From positions 1,436-65,435 of the forward strand of contig CAZDYD010000003.1 of the NCBI GenBank assembly GCA_964509715.1: DNA of 64,000 bases. Reading direction: 5' to 3'. Source of the DNA: an uncultured Chitinophagales bacterium (GTDB lineage Bacteria; Bacteroidota; Rhodothermia; Balneolales; HLUCCA01). The notes under the pieces were generated by a model. The model saw only the letters and a list, made by a program, of their open reading frames with translations, was not told the origin of the DNA and did no database searches. The translations under genes and the position numbers were made by a program. Within the stretch, counting starts at the first letter, position 1; each line of letters opens with the position of its first letter. Shown here in pieces: positions 1-64,000 of this stretch.

Positions 1-2
1 GT

Positions 3-185
3 ACAACTGCAAGCCGCGACGAAGTTGAGATCTCAAGAATCAACGTAGGCGGTGGCTGGTTCATGACCAAAAACATATTGACCAAAGTGGAATACGTGAC
101 CCAAAAATACGACGGCTATACAACTGGCTTCTTTAACGGAGGCAAGTTCAGCGGATTCATGCTGGAAGCTGTGATAAGCTTCTAA
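3..185 (+). CDS. 3' end of a gene for an outer-membrane beta-barrel (porin-like) protein; the 5' part lies upstream of the window
   Basis: The frame is open from the window edge to TAA at 183-185 (...YVTQKYDGYTTGFFNGGKFSGFMLEAVISF*). The alternating hydrophobic pattern and terminal Phe are typical of OM beta-barrels. A strong terminator follows. It is absent from the ORF track because no start lies in the window. Confidence 0.35.
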   Translation, partial: TTASRDEVEISRINVGGGWFMTKNILTKVEYVTQKYDGYTTGFFNGGKFSGFMLEAVISF

Positions 186-216
186 TAGCCGGAAAAAGCC
201 ACTTATTATACACCTC

Positions 217-250
217 AAAAAGCCCCGGCATGAAACCCGGGGCTTTTTTT
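217..250 (+). terminator. Rho-independent terminator, possibly bidirectional
   Basis: GCCCCGG (222-228) pairs with CCGGGGC (237-243) around an 8-nt loop. The stem is followed by T7 (244-250) and preceded by A5 (217-221). Confidence 0.75.
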
Positions 251-292
251 AAAGCAACCCGATAACTCTTGCGATTCATTCACTCCACCATC

Positions 293-673
293 ATGAAATC
301 CCAACGCATCTTATTGATCGAGCCAAACCGCGACATAGCGGATACGATTGCTGAGTTGTTGCGATCGATTGGCAAAGAGGTGAAAGTGATTCAGAATGTT
401 GATGTACTCATCAGCAACACCAGTTTTGAAAATTACGATATGATCATTGCCGATACCGACAACTTTTGCTCGTTCAATTTTGAATTAGCGAAACGCCGAC
501 GTGAAAGGCAGATCAAACCCCTTCTGTACATCATCGGATGTTACTGTATTCAGGACCGCACCCGTCAGCTTATCCAATTGGGCGTGGATGGAGTCTATGT
601 TAAACCGATCGATTTTGATGAAATGATGTTCGACATCGAACGTGTCTTGATGAAAGAAAAATTGGTTGGATAA
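293..673 (+). CDS. Stand-alone CheY-like receiver domain protein (atypical acidic pocket)
   Basis: ILLIEPNRD...YDMIIADTD...VYVKPIDFDEM fits the receiver fold with a putative phospho-Asp and the conserved K-P. The usual N-terminal DD pair is replaced by E-P. ATG at 293 is preferred over the TTG at 269 used by the track. Confidence 0.65.
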   Translation: MKSQRILLIEPNRDIADTIAELLRSIGKEVKVIQNVDVLISNTSFENYDMIIADTDNFCSFNFELAKRRRERQIKPLLYIIGCYCIQDRTRQLIQLGVDGVYVKPIDFDEMMFDIERVLMKEKLVG

Positions 674-756
674 AATCTGCTCGTTGGCCCAAATGACACC
701 AGATTAAACGTTCACGTACATTTATTTATATTTAAAAATGCGTATTTTCGTGCATT

Positions 757-2046
757 ATGAATATAAATACCAGCAAAGAACTGTTTATCCGAGCCTCAGA
801 AATTATTCCCGGAGGTGTGAATTCTCCGGTGCGAGCGTTCAAGGCCGTAGGTGGGACACCTGTTTTTTTCAAACGAGCTACCGGTGCCTATCTCATCGAT
901 GAAGATGATAATAAATATATCGATTATATCGGATCTTGGGGACCCATGATCCTTGGGCATGCCTATTCACCGGTAATAGATGCGATTAAATTGGCGGCCG
1001 AATCATCCACTTCATTTGGTGCTCCAACCAGATTGGAAGTCGAATTGGCTGAATTGATATTAGATATGGTCCCGTACATCGACAAGATCAGAATGGTCAA
1101 CTCCGGTACAGAAGCGTGTATGAGTGCTATTCGCGTGGCCAGAGGCTATACCGGTAGAAATAAAATCCTCAAGTTTGAAGGAAATTATCATGGACATGCC
1201 GATAGTTTTCTGATCAAAGCAGGTAGTGGTGCACTTACCCTCGGAACGCCCAGTAGTCCGGGTGTCACTCCCGGTACTGCGTCCGACACAATTTCTGCAC
1301 GGTATAATGATCTTGAACAAGTCCGTTCGATTTTCGCACGAGAAGGTAATGAAATGGCGGCCGTGATACTTGAGCCAGTCGCAGGAAATATGGGGTGTGT
1401 CCCACCGGAACCAGGTTTTTTGGATGGTTTGAGGATGTTATGCGATGAGTACGGGGCTTTGTTAATTTTTGATGAGGTGATGACGGGATTCCGTTTGGCA
1501 ATGGGTGGAGCTCAAGAACTTTTCGAAATCCAGGCAGATCTCGTGACGTTTGGAAAGATCATTGGTGCGGGACTCCCGGTTGGGGCCTATGGTGGTAAAG
1601 CCGAAATTATGAAAGTAGTTTCCCCCGACGGACCTGTTTATCAAGCTGGGACGTTGTCTGGTAACCCACTGGCAATGTCTGCAGGACTGGCTCTGCTAAC
1701 CGAACTTCGAAACAATCCAATGATATATACAGAGCTGGAAGAAAAAACAGCTTATCTGGAGAGTGGTTTACGAAACGCGTTGGAAAATGCTGGTTTTCCG
1801 TTCAGTATCAATCGGGTAGGATCCATGATTTCTGTATTCTTTTCCGATGTTCAAGCGACAAATTACGATACGGCAATCAAGACGGACCAAGAAAGGTTTA
1901 AGTCATATTTCCACTTCTTACTGGGTGAAGGAATATATCTACCCCCAGCAGCTTATGAGGCTTGGTTTGTTTCAAATGCTCACACATTTGCTGATCTTGA
2001 CCGAACGATTGAGGCTACTGAAGCTTGGGTTAAATCGATCCAGTGA
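757..2046 (+). CDS. hemL: Glutamate-1-semialdehyde 2,1-aminomutase
   Basis: The N-terminus [18 protein letters not shown], full length of 429 aa and class-III aminotransferase layout ([24 protein letters not shown]) match HemL. Confidence 0.97.
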
Positions 2047-3320
2047 AAAATATCCGGCTCTTTACCGTTTTTCTTGTTGTATTGATCGACTTGATCGGTT
2101 TTGGCATTGTATTACCATTAATGCCGTTCTATGCATCCGAATTTGGAGCAAGTCCGGTGATGATCGGTTTACTATACAGTATTTATTCAGTAGCCCAGCT
2201 CATATTTTCACCTATTTGGGGCGGTTGGTCCGATAAGATTGGACGTCGTCCCATTATGCTGTTAAGTACCTTGGGTGCTTCAGTTGCCTATATCTTTTTT
2301 GGGTTAGCGGATACTTTTTTTCTGCTTTTGTTGTCCCGTCTGTTAGCAGGAGTAATGGGTGGAAACATCTCGACAGCTCAGGCTTATATCGCTGATGTAA
2401 CGAGTGTCAAGGACAGAGCAAGAGGAATGGGATTGATCGGTGCAGCCTTTGGACTGGGATTTGTTATGGGTCCCGCGTTAGCATCCGCTCTTATTCAGCC
2501 TGCAATTCCCGAATTTTTTGATCACCTCGGTATGACTGGATTAGCCACTTGGTTGGGTGATCATACATTTGCGCTTCCTGCATTTTTTGCGTCCATATTA
2601 TCATTCTTGAGCTTTTTATTGGTTTTTTTCAAACTCGAAGAGACGGTAAAACCAGGTGAAATAACAACATCCGGTGCAAAAGATGGGGTGTTTACCAAAG
2701 CATACTGGAAGAATCTGGCTGAAACCCGACAGGCGTCGACATCGGGAATGGTACTCATTTTATTGATGGGTGCTATGTTTGTTCTATCATTCGGTCAGGC
2801 AAGTTTGTATAGCGCATTTCCCTTGTTTTGTGAAGCTGTACTGAATATGACAGCGGCTCAGGTCGGCATCCAATTTTTCTGGCTCGGTATCATTACAGCA
2901 GTGATACAAGGGGGACTGATACGACCACTAACCAAAATATTCAAAGAAGAAACCTTGTTCCTGGTGGGGAATGTTTTAATGGCAACGGGATTGTTCCTGT
3001 TAGGAACAGCTGAATCAATTCCACAATTGACAGCTTATCTGGCATTGATGGCCATCGGGCATAGTCTGAACCTACCGACAGTAACCAGTCTTATATCGCA
3101 GCATGCCGATCCGAAAAGAATGGGAGCTACCATTGGAGCAACGCAAGGTCTATCGGGACTTGGACGAGCTATCGGACCCACCTGGGGTGGTTTTTTGTTC
3201 GGATTTGGAGTTGCCCTGCCATTTCTTATGACAGCTTTAGTTGTTTTATCAACCGTCTACATTGGATTCAGGGTACGAATGTCAACCGGAGTTCCTCATA
3301 AACAGGTCGATTCCGAGTAA
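2043..3320 (+). CDS. MFS transporter (TetA-like drug/H+ antiporter type)
   Basis: About 12 hydrophobic segments and MFS motif A ([15 protein letters not shown]). The start forms a GTGA overlap with the hemL stop. Confidence 0.9.
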
Positions 3321-3506
3321 CATCAACAAAGCGATCTGAACTAGGGCGAGAATACTGAACAAGATCAGTTTATACAAAACCATCAAATAATCTTGCTTGG
3401 AATTGAGATTCTTCGGCAACCAGTATCCTTTTTTATACATGATATAGGTCGATCCAATAGACGAGATAAAAAACACTGCAATAAATATCAGAAATTTGAC
3501 AATCAC
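3282..3506 (-). CDS. Hypothetical small two-TM membrane protein
   Basis: 74-aa ORF with two hydrophobic helices, 37 nt downstream of the protoporphyrinogen oxidase gene on the same strand. Its 3' end overlaps the convergent MFS gene by 39 nt. No recognisable motif. Confidence 0.3.
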   Translation of the reverse strand: MIVKFLIFIAVFFISSIGSTYIMYKKGYWLPKNLNSKQDYLMVLYKLILFSILALVQIALLMLLGIDLFMRNSG

Positions 3507-3543
3507 GGGATTCGGTAGATTTTTGGGGTGTTTTGGGTACTAA

Positions 3544-4974
3544 CTATACGAGAGTATGGTTCCAAGAGTTTCGGATGCAGGCGTCCAATGAGATGCCAGT
3601 GCGATAATTGCCTGTAAAATAGAAACCTGGATTCAAATCCTCAATAGATTTCATCCGGTCCAGATACTCTTGAAAACCGGTTTCATATTGAGGTATCGCT
3701 TTTTTCCACCTGAAAAGTGAGCTGAACTGTACTTCACCGGAAATTCCGATGAGCTTGTTGAGGTCGGTAATGACGAGATCTTTGATTTCTGAATCCGGCA
3801 AATGTACCAGTTCCGGACTGCGCATTCCTCCTACAAAAGCGGTCATAGTTACATATCCATCCGGTGCTCTGTGTGGAAAAATTGATGATGTGAACAGACA
3901 GCCAAGTATATTGAAATGCTCGACTTCCGGAATCAATATCCCAAATCCATCAAGTGGATGCCGAATATGATCTTTTTTGAATCCAAGAGTGAGTGTGACC
4001 ACTGGAGCGTACGTCATATCGGATATTAATGCATCGGGTAACCCCGGCATGTCCTGAAACTGTATATCATTCAGGTGCCACATAGTCCCGGCATAAACTA
4101 CTCTGTCGATATGAAACTCGTTGGTTATTTCGGGTAATTTAAGTCCAAGGGGTTGCATATCTGCTACCGGACGGGCTTTTTCAACTGATGGTGACCGGGA
4201 TGAATCCGTTGTTATGACAGAGAAAGATCGATCAGAGAACCGCCTGACAGAGAGTACTTTCTGATTTAACAGTAAATTACTTCCAAGTTTGTTGGCAAGT
4301 TCATTAGTCAGTTCCCCCAGTCCATTTGGGAACGACAATACACGCTTGCGATAGCTGGTTTTACCTGATTTTCTATTCTGCCTCATTCGTCCTAATGCTC
4401 CCTTGATGAGCGAACCAAACTCGGTTTCGAGTGCATAAACTTTAGGGAAAGCATGTCTAACCGATAATTTTTCCGGTCGACCAGCATATATGCCTCCAAC
4501 CATTGGGTTTATCGTATAATCCAAAAACTCATTACCAAGTCGACGACTCACAAACGATGCCAAGTCTTCATCAAAGCCGGGTTCAGATTGAGGTGCACTT
4601 CGAAATGGTTCTGCAAGTACATTGAATTTAGCTGCCAGGCTGAACAGGGGGGTAGTGATAGCTGTTAGAGGCGAATTTGGAACAAGAACCGGTTTCTTGT
4701 TTCTTACGATGAATCTTCTCTTAGCTTCGGTTGACGCTTCAATAAGACGTGGTGTCAGACCCAGGCTCTCAACCAGCTCAGAAACAGAGTGGTCTGAGTC
4801 TTGGATGGAGTTTGGTCCATTCTCAGCGAGCCACTCCCCGGATCGTTCTGATCTGATTGCACCACCTACATTGGATGAAGCCTCCCATACGGTAACCCGA
4901 TGTCCCTGAAGTTGCAGTTTCCATGCCAGCGTAAGCCCGCTTATGCCAGCGCCTATGATTCCAAAATGTGCCAT
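3544..4974 (-). CDS. hemY: FAD-dependent protoporphyrinogen/coproporphyrinogen III oxidase (HemY type)
   Basis: N-terminal dinucleotide fold FGIIGAGISGLTLAWKL...VWEASSNVGGAIRS, 476 aa, and the C-terminal FTGNYRTGISLDACI motif typical of PPOX. Confidence 0.9.
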   Translation of the reverse strand: MAHFGIIGAGISGLTLAWKLQLQGHRVTVWEASSNVGGAIRSERSGEWLAENGPNSIQDSDHSVSELVESLGLTPRLIEASTEAKRRFIVRNKKPVLVPNSPLTAITTPLFSLAAKFNVLAEPFRSAPQSEPGFDEDLASFVSRRLGNEFLDYTINPMVGGIYAGRPEKLSVRHAFPKVYALETEFGSLIKGALGRMRQNRKSGKTSYRKRVLSFPNGLGELTNELANKLGSNLLLNQKVLSVRRFSDRSFSVITTDSSRSPSVEKARPVADMQPLGLKLPEITNEFHIDRVVYAGTMWHLNDIQFQDMPGLPDALISDMTYAPVVTLTLGFKKDHIRHPLDGFGILIPEVEHFNILGCLFTSSIFPHRAPDGYVTMTAFVGGMRSPELVHLPDSEIKDLVITDLNKLIGISGEVQFSSLFRWKKAIPQYETGFQEYLDRMKSIEDLNPGFYFTGNYRTGISLDACIRNSWNHTLV

Positions 4975-5102
4975 GATATTTCTATTTATGAACGAATATA
5001 CGCATAGTCGCGGAAAATGCGGGTAGATTTCGGTTGCATGAGGTATTATATAAGCTAATTTTATCTTAAATTGAAGTATTGATATTTACATCATCCGACC
5101 CA

Positions 5103-5783
5103 ATGAATCGTCGTACTATCATACTTATCGTAGTCTTTATGGCTTTCTTTTCGGAGCTATTTGGGCAGAATCAGGTCGAAGTGCCATTTAGTACCACTGA
5201 CAAAAACCTCACAGTATGGACTGGTGGGCAGTTTGAATCTATTTTTATAAAAGGGGTCAATCTTGGTGTCGGACTACCAGGAACTCAGGTGTGGGATCTT
5301 GCTGCAAGCAGGAGTGATTATGCACGTTGGTTTCCGATGATGAGCGCAGCTGGATTCAATACGATTCGAGTTTTTACGTTGCACTTCCCGCATTTTTATG
5401 AAGAGCTTGCAAAATACAATCAAAACAATCCGGATCGCCCACTATACTTGATCCAAGGAATCTGGTTGGAAGAAGAAATTCCTGGCTATATGGATAATCT
5501 GTATCAATTTACTGAGATATTCGACCAGGAAATCATTGAGAACGTTCGTGCGATTCATGGGGGAATGCGCATTATGCCCGGGAACGGGCAATTCAGGATA
5601 CAGGGTAACGGATTTATTGACTCTATCGAGCTGTATACTATAGACGGCCGCTTGGTACACAAACAGTCTGTGAATGATTCGCATACAGTTATCACCCGTA
5701 CCGATCTTGCAACAGGGATTTACTTTGTCCGTGCCCATATGGGTGACCAGATATCGGTCCTTAGGTTTACAATTCTAAGATAA
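5103..5783 (+). CDS. Secreted protein: short glycoside-hydrolase-like (TIM-barrel N-terminal strands) fragment fused to a T9SS C-terminal sorting domain
   Basis: Signal peptide MNRRTIILIVVFMAFFSELFGQ. IKGVNLGVGLPG...AGFNTIRVF...LYLIQGIWLEEE resembles the first strands of clan GH-A hydrolases. The C-terminus IELYTIDGRLVHKQSV...LATGIYFVRAHMGDQISVLRFTILR is a classic Por/T9SS CTD. ATG at 5103 is preferred over TTG at 5079. Confidence 0.7.
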   Translation: MNRRTIILIVVFMAFFSELFGQNQVEVPFSTTDKNLTVWTGGQFESIFIKGVNLGVGLPGTQVWDLAASRSDYARWFPMMSAAGFNTIRVFTLHFPHFYEELAKYNQNNPDRPLYLIQGIWLEEEIPGYMDNLYQFTEIFDQEIIENVRAIHGGMRIMPGNGQFRIQGNGFIDSIELYTIDGRLVHKQSVNDSHTVITRTDLATGIYFVRAHMGDQISVLRFTILR

Positions 5784-5956
5784 CTTAATGAATACAAGTA
5801 TGTTAGTAGTAGCATCAATAGATACAACCCGCTTAGTTTTTATTTAGATTAATTATGTATAGCGATTGACATTGGGTTTTTCAGGCTTTAATTTAGACGT
5901 GTTCAAAATAAGAACACCAATCTGCCGATAAAATATTAACTCAATAATCAAACGTG

Positions 5957-8188
5957 ATGTTAGCTTCTCATATTAAGATATTATTTACCATTTGCCTGCT
6001 TTTATGGATTCCGGTCACGGTATTTTCGATACAAAAATCCGGAACTGATGTATCAAAACAATTTAACACTGAAACAACTGCTGATGCCGACACTATGAAA
6101 ACGGGTGTCATGCCCCAGATCGAAGTCATCGGGATTCAACAAAGGTTTATTAGAATACCCGGATCAGCAGAACTCATAAATCTTCAACAGCTCAAATCCA
6201 TTGCCCCGATGAGTGGGAACGAGGTCATCCGCAGCATATCCGGTATCCATGTAGTTGATGAAGAGGGACTTGGACTTCGAGCAAACATCGGAATTCGCGG
6301 ATTGGATCCGGACCGAAGTCGTACCGTGCTTATACTTGAGGATGGGGTCCCAGTTGCTTTGGCACCCTATGGTGAACCTGAAATGTATTATACTCCGTCA
6401 ATGGACAGGATGGTTGGCCTCGAAGTACTCAAAGGGAGTGGTTCCATTCTTTTTGGCCCACAGACATTTGGTGGAGTGATTAACTATCTTACGGCAAATC
6501 CTCCTGCTGTTCCAACTACTACCGGACAACTGCGCTATGGTGATGGAGGCTATCTTGTTGGGAAACTGGGGTATGGTACCACCTTTGGGAATACGGGATT
6601 TCAAGCTACATATGTCCGTAAGCAAGGCGAGAATGTGGGTTTAATTGATTATGGGATTCATGATTTCAACACGAAATTCCGTCTCGTGTTAGCTGAAAAC
6701 TCGGTGCTCGGTTTCAAGTTTGGTTTTTATGACGAGCAATCCAATTCAACCTACGTTGGACTCACACAATCTATGTACGATTCAGGAAATTATTACTTCA
6801 CACAACTTGCTCCCGATGATAACCTGAGCATCCGTCGATACAATGTGTCGGTTACCCATGACCACCATTTCAGTGATGATCTAAGACTCCGTACCACAGC
6901 ATTCGGATATACCACTACAAGAGACTGGGCAAGACAGGATTTTGACAATGTACCCGTCCAAGGCAGGGTCTATGATAGAATTGTAGGTGATCCATCCACA
7001 GGATTTGGTGCCATCTACTTCAGAAATACAACAGGTAACCGTAACCGACAATTTGAAGTATTGGGAATTGAGCCAAGATTGAGTGCCAATTATGATATAT
7101 CATCAATTAAGAATGAACTCGATCTGGGGATCAGATATTTGTACGAGCGAGCTTTTGAACAATATATCATAGGTACTCCAACACAACCGACTTCCGGAAC
7201 CCTACGTGATGATGAAATAAGAACCGGGCGTGCATTTAGTGCATACATTCAGAACAGGGTCTATGTATCAGAAAAATTTACGATGACTCCCGGATTACGT
7301 TTTGAATACTTTGATTATGAGCGTGATATTTTCAGGGTATCAAATGCGGAGGTTGACATTACAACTTCCCGTGCTATATCAGAGCTCATTCCTGGCATTG
7401 GATTTAATTATATTCTTACAGGCAACAGTTCAATTTTTGCAGGAGTTCACCGTGGATTTGGTCCACCAAAGACCAAAGATGCAATCTCGACCTCTGGTGT
7501 AGCAGAAGATCTGGATGCAGAGTATAGTTGGAACTATGAATTGGGTGTGCGTACAACCCCAAATGCACATTTGGGGCTTGACATTACTTATTTCTACATG
7601 GATTTTTCGAACCAGATCATACCAGTGTCTGAGTCCTCTGGTGGAGTTGGGACAGGTCTGTCTGGTCTTGTGAACGGAGGTGAGACACGTCACAGCGGAG
7701 TCGAGGCTACCATCTTAGCCGATTTTGGTGGAATGCTCGATTTAAATACAGGCTTATCATTTCGTTCATCTATAACTTATGTTAATTCTGAATTCAACAA
7801 CGACAGATTTGTGATGGCAGGTGGAGAGTTGGTTAATGTAAAAGGCAACTCATTGCCTTATGCACCCGAATTGTTCCTGAATTCACGAGTTGATCTTACG
7901 TTTCTATTTGGATTGAGTTTGGGATTAGAACATATATATGTTTCTGAACAATACTCAGACCTCATCAACTCAGAAGCTGGGTCGGCCAACGGACGTACAG
8001 GGCAAATTCCATCCTATTCTGTTTTTAACTCTGTTGTAACATATGAAATTCCTGGAGTTCAAGGATTAAGTCTTACCGGTTCTGTTAAAAATATCTTCGA
8101 CGAACGCTATATTGTGTCGAGACGTCCACAGGGAATCCGTCCCGGACTATCAAGATTTGTAACTATTGGAATGGACTTCAGTTTTTAA
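5957..8188 (+). CDS. TonB-dependent outer-membrane receptor
   Basis: Signal peptide, plug domain (IRGLDPDRSRTVLILEDGVP...VLKGSGSILFGPQTFGGVINY), a long beta-barrel and a terminal aromatic residue (GMDFSF*). Confidence 0.9.
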   Translation: MLASHIKILFTICLLLWIPVTVFSIQKSGTDVSKQFNTETTADADTMKTGVMPQIEVIGIQQRFIRIPGSAELINLQQLKSIAPMSGNEVIRSISGIHVVDEEGLGLRANIGIRGLDPDRSRTVLILEDGVPVALAPYGEPEMYYTPSMDRMVGLEVLKGSGSILFGPQTFGGVINYLTANPPAVPTTTGQLRYGDGGYLVGKLGYGTTFGNTGFQATYVRKQGENVGLIDYGIHDFNTKFRLVLAENSVLGFKFGFYDEQSNSTYVGLTQSMYDSGNYYFTQLAPDDNLSIRRYNVSVTHDHHFSDDLRLRTTAFGYTTTRDWARQDFDNVPVQGRVYDRIVGDPSTGFGAIYFRNTTGNRNRQFEVLGIEPRLSANYDISSIKNELDLGIRYLYERAFEQYIIGTPTQPTSGTLRDDEIRTGRAFSAYIQNRVYVSEKFTMTPGLRFEYFDYERDIFRVSNAEVDITTSRAISELIPGIGFNYILTGNSSIFAGVHRGFGPPKTKDAISTSGVAEDLDAEYSWNYELGVRTTPNAHLGLDITYFYMDFSNQIIPVSESSGGVGTGLSGLVNGGETRHSGVEATILADFGGMLDLNTGLSFRSSITYVNSEFNNDRFVMAGGELVNVKGNSLPYAPELFLNSRVDLTFLFGLSLGLEHIYVSEQYSDLINSEAGSANGRTGQIPSYSVFNSVVTYEIPGVQGLSLTGSVKNIFDERYIVSRRPQGIRPGLSRFVTIGMDFSF

Positions 8189-8242
8189 TTGATATCTTCT
8201 GACCAATATTCACAAACTCGTACAAATTAAATTAGCAAAGAT

Positions 8243-8614
8243 ATGAGCGAAAAGACCAGACTTCAGCAATTTCGTGAGAAAAGAGCCATACTGAACGATA
8301 AGATATTTGCATTGAATCATCTCGGAGTAAAGAGGTTTTTTAACCTGGACTCCAACACCTATAGAGATGGTGCATTGGATGGACGCACGAAGGAATTACT
8401 GGGTCTGGTCGCTTCGGCTGTTCTCAGGTGTAACGATTGCATCGATTATCACCTGGAACAGTGTTACAAACAGGGCTGGACGAAAGAAGAAATGATCGAT
8501 GCAATGAATGTTGCGCTTGTGGTTGGTGGAAGTATCGTTATACCACATTTTAGACACGCAGTAGAGACGATTGAAATACTGGAATCAGAGTCAAAAAGTA
8601 TAACCGATTCCTAA
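8243..8614 (+). CDS. Carboxymuconolactone decarboxylase / AhpD-like family protein
   Basis: 123 aa with the AhpD-core CxxC motif (LRCNDCIDYHLEQC). Confidence 0.85.
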   Translation: MSEKTRLQQFREKRAILNDKIFALNHLGVKRFFNLDSNTYRDGALDGRTKELLGLVASAVLRCNDCIDYHLEQCYKQGWTKEEMIDAMNVALVVGGSIVIPHFRHAVETIEILESESKSITDS

Positions 8615-9739
8615 ATAAAACCGAGAGATTTCATCCGAAAAACCTAAATCGGCTCTGACGATAAAATCATTGGAGAAAACGGACATCGCTGCGCCGAGCC
8701 CAAAAGTCTGTTTGTGGGATTTAAAAAAATCTCGAGTGATTTTATCGCTTTCGAATACCCGACCTCCGTCCATAAAGAGTTGTCCGCCAAGTCTGAATTC
8801 GTACTCAGGAAACTGTATCAACCAGGTACGGAGTTCGGTTGTATAATATAATGCGGCATCTCCAATGAATCTTCCTTCGGCGTATCCCCTCATTGAGAAC
8901 TCCCCTCCTACACGGGGCAATCTCCAGAATGGGGTGTCGCCCCAGGATTGATGATATCCAAGCTTAAGGGCTGCTGTCACCGGGAATATCAAAATTTTTT
9001 GTGTTGCATATTGAGCTGCTTCGAATTGGATCTGACGAGAGGAATTTGCCATTATGATACCAGGTGCCATTCGAAATTCAAGTCGTGCTTTGTTCCCTTT
9101 GGTTGGTGCAAACTCACTATCGCGGTTTTCCCAAACCAACCCGGTACCGGTTTCCCAAACCCAAAGTCCATCCACAAATGCAGGTCTTGTTTCACTCAGT
9201 AAATTCTCACTTTCATTGACCTGAGGTTGCTGAGTTGACAGATTGGTTACGGCTACTACATCAAGCTGTCCTCTTCCACCATATTTTGGAGTCCATATTT
9301 TCTTTCGAGCATATAATTCAACAACCCCGAAGTATGTCTCATAAAAGTAGTAAGATTCAGCAAAGCGTGTATCGTCGAATGGCGTATCATTTCCGAATCC
9401 AAAATAAGTTGCTTCTTTGATCCTGCCGAAACTCAGAATGGACCGAGTTCTTACCTGTGTATTGAATGACTCGAGTTGGTCATATTGTACAGCAAATGAA
9501 AATAATCCTTTTGTTGTGGCGATTCCCGAAGCCTGCAGCATATTTCTGAATGGAGCCTTACCCTCTTCATAATGGGCCCGTTGAAGTACACCCCCACCGA
9601 TAAAGCCAGTATCGGAAGAGTAGCCGAGTGCGGGAAGGAACCCAACTTTTACTGAATCTCTGGATTGCGCATATATTGAATTTCCTGAGCTGATCAATAA
9701 CAAGATGATAAGTACGAATCCGATTCTGAATGACATCAA
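8591..9739 (-). CDS. Omp85/BamA-family (bacterial surface antigen D15) beta-barrel protein without POTRA domains
   Basis: Signal peptide ending ...SIYAQ, Gly/aromatic-rich beta-strand pattern, RGYAEGRFIGD motif and terminal GIGYTF*. Confidence 0.65.
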   Translation of the reverse strand: MMSFRIGFVLIILLLISSGNSIYAQSRDSVKVGFLPALGYSSDTGFIGGGVLQRAHYEEGKAPFRNMLQASGIATTKGLFSFAVQYDQLESFNTQVRTRSILSFGRIKEATYFGFGNDTPFDDTRFAESYYFYETYFGVVELYARKKIWTPKYGGRGQLDVVAVTNLSTQQPQVNESENLLSETRPAFVDGLWVWETGTGLVWENRDSEFAPTKGNKARLEFRMAPGIIMANSSRQIQFEAAQYATQKILIFPVTAALKLGYHQSWGDTPFWRLPRVGGEFSMRGYAEGRFIGDAALYYTTELRTWLIQFPEYEFRLGGQLFMDGGRVFESDKITRDFFKSHKQTFGLGAAMSVFSNDFIVRADLGFSDEISRFYLGIGYTF

Positions 9740-9757
9740 TTACACTTTCTATTCTGG

Positions 9758-12277
9758 TTGATGGGTAAATTTAAGCGAAAAAGGCTTCAATATTTGTTTA
9801 AATTTGGCTGTTCATATTTAATCGTGCCAATCAGAAGTTATTCGATAAAAACACCAACAGGTTTCGAGTTGAAAATTTATCCGCAGAATACTACCGAAAA
9901 ACTCGGTTTCAATGCTATCATTGAGGAAACGCTGCTAAAAGTACATTCCGATGTTGCTGCAGAGTATTTGGGGACATTGCAACCTGTGAGTGATTTTAAT
10001 CAAACGGTTCGTCAACTTGATCGGACGGCTGAAGCAATGAGATTAATCCGAATTGGAGATCCATTGCCATTGAATGAAATGGCCGACATTCGCCCGGCGA
10101 TGAATCGGGCGCGACCAGAAGGTAGCGTACTTGATCCTGGATCCATCCTCCAGATAGGTCAGATAGTACTGATGGCTCGCAGAATAAAGCAATACTTCCA
10201 GCAGCGTGATGATCAATATCCCAACTGGCTTGAATATTGTGAGCCCATAGTCACATTGAAACACCTTGAGGATAAGATATTCAAGGTGTTGACCGAACAG
10301 GGTGGAATCAGAGATAACGCCTCCCCTGAATTGCAGACCATACGCCGTAATCTGAATGCGCGCAAGAATGATTTGAGGTCAACATTAAGTAAAGTGCTCA
10401 GACAGGCGTCTAAAGACGGTTTTCTAAGCGAACAGGAACCAACGATCAGAAACGGACGTATGGTGCTTGCCATCAAGTCCGAACACAAACGTAAAATCAG
10501 TGGATTCATCCACGATTCTTCGTCCACCGGACAGACCGTTTATTTGGAACCTGTGGAGGCGCTTCATATTAATAATGATATTCGCCAGCTTGAAAATGAA
10601 GAAGCCCGCGAAATTGAAAGGATACTTCGGATTCTAACGAAGGACATCAGAGAAGAAATTGATCCTGTCCTGAGGAATGCCCAGATTTTGGGTATGGTTG
10701 ATGCCGGGTTTGCAATTGCAAGGCTCTCTGTAGAATTGAATGGGGTTGTTCCGGAAGTTTATGAGAATGGTCGAGAGGTGAGATTGGTCAGAGCATTCAA
10801 TCCACATCTCTTGCTGAAAAAAATCAGGGATGGTATTAAAGAGGATATCGTTCCTTTGGATGTTGCACTCGAAAAGAACGAACGATGTGTTGTGATCACA
10901 GGTCCGAATGCAGGTGGTAAATCGGTCGCGCTTAAAACACTTGGACTTTTGAGTCTCATGATACAGTGTGGTTATGCGGTACCCCTTTCTGAGGGATCCA
11001 TTCTTCCCATTTTTGAGTCTCTTTATGTTGATATGGGTGATGAACAAAGTATAGAGAATGATCTGAGTACTTTTTCATCCCGTCTTACTTGGATGCGAAA
11101 ATCTGCTATTGTTGCAAACAACCGGAGTTTGGTGCTTATCGATGAAGCTGGAACCGGAACTGATCCGGAAGAAGGAGTCGCACTCTATCAGTCGCTTATT
11201 GAGACATTGATTTCAGCTGATGCCCTGACCATTGTGACCACACATCACGGAAATTTGAAGGTTTTTGCTCATAATAATCCATTCGCCGTAAATGCATCGA
11301 TGGAATTTGATCAGGTAAACCTGTCGCCAACCTATCGCTTTCAAAAGGGGTTGCCGGGAAGTAGCTATGCGTTTGAAATTGCACAGAGAATTGGGGTGCC
11401 CGATGCGATTTTATCCAGAGCTCGAGAATTGATCGGTGACACTCGAAATAGATTGGAACAACTCATCGCTGCGTTGGAAAAAGGGGCTCAGGAGACCAAT
11501 TCGACCAAACTCGAGACACAAAAGCAATTGAATGAGGCGAACAGATTGATCCAGCTATACCACGAGAAGCAGGAATCATTGAACAAAGAACGTGACCGGA
11601 TCCGTGAAAAAGCCCTCATTGAAGCTAGTGAGATCATGCGGGGTGCGAATCGTAAAGTTGAAGAGGCCGTGCGCAAAATTGCCGAAGGAAGTGCAGATAA
11701 GCAGGGTGTTAAGGATATAAGGAAAGAACTTGATAAAGAGCAACGGAATATTGCTTCCGAGCTGGCTAACCTGACCGAAAAAAAACAACCAAAAGCGCTT
11801 GGGACTCCACCAAAGATCGGTGATACGGTCAGAATGGCTGATGGTAACACGACAGGTGAGCTTATTGAGATTAATGGAAATCAGGCCATTGTCCTGGCTT
11901 CAGGTCTCAGGTTAAAGACCCAATTCAAGAACCTGGTAAAAGTGCAGGCTCCGGCGAAAAACAAAAGAGATAAAGTTGGCGTGGTTGTGTTGACATCTGT
12001 TGATGATCCTGACGATGGAATAGTCAGGGCGGTATCCTCTACATTGGACTTAAGAGGTAAACGGGGAAATGAGGCTATTCAGGAGTTGACCTATTTTCTG
12101 GACAAAATCGTAGTATCTGGATTGCATCAGGCCGAGGTGATTCATGGAAAAGGGGATGGGATTCTAAGAAAACTGGTGCATGAGCATCTGCAATCACGTA
12201 AAGAGGTTAAATCATTCCAGCTGGCTCCGTGGGAGCAAGGTGGACCGGGATGTACTATTGTAACACTAAAAGGTTAA
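9758..12277 (+). CDS. mutS2: Endonuclease MutS2 (MutS domains plus C-terminal Smr domain)
   Basis: Walker A ITGPNAGGKSV, LIDEAGTGTDP, a coiled-coil linker and the Smr domain (LDLRGKRGNEA...VIHGKGDGILR). The start is uncertain: the in-frame TTG at 9869 (LKIYPQNTTEKLGF...) fits typical MutS2 N-termini. It would also leave a 130-nt divergent promoter region rather than 18 nt. Confidence 0.93.
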   Translation: MMGKFKRKRLQYLFKFGCSYLIVPIRSYSIKTPTGFELKIYPQNTTEKLGFNAIIEETLLKVHSDVAAEYLGTLQPVSDFNQTVRQLDRTAEAMRLIRIGDPLPLNEMADIRPAMNRARPEGSVLDPGSILQIGQIVLMARRIKQYFQQRDDQYPNWLEYCEPIVTLKHLEDKIFKVLTEQGGIRDNASPELQTIRRNLNARKNDLRSTLSKVLRQASKDGFLSEQEPTIRNGRMVLAIKSEHKRKISGFIHDSSSTGQTVYLEPVEALHINNDIRQLENEEAREIERILRILTKDIREEIDPVLRNAQILGMVDAGFAIARLSVELNGVVPEVYENGREVRLVRAFNPHLLLKKIRDGIKEDIVPLDVALEKNERCVVITGPNAGGKSVALKTLGLLSLMIQCGYAVPLSEGSILPIFESLYVDMGDEQSIENDLSTFSSRLTWMRKSAIVANNRSLVLIDEAGTGTDPEEGVALYQSLIETLISADALTIVTTHHGNLKVFAHNNPFAVNASMEFDQVNLSPTYRFQKGLPGSSYAFEIAQRIGVPDAILSRARELIGDTRNRLEQLIAALEKGAQETNSTKLETQKQLNEANRLIQLYHEKQESLNKERDRIREKALIEASEIMRGANRKVEEAVRKIAEGSADKQGVKDIRKELDKEQRNIASELANLTEKKQPKALGTPPKIGDTVRMADGNTTGELIEINGNQAIVLASGLRLKTQFKNLVKVQAPAKNKRDKVGVVVLTSVDDPDDGIVRAVSSTLDLRGKRGNEAIQELTYFLDKIVVSGLHQAEVIHGKGDGILRKLVHEHLQSRKEVKSFQLAPWEQGGPGCTIVTLKG

Positions 12278-12280
12278 TGA

Positions 12281-13129
12281 ATGTTGATATTATTGATGAT
12301 TTTGGTAGGGTTGTTTGCCGGAACTATGTCGGGTCTGCTTGGGATTGGTGGAGGTACCGTTTTTACTCCGGTCTTGTTTTATTTTTTCGATCGGGGTGGA
12401 GTTGAAAACCCAGAACTTTGGACCATTGGGACCTCATTGTTTTGCACCTTTGCGGCATCCTCGGGTGGGACACTAAAACATATCCATCAAAGCAGTGCTT
12501 TTTTAAGGGAAAGTTTGGTTGTAGGAATTTTTGGCGTCATTGGAACAGCTTTGGGCAAGTTGGTGGCTACTTCTTCCTGGTTCACACGTGAGGAATTTCT
12601 TTTGGTCATAGCTGTGGTTTTTTTATACACGGGGATCAATTTCATGCTGAAAAGTTACAAGACACGAAATGATGTCAAAGAAATTGCCCGGGACCGCTTC
12701 ATCGGTAAGGCCGATTCAGTAACAGTTGGTGGAGCAGGTGGGTTTTTGGCATCCATTTCGGGACTTGGGGGCGGAGTATTAATGGTTCCCATCATGAATC
12801 TGGGCTTTAAATTTTCATTGAGAAAATCGGTCAGCGTCTCTGAATTTGCTATTGTGATCATCTCTGCTGCCGGATTTATTCAGTACATGTTGCGATCTCC
12901 CGTTCAGGATCACGCTGTGGGAGTGGGTGAGGGTTATACAACCATAACAACGTATGCGCTGGGTTATATTGATTTTGGGTTAAGCATGCCATTGGTAATC
13001 GGTGCCTTCTTCGGAGCCATGTTCGGTGTGTGGTTACACGATAAAATCAACACAAGTGTTACTAAATTCATATTCGGGATTCTTGTATTGTTTGTATCCG
13101 TTCGTATGTTTATTGAACTGCTGAACTAA
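12281..13129 (+). CDS. TauE/SafE (DUF81) family sulfite/anion exporter-like membrane protein
   Basis: About 8 TM segments with the duplicated GxGGG motif (LLGIGGGTVFTP and SGLGGGVLMVP). Confidence 0.85.
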   Translation: MLILLMILVGLFAGTMSGLLGIGGGTVFTPVLFYFFDRGGVENPELWTIGTSLFCTFAASSGGTLKHIHQSSAFLRESLVVGIFGVIGTALGKLVATSSWFTREEFLLVIAVVFLYTGINFMLKSYKTRNDVKEIARDRFIGKADSVTVGGAGGFLASISGLGGGVLMVPIMNLGFKFSLRKSVSVSEFAIVIISAAGFIQYMLRSPVQDHAVGVGEGYTTITTYALGYIDFGLSMPLVIGAFFGAMFGVWLHDKINTSVTKFIFGILVLFVSVRMFIELLN

Positions 13130-13235
13130 CATATCACCAGCAATATATGAGCAGAAAAAAAGACTCATTATTATAGCAAATTCCATAACTTGGCCAGTGA
13201 AAAATCAAATTCATTTACCGGAATAAAACGAATTA

Positions 13236-13751
13236 ATGGATAGAACTTGGCGAGCTTTCTATACTAAACCACGGCATGAAATCAAGATAACGAATAGGCT
13301 TGATGAGGCAGGGTTCTCTGTGTATTGTCCGGTAGTAAAAATGAAAGTCCGCTGGAGCGATAGATGGAAAAAAGTCACCAGGCCCGCCTTGCCCGGATAC
13401 TTGTTTGTCCACGTCACTGAAGAGGAACGAATCATGGTTCTTCAGGACAAATCGGTGCTCAACTCAGTGATGTGGAACAAAAAACTCGCTGAAATTTCCA
13501 ATGAGGAAATTGAATTGATGAAGTTGGTGCTTGATGATGCTGAGCATGTTGAGACTACTGACATCACCGAAGGCGATCGTGTCGAGATCTCGAGGGGGTC
13601 ATTTACTGGTCAGAGCGGTATCGTGGTTCAGGTTTCGAACAAGACGGTGAGATTACGCATAGACTCGATGCAATGTGACATGACCATCAACGTTCCACTT
13701 GTTCGAATCGACAAGATCAGAGAACAGATGGGTATCACAGAACGAAGCTAA
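13236..13751 (+). CDS. UpxY-family (NusG/RfaH paralog) locus-specific transcription antiterminator
   Basis: NGN domain start WRAFYTKPRHEIKITNRLDEAGFSVYCPV and KOW motif GDRVEISRGSFTGQSGIVVQV. It sits at the head of a polysaccharide locus, as UpxY does in Bacteroides. Confidence 0.85.
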   Translation: MDRTWRAFYTKPRHEIKITNRLDEAGFSVYCPVVKMKVRWSDRWKKVTRPALPGYLFVHVTEEERIMVLQDKSVLNSVMWNKKLAEISNEEIELMKLVLDDAEHVETTDITEGDRVEISRGSFTGQSGIVVQVSNKTVRLRIDSMQCDMTINVPLVRIDKIREQMGITERS

Positions 13752-13855
13752 GAAGCTGTTTGAGTGTTTTGAAAAAATGAGTAATTTATCTACTCGTTTT
13801 TGTGTAGCATTGTGACTCACAACGGCGAAGCCATGCCAATAGTTGGCATCATATT

Positions 13856-14383
13856 ATGCTGGATATACTAATCAGTAACAAAACCCGGGTCAAATTGTTG
13901 CTGCGGTTTTTCTTAAATCCGCAACAAAAAGCCTATCTTCGTGGCCTTGAAAAGGAATTTCAGGACAGCACAAATTCAATTAGGCTGGAACTGAACAGAT
14001 TTGAGGAGGCTGGGTTGATCAGTTCCTTCAAAGAAGGAAACAAAAAGATGTATCGGGTCAATTCCAAGTACCCGCTTTTCAATGATCTACACTCCCTTGC
14101 TATGAAACACTTTGGTGTGGATCAGATCCTGGACCATATTGTCTCAAATCTTGGAGTACTCAAAGCTGTATACCTCACGGGAGATCTTGCGGCGGGGCGT
14201 GATTCTGATTTATTGGACATTGCCATCGTTGGTGACAATATAGACCGTGAATATTTGGCAACATTAGTTGAAAAAACGGAACAGTTGATCAATCGAAAAA
14301 TCCGAACCGTGGTGTTCAATTCAGACGAGACCAGTAAGATTCCGGAAACCCGCTTATTGATTTTCGAAGGACGGGTTGAATAA
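13856..14383 (+). CDS. Winged-helix (ArsR-like) DNA-binding protein with C-terminal nucleotidyltransferase-like domain
   Basis: The N-terminus (KTRVKLLLRFFLNPQQKAYLRGLEKEF...IRLELNRFEEAGLI) looks like a wHTH. The C-terminal half has a minimal NTase-like G-x-x-A-x-G...D-x-D pattern (LTGDLAAGRDSDLLDIAIVGD). Confidence 0.55.
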   Translation: MLDILISNKTRVKLLLRFFLNPQQKAYLRGLEKEFQDSTNSIRLELNRFEEAGLISSFKEGNKKMYRVNSKYPLFNDLHSLAMKHFGVDQILDHIVSNLGVLKAVYLTGDLAAGRDSDLLDIAIVGDNIDREYLATLVEKTEQLINRKIRTVVFNSDETSKIPETRLLIFEGRVE

Positions 14384-14559
14384 TCGATGGTACGAGCTTC
14401 GATAATCAGTCCGAATATTGTATAACAACGACCAATCATTGAAATCATCATGAAACTATGGTTTGATTTCAGTAATTTTAACCTTTTGATTACGTTAAAC
14501 TCACCAGGCAACGCAGATCAAAATCCGAAATCCATATTTAATCAAAGCGAATTAGTCCA

Positions 14560-17265
14560 ATGATGACACCAATCAAACGCTTTACGGGCGCTTCAATCTT
14601 TGCATTATTAAGTCTGTTTCTGCTGAGTTCATCAGTAATTGCGCAAAGTTCACAGACCGGAAGCCAAACTTCTGGATCGACCTCGCAACAAATACCACCT
14701 GGTATGACACAACAGCAGTGGCAACAGGTCCAACAGCAGATGCAACAACAACAAGGTCAAGGCGTAGGTACTGTTCAGGGACAAACAGCTCAGTATAATC
14801 CGGATGGCTTTATTGGAACTTTCAATATGGTACGCCTCCAGCAGGAGTTGACCCGTCGTGGAGTAACTCGGGAAGAATTGAGAAGTCGACTGGCGCGCAA
14901 GGGTATCCTACTTGAGAATATTCAGGAGGAGAACATGCCCAGGTATCGTGATGTCATCATGCAGACCATTACAGAAATTCAGATCGAAAAAATGGGTGAA
15001 CAGGATGCCAAGCAACTTGCATTGGAACAACTTCTACGGGAATTAGACCCCAAGTTTGTGATCCCGGCTTCTGTGCGGACAGTTACTGAAGAAGATCTGC
15101 GGATGAGATTGCTTGAAAAGGGGATTATTTTCGAGAACATTACAGCAAGCCAATTCCCGCGCTATGAGGACATTGTCCGTCAGACACTACTCGATTTGCA
15201 AGCAGAGTTAGAGGCTGAACAACGTGAAGAGCAATTGAACCGTATTTATGGTCACAGCATTTTCAAGGACAACACACTTGAAGCATATCGTTTGACTCAA
15301 GGATCGAGCGCGACACTGAATTATGTACTTGGTACAAATGATATTGTCCGTGTTACCATCTTTGGTACCTCGTCAGCTGACCTTGTATTGGAAGTTAATG
15401 AGCAGGGATATGTCCAACCTCAAGGAATGCCTCAGATATATCTGAGGGGGTTGACTGTGGGACAGGCAAGAGATCTGCTACGTCAGCGATTTGCTCCACA
15501 TTTTACATTCAGAAATGACCAATTTGTAGTAACTGTGCAGGAAACCAGACCAATAACTGTGAGCGTTATTGGTGAATCTGTTCGCACTGGTACTTATTAC
15601 CTTTCGGCGATGAACTCGGTATTTAATTTGCTTTCAAATGCCGGGGGACCATCTGAAATTGGATCTGTACGTCAAATTGAGCACATCAGCGGAACAACAC
15701 GTAAAGTTGTGGATGTGTATCAATTGATGCGGGATCCGTCAACTCAATACAGATTTGACCTGCAACACAATGATGTCATCAATATTCCTGTTGCCAGAAA
15801 GATTGTCAGGATCGAGGGGGCTGTTCGACGTCCAATGCGTTATGAAATGCTCGATAATGAATCATTGATCGAGCTAATTGAATTTGCCGGCGGACTAACA
15901 GAATCTGCATTTCCTGACTTTGTCCAGGTCAGACGTTTTGATCGTGGTGAATCTACCTTACTGGAGTTCAGTCTTAGGGATGTGCTTGAAGGACGAGAAA
16001 TAGTTGAGCTACGGTCAGGTGATCTCATACGTGTACGTACTTCCGAAAACGCGCTCATGAGAAAAGTCACTGTTTCAGGGTTTGTGAATTATCCAGGAGA
16101 GTTTGGTTATAGAGAAGGAATTACAGTTGGAGAAGCTATTTCCTTGGCAGGAGGACTTCGCCCCTCAGCTTTTGAGCAGGCATTTATCGAACGTAGACCT
16201 CTAAGAGATACAACGATCGCGAGATATATTCCGATCAATCTTGGAACCCAGGCGGGTATGTCGACAGTGTTACAAGCCAACGACAATATCATGATCTATG
16301 ATCGATCACTTTATTCCAACATTGGAGATTTGTCAATCACTGGTGCGGTGAAACAGTCACAACACTTTACGTTCGATCCTGACTTCACTCTAAGTGATCT
16401 GTTTACCGCAGCTGGTGGATTTGCTGTGGGAGCGGCATATAATCGTGTTGAGGTGTTCAGAACGACAGTCTACACAGACAGACCAGTGACAATGGAACTG
16501 ATTACACTTGAACTGGATGCCAACTACAATGTGATCTCACCAGTCGGTGGTTTTACTTTAAAACCTTATGATAAAATAGTGGTAAGGCAGACACCAGGTT
16601 TTCAGCTAAGTAGAACCGTTGAAATCAATGGTGAGGTCGAGTATCCCGGGGTATATCCTTTGGAATCACGTCAAACGCATTTGAGTGATATCATCCTTGA
16701 ATCGGGTGGATTACGTGGTCAGGCTGATCCGATCGGAAGTACGGTATTTCGGACCCAGGGTGATCGCGGGTATATCATTACGAACCTTACTGATGTAATG
16801 AACAATCGTCGAAATGAAGCATATGACCCTATTTTGTTCGAAGGAGATGTCATCACGATTTCACGCCGTGAGAACATCGTAAGTATACGTCCAACCGGAA
16901 CACGTATGAGTATGGCTGTAGATGAAGCCATGGTTCGTCGCAGTCTGAACCTGACTTTTCAGGGTGAAAAATCCGCAAAATGGTACATTCAGAATTATGC
17001 GGGTGGATTTGAGAAAAACGCTGATAAAAACAGTGTGACAGTAACTCTCAAAAATGGCCAGGTACTTAGTACGCGACGATACTTGTTTCTTTTCAGAAGG
17101 TATCCAAAGGTTCAATCCGGATCTACCATACAAATAGCGATGAAACCGGAAAAAATCCCGGGAGAAAGTGGATTTGATTATGACCAGTTCCTGACCCGTA
17201 CGGCTCAGACTACGACTTCCTTCCTTACGATCTTATTGTTGATGCAGCAATTACAAAGGAATTAA
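14560..17265 (+). CDS. Large outer-membrane polysaccharide export protein (Wza/OPX family; Poly_export plus multiple SLBB repeats)
   Basis: Signal peptide, Poly_export-like segment (YVLGTNDIVRVTIFG...QGYVQPQGMPQIYLRGLTVGQARDLL) and at least 4 SLBB-like repeats (GAVRRP..., VSGFVNYPGEF..., ITGAVKQSQHF..., INGEVEYPGVY...). The N-terminus has a Q-rich tract and two HeH-like repeats. Confidence 0.85.
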   Translation: MMTPIKRFTGASIFALLSLFLLSSSVIAQSSQTGSQTSGSTSQQIPPGMTQQQWQQVQQQMQQQQGQGVGTVQGQTAQYNPDGFIGTFNMVRLQQELTRRGVTREELRSRLARKGILLENIQEENMPRYRDVIMQTITEIQIEKMGEQDAKQLALEQLLRELDPKFVIPASVRTVTEEDLRMRLLEKGIIFENITASQFPRYEDIVRQTLLDLQAELEAEQREEQLNRIYGHSIFKDNTLEAYRLTQGSSATLNYVLGTNDIVRVTIFGTSSADLVLEVNEQGYVQPQGMPQIYLRGLTVGQARDLLRQRFAPHFTFRNDQFVVTVQETRPITVSVIGESVRTGTYYLSAMNSVFNLLSNAGGPSEIGSVRQIEHISGTTRKVVDVYQLMRDPSTQYRFDLQHNDVINIPVARKIVRIEGAVRRPMRYEMLDNESLIELIEFAGGLTESAFPDFVQVRRFDRGESTLLEFSLRDVLEGREIVELRSGDLIRVRTSENALMRKVTVSGFVNYPGEFGYREGITVGEAISLAGGLRPSAFEQAFIERRPLRDTTIARYIPINLGTQAGMSTVLQANDNIMIYDRSLYSNIGDLSITGAVKQSQHFTFDPDFTLSDLFTAAGGFAVGAAYNRVEVFRTTVYTDRPVTMELITLELDANYNVISPVGGFTLKPYDKIVVRQTPGFQLSRTVEINGEVEYPGVYPLESRQTHLSDIILESGGLRGQADPIGSTVFRTQGDRGYIITNLTDVMNNRRNEAYDPILFEGDVITISRRENIVSIRPTGTRMSMAVDEAMVRRSLNLTFQGEKSAKWYIQNYAGGFEKNADKNSVTVTLKNGQVLSTRRYLFLFRRYPKVQSGSTIQIAMKPEKIPGESGFDYDQFLTRTAQTTTSFLTILLLMQQLQRN

Positions 17266-17267
17266 CC

Positions 17268-18500
17268 GTGAGTAAAAAGAAAAACGAAGAAGAGATTTCG
17301 ATCCCGGAACTCATTGTTCGGTTTCAGAAGTATCTTAAATTCTTGAGGAAGAAACAATTGGCCATCTGGATCTGGGTGGTCATCATGTTTGTTTTTGGTG
17401 TTATCAATGTGGTAACATCAGAGGATGAATACGAGGCTGTAAATGTTGTACTTACGTATTCCGCTTCCGGGACGAACGCGAGTGCACAGGCTGCGAGTAG
17501 GCTGGCAGGTCTAGCAGGAATCCAGCTCCCGACCGGACAGGTTGGTGAAACGAGGGTGGTCTCTGAAATGATGATACCAACGATTCTCAATACCTATCCT
17601 GTAGCTTATAAATTGGGGACACAAGAGTTACGATTCTATAATGAAGGTGTTACACTTACAGGATTAGAATATTTTTCAAGACCACCACAAAAAACAATTT
17701 TAGATCATCTCAAAAGCTGGACTATCGAAGCACCTATTCGATTTTTACAGTGGATCATGACCAAAATCGTAGGTGAACCTGAACGTGTGCGTCCGCCCGA
17801 TACAACGCAACAATCTTCTTCAAGTGAACCTCAAGTTGATACACCTCAAACGGACTCAATCTCACAGACACGTACGCGAACCGAACGTAGTCGCCCTGAA
17901 CACATATTTGTCGATAACAGAACCAATTTTGCACTGAGTCAACTTACCTCCCGAATTACCGTTAATGTGGAGGGGAACGTTATTACAGTAACAGCGAATA
18001 TGCCGGATCCCTATGCTGCTGCAGACCTGGCTCAGATTGCAACAGATATACTCATGCAGGAATTGGTGAATTTCGAAATCCGAAAAACGGAAGAAGATTT
18101 GGAGTTCTTGATGGAGCTTTATCACGAGAGTGAGGAGAAATATTACAGAACGCTTCGTAATCTGACGGATCTGCAAGATCGATTACGCAATGTGACGACC
18201 TCGTCGGCCAACATTGAACAGATAAAAGCCACAGGTGAGAATGAGATTGCCCGGCAACAATTTGGGCAGATCACGATGCGTGTTGAGCAGGCGCGAATCA
18301 AACTGAAAGAAGATACACCGTCGTTTGCAGTGTTGAATCCTGTGCAAATACCTCAACGTCCTTCCAATGCGAACCCGGTTGGAGTAATGATTATCTTTAT
18401 TTTTCTGGGCGGATTCCTGGGGATTGGTTGGGTGACTGTAAGAGGAGTGTATCAGGCCATGAAAGCAGAAGCAGAAGCAGAATCAAAATCTGAGTCGTAA
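17268..18500 (+). CDS. Wzz/PCP-family chain-length determinant protein (no kinase domain; PCP-1/PCP-3-like)
   Basis: N-terminal ISIPELIVRFQKYLKFL followed by a TM segment, a long coiled-coil periplasmic region and a second TM near the C-terminus (VGVMIIFIFLGGFLGIGWV). GTG start 3 nt after the OPX stop. Confidence 0.7.
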   Translation: MSKKKNEEEISIPELIVRFQKYLKFLRKKQLAIWIWVVIMFVFGVINVVTSEDEYEAVNVVLTYSASGTNASAQAASRLAGLAGIQLPTGQVGETRVVSEMMIPTILNTYPVAYKLGTQELRFYNEGVTLTGLEYFSRPPQKTILDHLKSWTIEAPIRFLQWIMTKIVGEPERVRPPDTTQQSSSSEPQVDTPQTDSISQTRTRTERSRPEHIFVDNRTNFALSQLTSRITVNVEGNVITVTANMPDPYAAADLAQIATDILMQELVNFEIRKTEEDLEFLMELYHESEEKYYRTLRNLTDLQDRLRNVTTSSANIEQIKATGENEIARQQFGQITMRVEQARIKLKEDTPSFAVLNPVQIPQRPSNANPVGVMIIFIFLGGFLGIGWVTVRGVYQAMKAEAEAESKSES

Positions 18501-18539
18501 GAGATTTTTCCCGAAATAAACTATTCAAGAGGATTAACA

Positions 18540-19604
18540 TTGGCTAACAAATACTTGGTAACTGGTGCTGCCGGTTTTATCGGGTTTCATGTGGTGCAGG
18601 CACTACTTGAACGTGGCGATACGGTAGTCGGGCTTGACAACATAAATGATTACTATGATGTCGGACTAAAACTGGCCAGACTTCGTGAAACAGGAATTGA
18701 AACAGATCGGGTGGTCGAAAATGAGCTCATTGCCAGTTCAACTTACAGAGGATACTCGTTCATAAAGACAGATCTCGAGAATCGTGAGATTGTCGAACAA
18801 CTTTTTGATACGCATAACTTTACCCATGTTTGCAATCTTGCTGCACAAGCAGGGGTCAGATACTCACTGAAGAATCCACATCGCTATATTGACAGTAATG
18901 TGTACGGATTCATGAACATCCTGGAGGGATGCCGACATCACAACATCCAAAATCTGGTCTATGCAAGTACATCCAGTGTGTATGGTTTGAATAGTCGGAT
19001 GCCGTATTCTGAGAATCATTCAACAGAACACCCCATCACACTTTATGCTGCGACCAAGAAGGCCAATGAAATGATGGCTCATAGCTATAGTCATCTTTTT
19101 GGTATTCCCGTAACCGGCTTGAGATTTTTCACGGTATATGGTCCGTGGGGACGTCCCGACATGGCATTTTTCCTGTTTACAGATGCAATTTACAAGGGTA
19201 ACCCCATCGATGTATACAACTATGGCAACATGGTTCGGGATTTCACTTATATAGATGACATTGTTGATGGTGTGGTTCGGTGTCTTGATCAACCGGCAAC
19301 AAAGAATACAACCTGGTCGGACAACGATGTTCCGAATCCGGCAACATCTTCAGCACCCTACAGGATATACAATATTGGAAATGCTACACCGGTTACACTT
19401 ACCGAATACATTGATGTGATCGAGGAGACGATTGGGATCAAAGCCAAACGAAACCTCATGCCAATCCAACCCGGCGATGTTGTGGCAACTCAGGCCGATG
19501 TGAGTGCCATTATGAACGAAAGAGGATATAATCCTAAAACTCCGGTACGACAGGGCATCAGGAATTTCATTATGTGGTACCGGGAATACTATAACATCAA
19601 GTAG
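18540..19604 (+). CDS. NAD-dependent nucleotide-sugar epimerase (UDP-glucuronate/UDP-hexuronate 4-epimerase type, extended SDR)
   Basis: GAAGFIGFH Rossmann motif, the YAATK catalytic YxxxK, and 354 aa with the Cap1J/LpsL-like layout (FRFFTVYGPWGRPDMA). Confidence 0.88.
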   Translation: MANKYLVTGAAGFIGFHVVQALLERGDTVVGLDNINDYYDVGLKLARLRETGIETDRVVENELIASSTYRGYSFIKTDLENREIVEQLFDTHNFTHVCNLAAQAGVRYSLKNPHRYIDSNVYGFMNILEGCRHHNIQNLVYASTSSVYGLNSRMPYSENHSTEHPITLYAATKKANEMMAHSYSHLFGIPVTGLRFFTVYGPWGRPDMAFFLFTDAIYKGNPIDVYNYGNMVRDFTYIDDIVDGVVRCLDQPATKNTTWSDNDVPNPATSSAPYRIYNIGNATPVTLTEYIDVIEETIGIKAKRNLMPIQPGDVVATQADVSAIMNERGYNPKTPVRQGIRNFIMWYREYYNIK

Positions 19605-19613
19605 AACGAAGCA

Positions 19614-20753
19614 ATGCAAGAAACCAGATCTATTCAAATGGTCGATCTTAAGTCACAATATCTGAGAATCAAAGATCAGATAGATACGGCAGTGATCGAT
19701 ACAATAGCTGAAACAGCTTACATCAATGGTCCTGCGGTTAAACAATTTGCTACTGAACTGGCTGAATACAATCATGTCAAACACGTGATACCATGTGCCA
19801 ATGGAACCGATGCGTTACAAATCGCTCTTATGGCATTGGATGCGAAATCGGGAGATGAGGTCATTGTCCCAACTTTTACATACATCGCCACTGTTGAGGT
19901 AATTGCACTCCTGCAATTGAAACCTGTATTTATCGATGTTGATCCCGATACATTTCAGATGCGTACTGACTTACTTGAGGATTTAATAACAGATCGTACT
20001 GTTGCTGTTGTTCCGGTCCATTTGTATGGACAATGTTCCGACATGGAAGAAATATTGAAGATTACCAGCAAGTTTGATGTAGCTGTTATTGAAGATACCG
20101 CTCAGGCAATCGGGGCAGAATTTACCTTCTCTGATGGTTCGGTACACAAAGCTGGAACCATGGGGACCATTGGCACCACATCTTTTTTCCCATCCAAGAA
20201 TCTCGGTTGTTTTGGAGATGGTGGAGCGATGTACACCAACGATGATGATCTGGCGAAGAAGCTTCAAATGATTGCCAACCACGGTCAGTCTCGTAAGTAT
20301 TACCATGACTCCATTGGTGTAAATTCCCGACTGGACACGTTGCAGGCGGCCATTCTAAGAGTCAAATTGCAATATCTTGATGAATATACTGCAGCCCGTA
20401 ACAAGGTTGCAGATGCATACGATGAGGCCTTTGGAACCCATAAAAACATCCGAATTCCTGCGCGATGCCACAATTCGTCGCATGTATTCCATCAGTACAC
20501 ATTGAAGTTAGTGGATGCAGATCGGGACGCATTTCGTGCATATTTGCAATCAAAGGGAATTCCGACGATGGTATACTATCCTCTCCCAGTCCATTTGCAA
20601 CAAGCATACACGGGTTATGGCTATACAAAAGGGGACTTTCCGGTAGCTGAAAATCTATGTGAATCGGTAGTTTCGTTACCTATTCATACCGAAATGACAA
20701 GCGACGACCAAAACTATATCATCGAACAAACTCTTAAATTCTTTGAGTCATGA
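19614..20753 (+). CDS. DegT/DnrJ/EryC1 PLP aminotransferase (WbpE/WlbC-like, UDP-3-oxo-GlcNAcA aminotransferase type)
   Basis: DegT-family layout (CANGTDALQIAL..., SFFPSKNLGCFGDGGA, NSRLDTLQAAIL). Forms an operon with WbpD- and WbpB-like genes. Confidence 0.88.
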   Translation: MQETRSIQMVDLKSQYLRIKDQIDTAVIDTIAETAYINGPAVKQFATELAEYNHVKHVIPCANGTDALQIALMALDAKSGDEVIVPTFTYIATVEVIALLQLKPVFIDVDPDTFQMRTDLLEDLITDRTVAVVPVHLYGQCSDMEEILKITSKFDVAVIEDTAQAIGAEFTFSDGSVHKAGTMGTIGTTSFFPSKNLGCFGDGGAMYTNDDDLAKKLQMIANHGQSRKYYHDSIGVNSRLDTLQAAILRVKLQYLDEYTAARNKVADAYDEAFGTHKNIRIPARCHNSSHVFHQYTLKLVDADRDAFRAYLQSKGIPTMVYYPLPVHLQQAYTGYGYTKGDFPVAENLCESVVSLPIHTEMTSDDQNYIIEQTLKFFES

Positions 20754-21328
20754 GTAATTATTTCGCACACGAGACAGCCGTAGTTGAAGAAGGATGTACC
20801 ATTGGCGATGGAACCAAGATTTGGCACTTTTCACACATCATGCCCGATTCCATCATTGGGAAGAATTGTAATATCGGACAGAATGTAGTGGTCTCACCGG
20901 GTGTAATACTGGGAGATAACTGTAAAGTTCAAAATAATGTGTCGATCTACACTGGTGTAATCTGCGAGGATGATGTTTTCATGGGTCCATCTATGGTATT
21001 TACCAACGTCATAAATCCCAGAAGTGCCATCGTACGAAAGCACGAGTATGCCAAAACACATGTGGGACGAGGAGCAAGTATCGGTGCAAATGCGACGATA
21101 GTCTGTGGGCATGATATTGGAAAGTTCGCTTTCATCGGTGCCGGTGCCGTTGTGGTAAAGCATGTGCCCGATTATGCATTAGTTGTGGGAAATCCAGCCC
21201 GCCAGATCGGATGGATGAGCGAATTTGGACATAGACTCAATTTCGATGAAAAAGGTCTTGCTACATGTCCTGAGAGTGGGGATTCTTATCAGCTCAAGGA
21301 CCATAAGGTAACTAAAATATCAGGTTAA
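20750..21328 (+). CDS. Left-handed beta-helix N-acetyltransferase (WbpD/WlbB-like, UDP-GlcNAc3NA 3-N-acetyltransferase type)
   Basis: Hexapeptide repeats throughout (IGDGTKIW..IGKNCNIGQNVVVSPGVILGDNCKVQNNVSI...), 192 aa. ATGA overlap with the aminotransferase gene. Confidence 0.85.
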   Translation: MSNYFAHETAVVEEGCTIGDGTKIWHFSHIMPDSIIGKNCNIGQNVVVSPGVILGDNCKVQNNVSIYTGVICEDDVFMGPSMVFTNVINPRSAIVRKHEYAKTHVGRGASIGANATIVCGHDIGKFAFIGAGAVVVKHVPDYALVVGNPARQIGWMSEFGHRLNFDEKGLATCPESGDSYQLKDHKVTKISG

Positions 21329-21339
21329 GGAGAGATTTT

Positions 21340-22305
21340 TTGAAAAATTTTGCTCTGATTGGTGCAGCCGGATTCATTGCTCCCCGGCATATGAAAGCGA
21401 TTAAGGATACGGGTAACAGAATCGTGGCGGCATTAGATCCCTTCGATAGTGTAGGGGTAGTAGACAGTTATTTTCCTGAGGCAGATTTTTTTACCGAGTT
21501 TGAACGATTTGATCGGCATATCGATAAGTTGAGACGAAGTGGCGAACAGATCGATTATGTGTCTGTCTGCTCACCGAACTATTTACATGATGCACACATT
21601 CGTTTTGGACTGCGTTCTCAAGCAGATGTGATCTGTGAAAAACCGCTCGTGTTAAATCCGTGGAATGTGGATGCGCTCAAACAAATTGAGACTGAAAGTG
21701 GAAAGAATATTTTTACCATTCTTCAGTTGAGGTTGCACCCTTCGATCATTGAACTCAAGAAACGAGTTGATGAAGACAAAAGCGGAAAGATGTATGATAT
21801 AGATCTAACGTATATCACATCACGTGGCCACTGGTACTATACCAGTTGGAAAGGCGACGTGAATAAGTCCGGTGGCATTGCTACAAACATTGGCGTCCAT
21901 TTTTTCGATGCTTTGATGTGGATATTTGGAGGACTTAAAAAGAACGTGGTTCATATTCTTGAACATGACAGGGCTTCCGGATTTATGCAACTTGAAAAAG
22001 CCAATGTGCGATGGTTTTTAAGTATAAATGCCGACACCTTGCCTGAAGAAGCCAAATCTACCGGAAAACGAACCTACAGATTGATCAGCATCAACGGTGA
22101 CAGTTTTGAATTCAGTGAAGGATTTACAGATCTTCACACCGATAGTTACCGGCACATTCTGGATGGACATGGATTTGGAATTGAAGAAGCAGGTGCATCT
22201 ATAAGTGTTGTACATGAAATTCGAACGGCACCGATACTTGGACTGACTGGTGATTATCACCCCTATGCCAAATTACCGTTGGCTCGACATCCCTTTGATT
22301 ATTGA
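21340..22305 (+). CDS. Gfo/Idh/MocA oxidoreductase (WbpB-like UDP-GlcNAcA 3-dehydrogenase type)
   Basis: N-terminal FALIGAAGFIAPRHMKAI Rossmann fold, EKP motif (VICEKPLVL) and 321 aa. Adjacent to the WbpE/WbpD-like genes. TTG start preceded by AAGGAGAG. Confidence 0.8.
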   Translation: MKNFALIGAAGFIAPRHMKAIKDTGNRIVAALDPFDSVGVVDSYFPEADFFTEFERFDRHIDKLRRSGEQIDYVSVCSPNYLHDAHIRFGLRSQADVICEKPLVLNPWNVDALKQIETESGKNIFTILQLRLHPSIIELKKRVDEDKSGKMYDIDLTYITSRGHWYYTSWKGDVNKSGGIATNIGVHFFDALMWIFGGLKKNVVHILEHDRASGFMQLEKANVRWFLSINADTLPEEAKSTGKRTYRLISINGDSFEFSEGFTDLHTDSYRHILDGHGFGIEEAGASISVVHEIRTAPILGLTGDYHPYAKLPLARHPFDY

Positions 22306-22310
22306 AATAT

Positions 22311-23162
22311 ATGCGTGACTTAAAAGTTACTGTTTACTCTCCCAAGTCATCTTTGACAAACCCGGTCAAGATGGCGCGTGCATTACTTGTTGATTTATTC
22401 GGTAGTCGTGAACTGGCATGGCGCCTTGCGGTACGTGACATTAGTGCCCAATATCGTCAGGCGGCATTAGGTATACTATGGGCATTTATACTTCCTCTGG
22501 TCAACACATTTACCTGGGTATTTCTTAGCGAATCCGGTATCGTATCGCTATCTGAGACCGATATTCCTTATCCGGTGTATGTGTTCGTTGGGACTATGCT
22601 TTGGCAAATACTTGTTGATGCCATAAACGCCCCACTCAATGAGACTACGGCTGCAAAAGCAATGCTGGCAAAACTGAACTTCCCCAGGGAAGCCATCATT
22701 ATGTCGGGTATCTACAAAACCTTGTTCAACGCACTTATAAAGGTTTTGTTGGTGATCATTGCCATCTCATTCTTTGGGATTTATCCGGGTTGGACCCTCC
22801 TTTGGTTACCCGTTGCATTGTTTTCACTGATTTTGGTGGGTACGTCGATTGGCTTACTGATAACACCTGTTGGTATTCTATATACAGATATTGGTAAAGC
22901 CATCCCATTGTTCATGCAGTTTTTAATGTATGTCACTCCCGTTGTGTTTGCCATGCCACAAAGTGGGCTAGCTGCAACCATTTTCAAATTGAACCCCTTT
23001 TCATATCTCATTTTGACATCAAGGAGCTGGATAACCAGTACACCGGTCGAGTTTCTGGATGGATTTATCATAGTAAACATATTGTTTTTCATACTCATGC
23101 TCATTGTTATGGTAATTTACAGATTGGCTATGCCCATTCTGATTGAGCGTATGAGTGCATGA
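22311..23162 (+). CDS. wzm: ABC-2 type polysaccharide/O-antigen exporter permease (Wzm/KpsM-like)
   Basis: About 6 TM segments and the ABC-2 N-terminus (ELAWRLAVRDISAQYRQAALGILWAFILPL). Directly upstream of the Wzt-like ATPase. Confidence 0.85.
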   Translation: MRDLKVTVYSPKSSLTNPVKMARALLVDLFGSRELAWRLAVRDISAQYRQAALGILWAFILPLVNTFTWVFLSESGIVSLSETDIPYPVYVFVGTMLWQILVDAINAPLNETTAAKAMLAKLNFPREAIIMSGIYKTLFNALIKVLLVIIAISFFGIYPGWTLLWLPVALFSLILVGTSIGLLITPVGILYTDIGKAIPLFMQFLMYVTPVVFAMPQSGLAATIFKLNPFSYLILTSRSWITSTPVEFLDGFIIVNILFFILMLIVMVIYRLAMPILIERMSA

Positions 23163-23186
23163 TTTTTATAAATAACAACTAACTGC

Positions 23187-24428
23187 ATGTCAAACGAAGT
23201 ACTGATCCGTGTAAACAATGTCTCCAAAAAATTCAGTAAGGATCTGAAGCGATCTTTATGGTATGGGATGAAAGACATTGGAAAAGAAGTGCTGGGGATG
23301 TCGGAACACAAACGAGATCGTCTGCGCCCCACTGAATTCTGGGCGGTAAAAGATGTGTCATTCGAACTGAAGAGAGGTGAGTGTCTCGGTTTGATTGGTC
23401 GAAATGGAGCAGGTAAGACCACTCTACTCAAAATGCTCAATGGTCTGGTCAAACCAGATCAGGGGAATATTGAAATGCGTGGACAAGTAGGCGCCTTGAT
23501 ATCATTGGGTACTGGATTTGACCCGATTCTCACCGGACGTGAGAATATCTATGTGAATGCCTCCATCTTGGGAATTAAAAAAGCAGAAATCGATGAAAAG
23601 GTAAATGAAATCATAGAATTTGCAGAATTGGGGGATTTCATCGAAGCACCGGTAAGAAGCTATAGTTCAGGGATGGTCAGCAGGCTTGGTTTTTCGATTG
23701 CTGTTCATATGAAGCCCGACATACTCATTTTGGATGAAGTTCTTGCCGTTGGTGATGCCGGATTCAAGATGAAATCTCTGAATAAAATGTACGAGATCAT
23801 GAATGAAACAGCCGTGATTTTTGTGAACCACAATATGGCCACTTTGTCACGTGTGTGTAACAAGATTTTGTACCTGAAAGATGGTCAAACACAATATTTC
23901 GGTGATAATGTATTGCACGGTATCGAAAGATATCTGGCACAATTTGAAGATGAGCAAGGATTCATAGATTACAATGGAAAAGCTCAATTTAATGAAATTG
24001 TTGTAGCGTCGAATGTGGACCGTGGCTTTGATATTAAAGAACGACCGATCTTGAATCATGGTGATGACCTGCTCATTGACTTTGATTATCAATTAGACCC
24101 TGCTTGTGGTCCTCATGAGTTGAGTGTAGTAATCTCAAATAAAGATTTTCTTACCCTCGCTTTCCACAAAACAGATCCAATCGAGAACACACCAGATGGT
24201 CACAACATGGTTAAACTCAGGATCCCCAAGCTTGAACTTACGAATGGTGAGTACAGCATTACATTCAAGATTCTGAGCTCAACTACCGATGGTACCTTGC
24301 CCGAAAATTATGCAACGTACAGACACTGGAAGAAATTCAAAGTTGAGGGACTTGGAACGTTGAATAGTGTTCCGTTTATGATCAGTGGTGAAATGCAGAT
24401 CATGTCGACCAACGGTACAAAACCATAA
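23187..24428 (+). CDS. wzt: Polysaccharide ABC exporter ATP-binding protein (Wzt-like) with ~170-aa C-terminal extension
   Basis: Walker A GRNGAGKTTLLK, signature YSSGMVSRLGFS and Walker B ILILDEVLAVGD. Residues ~245-413 form an extra, beta-strand-rich domain, as in Wzt proteins that bind the capped glycan terminus. Confidence 0.9.
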   Translation: MSNEVLIRVNNVSKKFSKDLKRSLWYGMKDIGKEVLGMSEHKRDRLRPTEFWAVKDVSFELKRGECLGLIGRNGAGKTTLLKMLNGLVKPDQGNIEMRGQVGALISLGTGFDPILTGRENIYVNASILGIKKAEIDEKVNEIIEFAELGDFIEAPVRSYSSGMVSRLGFSIAVHMKPDILILDEVLAVGDAGFKMKSLNKMYEIMNETAVIFVNHNMATLSRVCNKILYLKDGQTQYFGDNVLHGIERYLAQFEDEQGFIDYNGKAQFNEIVVASNVDRGFDIKERPILNHGDDLLIDFDYQLDPACGPHELSVVISNKDFLTLAFHKTDPIENTPDGHNMVKLRIPKLELTNGEYSITFKILSSTTDGTLPENYATYRHWKKFKVEGLGTLNSVPFMISGEMQIMSTNGTKP

Positions 24429-24452
24429 CAGGCCAAAATAGTATTCAATTAT

Positions 24453-25466
24453 ATGAACTTGAACGGCAAATCAATACTTATAACGGGTGGAACAGGATCC
24501 CTTGGACGTGCTTTTATAAAAAAAGTACTTACAACCTGGCCGGATGTCGAAAGACTGGTCATCTTTTCCAGAGATGAACAAAAACAATTTGAAATGGCAC
24601 AGGAGTATCCGCACACACGATATCCAATGATCCGTTTTTTTATCGGAGATGTGCGTGATTATGCCAGATTGGTACGAGCTTTGAGTGGTATTGATTATGT
24701 GATCCATGCTGCTGCCATGAAACATGTGCCGATAGCCGAGTACAATCCTGATGAGTGTGTCAAAACGAATATCAATGGAGCCGAGAACCTGATCCGTGCT
24801 TGTCTTGAGACGAATGTGGAGAAAGTAGTTGCACTCTCAACCGACAAAGCTGCAGCACCAATCAATTTGTATGGCGCTACAAAATTAGTATCCGACAAAC
24901 TCTTCATTGCAGCTAATAACATTAAAGGTGATCGAAAAATTACGTTTTCAGTTGTTCGGTATGGAAATGTGATGGGATCGAATGGATCAGTGATACCATT
25001 CTTTCTAAAAAAACGCAAGGAAGGTGTCCTGCCTATCACTCATCCAGAAATGACACGTTTCAACATTACACTTGAAGGTGGAGTTAACATGGTGCTTCAT
25101 GCTCTTGAAACGGCTTGGGGTGGCGAACTATTTGTACCCAAACTTCCTTCATACAGAATATTGGACGTTGCCGAAGCTATTGGCCCTGAATGCGATAAAC
25201 CGGTCATAGGTATTCGTCCAGGAGAAAAAATTCATGAGGAGATGATCACAACATCAGATTCATTCTATACATATGATTTGGGTAGCTATTATGCCATCCT
25301 GCCATCGGTTCATAAATGGAAGATTGAAGATTTTGTAGATCATTTTAAAGCGGTAAAAGTGCCACGCGGATTTCAGTACAATTCTGGTGAAAATACAGAT
25401 TGGGTTAGCGTTGATGAGTTAAGAAAATTAGTAAAAGAACATGTTGACCCCTATTTTACAGTGTAG
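24453..25466 (+). CDS. pseB: UDP-N-acetylglucosamine 4,6-dehydratase (inverting), PseB/FlaA1
   Basis: Nearly collinear with my memory of H. pylori FlaA1: KSILITGGTGSLG, FFIGDVRD, IHAAAMKHVPIAEYNP, STDKAAAPINLYGATK, FSVVRYGNVMGS, IGIRPGEKIHE. Confidence 0.93.
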   Translation: MNLNGKSILITGGTGSLGRAFIKKVLTTWPDVERLVIFSRDEQKQFEMAQEYPHTRYPMIRFFIGDVRDYARLVRALSGIDYVIHAAAMKHVPIAEYNPDECVKTNINGAENLIRACLETNVEKVVALSTDKAAAPINLYGATKLVSDKLFIAANNIKGDRKITFSVVRYGNVMGSNGSVIPFFLKKRKEGVLPITHPEMTRFNITLEGGVNMVLHALETAWGGELFVPKLPSYRILDVAEAIGPECDKPVIGIRPGEKIHEEMITTSDSFYTYDLGSYYAILPSVHKWKIEDFVDHFKAVKVPRGFQYNSGENTDWVSVDELRKLVKEHVDPYFTV

Positions 25467-25513
25467 ATATGTATTCGATGTCCTAAAACCAATCATTGCC
25501 ACTGATCGATTCG

Positions 25514-26530
25514 ATGCCCCCGTTAAAGTATTCGAGAGATAATGTATTATTCATTCAGGGTCCAGAAAAAACTGGTACATCGTCCCTGAATGGGATGCTT
25601 AATGCACACCCACAGATTATGAATCTGTTTGAAGTGTACATGGCTCAATCGTCAATAACTAAGTATGGTCACCAGTTATTGGACAAATATCCATCAGGAA
25701 GGATGTACTTTCGTGAGGATGATGATTACGGAGCGCCATATATAGATTTTTTCAACCACTTTTCGACTTTGGAACCAGATTTCAGTTACACATTCATTGG
25801 TACCAAGATCAATAGTATGGTAGCCGGACTCACAACCAGGAAGTATCCATATAAAACTATTTATACAATTCGTGATGTACGATCCTGGGCTATAAAGCAA
25901 AGCGTGATCAAACATTATCGTACCGAATTGGATATTGTGATTCCAATCATGGCGTATCTGCGGTTTGTTGTAGAAAGTTATAAATACCCCGACATCCTAA
26001 AAATTTGGATGGAAGATATGGTTTTGAACAATAATCATACGTTTGACCGAATCGGAGATTATCTCGAATTGGATTTCAGCAGCTACAAATCTGGATGGTG
26101 GGAAATGTTTGGCGCACATAGCGAGACGGATCCCAAAAGTACCTTTCGATTGTCACACATCCACCATTCTTCCCAGATCAAACCAGAGCGTTTAGATACA
26201 TCCTACAAACTTGCGGACCACCCGTTCTGGAATGAAGTGAGTGAAATATTTGATAAATATTATCTGAAAAATGACGAGGGTGCACTTTCAGATGCGATTA
26301 TGGCCCAAGATCTTCAGAGGATTGAACGGCTTCATACATATGCCCCGCTAACAATCGAAGATGCATATATTGGAATCAAAACCGAACGGTTTGGTGACCT
26401 CAAGTCCGAAAAAATCGAGTTCGATAAGTCCAACACGATACTTCCAGAAAATGAATCCCTGATGGCCAGAATCATTCGAAGATTACATCGGATCAATCAG
26501 GCGGCCAGAGGTAAAACCATACTTGATTGA
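25514..26530 (+). CDS. Putative PAPS-dependent sulfotransferase
   Basis: 5'-PSB-like loop PEKTGTSSL (nt 25562-25588) and a 3'-PB-like motif IRDVRSWAIKQS (nt 25871-25903) about 100 aa downstream, which is the canonical spacing. No other recognisable family motif. ATG at 25514 is preferred over TTG at 25496. Confidence 0.6.
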   Translation: MPPLKYSRDNVLFIQGPEKTGTSSLNGMLNAHPQIMNLFEVYMAQSSITKYGHQLLDKYPSGRMYFREDDDYGAPYIDFFNHFSTLEPDFSYTFIGTKINSMVAGLTTRKYPYKTIYTIRDVRSWAIKQSVIKHYRTELDIVIPIMAYLRFVVESYKYPDILKIWMEDMVLNNNHTFDRIGDYLELDFSSYKSGWWEMFGAHSETDPKSTFRLSHIHHSSQIKPERLDTSYKLADHPFWNEVSEIFDKYYLKNDEGALSDAIMAQDLQRIERLHTYAPLTIEDAYIGIKTERFGDLKSEKIEFDKSNTILPENESLMARIIRRLHRINQAARGKTILD

Positions 26531-26534
26531 TATC

Positions 26535-27818
26535 ATGGAAAATAAATCTGTAATTCCATATGGTAGGCAACACATCACCCAAAAAGATCTGGATGCCGTA
26601 GTTCGGGTACTACAATCAGATTATCTCACGCAAGGGCCTGAAATAGCTACATTTGAACAGGCATTTGCGAGTTATGTGGGATCTCGTTTCGCAGTTGCAG
26701 TTTCTAACGGCACGGCTGCACTTCACCTGTGTGCCTTGGCGCTTGACGTTAAAAGTGGAGATAAAGTACTCACAACACCTATCACGTTTGCGGCATCAGG
26801 TAACTGTATCAGATATTGCGGAGGTGAATTAGATTTCGTTGATATTGAACCGGATACGTATCTGATCGATATAGCTTCATTACGAAAAAAGCTCGAGTCT
26901 GTCCCAAAAGGGACATATCGCGGTGTCGTCCCGGTAGATTTTGCCGGACGTGCAGTTAACCTGGAGGAAGTCAGGAAGCTTGCCGATGAATTCGGACTTT
27001 GGATCATCGAAGATGCCTGCCATGCACCCGGTGGATTCTTCATCGACTCCAAAGAGAATAAACAGTTATGTGGAAATGGGGTTTTTGCTGATCTGGCCAT
27101 TTTCTCTTTCCATCCGGTTAAACATATTGCTGCAGGTGAAGGCGGTATGATTACTACCAATAATGAAGCATTATACGAGCGATTGTTAAGACTCCGAACG
27201 CATGGTATTACCAAAAATGTGAATGATTTTACGTTGGATGTCAATTTTGCGGCCGGACATGATGCCGAGCACATGGAGCTTCAAAAATCGGCACCATCTA
27301 TTGGTGCTCCTCATGCGCATGAAACTGAGCTTGCCAATAAAAATTCAATCAACGCATATCCGGGTTGGTACATGGAGATGCAGGAACTGGGTTATAATTA
27401 TCGTCTGACCGACTTTCAGGCTGCATTGGGGCATTCTCAACTTGAGGAGGCTGATGACAGACTGTCGCGCCGCCGACAAATAGCCGAACGATATGCCCAA
27501 GCATTTTATGGCAAACCATTCATTTTAGGTCAATCAGATCACATTGAAGGGCATGCTTATCATCTTTACATTATTGAAACGCCCCGTCGACTCGAACTGT
27601 ACAATTACCTGAGGACCAAAGGGATCTATGCGCAGGTACACTACATTCCATTACACTTAATGCCATACTATCGGCAATTTGGGTGGAAATCAGGTGATAT
27701 GCCATCATCAGAATCATATTACCGTAAATGCCTGAGCCTTCCTATGTATCCGACGTTGAGTGATGATCAGCAGCATTTTGTAATCAAAACCATTGAGGAG
27801 TTCTTTGAACAAGATTAG
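26535..27818 (+). CDS. pseC: UDP-4-amino-4,6-dideoxy-N-acetyl-beta-L-altrosamine transaminase, PseC (with ~40-aa insertion)
   Basis: The PseC-type N-terminus IPYGRQHITQKDLDAVVRVLQSDYLTQGP plus the DegT-family core (SFHPVKHIAAGEGG). Extra segment DVNFAAGHDAEHMELQKSAPSIGAPHAHETELANKNS. Confidence 0.9.
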   Translation: MENKSVIPYGRQHITQKDLDAVVRVLQSDYLTQGPEIATFEQAFASYVGSRFAVAVSNGTAALHLCALALDVKSGDKVLTTPITFAASGNCIRYCGGELDFVDIEPDTYLIDIASLRKKLESVPKGTYRGVVPVDFAGRAVNLEEVRKLADEFGLWIIEDACHAPGGFFIDSKENKQLCGNGVFADLAIFSFHPVKHIAAGEGGMITTNNEALYERLLRLRTHGITKNVNDFTLDVNFAAGHDAEHMELQKSAPSIGAPHAHETELANKNSINAYPGWYMEMQELGYNYRLTDFQAALGHSQLEEADDRLSRRRQIAERYAQAFYGKPFILGQSDHIEGHAYHLYIIETPRRLELYNYLRTKGIYAQVHYIPLHLMPYYRQFGWKSGDMPSSESYYRKCLSLPMYPTLSDDQQHFVIKTIEEFFEQD

Positions 27819-28635
27819 TCGAATCGGACTTGGAACCGTGCAATTTGGTCTCCCGTACGGAATTTCTAATAAACTCGGACAACCAGATAAGAAATCTGTT
27901 GCTGAGGTGCTGGAACTGGCAAAGACATCCGGCATCAAAATGATTGATACCGCCAGTGCCTATGGTACCGCTGAGTTGGTGTTGGGATCAATTGGAGTGC
28001 AGGATTTTCATGTGGTGTCAAAATATATGCCACCTGAAAGCTACATGTCGATAGACGAACAAGTACATCAGTCTCTTGAACGTCTTCAATGTGATCATTT
28101 ATACGGATACCTTGCACATCGACCTCAGAACATAGTCAAGCGACCGGAGCAATGGGAAGCTTTACAACTCCTGAAACAAGAAGGGTTTGTTGGGAAGATC
28201 GGGTTCAGTCTGAATGAACCTGCCGAGCTGGATGCGTTACTCGAACTCGGTATGATTCCGGACTTAATTCAGGTCCCGGTAAACTACTTTGACCGAAGAT
28301 TTGTGAGTTATTTCGATGAATTGAAGTCCATAGGCACTGAAATCCATGGTAGATCTGCATTTCTTCAGGGATTATTTTTTCTGAAAGAATTTGAATCCCG
28401 TTTTGATCCGGTTCGTGATGTGATTCGGAACCTCCAGTCCTCTATAAGCAATCTTCCCGCTGCTTTATTGAATTATGTACTTTCAGATACCCGAATCGAT
28501 ACGGTGCTGATAGGTGTGCAGAACGTTACCCAGCTTCGGGACATCATTGTCGGATTAGATGAATCTGAGTCTTTACCCGAACTTAATATGGATATCAGCG
28601 ATGAGATTGTGATGCCCTCAAAATGGAGTCATTAA
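27793..28635 (+). CDS. Aldo/keto reductase family oxidoreductase
   Basis: RIGLGTVQFGLPYGISN start and (beta/alpha)8 AKR layout (IDTASAYGTAE...). The TTG start (27793 or 27805) overlaps the pseC stop. Confidence 0.8.
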   Translation: MRSSLNKISRIGLGTVQFGLPYGISNKLGQPDKKSVAEVLELAKTSGIKMIDTASAYGTAELVLGSIGVQDFHVVSKYMPPESYMSIDEQVHQSLERLQCDHLYGYLAHRPQNIVKRPEQWEALQLLKQEGFVGKIGFSLNEPAELDALLELGMIPDLIQVPVNYFDRRFVSYFDELKSIGTEIHGRSAFLQGLFFLKEFESRFDPVRDVIRNLQSSISNLPAALLNYVLSDTRIDTVLIGVQNVTQLRDIIVGLDESESLPELNMDISDEIVMPSKWSH

Positions 28636-37037: not shown

Positions 37038-38492
37038 ATGAACATTTATATCCCAATTGAAGTCAAGATTCGAGAGTTGGAAGGACGTACACTCTTGGCA
37101 CTTGCTGCGGCTGAGCGTGGACATCAGGTCATTTTGGGGAGTAAGATGGACGCACTGATACCAGCAGTGGATGGTCATTTACCGGCAGGGGTGATCCATA
37201 TGAAATCCCTCACTCCTTCGGATCAAATGCTTGATCAACTCACCAAACTAAAATCCAACGGTCATTTGGTTACATCCCAGGATGAAGAAAGTGGACTTCT
37301 GGATGAGTCGTATGAAAAATTTGCTCGAATCAGGTATAGCGAATTATCCATAAATAAAGCAGATGCTGTGTTTGGCTGGGGCGAATTTGATACGGCTTCA
37401 CTGAAACAGGTATATCCTGATTTTGCTGAAAAGATGATTGCAACTGGATCACCGCGTGTAGATTTTTGGCGAAAGGATTTTCAAAATTATTTTCATCTCG
37501 ATAGTAAGCTACAGAAGTGGCAGGACAAACCATATCTGATGGTGGTATCAAATTTTGGGTCGGTCATTCGATCCAATAAAATCTGGAATGTGATGGCACG
37601 ACTCAGAGAAGCGGGATATTTTGACAGGGACCCGGAAATGGAGCTATTCGAGTATGAATATTCCGGTTACATGCTCCAGTTGATCGGACATTTCGTGAAA
37701 ATGATCAGGCAGTTGGCTGAAACGTATCCGGATGTAAATATATTGATTCGTCCACATCCGGTTGAAGCTGATGAAGCATGGGATAAAATGATTGGTCCTT
37801 ACCCAAATGTGCATGTATTCCGTGAAGGTACCATCAGTGCATGGATTCGTGGAGCTACAGCCATCATCCATAATGGGTGTACTAGCGCACTGGAAGCCGC
37901 CGTTTCAGGTGTGCCTCGCATTGCCTATCGTCCACTCCCTTCACATTTTGAACGTGAAATCCCAAATCAGCTCAGTAGGGAAGCATTCACCATGGATGAG
38001 TTGCTCGAGAAAGTTGATCACCTGCTTCAGAACCAATCAAGTAAGGCCGAATTAAATCAGGATAAACTGGCTGAGGAAAAACTGGCCAAACGACTTGTAA
38101 ATGTTGATGGAGTTTTGGCCGCTGACCGTATTGTAGATGCCTGGGAAATACTGGCTCGGAACAACAAACTGGATACGGCTAAACAAGTTGGGGATGTGGT
38201 GGTTCATCACGGTGTTGGATCCGGCACACCCTTAACAACCAACAACTCGTTGGTCGTTAAGTTCAAACGCAAGGTGAAAGCACTCCTGCAAGGGGACGAA
38301 AACGGAACGAATGGTACTCCAATTCGGGATGATGGGCAGTTGCTCGACAATTCATTCAAGTTCAAGTCATACACGGATGATGAGTTCCGTGAAATTCTTG
38401 AGAACCTTCAGTCATCTATTGATCGTTTTCATCACATTGAATATCGAAGAATCAGTGATCGTGCTTTCCTGATTACATCCAAAAAAAATTAA
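37038..38492 (+). CDS. Uncharacterised GT-B-like 'surface carbohydrate biosynthesis' protein with HP motif (candidate CMP-nonulosonate transferase)
   Basis: The N-terminus IYIPIEVKIRELEGRTLLALAAAERGHQVILG resembles proteins I recall as annotated 'surface carbohydrate biosynthesis protein' next to Pse/Leg genes. RPHP motif at nt 37749-37760, followed by IIHNGCTSALEAAVSGVP (a GT-B C-terminal Rossmann half). The function is inferred. Confidence 0.45.
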   Translation: MNIYIPIEVKIRELEGRTLLALAAAERGHQVILGSKMDALIPAVDGHLPAGVIHMKSLTPSDQMLDQLTKLKSNGHLVTSQDEESGLLDESYEKFARIRYSELSINKADAVFGWGEFDTASLKQVYPDFAEKMIATGSPRVDFWRKDFQNYFHLDSKLQKWQDKPYLMVVSNFGSVIRSNKIWNVMARLREAGYFDRDPEMELFEYEYSGYMLQLIGHFVKMIRQLAETYPDVNILIRPHPVEADEAWDKMIGPYPNVHVFREGTISAWIRGATAIIHNGCTSALEAAVSGVPRIAYRPLPSHFEREIPNQLSREAFTMDELLEKVDHLLQNQSSKAELNQDKLAEEKLAKRLVNVDGVLAADRIVDAWEILARNNKLDTAKQVGDVVVHHGVGSGTPLTTNNSLVVKFKRKVKALLQGDENGTNGTPIRDDGQLLDNSFKFKSYTDDEFREILENLQSSIDRFHHIEYRRISDRAFLITSKKN

Positions 38493-39775
38493 TGAGTCAG
38501 ACAATCAATAAAATCGGGTTCTATGTCGTAGACAAACGACATTATGATTATTTCGGTAATGTATGGACAGAATTACAAAAGCGTGGTATACCTTTTGAGC
38601 TGATCATCAACGACCAGTTATCTGAGGTCAAACAAAGTGTGAAGGATGAGTACGACCTCGAGATGGTTTCGATAGCGAAACACAAGGGTCATTCATGGAT
38701 CACACTGACCGATGTGCTAAAGAAGGGATGTAAATACAAAGTGTTTGTGACTACGTTCACATTCAAGTTCGGGGTGAGATCGCCTGAGACTACGCTGATC
38801 GAAAACGTGGTGAGAAGAGGCTATCGGGCAATCCAAAAAATACTTCGATTATTTCGATCTAACCTCTTCAGTGAATCGCTTGAATCATGGTATCGACAGT
38901 ATGAACTCGATAAACTTCAACTTCCAGAAGTTCTGGCCGGGCAAATAGTGGTGCAGTTCCCAAAAGGAATGGACATCCATCTGGCAAAGTTTCCTGATCC
39001 ACAGACCAAAGACATCATCGATTTGTATCTGTGTCATGGTGATTTTGACAGTAATCTGGTTCAGACCAGGACTAAAAAGCCGTGCGCTGTTATCGGGTAT
39101 CCGCGTTATGACAATCTGGTCGACCCTGAACTTAAATTGGCAAAAAATATTAGAACCGAGTTTGGAATCCCATCTGATAAGCCTATTGTGGCGTGGTTGC
39201 CGACGTATGTCCCACGACAGGGCAATGATGATTTTAACATCGACAGCTGGGCTCCATTTGTTGCTGAGCTCACTAAGAATTTTGCTGTGATCGTAAGGCC
39301 ACATCCGAAACGGGTTGAACGTGACAGAGAAATATTGAATGATAAGTTATCATCCTTTGGATTCTATGTCGATCTTGTTGCAGAAAGAGATATGAGTGAG
39401 TTATATGCTGGTGCTGCATTTACACTTTGTGATTACGGAGGGGTAGTGTTCAGTTCTGTTTATACGGATCAAAATCTGATTTTACTTAATCACCCAGAAC
39501 ATGACAGCGAACATCAACGCAAAGAGAACCTAATTGTTTATCAAATCCGTGATCAGTTGCTCAATGTAGGTTTTGAACAGGCGAATCAAGAGCCTGATAT
39601 TTTAATCAAGCTGACTCAGAACAAAGAAATTTGGGATCAACAGTCGCGAATTCGTGACAAAGTACGTGAACAATTCTTTGGTGGTGTAGAAGCAGGAAGA
39701 GGTTCTGAACTTGCCGCTGAGATTTTGGACAATGTATTAAGTGAGGGTCGGTCTTCGAACATATTCAAACAATAA
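38492..39775 (+). CDS. Uncharacterised GT-B-like protein with HP motif (TagF/CDP-glycerol glycerophosphotransferase-like or CMP-sugar transferase-like)
   Basis: RPHP at nt 39296-39307 followed by LCDYGGVVFSSVY, which resembles the TagF-family KPHP...DYSS pattern. The start overlaps the upstream stop (ATGA). Confidence 0.45.
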   Translation: MSQTINKIGFYVVDKRHYDYFGNVWTELQKRGIPFELIINDQLSEVKQSVKDEYDLEMVSIAKHKGHSWITLTDVLKKGCKYKVFVTTFTFKFGVRSPETTLIENVVRRGYRAIQKILRLFRSNLFSESLESWYRQYELDKLQLPEVLAGQIVVQFPKGMDIHLAKFPDPQTKDIIDLYLCHGDFDSNLVQTRTKKPCAVIGYPRYDNLVDPELKLAKNIRTEFGIPSDKPIVAWLPTYVPRQGNDDFNIDSWAPFVAELTKNFAVIVRPHPKRVERDREILNDKLSSFGFYVDLVAERDMSELYAGAAFTLCDYGGVVFSSVYTDQNLILLNHPEHDSEHQRKENLIVYQIRDQLLNVGFEQANQEPDILIKLTQNKEIWDQQSRIRDKVREQFFGGVEAGRGSELAAEILDNVLSEGRSSNIFKQ

Positions 39776-39776
39776 A

Positions 39777-40889
39777 ATGAAACCGTCGTACATGCTTCGT
39801 AAACTTGGGAACGAGTTGTTGGATTGGATGTTGCTGCGATTCAACATCTTTTCAGAGGTCGTCGATCCAGCTGATTTTTTGTCGGAAGATGTGATTCGAA
39901 TAATGGAGTCGAACGGATACTTTGTTCGTCCAGCTCCAAACAGGAGAAAAATCAAGTGCCTACTTTATAATAAGCGCATCATACGGCCGGACTTATCACG
40001 GAAGAAACCCAAGATGTTTATTCCAGATTGGGATCATGCCGGAATCAAGAAGAAACACGAGTTAATGCAAAAAGCGATCAGTATCTCTTATTTCTATATG
40101 GATCCGGATGCAATACCTTGGAATCTTGCTGTGTACAGAGATAAAGAGAGCAAAAAAGTATCCTTCTTTGATTTTGATGGCAGAACCAAAACAGTGTTCT
40201 GGTCGAGAAAAGATCATTTTGAGCGGGAAGCCAATGCAACTTCCCATTTTATTGATCACGGTGTAGATGTTCTGGGACATATTCGTGAAGACCGTGACAA
40301 GCACATGCTGGTCCAAGAGCTTGTTGGAATACCAGGGGAACATATTGTCGATTTCAATCCGGTCGATGATCAGATGATGGATTACGTCCTTCGTTCAGCG
40401 GAGATGAAAACTATTATGCTCCAGAAGCCCGTGAACCTTCCGATCGAGATTCAGGAGCTTGCCGACTTTGCAGAACAACAGATTAAACGAAATTTCTGGG
40501 TACATAACAACAAAGCTCCATATGGAATAGTCCACGGCGATCTGAATCCGATGAATCTCATACGAGATCAGGGTAAAACCTGGCTAATTGATTTCGACCG
40601 GACCTTTGAAGCATCTGTGTATTACGATTTTATTTATGTCTGGCTGAATAAATATGACAGGAGTACAGATAAGCTCAAGACGCGAATACGTATGATCAAT
40701 GATCGTTTTTATGGTGAGAATATTATGACCGATAGTGTGGCATTAAATCTGGCTCTGGCACTTTTTGTGTATGATAATATTCGATTTATTGAGCAGCATT
40801 GTGACACGGTGAAAGATGCACGATTTGTGATTTTTTTATTGAACCGATTGAGAGATAAGTGGCCGAGGACACCGGTAACACAAGAATGA
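39777..40889 (+). CDS. APH/choline-kinase-fold phosphotransferase (kinase-like)
   Basis: Catalytic loop and metal site IVHGDLNPMNLIRDQGKTWLIDFDRTF (nt 40533-40598) matches the HxDxxxxN...DFD Brenner-type motif. The ATG at 39777 lies 1 nt after the upstream stop. Confidence 0.7.
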   Translation: MKPSYMLRKLGNELLDWMLLRFNIFSEVVDPADFLSEDVIRIMESNGYFVRPAPNRRKIKCLLYNKRIIRPDLSRKKPKMFIPDWDHAGIKKKHELMQKAISISYFYMDPDAIPWNLAVYRDKESKKVSFFDFDGRTKTVFWSRKDHFEREANATSHFIDHGVDVLGHIREDRDKHMLVQELVGIPGEHIVDFNPVDDQMMDYVLRSAEMKTIMLQKPVNLPIEIQELADFAEQQIKRNFWVHNNKAPYGIVHGDLNPMNLIRDQGKTWLIDFDRTFEASVYYDFIYVWLNKYDRSTDKLKTRIRMINDRFYGENIMTDSVALNLALALFVYDNIRFIEQHCDTVKDARFVIFLLNRLRDKWPRTPVTQE

Positions 40890-41046
40890 CACGAATGTTG
40901 GACTATGAGTCGCACTGTTTGAGCCTACCTGATTACCCGTGTTACACAAAAATAAACTGGGTGTTGGTTTGCAATTGCTGATTAAGATATAAACAGAACA
41001 TCAAAAATAGATTTCATTGAGTTTAACTTCTCAGAATAGTACGAAA

Positions 41047-42183
41047 ATGAGAGTGAATACGGTATTTATTGTTGGAATTGAGTTTGATTTCAGCAAAGAA
41101 CCGCGCATTATTCAGGAGATAGCTGCACTCAAGGGGAAGTGTAGGTTGGTTGGAGCAGGTAAAGGTACACATCCTGATATGGATGAGTTCATCGATATAA
41201 CCCAAGACCGCCTACTCATCGATCGCATTCTGGATATTTTACTGATTGTACTCAAGTACTACTTCCCGTTTTTGCTCAGATTCAGACACAGAAAAGTGCT
41301 CAATCGTATAGCTGAACTTAAACCGGATACCGTTTCTACCCATCACCTTGAATCGGCTTTCATTGTTGGCAAAGTTGCAAAGGCAATCGTTTTTAATTCT
41401 CATGAGTACATCCCACGTATGTATGATGGAAGCAGAGCCTGGCGCATGACCAAAGGTTGGCTGATTCGCCGTACAATGCTAGATGTTCTGAAGAATACCC
41501 GGGTGATGTACGTTGAAAGTCAGGCCGTAGTTGATGGATATCAGCAGAAGTTCGATGTGCTTCCTGAAATCGCTATCGTGCCGAATGCCAGTAGAAGTCA
41601 TCCCAAACTCACGCCTGTCACTGTTTTGGAAGGTAGTCCCATACGCTTGGTGCATCATGGTATTGCCTCACCTGGACGTGGACTCGAAATGATCATTGAC
41701 GCAGCACGTGAACTGGGTAAAGGGTATAGATTGTCACTGTATCTGGTTGGTACAGAATCCAATGTGAGACATCTAAAAGAGTATGCTAAAGACGTAACAA
41801 ATGTCACTTTCCCGGAGCCAGTACCTTTTGATAAAATTATACCGGTGATGAACCAGTATGATATCGGGTTATGTATGTTTCGATCCGCTAACTACCACAC
41901 ATTGTACACCACCGTTCCGAACAAGTTCTGGGAGTACCTGACTGCGAGGGTGGTCCCTCTGGTATGGAGCCAAAGTGCTATGAAAGCCGTATTAGATCGA
42001 TACGATGTTGGATTTATTTCGCCGGATAATACTGTGCAGAGTATTGTAGAAACCATAAAAAAAATAGATTTTTCAGAGATCAACGTCCAGAAGCAAAGGA
42101 TTCATGATCTGCAAAGCACGTTGACAGGTGAATATCTCATCGACCCGGTGATTCAGAAATATGAATTAGTGGGTGATGCATAA
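41047..42183 (+). CDS. Glycosyltransferase, GT-B fold (GT4-like)
   Basis: C-terminal-half pattern HHGIASPGRGLEMII...YDIGLCMF...VPNKFWEYLTARVVPLV (EX7E-like). The N-terminal half is divergent. Confidence 0.65.
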   Translation: MRVNTVFIVGIEFDFSKEPRIIQEIAALKGKCRLVGAGKGTHPDMDEFIDITQDRLLIDRILDILLIVLKYYFPFLLRFRHRKVLNRIAELKPDTVSTHHLESAFIVGKVAKAIVFNSHEYIPRMYDGSRAWRMTKGWLIRRTMLDVLKNTRVMYVESQAVVDGYQQKFDVLPEIAIVPNASRSHPKLTPVTVLEGSPIRLVHHGIASPGRGLEMIIDAARELGKGYRLSLYLVGTESNVRHLKEYAKDVTNVTFPEPVPFDKIIPVMNQYDIGLCMFRSANYHTLYTTVPNKFWEYLTARVVPLVWSQSAMKAVLDRYDVGFISPDNTVQSIVETIKKIDFSEINVQKQRIHDLQSTLTGEYLIDPVIQKYELVGDA

Positions 42184-42220
42184 ACATGAATAATCCTGAG
42201 GATGTAAAACATGATCGTTT

Positions 42221-42273
42221 CTGTGATACAATATGCCACTGTGATACACATAATAGCATTAAACTGTGATTCA
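42221..42273 (+). repeat. Three direct copies of CTGTGAT(A/T)CA in the intergenic region upstream of the GT4 gene
   Basis: CTGTGATACA at 42221-42230 and 42239-42248 (both perfect), and CTGTGATTCA at 42264-42273. Confidence 0.6.
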
Positions 42274-42346
42274 GAAACATTAACTTCACGCTGATAGTCA
42301 CAACCGAAATCTTTAGTAATATTGATCTAACGTAGAACAGGTAGTA

Positions 42347-43663
42347 TTGTCAAAATCGTCTGAACATAAAGTACTGATATTAAGTAGCTACGAATCTACA
42401 GGCGGAGCCGCTCGTGCAGCGAACCGTTTACATAAATCTTTGATCAATAATGGTACTGATTCGAAGATGTGGGTACGTACCCGAAATTCGGACGATTGGA
42501 GAGTCGAAGGTCCGGCAGGACCTGTTGGGCGCATCAAGGCAGACATTCGATCCGTTTTGGAGGCATTGCCTGTTAAATTACAGAAAACCGAAAATCCCAT
42601 TTTACATTCCCCGGGATGGATAAACAACTTCAAGGCTAAACAGATCAATGCCAGTGACGCCGATGTTGTGAATTTACATTGGGTGTGTGATGGACTCATT
42701 TCCATCGCTCAAATTGGCAAAATCACTAAACCTGTCATTTGGACAATGCATGATTCATGGACATTCTGCGGGATGGAGCACCATCCCAAAGATTCCAGCG
42801 ATCTGAGATATATAGAAGGTTATACTAAGGATAATCGTCCGGCCCACTCCCGTGGATTGGATCTGGATCGTTGGACATGGAATCGTAAGTTGAGATCCTT
42901 TAGATCATCGATGCACCTGGTGTCACCAAGTACTTGGTTAGCTAACATCGCAGCTAAAAGCAAGATCGCAGGAGACTGGCCAACGCGGGTGATACCAAAT
43001 CCGTTAGATACAGACATCTTCAAACCTATTGAAAAGTCGGTGGCACGTGGTATCCTTCAACTTCCAACCGACAAAAAAATCATTTTGGTCGGGGCATTCG
43101 GATCGGTCATGAATCCCAATAAAGGATTCGATTTGCTCACCGATGCTTTGAGATCTTTCGCTTCTGAACTGCAGAACAACGAAATCAAAACGGGAGCTTT
43201 CTCAAACACTCTCAATACCGACGATTTCCTTGTGGTTGTGTTTGGGCAGTCGGAGCCAAAGGATTTGAATGACTTTCCACTTCCCATCCGTTTCATGGGG
43301 CACTTTAGTGATGATTTCGCACTATCATTAGTATACAATGCGTCTGATGTGGTGGTGGTTCCCTCCAGAATGGAGAATCTACCTCAAACTGCGACTGAAG
43401 CACAGGCGTGTGGTGTCCCGGTAGTAGCGTTCAACATTTGTGGTATTCCTGATGCGGTCGTTCATAAACACACCGGATATCTGGCCGAAGCCTATGATAC
43501 GCGGGAAATGAAGAATGGGTTAAACTGGATATTTGAAGATTCCGATCGTTATGATCAACTGTGCCGATTTGCAAGAGAGCGTGCGTTACAATTGTGGTCA
43601 CCTGATGTCGTCGCGAAACAGTATGACGATTGGTATCAGCATGCCATTGATTCACAGAGGTAA
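42347..43663 (+). CDS. Glycosyltransferase family 4 (group 1)
   Basis: KVLILSSYESTGGAARAANRL N-terminus and the EX7E region VVPSRMENLPQTATEAQACGVPVVAF. TTG start. Confidence 0.88.
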   Translation: MSKSSEHKVLILSSYESTGGAARAANRLHKSLINNGTDSKMWVRTRNSDDWRVEGPAGPVGRIKADIRSVLEALPVKLQKTENPILHSPGWINNFKAKQINASDADVVNLHWVCDGLISIAQIGKITKPVIWTMHDSWTFCGMEHHPKDSSDLRYIEGYTKDNRPAHSRGLDLDRWTWNRKLRSFRSSMHLVSPSTWLANIAAKSKIAGDWPTRVIPNPLDTDIFKPIEKSVARGILQLPTDKKIILVGAFGSVMNPNKGFDLLTDALRSFASELQNNEIKTGAFSNTLNTDDFLVVVFGQSEPKDLNDFPLPIRFMGHFSDDFALSLVYNASDVVVVPSRMENLPQTATEAQACGVPVVAFNICGIPDAVVHKHTGYLAEAYDTREMKNGLNWIFEDSDRYDQLCRFARERALQLWSPDVVAKQYDDWYQHAIDSQR

Positions 43664-43768
43664 AAACAAATCTGAGTTGAATCCGTTGAATGGGATAACA
43701 TTCAACCCATGTAAAAACTACATTGAAGAGAATAGAGTTTTGAAAAGCGTTTCACATTCATAGTGCCG

Positions 43769-45175
43769 ATGGAATCCAGTTCATCTCATATAGACACCGC
43801 CGTAAACAGTAATTCCGCTCAAACCAGTTGGAAAACCGGTAAAGATATAGATCTGGCCCGACAAACATTTGCGTGGTTGTCGGACACACATGTGCCAACT
43901 GTGTTTTTTAAAGTCGGATTCATTCTAATTTTATTGGAGTTGTTGTTCGAGACGGCGTACCACTCGCTTGCATTTACTCCATTTACGACCCGTAGGTTTA
44001 TCGGTGTCCATTTATGGCCATCACAAATGTGGTTTCTGTTTTTGGGTACGGCAATCGCCGTAGTCAATTTGGCTAAAAACAGATTTACTTTAAATCGACG
44101 GATTTTCATGAATGCCATGCCGATGTTTGTCGTACTTGGAGTCTACACGATTTGGACGTTTTATGGTATTGCAAGAGGAAATGCAGCGGCTATTGATTTG
44201 TTCAGGGAGATGGTATTTGCTGGACTAAGTCTACCCGCTGTCGTGTACCTGGCTCAATTTGTAAAGGTCCGGGACCTTTTCGACAATTTCATCAAATGGT
44301 GCCTGATTATCTATCCGTTGGCCGGCCTCAATGCCTTTATCTTCCGAATTATCCCATTTGGTCCATCAATTCAGCTGGGTTTCCTAATGCTCAGCTGTTT
44401 TGTTTACTCATACTTCTTGTTCAAGGCTATCAAAAATTCGTGGTACCTTGTTCCGGCTTTGATCATGCTTATCCCATCCTTGTTGTTGTTCAGTAAACCG
44501 ATCATCGCTTTGATGTTTGCATTACCTCCTGCTATTGCGATCATAAGCACCTTGATTACTCGAAAACAGCTGAAATACAGTATAAGTCGCCGAAGTCTCA
44601 AATTGCTATTGATTACTGTCATCCTACTTGTAATATCGCTAGTAGGGGTGTGGTACCTCAATATTCTACTCGATGGACGTATCGAATTTTTGATCAGGAT
44701 GAACTTCCTAAAAGAGAGGATCGATGAATCTGGTAGTGTATATTCAGGTGATCTGTCTGGAGGAAGGATGATCATTTGGGGGAATGCACTAAAAATCTGG
44801 CAGGAAAATTGGATTTTTGGAGCTGGAATGGGCACTGCAGTACGTATCAGGAACGAAACTCTTGCACAAATCCATAATTATCCGCTTCAGGCGCTCATGG
44901 ATACCGGTCTGCTGGGTTTCTCATTGCTTTTGGTGTCTTGGTGGACCTGGTATAAGCGTGTGTTCAGAACACTATCGACCTATCAGTGGGACAAAGAGAA
45001 AACGATATATGCCAGTTTATTGGCTTATATTGTCGCTTTTTTCATTTACGGATTGTATGGACTGCCAATGATTTATCTGGGGGCAGCTCATTTTTTCTGG
45101 ATATGTGTTGCACTGCTGACCGTTTTCTCAACCCGCAGTGACTCAGAACCTGACAACAAAGAATTGACTGAATAG
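43769..45175 (+). CDS. O-antigen ligase/polymerase family membrane protein (Wzy_C domain; WaaL- or Wzy-like)
   Basis: At least 10 TM segments and a periplasmic-loop motif RNETLAQIHNYPLQALMDTGLLGFSLLL typical of the Wzy_C/O-antigen ligase family. Confidence 0.8.
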   Translation: MESSSSHIDTAVNSNSAQTSWKTGKDIDLARQTFAWLSDTHVPTVFFKVGFILILLELLFETAYHSLAFTPFTTRRFIGVHLWPSQMWFLFLGTAIAVVNLAKNRFTLNRRIFMNAMPMFVVLGVYTIWTFYGIARGNAAAIDLFREMVFAGLSLPAVVYLAQFVKVRDLFDNFIKWCLIIYPLAGLNAFIFRIIPFGPSIQLGFLMLSCFVYSYFLFKAIKNSWYLVPALIMLIPSLLLFSKPIIALMFALPPAIAIISTLITRKQLKYSISRRSLKLLLITVILLVISLVGVWYLNILLDGRIEFLIRMNFLKERIDESGSVYSGDLSGGRMIIWGNALKIWQENWIFGAGMGTAVRIRNETLAQIHNYPLQALMDTGLLGFSLLLVSWWTWYKRVFRTLSTYQWDKEKTIYASLLAYIVAFFIYGLYGLPMIYLGAAHFFWICVALLTVFSTRSDSEPDNKELTE

Positions 45176-45212
45176 CTAATTTATATACTTGATTCGATCT
45201 ATAATTTAACGA

Positions 45213-46094
45213 ATGTCCAATCTACCCATTACCATTTACGCTGTACTGACTTGTTTCAACCGAAAAGAGAAAACGCTCGAATGTATTAGGCGACTTAAAG
45301 CTCAAGAAACTACATATGATGCCAATCTACAGATTGTAGTAGTTGATGACAATAGTTCCGACGGAACAGCTCAGGCTATCACAGACAGATATCAGGATGT
45401 CGAGGTGCTTCACGGGGATGGTAACCTTTTCTGGAATGGTGGAATGAGAATGGGAATTGATCACGCTGCCTCCCAATCGCCAAACTTTTTCATGTGGGTT
45501 AATGATGATACCATTTTGCACCCTAATGCACTTCAAATATTATTGAGTACGTTTTATGAGTTGAAATCTGAACTTGATCGAATGCCGATCATCGCAGGTA
45601 GTGTGATGGATCCGACCAGTGGCAAGCTTACCTACGGAGGATCGGTCCATGTAAGCCCAAAACTCATGCCACTTCGATTTCGTTTGGTCCACCCTAAAGA
45701 TAGACCAGTGCAGGTTGATATTTTCAATGGGAACTGTGTTCTCGTACCATTTGAAACCTATGCACTTATCGGGAATCTTCACGATCACCTGATTCATGAT
45801 GCCGGTGATTATGAATACGGCCTTAGGGCAAAAAGAGCGGGTATTACAAGCTGGATTTGTCCTGGTTTCATTGGAACCTGTAGTACGAATCCGATAGAAG
45901 GAACCTGGCAAGATCCGGAGATTCCTCTGGGTCGACGCTATAGGCTGATGTTCAGTGTCAAGGGGAATCCACCCGGACCGCGATTTCATTACTATAAGCG
46001 ATACGGTGGACCGTTCTGGTTCCTGATTTATCCTTTGATTTACTTCCGGCCTATTTTTATATCTGTTCAGAATATGTTCCGTAAAAAGCATTAA
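45213..46094 (+). CDS. Glycosyltransferase family 2
   Basis: TIYAVLTCFNRKEKTLECIRRL...VVVDDNSSDGT...WVNDDT (DxD-like). Confidence 0.88.
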   Translation: MSNLPITIYAVLTCFNRKEKTLECIRRLKAQETTYDANLQIVVVDDNSSDGTAQAITDRYQDVEVLHGDGNLFWNGGMRMGIDHAASQSPNFFMWVNDDTILHPNALQILLSTFYELKSELDRMPIIAGSVMDPTSGKLTYGGSVHVSPKLMPLRFRLVHPKDRPVQVDIFNGNCVLVPFETYALIGNLHDHLIHDAGDYEYGLRAKRAGITSWICPGFIGTCSTNPIEGTWQDPEIPLGRRYRLMFSVKGNPPGPRFHYYKRYGGPFWFLIYPLIYFRPIFISVQNMFRKKH

Positions 46095-46098
46095 CAGG

Positions 46099-46800
46099 AT
46101 GTCCCAAAACCAAATCATAAGCGTTATCGATTATGGAGCAGGCAACATCGGCTCCATAGTTAACATGATAAAAAAAATTGGCGGAGAAGCTCGTACAATT
46201 TCCACAGCTGAAGATGTTATCTCAGCAACAAAACTTATTCTACCTGGTGTTGGACACTTTGACTTCGGAATGAAATCTCTAAACGAAAGCGGAATGAAGC
46301 AAGCTCTCGATGAAGCGGTTCAAAAAAATGGAATTCCCATTCTTGGAATCTGTCTTGGAGCACAACTCATGTGTAAAAGCTCGCAGGAAGGGAATACCCC
46401 GGGACTTGGTTGGTTTGATGCCGATGTTTTATCGTTCAGAAAAGAATGGGAGATGAGTGGTATTCTTTCCAATTTGCAACCAGTCAAAGAATCAGAAATA
46501 GAAACACGGCCTTCCACCAAAAAAAACAATCGTCTGAGAGTCCCCCACATGGGTTGGAATTATGTCGACACAAAAAAAGAGTGCTTGGTCACGCATGATC
46601 TCCCTGATAATCCGAGATTTTATTTTGTCCACTCCTACTACATCCATTCAAATCGGCCGGAAGACATCATGTTCGAAACAGCATACGGAAACCGATTTGC
46701 ATCCGGACTACATCATGAAAACAAGTATGCGGTTCAATTTCATCCGGAAAAAAGCCACAAATTTGGTCTGAAACTCTTTGAAAACTTTCTGAACCTGTGA
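46099..46800 (+). CDS. HisH-like glutamine amidotransferase (imidazole glycerol phosphate synthase subunit paralog, WbuY/PseA-associated type)
   Basis: ISVIDYGAGNIGSIVN, LPGVGHF, nucleophile elbow GICLGAQLM, and HSYY...QFHPEKS. Contains a ~35-aa insertion. Confidence 0.88.
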   Translation: MSQNQIISVIDYGAGNIGSIVNMIKKIGGEARTISTAEDVISATKLILPGVGHFDFGMKSLNESGMKQALDEAVQKNGIPILGICLGAQLMCKSSQEGNTPGLGWFDADVLSFRKEWEMSGILSNLQPVKESEIETRPSTKKNNRLRVPHMGWNYVDTKKECLVTHDLPDNPRFYFVHSYYIHSNRPEDIMFETAYGNRFASGLHHENKYAVQFHPEKSHKFGLKLFENFLNL

Positions 46801-47573
46801 GTCTTACCAGAATTTTACCGGTATTGTTACTTCAAGATGGTGGACTTGTTAAAACCCGAAATTTCAAGGATCCGGTGTACATTGGTGATCCAATCAATGC
46901 GGTTCGGATCTTCAATGAAAAGGAAGTTGATGAACTCGTGCTATTAGACATAGCAGCTACCCGCGAGGGTCGAGATCCACATTACGATATGATCAGGGAT
47001 ATTGTTAGTGAAAGTTTCATGCCCATAGGTTATGGTGGTGGGATACGTAATCTCGATCAGATTCATCATTTATATCAGACTGGTGTTGAAAAGATAGTTA
47101 TCAATTCGGCCATGCTCGATTTTGAGTTATTGACGAAGGCTGCTTCCAAATATGGAAATCAGGCAGTATCGGTGAGTTTGGATGTCAAAAAGGCGTTTTT
47201 TGGTGGATATTCCGCGTACACGCACAACGGCTCAATCAAAGTAAAAACGCCCCTGGTATCATTGGCGCAACAACTGGTTGATGCCGGAGCCGGAGAGATT
47301 ATCGTCCAATCCATCGATCGGGAAGGAACGATGAGCGGATACGACACCGAACTTATTCGTTTAATATCTGATGCCGTGGATGTGCCAGTAGTTGCCAGTG
47401 GTGGAGCCGGGACAATCGAACATCTTAGAGATGCGATCTATGAGGGACATGCGTCAGCGGTCGCTGCAGGAAGTCTGTTTGTATTCAAGGGCAAACACAG
47501 AGCTGTGTTAATCAGTTATCCTACCGGATTGGCTGAACAATTGGATACAGAACAACCGGGACAACATGCTTAG
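46797..47573 (+). CDS. HisF-like cyclase subunit paralog (WbuZ type)
   Basis: RILPVLLLQDGGLVKTRNF, ELVLLDI, GGGIRN and VVASGGAG, with the (beta/alpha)8 HisF layout. Confidence 0.9.
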   Translation: MSLTRILPVLLLQDGGLVKTRNFKDPVYIGDPINAVRIFNEKEVDELVLLDIAATREGRDPHYDMIRDIVSESFMPIGYGGGIRNLDQIHHLYQTGVEKIVINSAMLDFELLTKAASKYGNQAVSVSLDVKKAFFGGYSAYTHNGSIKVKTPLVSLAQQLVDAGAGEIIVQSIDREGTMSGYDTELIRLISDAVDVPVVASGGAGTIEHLRDAIYEGHASAVAAGSLFVFKGKHRAVLISYPTGLAEQLDTEQPGQHA

Positions 47574-48567
47574 TACATCACATCTGGTTACAATCATCGT
47601 TCCTTTTTTTAACAGTGAACGATTCATGAAGGAAACGCTCGACACGGTACGCGCCCAATCTTACAGACATTTCGAATGTTTGATGATCGATGATGGTTCA
47701 TCCGATACAAGTGCAGAAATTGCACAGGATTTTCAACGTCGTGATCCCCGGTTCAGATATATATATGATGAACACAAGCCCCGTGGAGTTTCGGCATCCA
47801 GAAATATGGGGATGCAACTGGCAAACGGAGCTTGGGTAATGTTTCTTGACTCTGATGACTTATTGGAGATCGATACACTGGCACGACGAGTAGAAATCAT
47901 GTTGCGCAATCCAGATCTTCAAATGTCGGTATTTCAGGTTCAGGCGTTCGGTTTTGAGTCATTCACTTTCACCAGTGAAATGGATGATTATTTACGTGCT
48001 TTCATCGAGTTTGATTTTCAGTTCCAAACATCATCGGTGTTTTGGGAAATCGAATTTGCCCGGTCAGTCGGGACATTTCGTACGGATATGACGAATCTGG
48101 AGGATCCTGAATTTCATATGCGAGCCTTGGCACTTAAACCCAAAATGGTTGTGCTCCCTTACACCGACCCGGACGTACGCTATCGGGTTTGGAAATACAG
48201 ATCTGCTGCACTATCGGATGCCCTTGTATCTGAACTTCGTTGCTACCAGAAGTATATCGAATCGGCGATTAAAGTAGCCAATGAATGTGGGTACGAAACC
48301 CGATCGATCAGAAATGGGCTGCAATTAATGATCATGCGGACCCGTTGGGCCTATAATTCTGAAATCCGTGGCATTCTCGGACGCAGTATTGAGATTTCTG
48401 GTGAACACGGAGTGATATCTGCTTCATCCATGCATAGGCTGATGACACTGTTAAATCGCGTCAGTACATCGAATCCACATCCCGTATTGGAACTTATGGC
48501 CTTCCTTGTCCATCCATTGGCCCATATCAAAGCGTATTTACATACAATCAAACAAAGATTTTCATAA
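47566..48567 (+). CDS. Glycosyltransferase family 2
   Basis: VTIIVPFFNSERFMKETLDTVRAQSY..CLMIDDGSSDTS...MFLDSDDL. Confidence 0.88.
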   Translation: MLSTSHLVTIIVPFFNSERFMKETLDTVRAQSYRHFECLMIDDGSSDTSAEIAQDFQRRDPRFRYIYDEHKPRGVSASRNMGMQLANGAWVMFLDSDDLLEIDTLARRVEIMLRNPDLQMSVFQVQAFGFESFTFTSEMDDYLRAFIEFDFQFQTSSVFWEIEFARSVGTFRTDMTNLEDPEFHMRALALKPKMVVLPYTDPDVRYRVWKYRSAALSDALVSELRCYQKYIESAIKVANECGYETRSIRNGLQLMIMRTRWAYNSEIRGILGRSIEISGEHGVISASSMHRLMTLLNRVSTSNPHPVLELMAFLVHPLAHIKAYLHTIKQRFS

Positions 48568-48618
48568 ATATGATGGTGCCTATAAATCATCATCATTCGA
48601 TTCGAAACAACTGAATAC

Positions 48619-49749
48619 ATGACCCAAAGACTCTATCAAATCTGTTCCCGTTGTATCATGGATACATCTGATCCCGAAATCACTTTTGACTCAGACGGAA
48701 TTTGCAATCACTGTCATCGTTATGATGAAGAACTTCCCAAAAGAGTATTTCATGGGCAAGAAGGTCGTCAAAGATTGGATAAGATCATTAATACGATCAA
48801 GTCGTCGGGTAAAGGGAAAGAATACGACTGTATCATAGGGGTCAGCGGTGGTGTGGATTCAACTTACGTGGCCTATTTAACAAAAAAGCTGGGATTACGA
48901 CCTCTTGCCGTTCACTTTGACAATGGATGGAATTCAGAACTCGCTGTTAGCAACATCGAAAAGACACTCGACAAACTTGAAATTGACCTCTACACGTACG
49001 TCATTGATTGGAATGAATTCAAAAATCTGCAGATCTCCTTTCTGAAAGCATCCACACCCGATGGCGAAGTTCCAACCGACCATGCGATCAACGCATTATT
49101 GTTCAGAGAAGCATCAAAACGCGGCATAAAATATATCGTTAACGGGATGAACTTCGCCACCGAATCGATGTCGGTGCCAGCCTGGGCTTACGGTCACTCC
49201 GATTACAAGTACATCCGATCGGTTCATAAACAATTTGGGAACTCCAGTCTAAAACGATATCCTCATTTTACATTTGGCGACTTGTTCTGGTGGACATTTA
49301 TCAAACGGATTCAAGTAGTTTCAATTCTCAACTACATCGAGTACAAAAAAGAAGAGGTCATGGACATCCTTCAAAATGAACTCGGTTGGGTATATTACGG
49401 GGGAAAACACTATGAATCGGTATATACCAGATTTTATCAGGGATACATCCTACCAGAAAAGTTCAATATAGATAAACGACGTGGTCACTTGTCCGATCTC
49501 ATACGCTCGGGACAAATCCCCAGAGACCAGGCCATCGAAGAGATGAAAAAGCCGGGTTATCCTGAAAAACTGCTCAAACAGGATAAAGACTTTGTGATGA
49601 AAAAGTTCAACATGGGCTCAGAAACTTTCGAAGCCATGATGAAACTTCCTGTAAAAAGTTATAAAGATTATCCAAATCAGTTCAGTAATGTTCAGAATCT
49701 GAAAAAGATCGTTAACTTACTCCGGTCTAAAGGACTCTACTCGAAATAA
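48619..49749 (+). CDS. N-acetyl sugar amidotransferase (WbpG/WbuX/PseA family; PP-loop ATP pyrophosphatase with Zn ribbon)
   Basis: CSRCIMDTSDPEITFDSDGICNHCHRY zinc ribbon plus the PP-loop GVSGGVDSTYVAYL; 376 aa. Confidence 0.88.
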   Translation: MTQRLYQICSRCIMDTSDPEITFDSDGICNHCHRYDEELPKRVFHGQEGRQRLDKIINTIKSSGKGKEYDCIIGVSGGVDSTYVAYLTKKLGLRPLAVHFDNGWNSELAVSNIEKTLDKLEIDLYTYVIDWNEFKNLQISFLKASTPDGEVPTDHAINALLFREASKRGIKYIVNGMNFATESMSVPAWAYGHSDYKYIRSVHKQFGNSSLKRYPHFTFGDLFWWTFIKRIQVVSILNYIEYKKEEVMDILQNELGWVYYGGKHYESVYTRFYQGYILPEKFNIDKRRGHLSDLIRSGQIPRDQAIEEMKKPGYPEKLLKQDKDFVMKKFNMGSETFEAMMKLPVKSYKDYPNQFSNVQNLKKIVNLLRSKGLYSK

Positions 49750-49760
49750 AACTTAATCAA

Positions 49761-50828
49761 GTGACCAACTCACGAGTGAAATTTGCTGTAATTGGATGTG
49801 GTAGCATAGGTAAACGACATGTTGCCGTGCTAGACGCCGAATCGGATGCCGAAGTTGTTGGTCTATGCGATATTGAAGAGACCAGAGCAAGAGAACTGTC
49901 AGACCTCTACGGAGGCATTCCGGTATGGACCGATTACCATAAAATGCTGGAACAATGCGATGCTGACGTCATTACCATAGCCACTCCACACGCATTACAT
50001 GCTGAAATGGCAATCCAAACGGCAAGATCAGGCAAGCACATTTTGGTAGAGAAGCCAATGGCTCTGAGCGTTGAAGACTCCCAAAGCATGATCGATGCAG
50101 CTGAGGAGCATTCAGTCAGACTCTTTGTTGTCAAACAGAACAGATACAACGTACCGGTGCGACTAACTCGAAATGTAATCGACTCTGGTAAACTCGGCAA
50201 GATCTTCATGGTTCAATGCAATGTTTTCTGGAACCGACGTCAGGAATACTATGATTCTTCCGATTGGAGAGGAAAAATAGAGTCGGAGGGTGGAGCTCTG
50301 CAAACCCAGGTAAGTCATTTTATTGATCTCTTGGTATGGTGGTTTGGTGATATAGTTGATGCAAAAACGCTCACAGATACACTAAACCACGATATTGAAA
50401 TTGAAGATGTAGGCGTCAGTGCGATGAGATTTGATTCGGGGGTCATTGGTTCACTGAATTGGACAACCTGTGTTTACAATCAGAATCTTGAGGGAAGTAT
50501 CCTGATCATAGCGGAGTTCGGAACCATAAAAATTGGTGGAAAATACCTGAACGAAATTAAATTTTGGGATGTCCATGGGGTCGATCTTCCACCAAATGAG
50601 GATTTCAATGACAAACCAAACAGCTATGGAAAGTATAACGGATCCAGTTCGAATCATGATAAATTGATCCATCAGATCTGCGATCAACTGCTGAAGAATA
50701 AAACAGGTGCTGTTGAAGGAGAAGAGGCGATAAGAACAATCAATGCCATAGACGTTATTTATGCCGGAGATGATGGATTAAATCACAATCGATCTACATC
50801 CATTGATTGTAATTCAGGAATAAATTGA
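49761..50828 (+). CDS. Gfo/Idh/MocA oxidoreductase (WlbA-like sugar 3-dehydrogenase type)
   Basis: KFAVIGCGSIGKRHV Rossmann fold and the ILVEKPMAL EKP motif; 355 aa. Paired with the downstream DegT aminotransferase. Confidence 0.85.
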   Translation: MTNSRVKFAVIGCGSIGKRHVAVLDAESDAEVVGLCDIEETRARELSDLYGGIPVWTDYHKMLEQCDADVITIATPHALHAEMAIQTARSGKHILVEKPMALSVEDSQSMIDAAEEHSVRLFVVKQNRYNVPVRLTRNVIDSGKLGKIFMVQCNVFWNRRQEYYDSSDWRGKIESEGGALQTQVSHFIDLLVWWFGDIVDAKTLTDTLNHDIEIEDVGVSAMRFDSGVIGSLNWTTCVYNQNLEGSILIIAEFGTIKIGGKYLNEIKFWDVHGVDLPPNEDFNDKPNSYGKYNGSSSNHDKLIHQICDQLLKNKTGAVEGEEAIRTINAIDVIYAGDDGLNHNRSTSIDCNSGIN

Positions 50829-51979
50829 GTTTAGAGTTCGGATCTACATATCATCCCGGTGACCATGTTAAAATGCAAGTTCCCTTTGTTGATCTGAGAG
50901 CTCAGTATGATCTGCTCAAACCATCTGTTGATGAGGCCATTCAGCGGGTAATCGATCGCTCAGCTTTCATCGGTGGCGAAGAGGTCCAAGCATTTGAGCA
51001 GGAATATGCCCAACTGTTTGGAGTAAAACATTGCATCTCCACTGCGAATGGGACAGATTCACTGTACATTGTGCTTAAGATGCTCGGAATTGGTCCGGGT
51101 GATGAAGTCATAACCGTTGCAAATAGTTGGATTTCAACATCAGAAACAATCTCCCAGACTGGAGCACGCGTCGTATTCTGTGATATTGAACCCGATTATT
51201 TTACCATTGATCCGGTTCAAGTAGAACGATTGATCACGAAAAATACCAAAGCGATCGTACCGGTTCATCTGTACGGACAATCCTGCAATATGGATGCCCT
51301 TACGGAGATTTCCGACAAATTTGACATCCCCATCGTTGAGGACTGTGCACAATCACATCTGGCTGAATTTCGCGGGAAGAGAACGGGACTTTATGGTGTT
51401 GCCGGGTCGTTCAGTTTTTATCCCGGGAAAAATCTGGGTGCTTATGGTGACGCGGGATGTATTATCACGAATGACGATGCTTTGGCAATGAAATTTCGCA
51501 TGTTTGCCCGACATGGTGCTTTGAAAAAGCATAATCACGAAATGGAAGGGATCAATAGTCGGATGGATGGATTACAGGCGGCTGTATTACGCACAAAGCT
51601 TCTATATCTCGAATCATGGACCGCCATGCGACAATCCAGAGCCAGGTTATATGATGAATGGCTTAGTGAGATCCCTCAAGTACACATTCCCATTGTGAGA
51701 GAGCATTCAACCCATGTGTATCATCTCTACGTAATTCGAACAGATCACAGAGACCAACTGGCGGCATTTTTATCAGAAAAGGGGATTCAGACAGGCATCC
51801 ATTATCCTACAGCACTTCCTAATCAACCCGCATATGGATACCTGGGACACAAACCTACTGATTTTCCAATTGCATCAGAATATCAATCCAAGATATTGTC
51901 CCTTCCAATGTACCCTGAATTGTCGGAAAGTCAGGTACAATTCGTTTGTGATGCCATAAATACATTCTACTCAGCATGA
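50825..51979 (+). CDS. DegT/DnrJ/EryC1 PLP aminotransferase (second copy)
   Basis: VPFVDLRAQY, STANGTDSLYIVL, SFYPGKNLGAYGDAG and NSRMDGLQAAVL. Alternative ATG at 50873. Confidence 0.9.
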   Translation: MSLEFGSTYHPGDHVKMQVPFVDLRAQYDLLKPSVDEAIQRVIDRSAFIGGEEVQAFEQEYAQLFGVKHCISTANGTDSLYIVLKMLGIGPGDEVITVANSWISTSETISQTGARVVFCDIEPDYFTIDPVQVERLITKNTKAIVPVHLYGQSCNMDALTEISDKFDIPIVEDCAQSHLAEFRGKRTGLYGVAGSFSFYPGKNLGAYGDAGCIITNDDALAMKFRMFARHGALKKHNHEMEGINSRMDGLQAAVLRTKLLYLESWTAMRQSRARLYDEWLSEIPQVHIPIVREHSTHVYHLYVIRTDHRDQLAAFLSEKGIQTGIHYPTALPNQPAYGYLGHKPTDFPIASEYQSKILSLPMYPELSESQVQFVCDAINTFYSA

Positions 51980-52108
51980 CAACCCATCTGAGCTCTTTAC
52001 AATTGTATACAATCGATTCTTGAAATTTTTCAGTACCGTCGGGCAATATCAATCAGATATGATTTGAAACTGATGAGTGTACCCACATCTTTATTTACAA
52101 GCTGAAAG

Positions 52109-53371
52109 TTGAAGTCCGAATCTCCCAAAAAAATATGGCTCATCTGCAAGTATGCGATGCCACAAAAATACTTCTTTGGAACCCGTCATTTTTATCTGGC
52201 CGAAGAATGGGTTCGAAACGGACATCAGGTCACCATTTTCACATCCAACTGGAACCACCTGACAGATAAACTTCCTCAGTTTGATGGATCGGTGATGATT
52301 GAGTCCATTAACGATGTCGAAACAGTATGGTTCAAAGGATTTAAAACGAAAAGTTCATCATCAGTTGGAAGAATCTTGAGTTGGATCGAGTTTGAGTGGC
52401 GAATGTTGCTTGAGGGGACACGTCGAAGCCAAATAGAGCAACCCGATGTTGTAATAGTGTCATCCCTTTCTTTGTTTAGCGTGCTTTCCGGGCTGTTTTT
52501 TTCACGCAAACATGGTGCAAGATTTCTGCTTGAGATCCGAGATATCTGGCCACTCACGGCCATGCAATTAGGGGGATATTCCCCAAGACATCCATTCATG
52601 TTGCTCATGGGATGGATAGAAAAACTTGGGTACAAGAATGCTGATGCGATCATTGGAACCATGCCCAACCTTGAAGAGCACATCAGAAATGTTTGTCCTG
52701 ATGCCGCAAAAGTGGTGAATGTACCACAAGGGGTGACCCGAAATTTCCTGAATGAGTTTAATCCAATGGATGCCGGTCTAAAGGAAAAACTTTTCCCTGA
52801 AAACAGTCCCATGTTTCGAGTGGTCTATGCCGGGGGCATGAATGTCGGTAATCCGGTTCAGGTGTTACTGGATGCAGCTGTGTTGCTGGGTGAAAATTCA
52901 GGAGTGGAAGTTGTTATGCTCGGTAAAGGTTCGGATGTGAACAGACTAAAAGCCAAATATCAAGAGTATCCCAATATCAAATTTGTAGATCAGATACCCA
53001 AAAATCAGGTACGTGATTTCCTTCAACACTGTGATCTGTGTTTCGATAGTATCGGGGGGGATATTGCCCGCTATGGTCATTCCCGGAATAAATGGATGGA
53101 TTATCTTGCTTCCGCAAGACCTATAGTCTGTGCGACCAGCGGATTCCGTTCCATTCTCGAAGAGGCTGAATGTGGTGAACATATTGACTTCGATGACGTT
53201 GCCAAACTCGCTCATACGATACTAAAATACAAGGAAATGGATCCTTCAACCCGGCTTGAAATCGGGTTAAATGGGCGCCGATATCTTGAGAAAAACCGCA
53301 CATTCGACAAATTGGCTGCTGTTTATGAAACGTTGTTTGCAGAAACTCATCAGCAATCAAATCCACATTAA
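52109..53371 (+). CDS. Glycosyltransferase family 4 (WbuB-like)
   Basis: KIWLICKYAMPQKYFFGTRHFYLAEEWVRNGHQVTIFTSN is the characteristic WbuB-type N-terminus. GT-B C-terminal half. TTG start. Confidence 0.8.
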   Translation: MKSESPKKIWLICKYAMPQKYFFGTRHFYLAEEWVRNGHQVTIFTSNWNHLTDKLPQFDGSVMIESINDVETVWFKGFKTKSSSSVGRILSWIEFEWRMLLEGTRRSQIEQPDVVIVSSLSLFSVLSGLFFSRKHGARFLLEIRDIWPLTAMQLGGYSPRHPFMLLMGWIEKLGYKNADAIIGTMPNLEEHIRNVCPDAAKVVNVPQGVTRNFLNEFNPMDAGLKEKLFPENSPMFRVVYAGGMNVGNPVQVLLDAAVLLGENSGVEVVMLGKGSDVNRLKAKYQEYPNIKFVDQIPKNQVRDFLQHCDLCFDSIGGDIARYGHSRNKWMDYLASARPIVCATSGFRSILEEAECGEHIDFDDVAKLAHTILKYKEMDPSTRLEIGLNGRRYLEKNRTFDKLAAVYETLFAETHQQSNPH

Positions 53372-53392
53372 TTTTAACACTCGTTTTACAAG

Positions 53393-54196
53393 ATGAACCA
53401 TACAGTTCAAATAAGTTCCATAATCGATATCGCTAAGAAAGCTGGTGAAATCATCCTCAAGTACTATCACACAGATACTGATGTACAGAGTAAGGTAGAT
53501 GCCTCCCCCTTGACGATTGCCGATCTTGAATCAAATAATTTTATACGCGAAGAGTTGGCTCGACTCACCCCTGACATACCTGTCATTAGTGAGGAAACCG
53601 TACCCGAATCGTATGAAGTACGTCGAGAGTGGGATACTTTTTGGTTAGTGGATCCACTCGATGGAACGAAGGAATTCGTTAAGAAAACGGGTCAGTTTAC
53701 TGTAAACATCGGACTGATATCCGGAGGAATTCCAGTACTTGGGGTCATTGAAGTACCGGTTATGAATCAAGTATACTATGCTGATGAAAACGGGGCTTGG
53801 CATGTGGACAGACAGTATGGCTCCGAACCACGTAAACTTCAGGTCCGGCCTTTAGATGAACAACAAATCGACATCGTGGCAAGCCGAGATCACGCAGGAC
53901 CAATGGTACAGGCGTTGTCGCAGGACCTCCCTGGCGCCGGATTCAAGTCCATGGGGAGTTCTCTCAAGTTCTGTCTGGTTGCAGCAGGCGAGGCGGATGT
54001 CTACCTTAGGGATGTCCCAACCATGGAATGGGACACCGCGGCCGCTCATGCTATCTTAAAGGCTGCCGGTGGTGAAATCTATACGCTTAATGGTATCGTG
54101 CTGAATTACAATAAAGAATCGTTGAGAAATCCTTCCATTTTGAGCATTGGTCCAGCGCGTGAATTCTGGTTCGATAAAATATCATCGATTTCCTGA
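53393..54196 (+). CDS. cysQ: 3'(2'),5'-bisphosphate nucleotidase CysQ (PAP phosphatase)
   Basis: Inositol monophosphatase-fold motifs EE...WLVDPLDGTKEF and GSSLKFCLVAAGEADVY; 267 aa, typical of CysQ. Confidence 0.88.
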   Translation: MNHTVQISSIIDIAKKAGEIILKYYHTDTDVQSKVDASPLTIADLESNNFIREELARLTPDIPVISEETVPESYEVRREWDTFWLVDPLDGTKEFVKKTGQFTVNIGLISGGIPVLGVIEVPVMNQVYYADENGAWHVDRQYGSEPRKLQVRPLDEQQIDIVASRDHAGPMVQALSQDLPGAGFKSMGSSLKFCLVAAGEADVYLRDVPTMEWDTAAAHAILKAAGGEIYTLNGIVLNYNKESLRNPSILSIGPAREFWFDKISSIS

Positions 54197-54275
54197 TTCC
54201 GACATCCATAATAATGTTTGGTTTTATTCCAAATCCAATTGTCTGTCTTTCCTTTCAAAAAACTGTTGAATGTAA

Positions 54276-55532
54276 TTGGTGAAGAACCATGATTGTACCA
54301 CTGATCCAGATTATTTTACACCACCATTGATTGGAAAACGACTCAATAGAGTGATCGTCATCGGTGGCGGTATTGTGGGACTTGCTACGGCATATACGCT
54401 GCAAAAAGAGGGTTACGCCAGGCAGGTCACTGTATTGGAAAAAGAATTTGATGTTGCCAGGCACCAGAGCAGCCGAAATAGCGGTGTACTTCATGCAGGA
54501 CTCTATTACAGACCGGGTAGTTTAAAAGCCCGGTTGGCAACACAGGGAATCAGATCCATGATCGCATTTTGCACTGAAAATGATATCCCATTTCGTTGTC
54601 GTGGAAAAATGGTTGTTGCCACTCATACTCGGGAAGTCCCCATTCTGGAACAACTGTTTGAAAATGGTATGAAAAATGGCCTGGTGGGACTCAAAAAACT
54701 CGGTTTGAATGAAATTCAAGAGATCGAACCTCATGTTACTGGTCAAGCAGCAATTTTGGTTCCCGAAGAAGGAGTGGTAGATTATGAGCAGGTCACAATG
54801 CGCCTCAGAGATCTTGTGGTGCATGCAGGAGGTGAAATTCTAACAAAGTTCGAAGTGGCACATGCCGTACGATCCGGGATATCATGGCAATTGTTCAGTA
54901 CCGACGAGCGCACTATAAATGCAGACCTGGTGATTAATTGTGCCGGGCTTTACTCTGACAAAATCGCCGAAATGTTTGGGATAGACTCAGGTATTCGAAT
55001 AATTCCCTTCCGGGGGCATTACTATCGGCTCGTAGGCGACGCTATTGGCTATGTCAAGGGACTTGTGTATCCGGTACCAGATCCGAAATTTCCATTCCTT
55101 GGGGTACATGCACATCGGCGCATCGATGGAACAGTTGAAGCCGGACCGAATGCTGTGTTGGCTTTTGCACGTGAAGGATACCACTTGACTGATGTTAATA
55201 TTCCCGAAATGGTCGAAGCGATAGGTCACCCGGGACTGCTTCGATTCATGCTCAGACACAAAAAAGAAGTAATGAACGAACTCAGGTCCGGATTCGATAA
55301 ATCATATTTTGTTTCGCGCTTGCAGTCACTGTTTCCGGAGATTCAATCCAATGACCTGCAACCGGGAGGGACCGGAGTCCGAGCTCAGGCCATGGATAAA
55401 AAAGGCAATCTCATCCAGGATTTTGTGATACAACGCGGCCCCGGGTCGATACACGTAATAAATGCGCCAAGTCCGGGTGCGACTGCATCCCTTGCGATTG
55501 CAAAACACATCACCAGACTCATACCATCATGA
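54276..55532 (+). CDS. lhgO: L-2-hydroxyglutarate oxidase/dehydrogenase (LhgO/YgaF family FAD enzyme)
   Basis: Collinear with my memory of E. coli LhgO: VIVIGGGIVGLATA, NSGVLHAGLYYRPGSLKA, IIPFRGHYYRL, YPVPDPKFPFLGVHAHRRIDGTVEAGPNAVLAFAREGY, GVRAQAM and INAPSPGATAS. The start is uncertain. Confidence 0.88.
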   Translation: MVKNHDCTTDPDYFTPPLIGKRLNRVIVIGGGIVGLATAYTLQKEGYARQVTVLEKEFDVARHQSSRNSGVLHAGLYYRPGSLKARLATQGIRSMIAFCTENDIPFRCRGKMVVATHTREVPILEQLFENGMKNGLVGLKKLGLNEIQEIEPHVTGQAAILVPEEGVVDYEQVTMRLRDLVVHAGGEILTKFEVAHAVRSGISWQLFSTDERTINADLVINCAGLYSDKIAEMFGIDSGIRIIPFRGHYYRLVGDAIGYVKGLVYPVPDPKFPFLGVHAHRRIDGTVEAGPNAVLAFAREGYHLTDVNIPEMVEAIGHPGLLRFMLRHKKEVMNELRSGFDKSYFVSRLQSLFPEIQSNDLQPGGTGVRAQAMDKKGNLIQDFVIQRGPGSIHVINAPSPGATASLAIAKHITRLIPS

Positions 55533-57511
55533 GTATCAAACCCGGTCAGGTGTTCAAAGAATTTCGGTACTTCCACGACGTACTGAAACATCGGATTTTC
55601 ATAGTTTTGGGGATGAGTGTGTTTGCCGGGATACTGGATGTTTTCGGATTGACCATGTTCCTTCCATTGTTGTCGATTGTACTTGGTGCCCAAAGTAGTT
55701 TACAGGGAGCCTCAGACCCGGCTAACCTTGAATTTCTGGTCAATTACTTCGACAGGTTTGGTATTAGTCTCAACCTGATCAATGTCATCATCATCATGAT
55801 GATATTCTTCTCATTGAAAGCTGTGTTCCGCTTTCTGGAAGGTTATTTCAGAGTCCTCAACCTCGAATTTTTCATGAGATCGAACCGCGAACGTCTCATT
55901 GGTTATATGCGCGACCTGCGGTACGAATCTTTTTTGAAACTCGACACAGGTCGGATTCAGAATACACTTACAGGCGAAGTAGTCAGAGTGATGATGTCAT
56001 TACAACACTACTTGGTCGTACTTCAGCAACTCATTGTCTTATTAGTATACGTGGTGTTCGCTATCGTTGCGAATCCGGCCTTTGCTTTGATGCTGGCTAC
56101 CGGTGCACTACTTACCAACCTGATTATCTCGAGGTTTTACAAACGCATAAAATGGTGGTCGAACAAACTTACGGGCATGAACAACGAGTACCATGGATTT
56201 TTGACACAAGAAGTTCAACATTTCAAGTACCTGAAAGCCACCGGTATAATTGTATCATTTACTGAAAAACTCTTCGGATCAGTTCGTGAAATTGAAAAAT
56301 CGAACCGAAAAATGGGACTCATGTTCTGGGTGGTTCAGGCGCTACGTGAACCGCTCCTGTTGGTCGTATTGTTTACTGTAATCGTAATTGAAGTCCAGGT
56401 GTTGCAAGGAAATGTAGCTTTAATGTTACTGAGTCTGTTGTTCACATACCGGGCGCTCACTGTCGCAATGCAACTGCAACTTGATTGGAGTAATTTTTTG
56501 CAAGTATCGGGTTCCTTACAGAATCACAAAGAATTCGAACGGGAGTTGCGTGGAGGCAGAGAACGTAAAGAGGCGTGGATGTCGCATTACTCCGTGGATG
56601 AAGATGACATCGATTCGGATTTGGAAACACCCCTCAGCACTACGATCCGATCATCGGAGTCTGGCACGATCGATGAAGACAGGTCGAAAAATGCCGATCA
56701 AACCTCATCCGTGAAAGATGTTAACGTTGATGATGTCAACCCAACACCTGAACGTGTAGATACTTCAGTGATCGATGATTCATATCCGTTCATCAAGATC
56801 CAGAATATGAATCTGCAATTTGATGGAAAGTTCATATTAAAGGATATTAACCTTGAGGTGCGTCAAAACACCAGTGTAGCCATTGTTGGAGCCAGCGGCT
56901 CAGGCAAAACCACACTTGTAAATGTAATTTGTGGGCTATTACGTCCGTCGTCGGGTATTATCTGGTTACATGGACGATCCATGAACATGATGCATCCTTC
57001 TGAGTTTCGTCACCGATACGGTTATATAACCCAAGAACCAGTTATTTTCAATGATACTCTGTTTAACAACATCACCTTATGGGATGAAAAAACCGAAGAG
57101 TCCAGACGTAAATTCGACCATGTTGTAGAGCAGGCGTATTTGGGAGACGTGATGCGTGACATGCCAAAAGGGAGTGATAGCATGCTGGGTCCGAATGGCA
57201 TAAACATCAGTGGTGGACAAAAACAGCGTATTGCTATAGCACGTGAACTGTATCGTGACACTGAAATCCTTATAATGGATGAAGCCACTTCCTCATTGGA
57301 CTCCGAGTCTGAAAAAATCATTCAAACGCAGATCGATAGATTGAAAGACACACACACGTTGCTCATCGTAGCGCACAGGTTGTCAACCATTAGAAATGCT
57401 GACCTCGTTGTGTTAATGAACGATGGACGAATAGAGACTACTGGAACGTTCCATGAGCTGATGCAACGTTCACAAACATTCAAGCGCATGGTTGAATTAC
57501 AGGATTTGTGA
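55529..57511 (+). CDS. Type-I ABC exporter, fused permease/ATPase (MsbA-like) with acidic inter-domain insertion
   Basis: 6-TM N-terminal half. The NBD carries Walker A GASGSGKTT, signature ISGGQKQRIAIAR and Walker B ILIMDEATS. A ~80-aa D/E/S-rich insertion lies between the TMD and NBD. Confidence 0.92.
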   Translation: MSIKPGQVFKEFRYFHDVLKHRIFIVLGMSVFAGILDVFGLTMFLPLLSIVLGAQSSLQGASDPANLEFLVNYFDRFGISLNLINVIIIMMIFFSLKAVFRFLEGYFRVLNLEFFMRSNRERLIGYMRDLRYESFLKLDTGRIQNTLTGEVVRVMMSLQHYLVVLQQLIVLLVYVVFAIVANPAFALMLATGALLTNLIISRFYKRIKWWSNKLTGMNNEYHGFLTQEVQHFKYLKATGIIVSFTEKLFGSVREIEKSNRKMGLMFWVVQALREPLLLVVLFTVIVIEVQVLQGNVALMLLSLLFTYRALTVAMQLQLDWSNFLQVSGSLQNHKEFERELRGGRERKEAWMSHYSVDEDDIDSDLETPLSTTIRSSESGTIDEDRSKNADQTSSVKDVNVDDVNPTPERVDTSVIDDSYPFIKIQNMNLQFDGKFILKDINLEVRQNTSVAIVGASGSGKTTLVNVICGLLRPSSGIIWLHGRSMNMMHPSEFRHRYGYITQEPVIFNDTLFNNITLWDEKTEESRRKFDHVVEQAYLGDVMRDMPKGSDSMLGPNGINISGGQKQRIAIARELYRDTEILIMDEATSSLDSESEKIIQTQIDRLKDTHTLLIVAHRLSTIRNADLVVLMNDGRIETTGTFHELMQRSQTFKRMVELQDL

Positions 57512-57607
57512 TGTTGATCATTATTTCGGAGTTCAGGTTATGATATCATCCAGTTTAGATCGTTGGATTTAATTATGCATTCGGATAAAAACGGTTAGGT
57601 CACATAT

Positions 57608-59425
57608 ATGAGTGCTGATGCAATTTTAACCATAGTAACAATTCTGGCGGTGTTATTGGCATTGTTCAGAGAGGTGACACGTCCGGATGTGATTTTCATT
57701 GTCGGACTATTGTTCCTGATGGTGACCGGCGTGTTGACACCCAATCAGGCTTTCAGTGGATTTGCGAATCCTGCAGTATTCACCGTCGGGGCATTGTTCA
57801 TAGTGGCAGCAGGAATTCAGCGTACCCGTGCACTCGGATTTCTGGATCATGTGGTCTTCAATGATCAGTTTTCAGCGCGAAAGGTTTTGGCAAGAATGAT
57901 GGCATCGACTGCAACTATGAGTTCGTTTCTGAATAACACTCCCATTGTGGCCATGCTCATCCCTCAGGTTCAACAATGGTCAGATAGAACAGGAATTCCA
58001 GCATCAAAACTATTGATTCCACTATCGTATGCAGCTATCGTTGGCGGTGTTGTGACATTGATTGGAACATCGACCAACATCATCGTATCTGGAATGCTCG
58101 AACAGAGGGGGATAGCTCCACTGGCACTGTTCGAGTTAACATGGATCGGGCTGCCTGCTGCAGTATTATTGGTTATCTGGTTCGTTACGTTTGGATACAG
58201 AATGCTACCGGAGCGAAAAGTAAAAGCAGAGGTGAAGAATCCGGGGTTTGAGAATGAACCAGCAATACAATCGGGTGATTCGAACTCCCATTCGAATGGG
58301 AACGGTTATCAGATGGATCTGAAAGTTGGACCAGAGTCAGTATTGATCGGACAAACTGTGGAAGATGCCGGACTACGTGGGTTAGAGCATGCCTTCTTGA
58401 TCCACGTACATCGCCATGGACGCACCATTGGTCCGATTGGTCCCCACTTTATCCTTGAGGAAGGGGATATTTTGACTTTTATCGGTGATGTAAAGGCCAT
58501 CGATGAGATGAGTGTCAGAAAAGGTTTGGCTCGGGGTACACCTGTGCTTGACGCCAGTGAACCTGATCTCCCACTTTTTGAAGCCGTCGTCGCGCCGACA
58601 TCCATTTTGGTCGGTAAAACATTGAAACAGATAGAATTTCGGGAACGGTTTCATGCAGTGGTGATCGGAATACAGCGCCAGACAGAAGAGATTCGTGGTG
58701 CATTGGGAAATCTACCCATTGAAGCGGGTGATCTGTTGCTTATCGAATCCAAAGAAGGTTTTGATGAGCGTGCCAATAATGATAAGGACAACTTCTACTT
58801 GGTTACACGCAAGGGCTCACGGCAACTACCGGTGAACAAAAAAGCTCGATTGGCCCTGATGTTAACAGGCCTAATGATTCTGATTGCAACATTTGAAATC
58901 ATTCCGATCGTGACGGCCGCCATGATCACGGCCGCAGTAATGATCTATACAGGATGTGTGAAAAAAGATCAGATCATGGCATCGTTGAATCTACCCATAT
59001 TGTTGGTTATAGCTGCAGCGATTGGTTTGGGTCAGGCTATTGAAACGACGGGACTTGCCGTAAACGCCGCCGGGCTCATTAACGAATATACCGCGGTGTT
59101 TGGTCCAATCGCGATCATCGCTGGAGTGTATATTCTTACAAATATACTTACAGAGCTCATTACCAATAATGCAGCGGCTGTGCTTATGTTGCCGATTGCA
59201 CTTGCATTAGGAATCGAAACGGGAATCACTCCTCATGCTATGGCTGTGACCGTTGCTATTGCTGCATCGGCCAGTTTTCTGACTCCAATCGGGTATCAGA
59301 CGAACCTCATGGTTATGGGGGCGGGACGCTACAGGTTCAAAGATTACCTGAAGGCTGGTTTCCCGGTGACCCTTTTCATGTTAATTCTCACTATCTTTAC
59401 CGTAGATTTTATCTGGAACCGTTAA
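57608..59425 (+). CDS. SLC13/DASS-family anion permease with two internal TrkA-C (RCK_C) domains; probable sulfate uptake
   Basis: Two hydrophobic halves flank a ~200-aa soluble region with a duplicated TrkA-C-like motif (LIGQTVEDAGLRGLEHAFLIHVHRHGR and LVGKTLKQIEFRERFHAVVIGIQRQTE). Immediately upstream of cysD. Confidence 0.85.
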   Translation: MSADAILTIVTILAVLLALFREVTRPDVIFIVGLLFLMVTGVLTPNQAFSGFANPAVFTVGALFIVAAGIQRTRALGFLDHVVFNDQFSARKVLARMMASTATMSSFLNNTPIVAMLIPQVQQWSDRTGIPASKLLIPLSYAAIVGGVVTLIGTSTNIIVSGMLEQRGIAPLALFELTWIGLPAAVLLVIWFVTFGYRMLPERKVKAEVKNPGFENEPAIQSGDSNSHSNGNGYQMDLKVGPESVLIGQTVEDAGLRGLEHAFLIHVHRHGRTIGPIGPHFILEEGDILTFIGDVKAIDEMSVRKGLARGTPVLDASEPDLPLFEAVVAPTSILVGKTLKQIEFRERFHAVVIGIQRQTEEIRGALGNLPIEAGDLLLIESKEGFDERANNDKDNFYLVTRKGSRQLPVNKKARLALMLTGLMILIATFEIIPIVTAAMITAAVMIYTGCVKKDQIMASLNLPILLVIAAAIGLGQAIETTGLAVNAAGLINEYTAVFGPIAIIAGVYILTNILTELITNNAAAVLMLPIALALGIETGITPHAMAVTVAIAASASFLTPIGYQTNLMVMGAGRYRFKDYLKAGFPVTLFMLILTIFTVDFIWNR

Positions 59426-59510
59426 CTGGGGGATTGAACGCATCGTTTGTACTAACTCTGCGTTGATCAACTAAAAACCTCAAGTAAATGGTGAACACCA
59501 AAACGTCATC

Positions 59511-60407
59511 ATGCAAACATCTCATTTAAAAATTCTTGAAAATGAAGCGATTCACGTAATGCGTGAAGTAGCCGCTCAATTCGAACGACCAGCATTGCTG
59601 TTTTCCGGAGGGAAAGACTCAATTATCATGGTCCATCTGGCCAGGAAGGCATTTTATCCGGCAAGGATTCCCTTTCCATTAATCCATATCGATACCGGAC
59701 ATAATTTTTCGGAGACCATTGAATTCCGTGATTGGTTGGTCAAAGAAACTGGTGCCCGACTCATAGTAGGACATGTTCAAGACAGTATAGATGCCGGACG
59801 TGTTGTCGAAGAAACGGGTCCTGAAGCCAGTCGAAACGGACTTCAAACGGTCACCCTACTCGATACGCTGAAAAAGCATCAAATCGATGCCGCACTCGGT
59901 GGAGGTCGACGAGATGAAGAAAAAGCACGTGCCAAAGAGCGTTTTTTCTCCCACCGGGACATTTTCGGACAATGGGATCCCAAGAACCAACGACCTGAGT
60001 TGTGGAACTTGTACAATGGTCGCAAAAACCAGGGAGAACAATTCCGTGTATTTCCCATATCGAACTGGACCGAAATGGATGTGTGGCAATACATCGCTTT
60101 GGAGAACATCGCCATCCCAAGTATCTATTTCGCACATAAGCGAAACGTGTTCAATCGTCGTGGCACCTGGCTGGACGACAACGAATTTATACAGCGATAT
60201 CCTGATGAAGTGGTTGAGAATCGCATCGTGAGGTTCCGAACCATTGGTGATGCGACATGTACAGGAGCTGTCTTATCGGAGGCATCGAACCTGGATGAGA
60301 TCATTCAGGAAGTCGCAGCTGCCCGTCAGACAGAACGTGGAAACAGACATGATGACAAGCGTTCTGAGACGGCCATGGAAGATCGCAAAAGAGCCGGGTA
60401 CTTCTAG
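59511..60407 (+). CDS. cysD: Sulfate adenylyltransferase subunit 2
   Basis: LKILENEAIHVMREV, PP-loop LLFSGGKDS, HIDTGHNF, RVFPISNWTEMDVWQYI and the C-terminal RKRAGYF*. Confidence 0.96.
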   Translation: MQTSHLKILENEAIHVMREVAAQFERPALLFSGGKDSIIMVHLARKAFYPARIPFPLIHIDTGHNFSETIEFRDWLVKETGARLIVGHVQDSIDAGRVVEETGPEASRNGLQTVTLLDTLKKHQIDAALGGGRRDEEKARAKERFFSHRDIFGQWDPKNQRPELWNLYNGRKNQGEQFRVFPISNWTEMDVWQYIALENIAIPSIYFAHKRNVFNRRGTWLDDNEFIQRYPDEVVENRIVRFRTIGDATCTGAVLSEASNLDEIIQEVAAARQTERGNRHDDKRSETAMEDRKRAGYF

Positions 60408-60591
60408 TTTTTGTGAAACCCACCACTGACACCTATTTGAATGTGTAGTGTTGAATGTGGTTATCCGCTGAGTTTTGCTTCAAAAAAATAGGCGTCTAAA
60501 CATTATTCAACACGACAGGGAATTTATGGTGTTCTATGTGGAGTAAGTAGCCACAAAAATTATCCAAAAGACCATTTAATATTTTTTTTAT

Positions 60592-62475
60592 ATGTCATAC
60601 CTAGAAATGGATTTACTTCGGTTCAGTACAGCTGGATCGGTTGATGATGGAAAGAGCACACTGATCGGTCGTCTTTTGTACGATTCAAAGTCGATATTTG
60701 AAGACCAGATGGAGGCCATAGAGAAGACATCCAAGAACACTGGTGAAGAAGGAGTGAATCTGGCGTTGCTCACCGATGGACTTCGGGCCGAGCGTGAGCA
60801 GAAGATCACCATTGATGTAGCCTACCGTTATTTTGCTACACCGAAACGTAAATTTATTATAGCCGACACCCCGGGACATATCCAGTACACACGTAACATG
60901 GTTACCGGGGCTTCTACAGCTGACTTGGCCATCATCTTGGTAGATGCTCGAAAAGGAGTCCTGACTCAATCGAAAAGACACTCTTTTATCGCATCACTTT
61001 TACAGATTCCGCACATGGTCGTGGCCGTGAACAAAATGGATCTGGTTGAGTATAGTGAAGATCGATTCAATGAAATCGTAGATGATTTCAAGAAGTTCGC
61101 TCAAAAACTCGAGATCGACGACATTACTTTTATACCTATTTCGGCCCTCAAGGGGGATAACATTGTAAACAAGGGGGATAACATGCCTTGGTACAATGGT
61201 TCTACTCTGTTGCACACCTTGGAGAATGTCAACGTGGGATCACGTCGAAACATGATCGATTTCAGATTTCCGGTACAGTACGTTGTTCGACCGAATCAGG
61301 ATTTTCGCGGATTTGCAGGGACAGTAGCATCGGGTACAATCAGGGTGGGTGAGGATATTACAGTACTTCCATCACGATTTAAAAGCAAAGTGAAGGAAGT
61401 TTGGCAATATGACAAAAGTATTCAGGAAGCCTACAGCGGTGAGTCCGTCGTCATAACCATTGAAGACGAAATCGACATCAGCCGAGGTGATATGCTGGTC
61501 CGTAGTGGGAACCTACCCTCTGTAAACCAGGAGTTTGAGGCATTTGTCTGCTGGATGAACGAACAGGCCATGGAACCCGGCAAGAGTTATTATATTCAAC
61601 ATACCACTCGAATGGCTATGGCCATTCCGGATAAAGTACGATACAAAATCGATGTGGATACACTTCACCGGGAGCAGACCGACACTCTGCAACTCAATGA
61701 AATAGGTCGCGTTCGTATAAAAGTCTCTCAACCCATTTTCAGCGATCCATATAAAATAAATAATGCCACTGGTAGTTTTATACTGATCGATTCTGCATCG
61801 AATGTCACGGTTGGTGCCGGAATGATCAGGGCAATTTACACCGATGAGAATGGGGCAGAAGTAAATGTGGATGAATCATTTGCTACTGCGCCCCATCGTA
61901 ATATCGTTTGGGAACCGTGGAATATTCCACGTGAAATCCGTGAAAAGCGGAATGGACATCCTGCTAAAGTACTCTGGTTCACTGGAGTGTCTGGCGCAGG
62001 GAAGTCTACAATTGCTCGTGCACTTGAGCAAAAACTCTACGAATCCGGGAAGCAGACCATGCTTTTGGATGGGGATCAGGTACGCCACGGACTCAATGCT
62101 GATCTCGGATTTGATCCGAAGGACCGAACTGAAAACATTCGTAGGGTTGGTGAAGTGGCCCGACTTTTCTACGAACATGGTAATATCGTGCTCTGTACCT
62201 TCGTATCTCCCTATAAATCTGATCGGGATGCGGTGCGATCCTTGTTCCCGGATGGGGATTTTATCGAGATTCATGTAACGGCAGATCATCAAACTCTGAT
62301 TGAACGTGATCCCAAGGGACTATACAAGAAAGCACAATCGGGCGAGATTACCAACCTGACTGGTTTCAATGCGGGGCATGAAGCTCCGGTCCACTCAGAT
62401 GCGATTCAGATTGACACAACCATGATGAGTGTCGATGATGCCATCGAAGTGGTTCTAAAGCGATTGGCTCAGTAA
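60592..62475 (+). CDS. cysNC: Bifunctional sulfate adenylyltransferase subunit 1 / adenylylsulfate kinase
   Basis: GTPase motifs GSVDDGKSTLIGRL, DTPGH and NKMD. The C-terminal APS kinase has the P-loop FTGVSGAGKSTIA and LDGDQVRHGLN. Confidence 0.96.
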   Translation: MSYLEMDLLRFSTAGSVDDGKSTLIGRLLYDSKSIFEDQMEAIEKTSKNTGEEGVNLALLTDGLRAEREQKITIDVAYRYFATPKRKFIIADTPGHIQYTRNMVTGASTADLAIILVDARKGVLTQSKRHSFIASLLQIPHMVVAVNKMDLVEYSEDRFNEIVDDFKKFAQKLEIDDITFIPISALKGDNIVNKGDNMPWYNGSTLLHTLENVNVGSRRNMIDFRFPVQYVVRPNQDFRGFAGTVASGTIRVGEDITVLPSRFKSKVKEVWQYDKSIQEAYSGESVVITIEDEIDISRGDMLVRSGNLPSVNQEFEAFVCWMNEQAMEPGKSYYIQHTTRMAMAIPDKVRYKIDVDTLHREQTDTLQLNEIGRVRIKVSQPIFSDPYKINNATGSFILIDSASNVTVGAGMIRAIYTDENGAEVNVDESFATAPHRNIVWEPWNIPREIREKRNGHPAKVLWFTGVSGAGKSTIARALEQKLYESGKQTMLLDGDQVRHGLNADLGFDPKDRTENIRRVGEVARLFYEHGNIVLCTFVSPYKSDRDAVRSLFPDGDFIEIHVTADHQTLIERDPKGLYKKAQSGEITNLTGFNAGHEAPVHSDAIQIDTTMMSVDDAIEVVLKRLAQ

Positions 62476-62484
62476 GCCACCCTA

Positions 62485-64000
62485 ATGTTCAAAGATTACG
62501 CAAGAGCATTACATCTAATCTGGAAAGCGGATCCCAAAAACGCTTTTAGCCAGGTTATCGCGCAATCTTTGCTGGCTGTTTTGCCGGTTTTGATACTTGC
62601 TGCAATTAAATCCATGTTTGATTCGATTGCAGCTGAAAATCCGGTGATGGATGTTGCTGTGCACGCGCTCGTGATCCTCGCAGCTCTTACATTATTTCAA
62701 TCGGCTGTAACCCAATGGTTACAGTATCTTTCAACCACTCATCAGCAGCGACTTACGGATTATGTAGCCGGGCATATACTCGAAAAATCGATACATATTC
62801 CGTATACCTACTTTGAGGATCATCAGTATCATGACTCGTTGCACCTGGCCCAACGACAGTCTATTTTCAAACTTCCCCAGGTATTCCAGCAATTTCAGTT
62901 GCTGGGGACCAATATGCTATCCCTTGTGCTGTTGGTCGCATACTTCTTTTCTCTGATAACCACCTATGCATGGGTCATCTTGTTGGTATCCATTCCGGTT
63001 GCCGGCATAAAATGGTTCAGTGGATTCGCATTGCAACGTTTGGAACGCAAACTGGTCCCGGCCGAAAGAGAGGCAGGGTACTATCACATGATTATGACCG
63101 GTGAAGAATATGCAAAGGAAATCCGAACATTGAACTTCGGGAGTTCTTTTCTGGAACGCTTCAACCAGCTAAGGGAGATGATCTACAACCGCAAACGAGG
63201 ACTACATCGCCGATTGTTGCTTTTCACCATGGTGGCAGAGTTGGCTGAAGTAGCCGTATTCTTTGGAATAATCTATGGTGTTATTCAACAATCATTCGCT
63301 GGACTGGTAACAATTGGATTGTTGGTCGTTTACATTCAAGGTCTGCAGAAGATCCAAACAAACCTGAAAGCCTTCTTGAACGCAGGAGTCCAACTTGCTA
63401 CTCAAAAGATGTTCCTACGGGATATTTTCCGATTTTTGGATATTGACTTCAACAAACAAGATCAGGGTGACATTTCATTTCCATCTACCCATTTTGATAT
63501 TCACATTTCCGATCTTTCTTACAGATATCCCGGAGGCCATAAATACGCGGTTAAAGATGTGAATATGACGCTGAAATCGGGGCAAGTCATAGGACTTGTC
63601 GGGGCAAATGGGTCAGGCAAATCTACATTGGTAAAATTGTTGGCCGGACTATACGAACCCGAATCAGGCTCGATCAACATCGGTGGACACCCACTCGATT
63701 CGATCAATATTGATGCATACAGAAACTCAAGTCTGTTTTTATATCAGGACTTTGAAAAGTATTTTTTAAGCGTAGAAGACATTATCAGTATTGGCCAGGA
63801 TAAAATCGAAAATCATGCCGAACGCTTACAAAATGCATTGAAAAAATCGGATGCGGAAGCGTTTGTACGCAGTCTACCTGATGGTGTAAAAACCAAAATG
63901 GGAAGAATTTTCAGAGATGGAGCCCAGTTGAGTGGCGGACAATGGCAAAAATTATCCATAGCCCGGGCTTTTTATCGTCAGCCGAAAATCGTGGTTCTTG
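62485..64000 (+). CDS. Type-I ABC exporter, fused permease/ATPase (second MsbA-like); 3' end beyond the window
   Basis: ATG at 62485, with the frame open to the window edge, so it is not in the ORF track. The TM half is followed by Walker A GANGSGKSTL (from nt 63601, in frame) and the signature LSGGQWQKLSIARAF. Confidence 0.9.
   Translation, partial: MFKDYARALHLIWKADPKNAFSQVIAQSLLAVLPVLILAAIKSMFDSIAAENPVMDVAVHALVILAALTLFQSAVTQWLQYLSTTHQQRLTDYVAGHILEKSIHIPYTYFEDHQYHDSLHLAQRQSIFKLPQVFQQFQLLGTNMLSLVLLVAYFFSLITTYAWVILLVSIPVAGIKWFSGFALQRLERKLVPAEREAGYYHMIMTGEEYAKEIRTLNFGSSFLERFNQLREMIYNRKRGLHRRLLLFTMVAELAEVAVFFGIIYGVIQQSFAGLVTIGLLVVYIQGLQKIQTNLKAFLNAGVQLATQKMFLRDIFRFLDIDFNKQDQGDISFPSTHFDIHISDLSYRYPGGHKYAVKDVNMTLKSGQVIGLVGANGSGKSTLVKLLAGLYEPESGSINIGGHPLDSINIDAYRNSSLFLYQDFEKYFLSVEDIISIGQDKIENHAERLQNALKKSDAEAFVRSLPDGVKTKMGRIFRDGAQLSGGQWQKLSIARAFYRQPKIVVL

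Follow-up and report, generated by a model that had tools for sequence, protein, structure and literature searches.

A predicted PAPS-dependent sulfotransferase, divergent and so far without annotation, encoded between pseB and pseC in a bacterial polysaccharide locus

Polysaccharide loci that carry PAPS genes together with a sulfotransferase are known from bacteria. According to the available portions of the two reports, the capsule or O-antigen clusters of the marine bacteria Vibrio sp. KMM 8419 and Cobetia marina KMM 1449 are organized in this way (PMC11641403, PMC11766843). Sulfation of bacterial EPS is chemically common, whereas recognizable sulfotransferase genes are scarce (PMC10483923), and a review states that bacterial polysaccharide sulfotransferases are missed by Pfam seeds (PMC11625862). 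The hallmarks of sulfotransferases are a strand-loop-helix and a strand-turn-helix element (PMC11625862, PMC9372746). Two described groups are closest to the gene studied here, which we call gene X. The first is Pfam family PF13469 (Sulfotransfer_3), which holds NodH-type bacterial carbohydrate sulfotransferases and their relatives. The second consists of TPST1 and TPST2 (PDB 5wrj, 3ap1-3, 8w5z), which give both the best structural and the best sequence-profile match to the gene X product. Like the marine clusters, the gene X locus has its own PAPS genes and a sulfotransferase; unlike them, as far as those clusters are described in the available parts of the reports, the sulfotransferase is embedded in a pse sub-operon and belongs to a branch labelled "hypothetical protein". 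What is new is therefore a sulfotransferase clade without annotation that is fixed inside a pse operon. The literature searched yielded no report of sulfated Pse or of a sulfotransferase in a pse operon. Given how poorly bacterial polysaccharide sulfotransferases are catalogued, the gene X family is a concrete missing piece that can be annotated at once.

The DNA analyzed, referred to as the window, is a 64-kb stretch that forms one long polysaccharide locus on a single strand. It comes from an uncultured Balneolales-like bacterium, with 69% identity in the best MutS2 match. Its 5' part encodes, in order, an UpxY-like NusG, Wza, a chain-length determinant and Wzm/Wzt. The pse block has the order pseB-X-pseC-AKR-SDR-cytidylyltransferase-PseG-carbamoyltransferase-PseI-PIG-L-carbamoyltransferase and is followed by a BFO_1060-like glycosyltransferase, several glycosyltransferases, a Wzy_C protein and WbuX/HisH/HisF. 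CysQ, a sulfate-type permease, CysD and CysN-CysC are encoded at the end of the locus. The genes on which the argument draws are the following:

24453..25466, + strand: pseB, UDP-GlcNAc 4,6-dehydratase (inverting); TIGR03589, 507.5 bits (cutoff 408)
25514..26530, + strand: gene X, 338 aa; soluble protein with a predicted sulfotransferase fold, divergent Sulfotransfer_3 branch
26523..27818, + strand: pseC aminotransferase; TIGR03588, 445 bits (cutoff 423.5)
30266..31267, + strand: pseG-like UDP-sugar hydrolase; TIGR03590, 144.4 bits, slightly below the 153.55 cutoff
33131..34189, + strand: pseI, pseudaminic acid synthase; TIGR03586, 489.5 bits
37038..38492, + strand: surface carbohydrate biosynthesis protein/BFO_1060-like glycosyltransferase, candidate nonulosonate transferase; TIGR04396, 274.6 bits; NF046086, 83 bits
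53393..54196, + strand: cysQ, PAP phosphatase; TIGR01331, 286.7 bits
57608..59425, + strand: CitMHS/Na-sulfate symporter-type permease with TrkA_C domains; Pfam
59511..60407, + strand: cysD, ATP sulfurylase small subunit; PF01507, 147.9 bits
60592..62475, + strand: cysN-cysC fusion (sulfate adenylyltransferase GTPase subunit plus APS kinase; PAPS maker); GTP_EFTU and APS_kinase domains

An earlier sequence-only reading of this DNA had placed PAPS-synthesis genes at the end of the locus, and CysD and CysN-CysC are indeed encoded there, together with CysQ and the permease. CysQ clears PAP, the by-product of sulfotransferases. No second sulfotransferase-like ORF was detected in the 64-kb window, either with Pfam or NCBIfam among all ORFs of at least 150 aa or, among all ORFs of at least 60 aa, with the HMM of the family and with canonical Sulfotransfer_3 proteins, three in number, from related loci L006 and L008. 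As the sole sulfotransferase-like ORF in the window, gene X is the obvious consumer of the locus-made PAPS. The 484-aa ORF at 37038, which lacks a Pfam match, was considered as a hidden sulfotransferase and ruled out, being TIGR04396/BFO_1060-like; the BFO_1060 family has been implicated in the transfer of Pse/Leg derivatives in T. forsythia (PMC5420450).

The neighbors of gene X are PseB and PseC at equivalog level (TIGR03589 and TIGR03588), in agreement with the position first assigned to it. Its stop lies 4 nt upstream of the pseC start or overlaps it by 8 nt (junction sequence). A product of 338-344 aa had been suggested; the 338-aa form starting at ATG 25514 is backed by homolog N-termini and by independent gene calls on identical metagenomic contigs, and the 344-aa TTG extension (25496) is without support. 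No TM segment is predicted in the product and an NCBIfam scan of it gave 0 matches. It is none of the six canonical Pse enzymes (PseB/C/H/G/I/F), its predicted fold being that of a sulfotransferase and not of the GNAT, SDR, PLP, GT-B, TIM or cytidylyltransferase type. Gene X is an accessory gene in the pse block.

The view that the protein has no obvious family signature needs correction. PF13469 matches it at 25.4 bits (E=2e-5), over residues 12-59 (48 N-terminal residues) only, just under the gathering cutoff of 27 bits; because of this shortfall we regard the protein as an outlying Sulfotransfer_3 branch and not as a clean member. Its likeness to PF13469 lies in an N-terminal PSB strand-loop-helix, an RD-type 3'-PB element and an 'EDL...FL' helix ahead of the C-terminal third, while its PSB (G-P-E-K-T-G-T-S), its own C-terminal motifs (WW195-196, K208, HxSS217-220, D228, W239) and its basic amphipathic tail set it apart. 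A word-indexed search of 5.8 billion proteins returned only 21 relatives, none of them named. When 1.84 billion cluster representatives were searched exhaustively with a profile, 167 clusters (at 50% identity) emerged, 88 of which have E <1e-30. For every family member whose name was checked, the database label is "hypothetical protein". The extended-family alignment (A2 profile) holds 70 full-length members that are 22-58% identical to the gene X product, and PF13469 matches 56 of these, with a best E=1e-12 (P0033 scores 27.9 bits). Against PDB sequences, the A2 profile finds TPST1 (E=5.4e-7), the match covering profile positions 4-193. This significance came with the broader profile; the close-family A1 profile gave only insignificant matches to PDB sequences (CurM ST at E 0.26; the TPST N-terminus).

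To map residues, the gene X product and a TPST1 fragment were aligned to the A2 profile and conservation was counted over the 70 sequences. The two motifs singled out by the sequence-only reading, PEKTGTSSL and IRDVRSWAIKQS, occupy residues 17-25 and 119-130, and 101 residues separate K19 from R120, matching the spacing of about 100 that it had given. The mapped features are:

25559..25585, + strand: putative 5'-PSB strand-loop-helix, residues 16-24 (GPEKTGTSS); conservation, TPST1 alignment, AF2
25631..25633, + strand: E40, candidate catalytic base; E in 68/70, D in 2/70; pairs with the second Glu of TPST1 CGEET
25805..25807, + strand: K98, candidate second catalytic Lys; K in 68/70; pairs with the Lys of TPST1 CNKDP
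25871..25903, + strand: putative 3'-PB strand-turn-helix, residues 120-130 (RDVRSWAIKQS); conservation, TPST1 alignment, AF2
26162..26173, + strand: family-specific H217-x-S219-S220 motif in the C-terminal third; H217 in 61/70, S219 in 66/70; W195, K208, D228 and W239 nearby
26447..26506, + strand: C-terminal cationic amphipathic helix, residues 312-331; hydrophobic moment 0.72 (protein maximum), net charge +3; predicted helix 316-331

Both motifs are conserved among homologs, with K19, E40, K98 and R120 kept in 83-100% of the 70 relatives, down to 22% identity. Within the putative 5'-PSB, G16 is invariant (70/70) and T22 (64/70) and S23 (65/70) are nearly so; K19 (58/70), the putative catalytic lysine, pairs with the Arg of TPST1 GVPRSGTT and is replaced by Asn in 9/70. 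R120 (70/70) pairs with the Arg of TPST1 VRDGRAS, the 3'-PB element, and is followed by D121 (62/70), T/S124 (59/70), W125 (69/70) and K/H128 (70/70). One detail of the earlier motif assignment fails, namely S130 as the 3'-PB serine, which is kept in 19/21 close relatives and in just 19/70 distant ones; the TPST 3'-PB Ser pairs instead with Q129, and the gene X product has no clear equivalent of the canonical Ser. The alignment thus places a basic PSB residue, a Glu base after beta-2, a Lys after beta-3 and a 3'-PB Arg in common with TPST1, although identity to TPST1/2 is 15-18% and the PSB basic residue is Lys instead of Arg. We take TPST2 Arg78, Glu99 and Lys158 (catalytic) and Arg183 (3'-PB) to be the equivalents of K19, E40, K98 and R120; the roles of the TPST catalytic and PAPS-binding residues are reportedly set out in the work of Teramoto et al. 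from 2013 on the TPST2 structure. The C-terminal third has conserved positions of its own, including W195 (68/70) and D228 (67/70), and the HxSS motif (217-220) possibly binds PAPS or the acceptor.

An AlphaFold2 model of the gene X product built on the family alignment (pLDDT 88, pTM 0.84) has secondary structure that fits both hallmark elements. A strand at residues 11-16 leads through a loop into a helix at 22-30, a strand at 35-39 runs ahead of E40, and in the 3'-PB region a strand at 114-119 precedes helices at 122-125 and 129-135. Compared with the PDB by Foldseek, the best 50 matches of the model are sulfotransferases throughout (probability 0.90-1.00), which bears out the predicted fold. 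TPST1/2 head them (E about 2e-6, probability 1.00, target-normalized TM 0.45-0.54), and the best 50 further include the OLS/CurM-type ST, cytosolic SULTs, Stf9 and NDST1, with retinol dehydratase and LGS1 also among the structural matches; TM-scores to solved sulfotransferases are moderate (0.42-0.54) and rmsd is high. The C-terminal half had been called unrecognizable. Foldseek alignments cover 300-320 of the 338 residues, so this half is predicted to be part of a single sulfotransferase domain.

Based on the profile matches, the conserved residues and the model, membership of the gene X product in a PAPS-dependent sulfotransferase family, divergent and so far without annotation, is supported, and the protein is very probably an active PAPS sulfotransferase. 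In a rival reading no sulfate remains in the end product: the protein would be an "activating" sulfotransferase of the CurM-ST, retinol dehydratase or LGS1 type, with elimination of the sulfate at a later step, or a P-loop protein that is inactive or repurposed. In favor of this, the OLS/CurM ST, retinol dehydratase and LGS1 are among the structural matches, and the PSB Lys is missing in 9/70 relatives. However, the catalytic set is kept in the gene X product and in most relatives, we see no partner for the elimination, and the dedicated CysQ, permease and CysDNC imply stoichiometric use of sulfate. We therefore consider this reading very unlikely.

We propose that the gene X product is probably a soluble cytoplasmic PAPS-dependent sulfotransferase of the Sulfotransfer_3/TPST-like branch whose most likely acceptor is a Pse-type nonulosonate. 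Sulfate imported by the adjacent permease would be converted to PAPS by the locus-encoded CysD and CysN-CysC. In the docked PAPS, the G16-S24 loop (K19) would bind the 5'-phosphosulfate, and R120 and the next helix would bind the 3'-phosphate. E40 would then deprotonate the acceptor hydroxyl for in-line sulfuryl transfer from PAPS, K19 and K98 would stabilize the transition state and the leaving PAP, and CysQ would hydrolyze the PAP. The target would be Pse at its O4 or O8, with the sugar free, CMP-activated or part of the polymer, and the basic amphipathic C-terminal helix may keep the enzyme at the inner membrane face.

Pse chemistry narrows the choice of acceptor. In nonulosonate synthesis the hexose carbons C1-C6 become C4-C9 of Pse and the hexose O3 becomes the ring oxygen O6, and the sole free hydroxyl of the UDP-hexose intermediates of Pse is the future ring oxygen. 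O-sulfation of these intermediates was accordingly rejected on chemical grounds. The acceptors left are Pse at O4 or O8, whether free, as CMP-Pse or bound in the polymer; the PseC product at its 4-amino group; or a different polymer sugar. The first reading had predicted a glycan or sugar-nucleotide sulfotransferase; the sulfotransferase part stands on fold and motifs, while the sugar-nucleotide option is constrained by the fate of the UDP-hexose hydroxyl. Among the remaining acceptors, the gene X product most likely sulfates the pseudaminic-acid-containing surface polysaccharide of the locus. That the Pse-type sugar itself is the acceptor we put forward tentatively, and it is possible, with slightly greater reserve, that sulfation of the nonulosonate yields a cell-surface derivative of pseudaminic acid that carries sulfate. 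If Pse is the acceptor, the reaction would be a new decoration of bacterial sialic-acid-like sugars and the enzyme would be of use in the chemo-enzymatic synthesis of sulfated nonulosonates.

The close gene X family comprises two clades. Clade A (gene X, P0002-P0005 and P0010; 45-81% identical to the gene X product) lies between pseB and pseC in 5/5 loci with readable flanks, namely the window, L033, L004, L034 and L009. This placement is kept despite differences among the loci, as the DegT/Hexapep/GFO genes are missing from L004 and the pse tail of L009 differs. Since the cluster is syntenic throughout, the order pseB-X-pseC may go back to one inherited arrangement and therefore says little about the acceptor.

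The same placement is what an N-sulfotransferase might show, one that acts on the PseC product UDP-4-amino-4,6-dideoxy-L-AltNAc in place of PseH and leads to 7-N-sulfo pseudaminic acid. By established chemistry, the 4-amino group is the sole position at the UDP-hexose stage whose sulfation permits later ring closure. An N-sulfated sugar nucleotide is not known to us from bacteria. A GNAT/PseH gene is missing from the pse block of the window and from that of L004, which keeps N-sulfation alive as a reading, and NDST1 is among the Foldseek matches, heparan N-sulfotransferase being one of the Glu-base sulfotransferases (PMC11625862). However, L009 carries gene X together with a GNAT and WbqC, for which reason we rate N-sulfation as quite unlikely; moreover, PseH could be encoded elsewhere, and the two carbamoyltransferases and the PIG-L deacetylase provide alternative routes of N-modification.

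Clade B (47-84% identity among its members, about 42% to the gene X product) has a different setting. In five loci (L006, L008, L011, L019 and L020) its genes lie directly 3' of cysNC with a gap of 1-78 nt, and the surroundings often include genes for CysQ, CysD, a sulfate permease and canonical sulfotransferases. This coupling to cysNC, which we read as translational, is evidence for PAPS use that does not depend on the pse context. No pse genes occur near clade B relatives within 10-kb flanks, which indicates that the family is not tied to Pse. The cysNC adjacency is absent at L018 and at four GTDB MAG loci (L014-L017); the contexts of these four (a two-component system, DUF4159, MBOAT and a SelB gene) are uninformative, and a gene there that looked CysN-like was rejected because it is SelB.

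The setting of clade B next to cysNC, away from pse genes, speaks for a rival reading, a PAPS sulfotransferase that acts on another polysaccharide sugar or a lipid-linked intermediate, with a position in the pse block that is historical. The locus has genes for many further sugars and glycosyltransferases, and, going by the available portions of the reports on them, the sulfated capsules of marine bacteria with clustered PAPS genes carry their sulfate on ordinary hexoses (PMC11641403, PMC11766843). The C-terminal helix of the gene X product (312-331) may be a membrane-surface anchor, which suggests that an assembled glycan is modified at the membrane, and clade B proteins have an extra hydrophobic tail at this helix; together the helix and the tail hint at action at the membrane surface, where the ABC-transporter-dependent polymer is assembled. 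Against a non-Pse acceptor stands the retention of all five clade A genes exactly between pseB and pseC though the remaining locus varies (L004, L009). On balance we see a non-Pse acceptor as somewhat unlikely.

The setting of clade B also bears on whether the family could sulfate protein or peptide tyrosines in the manner of TPST or RaxST. Among solved structures TPSTs come closest, and no other PDB sequences were matched significantly. Metallophos/Big_1/Por_Secre_tail proteins are encoded 3' of the clade B genes in L006, L008, L018 and L019, and these large Big_1 proteins, secreted by the T9SS, might be the substrates in clade B. TPST is, however, merely the nearest solved relative for most Sulfotransfer_3 enzymes. 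TPST1/2 are Golgi type-II membrane enzymes with peptide acceptors, whereas the gene X product is a cytoplasmic bacterial protein of a polysaccharide operon; T9SS cargo is Sec-exported, and the window gene, which lies in a sugar-biosynthesis operon, has no such secreted-protein neighbor. Tyrosine sulfation is thus extremely unlikely for gene X.

The search for related loci with the A1 profile reached 5 GTDB species only, and among the clusters of the wider family there are fusions to TPR, SAM-methyltransferase and GSCFA domains.

Five gene groups of the polysaccharide locus are as follows (window coordinates):

12281-14383, start of the locus: TauE/SafE sulfite-exporter-family membrane protein, NusG/UpxY-like antiterminator and 175-aa ORF
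22302-24428, immediately upstream of pseB: Wzm/Wzt ABC-transporter genes
27793-30269, trio between pseC and pseG: aldo-keto reductase, SDR and CTP_transf_3 protein
38492-40889: Glyphos_transf (TagB/F-like) protein, overlapping a second protein whose APH/Kdo-kinase-like kinase domain is a weak match
46099-49749: HisH-like gene, HisF-like gene and WbuX N-acetyl sugar amidotransferase

The gene content of the pse block in the window and in L004 and L009, two other loci with the order pseB-X-pseC, suggests that the Pse derivative is heavily re-decorated and possibly carbamoylated. We find no PseH-type GNAT in the pse block of the window (27793-36856) or of L004. Around pseI, the block encodes two NodU/CmcH-type carbamoyltransferases and one PIG-L-family deacetylase; in L009, a GNAT and WbqC occupy the place where the second carbamoyltransferase would be. 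The trio between pseC and pseG is kept in both L004 and L009. Its cytidylyltransferase-like CTP_transf_3 member has weak NCBIfam matches, only to KdsB-type models, and none to the PseF equivalog, which makes it at most a tentative candidate for the CMP-activating step. The window PseC (26523-27818) is 431 aa long versus the 380 positions of the TIGR03588 model, with a His/Ala/Glu-rich insertion of about 40-50 residues near residues 230-280.

Other genes point to further components of the glycan. A GT2 gene (47566-48567) splits the group formed by the HisH-like, HisF-like and WbuX genes (the last matching TIGR03573 at 300 bits); these three genes indicate that the glycan also contains an acetamidino sugar. 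Similarly, the pairing of the Glyphos_transf protein with the kinase-like protein suggests a phosphorylated or glycerophosphate-containing component.

Wzm/Wzt are found together with Wza, a chain-length determinant and a Wzy_C protein (43763-45175), and therefore the locus mixes ABC-transporter-type and Wzy-type parts. Wzt has a weak match to the Wzt_C carbohydrate-binding domain (17.9 bits). A terminal Pse, possibly sulfated, could serve as an export signal. At the head of the locus, the order of the three genes is kept in the Bacteroidetes MAG UBA11400 (L004 1-1629), and the 175-aa ORF of the window has no family match.

Within the wider X family, Asn replaces the putative catalytic Lys of the 5'-phosphosulfate-binding loop (residue 19 of X) in 9 of the 70 extended-family members aligned; these could be paralogs that have lost activity, or proteins that rely on another arrangement. 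Some distant members are fusions (P0031, P0037, P0035, P0094 and P0119), with partners that include TPR plus Methyltransf_24, TPR alone, a class-I SAM methyltransferase and GSCFA; P0031 and P0037 reach about 780-800 aa.

Very large secreted proteins repeatedly lie 3' of X homologs from clade B, the sister group of X, in four other loci:

L006 11344-14340, giant secreted protein region
L008 11426-14413, giant secreted protein region
L018 4912-10772, giant secreted protein region
L019 2083-4530, giant secreted protein region

Their domains include Metallophos/Pur_ac_phosph_N, Big_1/Invasin_D3 repeats and the T9SS Por_Secre_tail. The gene order cysD-cysNC-X-giant adhesin-like protein is found again in several metagenomes.

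What the first reader, a model, noticed from the sequence alone, without database searches (positions are those of the whole stretch)
37038..40889. Three-gene module of uncharacterised proteins: two tandem 'RPHP'-motif GT-B proteins plus an APH-fold kinase
Both the 484-aa and 427-aa products have a Rossmann-like C-terminal half carrying R-P-H-P (nt 37749-37760 and 39296-39307). An HP motif is a known hallmark of GT-B enzymes that use CMP- or CDP-activated donors, such as bacterial sialyltransferases, beta-Kdo transferases and TagF-type glycerophosphotransferases. They lie directly downstream of the CMP-nonulosonate genes, so they are the best candidates for the otherwise missing Pse transferases, or for phosphodiester-forming transferases. 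The third gene encodes a protein-kinase-like/aminoglycoside-phosphotransferase fold (HGDLNPMN...IDFD) with no obvious substrate. None of the three can be assigned a specific reaction from sequence.
Basis: partly seen in the sequence, partly recalled or inferred. Interest (0 to 1): 0.65.

Follow-up and report, generated by a model that had tools for sequence, protein, structure and literature searches.

The report
Pseudaminic-acid glycan finishing gene trio
Three tightly packed genes after a pseudaminic-acid sugar pathway encode a likely pseudaminic-acid transferase, a teichoic-acid-type phosphotransferase and a rare orphan kinase found only in such sugar loci; the reactions of the last two are still unknown.

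Summary
Three co-directional, abutting genes (37038-38492, 38492-39775, 39777-40889) follow the Pse genes. RPHP sits at the stated coordinates, is invariant in both families, and occurs nowhere else in the six-frame translation of the window.

ORF1 belongs to NCBIfam TIGR04396. It is a remote homologue of the Tannerella forsythia Pse/Leg transferase family (BFO_1060). It has a confident GT-B model and invariant sialyltransferase-type D-E-E-x-G and H-P motifs. In every locus examined except one transposase-flanked locus (L008) it lies in or beside nonulosonate genes. It is the best candidate for the CMP-Pse transferase.

ORF2 is a TagF-family protein by Pfam PF04464. Its RPHP histidine aligns with TagF H584. 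No CDP-glycerol or CDP-ribitol genes are present, and its more distant relatives sit inside MeOPN-like CDP-amidate operons. It is more likely a phosphotransferase than a second Pse transferase.

ORF3 is an intact APH-fold small-molecule kinase from a very small orphan family (41 clusters at E<=1e-10 among 1.84 billion). The family occurs in nonulosonate loci and, wherever enough flank was available, beside TIGR04396 genes.

The locus uses a Wzm/Wzt exporter with a Wzt_C-like domain, so the trio may build a terminal cap. Exact reactions remain inferred.

The parts
37038..38492 (+). ORF1, 484 aa. Soluble GT-B protein of NCBIfam TIGR04396 and candidate CMP-Pse-dependent pseudaminyltransferase. 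Carries a C-terminal alpha/beta extension (aa ~447-481).
   Evidence: TIGR04396 at 274.6 bits (cut-off 125) and NF046086 BFO_1060 at 83.4 bits (below cut-off 200). AF2 pLDDT 88.5. GT-B Foldseek matches. No TM segment.
37281..37295 (+). D82-E83-E84-S85-G86, a sialyltransferase-type 'D/E-D/E-G' motif. It follows an N-domain beta-strand (E77-81).
   Evidence: D82, E83, E84 and G86 are invariant in 64 homologues. Secondary structure. Motif definition as cited in PMC5420450 and PMC7439481.
37749..37760 (+). R238-P239-H240-P241 ('HP' motif) of ORF1, beginning at the last residue of beta-strand E234-238.
   Evidence: Coordinates. Invariant. Aligned with the ORF2 RPHP by hhalign. Secondary structure.
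38492..39775 (+). ORF2, 427 aa. Soluble TagF/TagB-family (Glyphos_transf) protein with a divergent N-terminal domain. Candidate phosphotransferase that uses a donor with a CMP leaving group.
   Evidence: PF04464 at 51.8 bits (cut-off 22.1), covering profile positions 159-349 only. TagF 3l7i and Cps3D 8qoy matches. Only 21 homologues in the word-index search. Only 3 loci among 185,579 species genomes.
39095..39112 (+). G202-Y-P-R-Y-D207 of ORF2. This is the TagF-family 'GYPRxD' motif.
   Evidence: Invariant. Aligns with GYPRND of TagF and GYPRID of Cps3D.
39296..39307 (+). R269-P270-H271-P272 of ORF2. H271 aligns with TagF H584.
39777..40889 (+). ORF3, 370 aa from the ATG at 39777 (365 aa from 39792 in public gene calls). 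APH-fold ATP-dependent kinase of a very small orphan family.
   Evidence: PF01636 at 33.4 bits (cut-off 23.2). AF2 pLDDT 87.4. Foldseek matches macrolide, aminoglycoside, choline and homoserine kinases. Family size.
40533..40598 (+). Catalytic loop H-G-D-L-N-P-M-N and metal-binding I-D-F-D of ORF3.
   Evidence: H253, G254, D255, N260, I271, D272 and D274 (numbering from the ATG at 39777) are invariant in 14 homologues. Coordinates.
24453..36856 (+). Upstream context: the modified-Pse biosynthesis block. In order: PseB, a sulfotransferase-like gene, PseC, an aldo-keto reductase, an SDR, a CTP_transf_3 cytidylyltransferase, a PseG-like gene, a carbamoyltransferase, PseI, a PIG-L deacetylase and a second carbamoyltransferase.
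22302..24428 (+). Context: ABC-2-type permease (about 6 TM segments) and Wzt-like ATPase with a C-terminal Wzt_C-like domain. This is the probable exporter of the glycan.
   Evidence: Wzt_C at 17.9 bits in the window. The 70%-identical orthologue in L024 passes Pfam GA at 31.4 bits.

Best explanation
The three genes form an operon-like finishing module for a surface glycan that contains pseudaminic acid and is assembled in the cytoplasm.

Shown: all three proteins are soluble. They sit in a polysaccharide locus with a Wzm/Wzt-type ABC exporter, a Wzy_C-family protein that I read as a ligase or O-oligosaccharyltransferase, several GT2/GT4 enzymes, and a pathway for a modified Pse.

Inferred roles:
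1. ORF1 (TIGR04396) binds CMP-Pse in its C-terminal Rossmann domain through the R-P-H-P loop. It uses the invariant D82-E83-E84 acidic cluster of the N-domain as base and transfers Pse to the glycan. This matches the motif arrangement of GT38/GT52/GT80 sialyltransferases and the role of the homologous Tannerella forsythia Pse/Leg transferase.
2. ORF2 is a TagF-type enzyme whose H271 plays the role of TagF H584. It most likely attacks the phosphorus of a CDP-activated donor, releases CMP and installs a phosphodiester-linked substituent. The donor is not CDP-glycerol made in this locus and remains unidentified.
3. ORF3 is an active ATP-dependent kinase that works with the TIGR04396 enzyme. It most likely phosphorylates the nonulosonate, or the residue that carries it, in the way KdkA phosphorylates Kdo after WaaA.

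The combined product would be a phosphorylated or phosphodiester-decorated Pse terminus. That terminus could be the cap read by the Wzt_C domain of the exporter.
For: ORF1:
- TIGR04396 at 274.6 bits (cut-off 125), and a near-full-length match to the BFO_1060 glycosyltransferase model at E 1.7e-23.
- Deleting BFO_1060-family genes (Tanf_01245, TFUB4_00887) removes the Pse/Leg residue from T. forsythia O-glycans (PMC5420450).
- D82, E83, E84, G86 and R238-P-H-P241 are invariant in 64 homologues.
- The AF2 model is a GT-B fold with pLDDT 88.5.
- TIGR04396 genes lie in or beside NulO genes in L005, L007, L009, L010, L011, L013, L022 (Azospirillum Leg cluster), L023 and L024.
- No other CMP-type transferase family is present in the window.

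ORF2:
- PF04464 above threshold.
- H271 aligns with TagF H584, and GYPRYD with GYPRND. There is also a Cps3D match.
- R269, H271, P272, D314, G316 and G317 are invariant.
- Relatives at 30-39% identity are embedded in operons that hold homologues of all four MeOPN donor genes (sizes as in PMC7901785). This points to phosphoryl transfer from a CDP-X donor.

ORF3:
- PF01636 above threshold, invariant catalytic residues and an APH small-molecule-kinase fold.
- The family has only 41 clusters at E<=1e-10.
- Relatives at about 30% identity sit beside NeuB and CTP_transf_3 genes (L013, L018, L020, L023). In L013, L014 and L023 they also lie beside or within 7 kb of TIGR04396 genes, in gene orders different from the window.

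Module and export:
- The trio is conserved as a unit down to 35% (ORF2) and 42% (ORF1) identity.
- The genes overlap or abut.
- There is a Wzm/Wzt exporter with a Wzt_C-like domain, and no Wzx was seen.
Against: - No member of TIGR04396, of the ORF2 clade or of the ORF3 family has been assayed.
- ORF1 scores below the BFO_1060 cut-off (83 vs 200 bits). It has no sequence match to any solved structure. Its top Foldseek matches are UDP-GlcNAc 2-epimerases, not sialyltransferases or TagF.
- B. subtilis SpsB also has a TagB domain and DEG and HP motifs and lies next to CMP-Leg genes, yet it is not needed for Leg transfer (PMC7439481). Motifs plus neighbourhood can therefore mislead.
- For ORF2, no CDP-donor pathway is present in the window; the only nucleotidyltransferase is the CTP_transf_3 gene at 29433. 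CMP-Pse cannot be excluded as its donor.
- The TagF H444 equivalent is not identifiable in ORF2. The Pfam match covers only the C-terminal half of the model.
- For ORF3, the KdkA resemblance is weak (25 bits vs cut-off 142) and the substrate is pure inference.
- The loci that carry the whole trio are orthologous clusters, so the ORF2-ORF3 adjacency may reflect only one evolutionary event.
- The cap hypothesis rests only on the presence of Wzt_C and on analogy.
Confidence: 0.42

Rival explanations
1. Both RPHP proteins are CMP-Pse-dependent transferases. ORF1 and ORF2 would add two Pse residues, or add Pse to two different acceptors or linkages. The kinase would separately phosphorylate the glycan.
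For: - Both proteins carry an invariant HP loop at homologous positions.
- CMP-Pse is the only cytidine-linked donor for which the window encodes a pathway.
- The Tannerella NulO transferases were themselves annotated as TagB-like (PMC5420450).
Against: - ORF2 does not match TIGR04396 or BFO_1060 at all, but it passes the TagF Pfam threshold.
- It lacks the D/E-D/E-G motif.
- Its relatives sit in CDP-amidate-type operons, in L012 with no TIGR04396 gene within 10 kb and in L017 with none on the short contig.
- The TagB-like SpsB next to Leg genes is dispensable for Leg transfer (PMC7439481).
Confidence: 0.2
2. ORF3 and ORF2 form a 'kinase, then CDP-activation, then TagF-type transfer' route, like LicA/LicC/LicD or Gtp3/Gtp2. 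ORF3 would phosphorylate a small alcohol such as a polyol, glycerate or an amino alcohol. A cytidylyltransferase encoded elsewhere, or the CTP_transf_3 enzyme, would make CDP-X. ORF2 would then transfer X-phosphate to the glycan.
For: - ORF2 and ORF3 abut or overlap in every trio locus.
- The nearest folds to ORF3 include choline kinase LicA and homoserine kinase.
- More distant kinase relatives lie immediately next to CTP_transf_3 genes (L018 and L020).
Against: - No second nucleotidyltransferase is present in the window or in L005, L010 or L024.
- The AKR, SDR and CTP_transf_3 genes persist in L007, which lacks both ORF2 and ORF3, so they belong to the Pse pathway.
- The kinase family occurs without any TagF-like gene in L013, L014 and L023.
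Confidence: 0.15
3. ORF1 is not a transferase. It would be a GT-B-fold nucleotide-sugar hydrolase or epimerase, or another tailoring enzyme of the nonulosonate pathway (NeuC- or PseG-like). The true Pse transferase would be ORF2 or one of the GT4 enzymes.
For: - The top Foldseek matches are UDP-GlcNAc 2-epimerases (E about 1e-10).
- The gene is often embedded among biosynthetic genes, for example between a methyltransferase and NeuB in L022.
- The PseG-like gene in the window is slightly below its cut-off (144 vs 153.6 bits).
Against: - There is no Epimerase_2 or PseG HMM hit, and TM-scores are only 0.47-0.60.
- Sequence-level homology is to a family whose deletion removes the NulO from the glycan while the CMP-activated NulO derivatives were detected in the cellular nucleotide-sugar pool (PMC5420450).
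- Loci with TIGR04396 already have PseG or NeuC.
Confidence: 0.08

Closest known systems
Tannerella forsythia Pse/Leg-derivative transferases Tanf_01245 / TFUB4_00887 (NCBIfam NF046086, BFO_1060 family; PMC5420450)
   Same: ORF1 matches the family model over nearly its whole length (E 1.7e-23). Both have a GT-B/TagB-like fold and HP and D/E-D/E-G motifs. Both genes sit immediately downstream of the CMP-NulO genes in an FCB-group bacterium.
   Different: The score is below the family cut-off (83 vs 200 bits). ORF1 belongs to the separate family TIGR04396 and has a C-terminal extension of about 100 aa. No genetic or biochemical data exist for TIGR04396. The Tannerella glycan is an O-linked protein glycan, whereas this one is exported by a Wzm/Wzt system.
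Bacterial GT-B sialyltransferases (GT38 polyST, GT52 Lst/NST, GT80 PmST1)
   Same: An acidic D/E-D/E-G motif in the N-terminal half and an HP motif in the C-terminal Rossmann domain, about 160 residues apart (from my knowledge of those families). The donor is a CMP-linked 2-ulosonic acid.
   Different: ORF1 shows no HMM or sequence membership in these families, and none of them appears in the top 50 structural matches.
TagF/TagB/TarF CDP-glycerol glycerophosphotransferases and TagF-like capsule polymerases (PF04464; PDB 3l7i, 8qoy)
   Same: ORF2 passes the Pfam threshold. It shares the GYPRxD motif, the R-x-H motif (H584 equivalent) and a D-Y-x-x motif. ORF1 is a more distant relative (hhalign 91%; weak PF04464 hits in 12 of 64 members).
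   Different: The ORF2 N-terminal domain does not align with the family model, and no H444 equivalent was identified. No TagD or TarI/J genes are present. The organism belongs to the diderm FCB group. The ORF2 clade is very rare (21 clusters; 3 of 185,579 species genomes).
Campylobacter jejuni MeOPN system (mpnA-D = Cj1418-1415, plus transferases Cj1421/1422)
   Same: ORF2-clade genes in L011, L012 and L017 are embedded among homologues of the pathway. L011 and L012 hold all four: a PRK05849-type 768-791-aa kinase, an APS-kinase-like protein, a GATase whose best hit is gamma-glutamyl-CDP-amidate hydrolase, and an NTP_transferase. In L017 only the kinase and the NTP_transferase were annotated. 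The donor there is a CDP-linked phosphoryl compound.
   Different: The window itself has none of these four genes. Whether Cj1421/1422 are TagF-like could not be checked here.
KdkA (Kdo kinase) acting after WaaA, and the WbdD kinase domain acting as an O-antigen chain terminator with Wzt_C recognition
   Same: In both cases a kinase of the protein-kinase-like superfamily is paired with an ulosonic-acid transferase or with an ABC-exported glycan. The best NCBIfam hit of ORF3 is the Kdo kinase model. The exporter carries a Wzt_C-like domain.
   Different: The scores are far below the cut-offs (25 vs 142 bits; PF06293 14.5 vs 21.3 bits). ORF3 has no methyltransferase or coiled-coil as WbdD has. 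This is a functional analogy only.
KpsS1 (GT118), the retaining Pse5Ac7Ac transferase of Acinetobacter baumannii (cited in PMC12887879)
   Same: It catalyses the same proposed reaction class: CMP-Pse to a polysaccharide acceptor.
   Different: It is unrelated in sequence. Neither ORF1 nor ORF2 shows a Capsule_synth or KpsS-like hit.

Membership tests
NCBIfam TIGR04396 'surface carbohydrate biosynthesis protein' (ORF1) | HMM score above the curated cut-off | tested here: met
   274.6 bits against a cut-off of 125, covering residues 3-382.
NCBIfam TIGR04396 (ORF1) | Location in or next to nonulosonic-acid biosynthesis genes | tested here: met
   True for the window and for L005, L007, L009, L010, L011, L013, L022, L023 and L024. 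The exception is L008, where the gene is flanked by transposases.
BFO_1060 / Tanf_01245 NulO transferase family NF046086 (ORF1) | HMM score above the curated cut-off of 200 bits | tested here: not met
   83.4 bits, E 1.7e-23, profile positions 7-337 of 365. ORF1 is a homologue, not a member.
BFO_1060 / Tanf_01245 NulO transferase family (ORF1) | Loss of the terminal Pse/Leg residue when the gene is deleted | not testable with these tools
   This is a genetic result known only for T. forsythia (PMC5420450).
Bacterial GT-B sialyltransferases GT38/GT52/GT80 (ORF1) | Conserved D/E-D/E-G and HP motifs | tested here: met
   D82, E83, E84, G86 and H240, P241 are invariant in 64 sequences.
Bacterial GT-B sialyltransferases GT38/GT52/GT80 (ORF1) | Sequence or HMM membership, or closest structural match | tested here: not met
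   No Pfam sialyltransferase hit in ORF1. None among the 25 most frequent of 42 families matched by the 64 relatives. No PDB sequence hit. None in the Foldseek top 50.
TagF/TagB glycerophosphotransferase family PF04464 (ORF2) | Pfam gathering score | tested here: met
   51.8 bits against 22.1, but only profile positions 159-349 of 367 are matched.
TagF/TagB family (ORF2) | Histidine equivalent to TagF H584 in the donor-binding C-domain | tested here: met
   H271 aligns with H584 of 3l7i, and the 3l7m sequence has Ala there. H271 is invariant.
TagF/TagB family (ORF2) | N-domain catalytic histidine equivalent to TagF H444 (residue number from my recollection of Lovering et al. 2010) | tested here: inconclusive
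   The N-domain is not aligned by Pfam or PDB searches. The invariant H182 lies only 20 residues before GYPRYD, whereas the TagF histidine lies about 64 residues before GYPRND, so equivalence is not shown.
TagF/TagB family, specific CDP-glycerol/ribitol function (ORF2) | Co-located CDP-glycerol or CDP-ribitol synthesis genes (TagD, TarI/TarJ) | tested here: not met
   The only nucleotidyltransferase in the 64-kb window is the CTP_transf_3 gene at 29433.
APH phosphotransferase family PF01636 (ORF3) | Pfam gathering score plus an intact catalytic loop (HxDxxxxN) and metal-binding Asp | tested here: met
   33.4 bits against 23.2. H253, G254, D255, N260, D272 and D274 are invariant. APH-fold model and matches.
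Kdo kinase KdkA / LPS kinase family (ORF3) | HMM score above the cut-off | tested here: not met
   NF002475 at 25.3 bits against 142, and PF06293 at 14.5 bits against 21.3.
ABC-transporter-dependent glycan with a terminal cap (WbdD/WbbB-type systems; locus level) | Wzm/Wzt exporter whose Wzt carries a Wzt_C carbohydrate-binding domain | tested here: inconclusive
   The window Wzt scores 17.9 bits against GA 30.4. Its 70%-identical orthologue in L024 scores 31.4 bits. A 6-TM permease lies upstream. The existence of a cap was not tested.
GT118 KpsS1 / GT99 / GT107 ulosonic-acid transferases (ORF1, ORF2) | Sequence membership (Capsule_synth/KpsS-like HMM) | tested here: not met
   No such hit at E<=1.

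The most novel reading that the evidence does not exclude
ORF3 may found a nonulosonate-specific kinase family that makes a phosphorylated nonulosonate. The phosphate could go on the sugar. It could instead go on the ribose 3'-OH of CMP-Pse, as Cj1415 does for CDP-amidate in the MeOPN pathway. The TagF-like ORF2 would then use or extend this product. Together with the TIGR04396 transferase, the trio would build a phospho-Pse cap, a new kind of chain terminator read by the Wzt_C domain of an ABC exporter. To my knowledge neither phosphorylated bacterial nonulosonates nor a Pse-based terminator has been described.
Probability: 0.12. Interest if true: 0.75.

Novelty: new variant of a known kind. 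Interest (0 to 1): 0.5.

Why it matters
Enzymes that attach pseudaminic or legionaminic acid to glycans are scarce. The papers read here name only these: KpsS1 (GT118), the flagellin transferases Maf and FlmG, and the genetically defined Tannerella enzymes.

TIGR04396 lay in or beside nonulosonate loci of diverse bacteria in the loci examined here. It carries invariant sialyltransferase-type motifs, and the one full-text mention found for its product name was only a genome annotation. Showing that it is a Pse/Leg transferase would give a general annotation rule and new tools for chemoenzymatic synthesis.

The kinase family is almost unique to these loci. It could reveal an undescribed phosphorylation step in nonulosonate glycobiology.

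The side observation of MeOPN-like operons with a TagF-like gene in Balneolaceae suggests that phosphoramidate-type decorations exist outside Campylobacter, and it points to a candidate transferase class for them.

Tried and rejected
- **TagD/TarIJ or MeOPN-type donor pathway for ORF2.** I looked for one in the window and found none.
- **AKR + SDR + CTP_transf_3 genes (27793-30269) as a CDP-polyol pathway feeding ORF2.** Rejected, because the same three genes persist in L007, which lacks ORF2 and ORF3.
- **ORF2 H182 as the TagF H444 equivalent.** I recorded this first and then withdrew it. The spacing to GYPRxD does not fit, and no search aligns the N-domain.
- **P-loop 'dNK-like' ~260-aa and ~320-aa genes next to TIGR04396 in L007, L009 and L011 as analogous kinases.** They form recurrent paralogous families but have no family assignment, and could be sulfotransferase-like. 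Not pursued.
- **Sequence search of the ORF1 family against the PDB.** It gave only spurious CD4 hits.
- **Promoter and terminator scan of the module.** Nothing above the shuffled expectation.
- **Literature searches.** 'TIGR04396' returned nothing. 'Surface carbohydrate biosynthesis protein' returned one genome-annotation mention. The papers on Cj1421/1422 do not state their fold.
- **Metagenome and genome scans for ORF3 and ORF2 relatives.** They returned only 4 and 3 loci. This limits the statistics but documents how rare the families are.
- **Organism identity.** Homologue names and T9SS and UpxY-like genes point to a Balneolaceae/Bacteroidota-like bacterium.
- **Antibiotic-resistance kinase reading of ORF3.** Rejected on context.

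Full report
**Observation**

The window carries three co-directional ORFs at 37038-38492 (484 aa), 38492-39775 (427 aa) and 39741/39777-40889.
- RPHP at nt 37749-37760 in ORF1.
- RPHP at nt 39296-39307 in ORF2.
- HGDLNPMN at nt 40533-40556 and IDFD at nt 40587-40598 in ORF3.

RPHP occurs nowhere else in the six-frame translation of the 64-kb window. It appears in only about 0.1% of shuffles of either protein. The ORF1 stop and the ORF2 start overlap (TAATG), and the ORF3 ATG at 39777 lies 2 nt after the ORF2 stop. The GTG start at 39741 is probably an over-extension, because homologues and public gene calls start at or just after 39777. None of the three proteins has a predicted transmembrane segment.

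**Context**

The module sits in a large surface-glycan locus. In order it holds:
- a NusG/UpxY-like gene, a Wza-like exporter and a Wzz-like gene;
- sugar-modifying genes;
- a 6-TM ABC-2-type permease and a 413-aa Wzt-like ATPase;
- PseB, a sulfotransferase-like gene, PseC, an aldo-keto reductase, an SDR, a CTP_transf_3 cytidylyltransferase, a PseG-like gene, a carbamoyltransferase, PseI, a PIG-L deacetylase and a second carbamoyltransferase;
- the three-gene module;
- GT4 and GT2 enzymes, a Wzy_C protein and WbuY/WbuZ-like amidotransferase subunits;
- at the end, PAPS-synthesis genes.

No Wzx flippase, no TagD/TarIJ genes and no second nucleotidyltransferase were found. The Wzt C-terminus gives a sub-threshold Wzt_C hit of 17.9 bits. 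Its 70%-identical orthologue in L024 passes the Pfam threshold at 31.4 bits. The glycan is therefore probably assembled in the cytoplasm and exported by an ABC transporter of the kind that recognises a terminal cap. That last point comes from established knowledge of the E. coli O9a and Klebsiella O12 systems.

**ORF1**

ORF1 has no Pfam family. It is a clear member of NCBIfam TIGR04396, 'surface carbohydrate biosynthesis protein' (274.6 bits against a cut-off of 125). It also matches the BFO_1060 glycosyltransferase model over nearly its full length, but below the cut-off (83.4 bits against 200, E 1.7e-23). BFO_1060, Tanf_01245 and TFUB4_00887 are the T. forsythia proteins whose deletion removes the terminal Pse or Leg derivative from the O-glycan. 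That paper notes their D/E-D/E-G and HP motifs and their TagB-like domain (PMC5420450).

In an alignment of 64 ORF1 homologues at 41-80% identity, R238-P239-H240-P241 is invariant. AlphaFold2 gives a confident model (pLDDT 88.5, pTM 0.87) with two Rossmann domains plus a small C-terminal alpha/beta extension. The acidic motif follows an N-domain strand, and RPHP follows strand E234-238. Foldseek against the PDB returns GT-B proteins. UDP-GlcNAc 2-epimerases rank first, at E about 1e-10 and TM 0.47-0.60. This is generic GT-B similarity, and no sialyltransferase or TagF appears in the top 50. The family has no sequence-detectable solved relative. Its commonest weak Pfam hit is the TagF family, in 12 of 64 members.

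TIGR04396 genes lie in or next to nonulosonate genes in most loci examined:
- after PIG-L, carbamoyltransferase and PseI/NeuB in L005, L007 and L024, and after PIG-L and carbamoyltransferase in L009, where no NeuB lies within the fetched flank;
- directly after NeuB in L011 (the L011 protein scores 267 bits on TIGR04396);
- after the cytidylyltransferase in L013;
- inside a Leg cluster on an Azospirillum thermophilum plasmid (L022);
- at the end of a NeuB/NeuC cluster in L023.

In several of these loci it is the only candidate for a CMP-sugar-using GT-B. I therefore take ORF1 as the probable CMP-Pse transferase (about 0.6).

Two cautions apply. No TIGR04396 member has been assayed. And B. subtilis SpsB, which has a TagB domain and DEG and HP motifs and lies next to CMP-Leg genes, proved dispensable for Leg transfer (PMC7439481).

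**ORF2**

ORF2 passes the Pfam threshold for the TagF family (PF04464, 51.8 bits against 22.1), but only over profile positions 159-349. In the alignment with S. epidermidis TagF (3l7i), GYPRYD pairs with GYPRND and H271 of RPHP pairs with H584. The mutant entry 3l7m has Ala at that position. A profile of the ORF2 clade also matches the TagF-like capsule polymerase Cps3D (8qoy, E 1.7e-6).

Invariant residues in 21 homologues include G159, D161, C181, H182, D186, G202-D207, R269, H271, P272, D314, G316, G317 and S321. I first took H182 for the TagF N-domain catalytic histidine and then withdrew that. H182 lies 20 residues before GYPRYD, whereas the TagF histidine lies about 64 residues before GYPRND, and the N-domain is not aligned by any search. 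The nature of the base is therefore open.

ORF1 and ORF2 are not recent duplicates (BLASTP E 0.1). They are remote relatives: hhalign gives 91% probability (E 1e-6) and aligns GSPRVD with GYPRYD and RPHP with RPHP.

The clade is very rare. The word-index search of 5.8 billion clusters found 21 homologous clusters, and 185,579 species genomes yielded 3 loci.

Its more distant members (30-39% identity; L011/L016, L012, L017) are embedded in operons that look like the C. jejuni MeOPN donor pathway. L011 and L012 hold all four components:
- a 768-791-aa PPDK_N/PEP-utiliser protein; the L012 copy matches PRK05849 at 864 bits;
- an APS-kinase-like protein;
- a GATase; for the L012 copy the best hit is gamma-glutamyl-CDP-amidate hydrolase;
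- an NTP_transferase.

In L017 only the 754-aa PPDK_N/PEP-utiliser protein and the NTP_transferase were annotated. The sizes agree with mpnA-D (PMC7901785). That association favours phosphoryl transfer from a CDP-X donor as the chemistry of the clade. The window has no such donor genes, so CMP-Pse cannot be excluded as the ORF2 donor. I put phosphotransferase at about 0.55 and a second Pse transferase at about 0.2-0.25.

**ORF3**

ORF3 passes the Pfam APH threshold (33.4 bits against 23.2). It gives weaker hits to TCAD9, RIO1 and Kdo-kinase models. The catalytic loop (H253-G-D255-x4-N260) and I271-D272-F-D274 are invariant in 14 homologues, so the enzyme should be active. The AlphaFold2 model (pLDDT 87.4) matches small-molecule kinases best: macrolide and aminoglycoside phosphotransferases, amicoumacin kinase, homoserine kinase, choline kinase LicA and MTR kinase. 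The TM-scores are only 0.37-0.49.

An exhaustive profile search of 1.84 billion representative proteins found only 114 at E<=1e-3, 41 at E<=1e-10 and 16 at E<=1e-30. Ten of them were looked up, and all are metagenomic, named 'hypothetical protein' or left unnamed.

The contexts are informative:
- In the close clade the kinase follows the TagF-like gene directly (window, L005, L010, L015, L024).
- Relatives at about 30% identity lack any TagF-like gene but still sit in nonulosonate loci.
- L018 has the order NeuB-fusion, kinase, CTP_transf_3. L020 has kinase, CTP_transf_3, Asn-synthase.
- In L013 the kinase follows NeuB, with a TIGR04396 gene 6 kb downstream.
- In L014 and L023 the kinase is immediately followed by a TIGR04396 gene (A1 HMM at 245 and 228 bits).

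The recurrent partner of the kinase across different gene orders is therefore the TIGR04396 protein and the nonulosonate pathway, not the TagF-like protein. By analogy with KdkA acting after WaaA, I infer that it phosphorylates the nonulosonate or the residue bearing it (about 0.4). A role in making a phospho-precursor for a CDP donor is the main alternative.

**Module conservation**

The ORF1-ORF2-ORF3 trio recurs in L005/L006 (69%, 60% and 68% identity), L015 (a Chitinophagales MAG) and L024 (ORF2 at 35%, ORF1 at 42%). In L010, ORF1 is separated from the ORF2-ORF3 pair by two glycosyltransferase genes. These loci share neighbouring genes as well, so they are orthologous clusters and count as few independent events.

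**Synthesis**

The refinements are these:
- ORF1 is the Pse-transferase candidate. It has sialyltransferase-type motifs and a genetically characterised distant homologue.
- ORF2 is a true TagF-type enzyme of a rare clade whose relatives are tied to CDP-amidate-like donors.
- ORF3 belongs to an orphan kinase family that was found only in nonulosonate loci.
- The exporter type suggests, without proof, that the trio builds a terminal cap.

Each protein belongs to a known superfamily, so this is a new variant of a known kind rather than something categorically new. Interest is moderate: nonulosonate transferases are few, and a nonulosonate-linked kinase would be new biochemistry.

Noticed in passing
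L011 (SLKI01000094.1, Balneolaceae MAG) 6471-13839; L012 10001-16731; L017 3-8582: Homologues of the Campylobacter MeOPN (O-methyl phosphoramidate) donor pathway surround a TagF-like gene of the ORF2 clade in Balneolaceae MAGs (L011, L017) and a JGI metagenome contig (L012). L011 and L012 hold all four: a PRK05849-type 768-791-aa kinase, an APS-kinase-like protein, a GATase whose best hit is gamma-glutamyl-CDP-amidate hydrolase, and an NTP_transferase. In L017 only the kinase and the NTP_transferase were annotated. This suggests phosphoramidate-type glycan decoration outside Campylobacter, with a TagF-like enzyme as the candidate transferase.
   Followed up: partly
window 53393-62475 and 25496-26530: The glycan locus ends with a PAPS-supply set: a CysQ-like phosphatase (53393), a sulfate/citrate-type transporter (57608), CysD (59511) and a CysN/CysC fusion (60592). 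A sulfotransferase-like ORF sits between PseB and PseC. The polysaccharide is probably sulfated.
   Followed up: partly
window 24453-36856: The Pse pathway is atypical. No PseH acetyltransferase was found. The PseG-like gene scores just below its cut-off (144 vs 153.6 bits). The cytidylyltransferase does not match the PseF model. Two NodU/CmcH-type carbamoyltransferases and a PIG-L deacetylase are interleaved with the pathway genes. This suggests a de-N-acetylated, carbamoylated Pse derivative.
   Followed up: no
window 22302-24428; L024 15730-16977: The Wzm-like permease and the Wzt with a Wzt_C-like C-terminal domain are 70% identical between the window and L024. There is a Wzy_C protein (43763-45175) but no Wzx. 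This points to an ABC-transporter-dependent pathway in which Wzy_C probably acts as a ligase or O-oligosaccharyltransferase.
   Followed up: partly
L007 11461-13208; L009 12698-20255; L011 12030-13839; L012 15796-19757; L017 6797-8582: Two recurrent families with no firm Pfam or NCBIfam assignment accompany these loci: a ~260-aa family with faint dNK/adenylate-kinase-like P-loop hits, and a ~310-320-aa family with no hit, present in several paralogues per locus. They could be sulfotransferase-like enzymes.
   Followed up: partly
L013 8295-9995; L018 82-1773: In L018 the 563-aa NeuB-type synthase carries an N-terminal CTP_transf_3-like domain (weak Pfam hit), and a separate cytidylyltransferase gene is also present. 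The 566-aa NeuB of L013 is probably the same fusion. This leaves room for two cytidylyl-activation steps in those kinase-bearing loci.
   Followed up: no
window 5079-5783 and 13236-13751: A T9SS C-terminal sorting domain protein and a NusG/UpxY-like antiterminator lie at the head of the glycan locus. Together with the Balneolaceae, Cyclobacteriaceae and Chitinophagales names of homologues, they place the window in the FCB group. The exact organism could not be determined.
   Followed up: partly

What the first reader, a model, noticed from the sequence alone, without database searches (positions are those of the whole stretch)
53393..62475. Dedicated PAPS supply and recycling module at the 3' end of the glycan locus (NodPQ-like logic)
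cysQ (PAP phosphatase), an SLC13/TrkA-C anion permease, cysD and a fused cysN-cysC are co-directional and contiguous with the glycosyltransferase genes. Together they take sulfate up, activate it to PAPS and remove the inhibitory PAP by-product. No PAPS/APS reductase or sulfite reductase genes (cysH/I/J) occur in the window, which argues against a simple cysteine-assimilation operon. The arrangement parallels rhizobial nodP/nodQ supplying PAPS for NodH sulfation of Nod factor. The same locus also holds NodU-type carbamoyltransferases.
Basis: partly seen in the sequence, partly recalled or inferred. Interest (0 to 1): 0.65.

Follow-up and report, generated by a model that had tools for sequence, protein, structure and literature searches.

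The report
PAPS supply unit beside sulfotransferase clusters
The sulfate-uptake, activation and PAP-recycling genes are real and look like a supply unit for sulfotransferases rather than for cysteine synthesis, but their most conserved partner is a sulfotransferase-containing lasso-peptide gene cluster that starts 9 bases after cysNC, with the upstream glycan locus as a likely second user.

Summary
All four named genes are confirmed at the stated coordinates: cysQ, a CitMHS/DASS permease with two TrkA-C domains, cysD, and a cysN-cysC fusion. The span also holds two unmentioned genes between cysQ and the permease: an LhgO-like flavoprotein and an ABCB-type exporter. No cysH or sulfite reductase occurs in the window or about 14 kb downstream.

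A second ABC exporter starts at 62485. It is the 'D' transporter of a paeninodin-like lasso-peptide cluster that continues beyond the window. That cluster has three WxxP-leader precursors, an HprK-like kinase and a degenerate paralogue, a canonical Sulfotransfer_1, B1, B2, a cyclase, glycosyltransferases and methyltransferases.

The order permease-cysD-cysNC-(0-5 genes)-exporter-kinases-sulfotransferase recurs in three further lineages. Eight more distant homologous clusters each carry their own APS kinase.

The glycan reading also has support. ORF 25496-26530 is a divergent sulfotransferase-fold protein, and a homologue lies directly after cysNC in another genome. Balneolales relatives place the same cys genes inside polysaccharide loci that contain sulfotransferases.

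Verdict: this is a PAPS supply unit for secondary sulfation, probably shared by both pathways. The logic is known, so this is a new variant. Whether it is the only cysDNC copy could not be tested.

The parts
25496..26530 (+). Probable divergent PAPS-dependent sulfotransferase inside the nonulosonic-acid part of the glycan locus, between a PseB-like dehydratase gene and a DegT aminotransferase gene.
   Evidence: Weak Sulfotransfer_3 hit (E 2.1e-5, 25.3 bits against a cut-off of 27). The family is rare, with 10 homologues, and conserves PEKTGTS and RDxRxW..K.S motifs. AlphaFold model has pLDDT 72.6. The top 50 Foldseek PDB hits are all PAPS sulfotransferases, though TM-scores are only 0.3-0.45. 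It is the only window ORF hit by a custom sulfotransferase HMM (E 2.7e-7). A 43%-identical homologue lies directly after cysNC in L120. The same position is kept in MAG UBA11400.
52109..53371 (+). GT4-family glycosyltransferase, the last gene before cysQ.
   Evidence: Pfam Glyco_trans_4_4 and Glyco_trans_1_4. A 55%-identical homologue lies between cysNC and the lasso exporter in L113, so the border between the glycan locus and the lasso cluster is blurred.
53393..54196 (+). cysQ, 3'(2'),5'-bisphosphate nucleotidase (PAP phosphatase).
   Evidence: TIGR01331 286.7 bits against a cut-off of 228.8; Pfam Inositol_P. Starts 21 nt after the GT4 stop.
54276..55532 (+). FAD-dependent oxidoreductase, L-2-hydroxyglutarate-oxidase-like.
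   Evidence: Pfam DAO 197 bits; NF008726 474 bits against a cut-off of 299. Absent between cysQ and the permease in L116.
55529..57511 (+). ABCB-type exporter (divergent membrane domain plus ATPase), overlapping the oxidoreductase stop by 4 nt.
   Evidence: Pfam ABC_tran at aa 437-588. Generic ABCB/MsbA/PglK hits. Only 29% identical to the second exporter, and only over the ATPase domain.
57608..59425 (+). Anion permease of the CitMHS/DASS (SLC13-like) type with two TrkA-C domains; inferred sulfate importer.
   Evidence: CitMHS 229 bits, TrkA_C x2, Na_sulph_symp 42.5 bits. A homologue is next to cysD/cysNC in 36 of 80 genome loci. 81-82% identical in the lasso-linked lineages L113 and L116, about 38% in Balneolaceae.
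59511..60407 (+). cysD, sulfate adenylyltransferase small subunit.
   Evidence: NF003587 454.8 bits and TIGR02039 433.2 bits, both above cut-off.
60592..62475 (+). cysN-cysC fusion: the GTPase subunit of ATP sulfurylase plus APS kinase.
   Evidence: NF004035 907 bits against a cut-off of 715. GTP_EFTU at aa 8-192 and APS_kinase at aa 459-603.
62485..64000 (+). 5' part of the second ABC exporter (582 aa in full), the 'D' transporter of the downstream lasso-peptide cluster.
   Evidence: Open frame from ATG 62485 to the window end; full length in L001-L006. Homologues lie inside lasso clusters: Algoriphagus limi has cyclase-exporter(53%)-kinase-B1-B2, and L113, L116 and L117 have it at 71-75% identity.

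Best explanation
The block 53393-62475 is a sulfate import, activation and PAP-recycling unit whose main job is to feed PAPS to sulfotransferases, not to make cysteine.

Inferred mechanism: the permease imports sulfate. CysD with the CysN domain makes APS, and the fused CysC domain makes PAPS. CysQ hydrolyses the PAP that sulfotransferases release.

Two clients flank the unit.

1. The evolutionarily conserved partner is a paeninodin-like lasso-peptide cluster. It starts with the ABC exporter at 62485 and continues beyond the window. It holds three WxxP-leader precursors, an HprK-like kinase and a degenerate paralogue, a Teg12/SULT-like Sulfotransfer_1, the B1 recognition protein, the B2 peptidase, an Asn-synthase-type cyclase, GT1-type glycosyltransferases and methyltransferases. 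The predicted product is a sulfated, further decorated lasso peptide.
2. A likely second client is the divergent sulfotransferase-fold protein at 25496-26530, in the nonulosonic-acid part of the upstream capsule-like locus.

Shown here: gene identities, gene order, conserved synteny, and recurrence of PAPS genes in homologous clusters. Inferred: sulfate specificity of the permease, co-transcription, the actual acceptors, and that the unit is not also used for assimilation.
For: Gene identities score above curated cut-offs.

The genes are tightly packed and co-directional: GT-cysQ gap 21 nt, oxidoreductase/exporter overlap 4 nt, cysNC-exporter gap 9 nt.

No cysH or sulfite reductase lies in the window or about 14 kb downstream.

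The downstream cluster is a lasso-type cluster.
- Sulfotransfer_1, E 2.6e-26.
- B2 passes NF033537 (47.7 bits against 33). The best hit of B1 is lasso_PqqD. Both AsnS-like proteins hit the lasso cyclase model best.
- Precursors with a WxxP leader are conserved at equal length in orthologous clusters.

Exporter homologues sit inside lasso clusters.

The order permease-cysD-cysNC-(0-5 genes)-exporter-kinase-kinase-sulfotransferase(-B1-B2-cyclase) is kept in L113/L114, L116 and L117. In those lineages cysNC is 80-82% identical and the sulfotransferase 61-66% identical.

Eight more distant clusters (L095-L102, sulfotransferase 45-47% identical) each encode a stand-alone APS kinase of about 170 aa within the cluster, in several of them between the sulfotransferase/B1 genes and B2.

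The lasso sulfotransferase is closest in sequence to Teg12, Teg14 and StaL, which sulfate peptide antibiotics.

Evidence for the glycan client:
- Sulfotransferase motifs and fold of ORF 25496.
- Its homologue lies directly after cysNC in L120.
- It keeps the same position in UBA11400.
- Relatives' cys operons lie in Wza/Wzc/Wzz loci, and five loci have Pfam-confirmed sulfotransferases within 10 kb of cysNC.

CysH in the Balneolales assimilation operons has the CC...CxxC motif of APS reductases. By established knowledge those enzymes do not need the CysC step.
Against: No expression or chemical data exist. Sulfated products are predicted, not observed.

The rest of the genome could not be searched. 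This may be the only cysDN copy, in which case it would also feed an APS reductase encoded elsewhere, as the single cysDNC of Mycobacterium tuberculosis does (from memory).

The lasso core genes are separated from the exporter by a convergent minus-strand gene pair, so they are not in the same transcript as the cys genes.

In L091 (sulfotransferase 80% identical) the gene just upstream of the kinases is a glycosyltransferase, not the exporter. That contig is too short to show whether cys genes lie nearby.

The kinase assignment rests on weak hits (E 0.036 in Pfam, 8e-7 in NCBIfam). The B1 and cyclase scores are below NCBIfam cut-offs.

The structural model of ORF 25496 is of moderate confidence and its TM-scores are low.

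The promoter and terminator scans were uninformative.
Confidence: 0.65

Rival explanations
1. One reading: the unit serves only the upstream glycan locus and supplies PAPS to sulfate a capsule or O-antigen-like polysaccharide. The lasso cluster is an unrelated neighbour.
For: cysQ starts 21 nt after the last GT, in one long co-directional array. A sulfotransferase-fold gene lies in the locus, and its family is linked to cysNC in L120. Polysaccharide export genes flank the cys genes in 18 of 80 relatives' loci, and five loci have confirmed sulfotransferases within 10 kb of cysNC. A convergent gene pair separates the exporter from the lasso core genes.
Against: Conserved synteny ties the cys genes to the exporter, kinases and sulfotransferase in three further lineages. 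Homologous lasso clusters recruit their own APS kinase. The only canonical sulfotransferase nearby is the lasso one. The upstream side of the cys unit could not be seen in those lineages, so conservation of the glycan link there is unknown.
Confidence: 0.15
2. Ordinary housekeeping sulfate activation: this is the genome's only cysDNC set and feeds cysteine synthesis through a reductase encoded elsewhere. Its position between two secondary-metabolism loci is incidental.
For: Some Balneolales relatives have permease-(cysQ)-cysD-cysNC as part of a true assimilation operon with cysH, sulfite reductase and a tetrapyrrole methylase. Thirty of 80 loci keep the permease-cysQ-cysD order whatever the neighbours are. 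cysQ is also needed when PAPS reductase is used (established knowledge).
Against: There are no reductive genes within about 60 kb upstream or 14 kb downstream. The cysH genes of relatives are of the APS-reductase type, which makes the CysC domain unnecessary for assimilation. Linkage with sulfotransferase-bearing clusters recurs across lineages. Among the 80 loci, those with cysH and those with polysaccharide export genes do not overlap.
Confidence: 0.15
3. The unit, together with the oxidoreductase and the first ABC exporter, makes and exports some other sulfated small molecule unrelated to either flanking locus.
For: The oxidoreductase and first exporter are translationally coupled and lie inside the unit. 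Their roles are unexplained.
Against: The pair is missing from the same place in L116, where cysQ directly precedes the permease. No sulfotransferase is associated with the pair.
Confidence: 0.05

Closest known systems
Bacteroides thetaiotaomicron BT_0411-BT_0415 PAPS cluster next to sulfotransferase BT_0416 (cholesterol sulfate; PMC9417993)
   Same: Same phylum. A sulfate importer plus PAPS-synthesis genes lie next to a Sulfotransfer-family enzyme that acts on a non-assimilatory acceptor.
   Different: The acceptor there is a host sterol, and there is one sulfotransferase. Here the unit lies between a capsule-like locus and a lasso-peptide cluster, cysN and cysC are fused, and two extra genes are inserted.
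Rhizobial NodP/NodQ with NodH (established knowledge, from memory)
   Same: CysD and CysN-CysC homologues supply PAPS to a sulfotransferase that decorates a secreted glycoconjugate. NodQ is also a CysN-CysC fusion.
   Different: nodPQ are extra, symbiosis-regulated copies beside the housekeeping cysDN; copy number is unknown here. No NodH-family enzyme was identified. Here an importer and cysQ are part of the unit.
Xanthomonas RaxP/RaxQ with RaxST, RaxX and RaxAB (PMC9484694 passage; the rest from memory)
   Same: PAPS synthesis supports sulfation of a ribosomal peptide that is exported by an ABC transporter.
   Different: RaxX is a linear tyrosine-sulfated peptide, and raxPQ are not adjacent to raxST (from memory). 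Here the peptide class is lasso, and the PAPS genes are physically linked to the cluster.
Paeninodin-type lasso-peptide clusters of Bacillota with HPr-kinase homologues and putative sulfotransferases, some embedded in capsule loci (PMC8498205, PMC4289311, PMC13381572)
   Same: WxxP leader, split B1/B2, HprK-like kinase, MsbA-like exporter, an extra sulfotransferase gene of unknown role, and a location inside a glycosyltransferase-rich polysaccharide locus.
   Different: Those are in Bacillota. The passages retrieved by keyword from these papers do not mention PAPS-synthesis genes in the clusters, and the three searches of the held library turned up no characterised sulfated lasso peptide among the hits listed. 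Here the cluster is in Bacteroidota and is linked to a full sulfate import, activation and recycling unit.
Synechan xss cluster of Synechocystis (sulfated exopolysaccharide; PMC8205485)
   Same: Sulfotransferases lie inside a bacterial polysaccharide locus.
   Different: Different phylum. That paper's abstract says cyanobacteria are unique among bacteria in making sulfated extracellular polysaccharides. The Balneolales loci seen here suggest a wider distribution, but only on genomic grounds.

Membership tests
CysD/CysN-CysC PAPS synthesis | CysD PP-loop subunit and CysN GTPase fused to an APS kinase, scoring above curated family cut-offs | tested here: met
   TIGR02039 433 bits against 396.6; NF004035 907 bits against 715; APS_kinase domain at aa 459-603.
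CysQ PAP phosphatase | Inositol-monophosphatase fold scoring above the CysQ equivalog cut-off | tested here: met
   TIGR01331 286.7 bits against 228.8. The E. coli-type model NF008182 is below its cut-off (230 against 379).
Sulfate permease (SLC13/DASS) | Membership of the DASS family and sulfate as substrate | tested here: inconclusive
   CitMHS 229 bits and Na_sulph_symp 42.5 bits pass Pfam cut-offs, but TIGR00785 scores 109.7 against 198.6. Sulfate specificity is inferred only from adjacency to cysD/cysNC in 36 of 80 loci.
Assimilatory sulfate-reduction operon | cysH (APS or PAPS reductase) and sulfite reductase linked to cysDN | tested here: not met
   None in the 64 kb window or about 14 kb downstream. 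Present in relatives L039, L044-L046 and L050.
NodPQ-type dedicated PAPS supply | An extra cysDN(C) copy beside a housekeeping set | not testable with these tools
   The rest of the genome is not available. The organism is not among the species representatives searched; the best cysNC match is 81%.
NodPQ-type dedicated PAPS supply | Physical linkage to a sulfotransferase that acts on a secreted product | tested here: met
   Sulfotransfer_1 lies 5 kb downstream in an exporter-bearing lasso cluster. A sulfotransferase-fold ORF lies in the glycan locus.
Lasso-peptide biosynthetic cluster (paeninodin-like) | B2 transglutaminase-like leader peptidase | tested here: met
   Pfam Transglut_core3; NF033537 47.7 bits against a cut-off of 33.
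Lasso-peptide biosynthetic cluster (paeninodin-like) | B1 PqqD-like recognition element | tested here: met
   Pfam PqqD. The best NCBIfam hit is lasso_PqqD_Bac, 42 bits, below the strict cut-off of 80.
Lasso-peptide biosynthetic cluster (paeninodin-like) | Asn-synthase-type macrolactam cyclase | tested here: inconclusive
   Asn_synthase plus GATase_6/7, 603 aa. The best NCBIfam hit is the lasso cyclase model NF033535, 197 bits, below its cut-off of 525.
Lasso-peptide biosynthetic cluster (paeninodin-like) | Short precursor with a [Y/W]xxPx[L/V/I] leader, a Gly/Ser ring start and Asp/Glu 7-9 residues later | tested here: met
   Three such ORFs in the window species, with orthologues of equal length in L091 and L092 and related ones in L095-L102. 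The cleavage site and ring are inferred.
Lasso-peptide biosynthetic cluster (paeninodin-like) | HprK-like precursor kinase | tested here: inconclusive
   K1: Hpr_kinase_C E 0.036 and TIGR04352 E 8e-7, both far below cut-off. The H...GKS...DD motif is present by eye. K2 lacks the P-loop Lys.
PAPS-dependent sulfotransferase (ORF 25496-26530) | 5'-phosphosulfate and 3'-phosphate binding motifs and the sulfotransferase fold | tested here: met
   PEKTGTS and RDxRxW..K.S are invariant or nearly so in 10 homologues. The top 50 Foldseek hits are all sulfotransferases with probability 0.99-1.0, but TM-scores are 0.3-0.45 and pLDDT is 72.6.
PAPS-dependent sulfotransferase (ORF 25496-26530) | Score above the Pfam gathering threshold | tested here: not met
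   Sulfotransfer_3 25.3 bits against 27, and only aa 18-65 match.

The most novel reading that the evidence does not exclude
A family of lasso-peptide clusters in Balneolales-like and other, untyped (metagenomic) bacteria makes sulfated lasso peptides that are also phosphorylated, glycosylated or methylated. These clusters secure their own PAPS, either with an embedded APS kinase or, as here, with a complete sulfate import, ATP sulfurylase/APS kinase and PAP phosphatase unit. The same unit also feeds a previously unrecognised, highly divergent sulfotransferase family that acts in nonulosonic-acid or capsule biosynthesis. Sulfated lasso peptides, and sulfated capsules in this order, would both be new chemistry.
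Probability: 0.45. Interest if true: 0.65.

Novelty: new variant of a known kind. Interest (0 to 1): 0.5.

Why it matters
Putative sulfotransferases in lasso-peptide clusters have been noted for a decade with no known role (PMC4289311, PMC8498205). Here a full PAPS supply chain is conserved next to such a cluster, and distant versions carry their own APS kinase. This is strong genomic evidence that the enzyme really uses PAPS, and it identifies concrete clusters and precursors to express. It also indicates that sulfated surface polysaccharides may occur in Balneolales. It flags a divergent sulfotransferase-fold family that Pfam scores just below its threshold (25.3 against 27 bits) and that carries no family annotation in most public copies. 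More generally, cofactor-supply genes can mark the border between two adjacent biosynthetic loci, or blur it.

Tried and rejected
- The promoter and terminator scans of 48000-64000 and of the downstream locus gave counts at or below the shuffled controls. Nothing could be said about operon structure. The sigma-70 consensus is also unsuited to Bacteroidota.
- Rfam and tRNA scans of the window found nothing.
- Sequence searches of ORF 25496 against PDB gave only non-significant hits, both as a single sequence and as a profile. The weak profile hits did fall on TPST1 and CurM sulfotransferase motifs. Structure prediction was needed.
- I tried to name the organism through protein cluster members. 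No names are on record for the window's own proteins.
- I considered that the two ABC exporters form a heterodimer split by insertion of the cys genes. I rejected this because they share only 29% identity, in the ATPase domain alone, and because the related lineages have only the second exporter.
- I considered tyrosine as the sulfation site, because Y-x-[T/S] ends five of the six precursors of the window species and its close relatives L091/L092. I did not adopt this, because Tyr is missing from some cores in distant clusters.
- The gene upstream of the kinases in L091 was checked as a possible exporter or cys gene. It is a glycosyltransferase.
- Three searches for a described sulfated lasso peptide, or for PAPS genes in lasso clusters, found nothing relevant among the listed hits of the held open-access library (only the top-ranked papers were shown, and one was opened). 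Subscription papers, such as the RODEO study, could not be checked.

Full report
**What is in the span**

The window is one long + strand array from about 9.8 kb to its end. Between 53393 and 62475 there are six genes, not four:

| Coordinates | Gene | Key evidence |
|---|---|---|
| 53393-54196 | cysQ | TIGR01331 286.7 bits, cut-off 228.8 |
| 54276-55532 | FAD oxidoreductase matching the L-2-hydroxyglutarate oxidase model | NF008726 474 bits, cut-off 299 |
| 55529-57511 | ABCB-type permease/ATPase, 4-nt overlap with the previous gene | Pfam ABC_tran |
| 57608-59425 | CitMHS/DASS permease with two TrkA-C domains | CitMHS 229 bits |
| 59511-60407 | cysD | TIGR02039 433 bits, cut-off 396.6 |
| 60592-62475 | cysN-cysC fusion | NF004035 907 bits, cut-off 715 |

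cysQ begins 21 nt after the GT4 glycosyltransferase gene at 52109-53371. Nine nucleotides after the cysNC stop, a second ABC exporter starts at 62485 and runs off the window. So the named genes are confirmed, but a third of the span is unmentioned genes, and the block is not the end of the array.

**The rest of the window**

Pfam scans of the main (predominantly + strand) ORFs of at least 150 aa (a few ORFs nested on the opposite strand of longer ones were not scanned) show a capsule-like locus. It opens with a NusG-family (UpxY-like) gene at 13236-13751. It continues with:
- Wza- and Wzz-like genes, and a Wzt-type ABC ATPase preceded by an unannotated 286-aa ORF in the position of Wzm;
- a nonulosonic-acid sub-cluster (PseB-like dehydratase, DegT, NeuB, a cytidylyltransferase and two carbamoyltransferases);
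- Wzy_C and several glycosyltransferases.

There is no NIR_SIR domain, and the only PAPS_reduct hit is cysD. Rfam and tRNA scans are empty.

**A sulfotransferase in the glycan locus**

ORF 25496-26530 gave only a sub-threshold Sulfotransfer_3 hit over aa 18-65. Further evidence supports a sulfotransferase assignment.
- It has just ten homologues in 5.8 billion proteins.
- The alignment keeps PEKTGTS and RDxRxW..K.S, which match the 5'-phosphosulfate and 3'-phosphate binding motifs.
- An AlphaFold model (pLDDT 72.6) returns PAPS sulfotransferases, plus the sulfotransferase-fold, PAP-binding retinol dehydratase, as its top 50 PDB matches. Probabilities are 0.99-1.0 but TM-scores are only 0.3-0.45.
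- An HMM built from six confirmed sulfotransferases hits this ORF alone in the window (E 2.7e-7).
- In another metagenomic contig a 43%-identical homologue lies directly after cysNC, in the order permease-cysQ-cysD-Sulfotransfer_3-cysNC-homologue (L120).
- In MAG UBA11400 the homologue sits at the same place in the same glycan locus.

I regard it as a probable, divergent sulfotransferase.

**What lies beyond the window**

Contigs encoding the identical CysNC (L001-L006) and a walk further downstream show the following, in order:
1. The 582-aa exporter.
2. A minus-strand pair: a 31-aa ORF and a 308-aa protein with no family hit.
3. Two paralogous proteins of about 310 aa. The first has weak HprK-like hits. 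The second has a degenerate P-loop.
4. A Sulfotransfer_1 protein (E 2.6e-26), 5 kb from cysNC.
5. PqqD (B1) and Transglut_core3 (B2). B2 passes NF033537.
6. Two GT1-type glycosyltransferases and two methyltransferases.
7. An Asn-synthase-type protein whose best NCBIfam hit is the lasso cyclase model.
8. A GT4-type gene, a SET-domain gene and a second AsnS-like gene.

Three short ORFs carry a KKxWxxPx[L/I/M] leader, a Ser/Gly start and Glu/Asp 8-9 residues later. Orthologues in clusters with roughly 60-80% identical proteins keep the same length. This matches the paeninodin-like lasso type: WxxP leader, HprK-like kinase and MsbA-like exporter. That type has recently been described as embedded in capsule loci in Bacilli (PMC13381572).

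**Which pathway the PAPS unit belongs with**

Homologues of the second exporter are widespread in Bacteroidota and lie inside lasso clusters. In Algoriphagus limi the order is cyclase-exporter-kinase-B1-B2.

Three further lineages keep the order seen here:
- L113/L114: permease (82% identical)-cysD (90%)-cysNC (80%)-AsnS-like-GT4 (55% identical to the window's 52109-53371)-epimerase-toxin/antitoxin pair-exporter (71%)-kinases-sulfotransferase (64%)-B1-B2-cyclase.
- L116: cysQ-permease-cysD-cysNC-epimerase-exporter-kinases-sulfotransferase.
- L117: cysD-cysNC-epimerase-exporter-kinases-sulfotransferase-B1-B2.

A metagenome scan with the lasso sulfotransferase found eight more distant clusters (45-47% identity). 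Each carries a stand-alone APS kinase of about 170 aa within the cluster, in several of them between the sulfotransferase/B1 genes and B2. Their precursors share the same leader.

So PAPS-synthesis genes are a recurrent part of this sulfotransferase-bearing lasso family. In the window's lineage the whole cys unit takes that place. The sulfotransferase is closest in sequence to Teg12, Teg14 and StaL, which sulfate peptide antibiotics.

**Support for the glycan reading from relatives**

A scan of species-representative genomes gave 80 cysNC loci. The best match is 81% (UBA11400), then Balneolaceae at 66-70%. My ORF calling, clustering and Pfam checks show two contexts that do not overlap.
- Six loci have cysH nearby. 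Five of these are Balneolales loci (L039, L044-L046, L050) with a tetrapyrrole methylase, four of them also with sulfite reductase; these are true assimilation operons. Their CysH carries the CC...CxxC motif of APS reductases, so the CysC step is not needed for assimilation there.
- Eighteen loci have Wza, Wzc or Wzz genes within 10 kb of cysNC.
- Five loci have Pfam-confirmed sulfotransferases within 10 kb of cysNC; four of these lie among co-directional genes after cysNC, next to sampled glycan genes (flippase, Polysacc_synt_2, RmlA-type transferase).

PAPS genes inside polysaccharide loci are therefore a theme in this order.

**Conclusion**

The acceptor is not simply the glycan. The unit sits between two sulfotransferase-bearing pathways, and its conserved partner is the lasso cluster. 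The glycan locus is a plausible second user.

The logic itself is known from four systems:
- BT_0411-0416 in Bacteroides (PMC9417993);
- NodPQ/NodH;
- RaxPQ/RaxST;
- mycobacterial CysDNC (from memory).

The linkage to a lasso cluster, and the full import, activation and recycling set, appear to be new. Three searches of the held open-access library turned up no sulfated lasso peptide and no PAPS genes described in lasso clusters among the listed hits.

**Limits**

There are no expression or chemistry data. The rest of the genome is unavailable, so neither a second cysDNC copy nor the location of cysH is known. The operon scans were uninformative. The kinase, B1 and cyclase assignments score below strict family cut-offs. 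The roles of the oxidoreductase and the first exporter are unexplained.

Noticed in passing
window 54276-57511: An LhgO-like FAD oxidoreductase and an ABCB-type exporter, overlapping by 4 nt, are inserted between cysQ and the permease. In L116 cysQ is directly followed by the permease, so the pair looks like an insertion of unknown role.
   Followed up: partly
L003:14544-14639 (-), L087:6600-6704 (+), L087:6095-6193 (-): Three lasso-type precursor ORFs with a KKxWxxP leader. The sequences are MKKNWISPTIEFLAILSGPNVLPVEDTTGES, MSMCKKIWLAPELSQISLLGGTSPFTKEAATYTT and MKSVWIEPSLVLLEIESGAFKSIPVEDAFYTT. Five of the six precursors seen in this species and L091/L092 end in Y-x-[T/S]. The first is translationally coupled to a 308-aa protein with no family hit.
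   Followed up: partly
L003:16019-16948: The second HprK-like paralogue has lost the P-loop lysine and the DD motif (AQRAGITST, FSDQ). The first keeps H...GKS...DD. It may be a pseudokinase partner.
   Followed up: no
L113:9339-9996, 16402-18070, 18993-19540: The orthologous lasso cluster in a related lineage is interrupted by three toxin-antitoxin pairs: MNT/HEPN, HTH-HipA and PhdYeFM/ParE.
   Followed up: no
L039, L044, L045, L046, L050 (cysH-like ORFs): CysH in the Balneolales assimilation operons has the CC...CxxC plus ECGIH motifs typical of APS reductases. The fused CysC domain of the adjacent CysNC should therefore be dispensable for assimilation.
   Followed up: partly
L011, L021, L037: One MAG (LKNA01, labelled Chitinophagaceae bacterium T5-Br10_B2g13) has three separate contigs with cysD-cysNC. 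One follows permease-cysQ, and two are followed by glycan genes and a sulfotransferase. These are either paralogues or a mixed bin.
   Followed up: no
window 12281-13751; L118:1-974: A TauE/SafE-family anion exporter gene directly precedes the NusG-family (UpxY-like) gene at the head of the glycan locus, both in the window and in UBA11400.
   Followed up: no
window 22302-24428 and 43763-45175: The glycan locus holds a Wzt-type ABC ATPase (23187-24428), preceded by an unannotated 286-aa ORF (22302-23162, no Pfam hit) in the position of Wzm, and also a Wzy_C-type gene. This suggests that two polymers, or a hybrid pathway, are encoded in the 40 kb array.
   Followed up: no
window 38492-40889: A CDP-glycerol-type glycerophosphotransferase-like gene and an APH/TCAD9 kinase-like gene lie side by side inside the glycan locus. 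This hints at phosphate-containing decorations as well.
   Followed up: no
L120:3614-11071: A compact operon in an unrelated metagenomic contig that also encodes a Por_Secre_tail-domain protein (suggesting Bacteroidota): permease-cysQ-cysD-Sulfotransfer_3-cysNC-homologue of ORF 25496. Two sulfotransferase-type genes are interleaved with the PAPS genes.
   Followed up: partly
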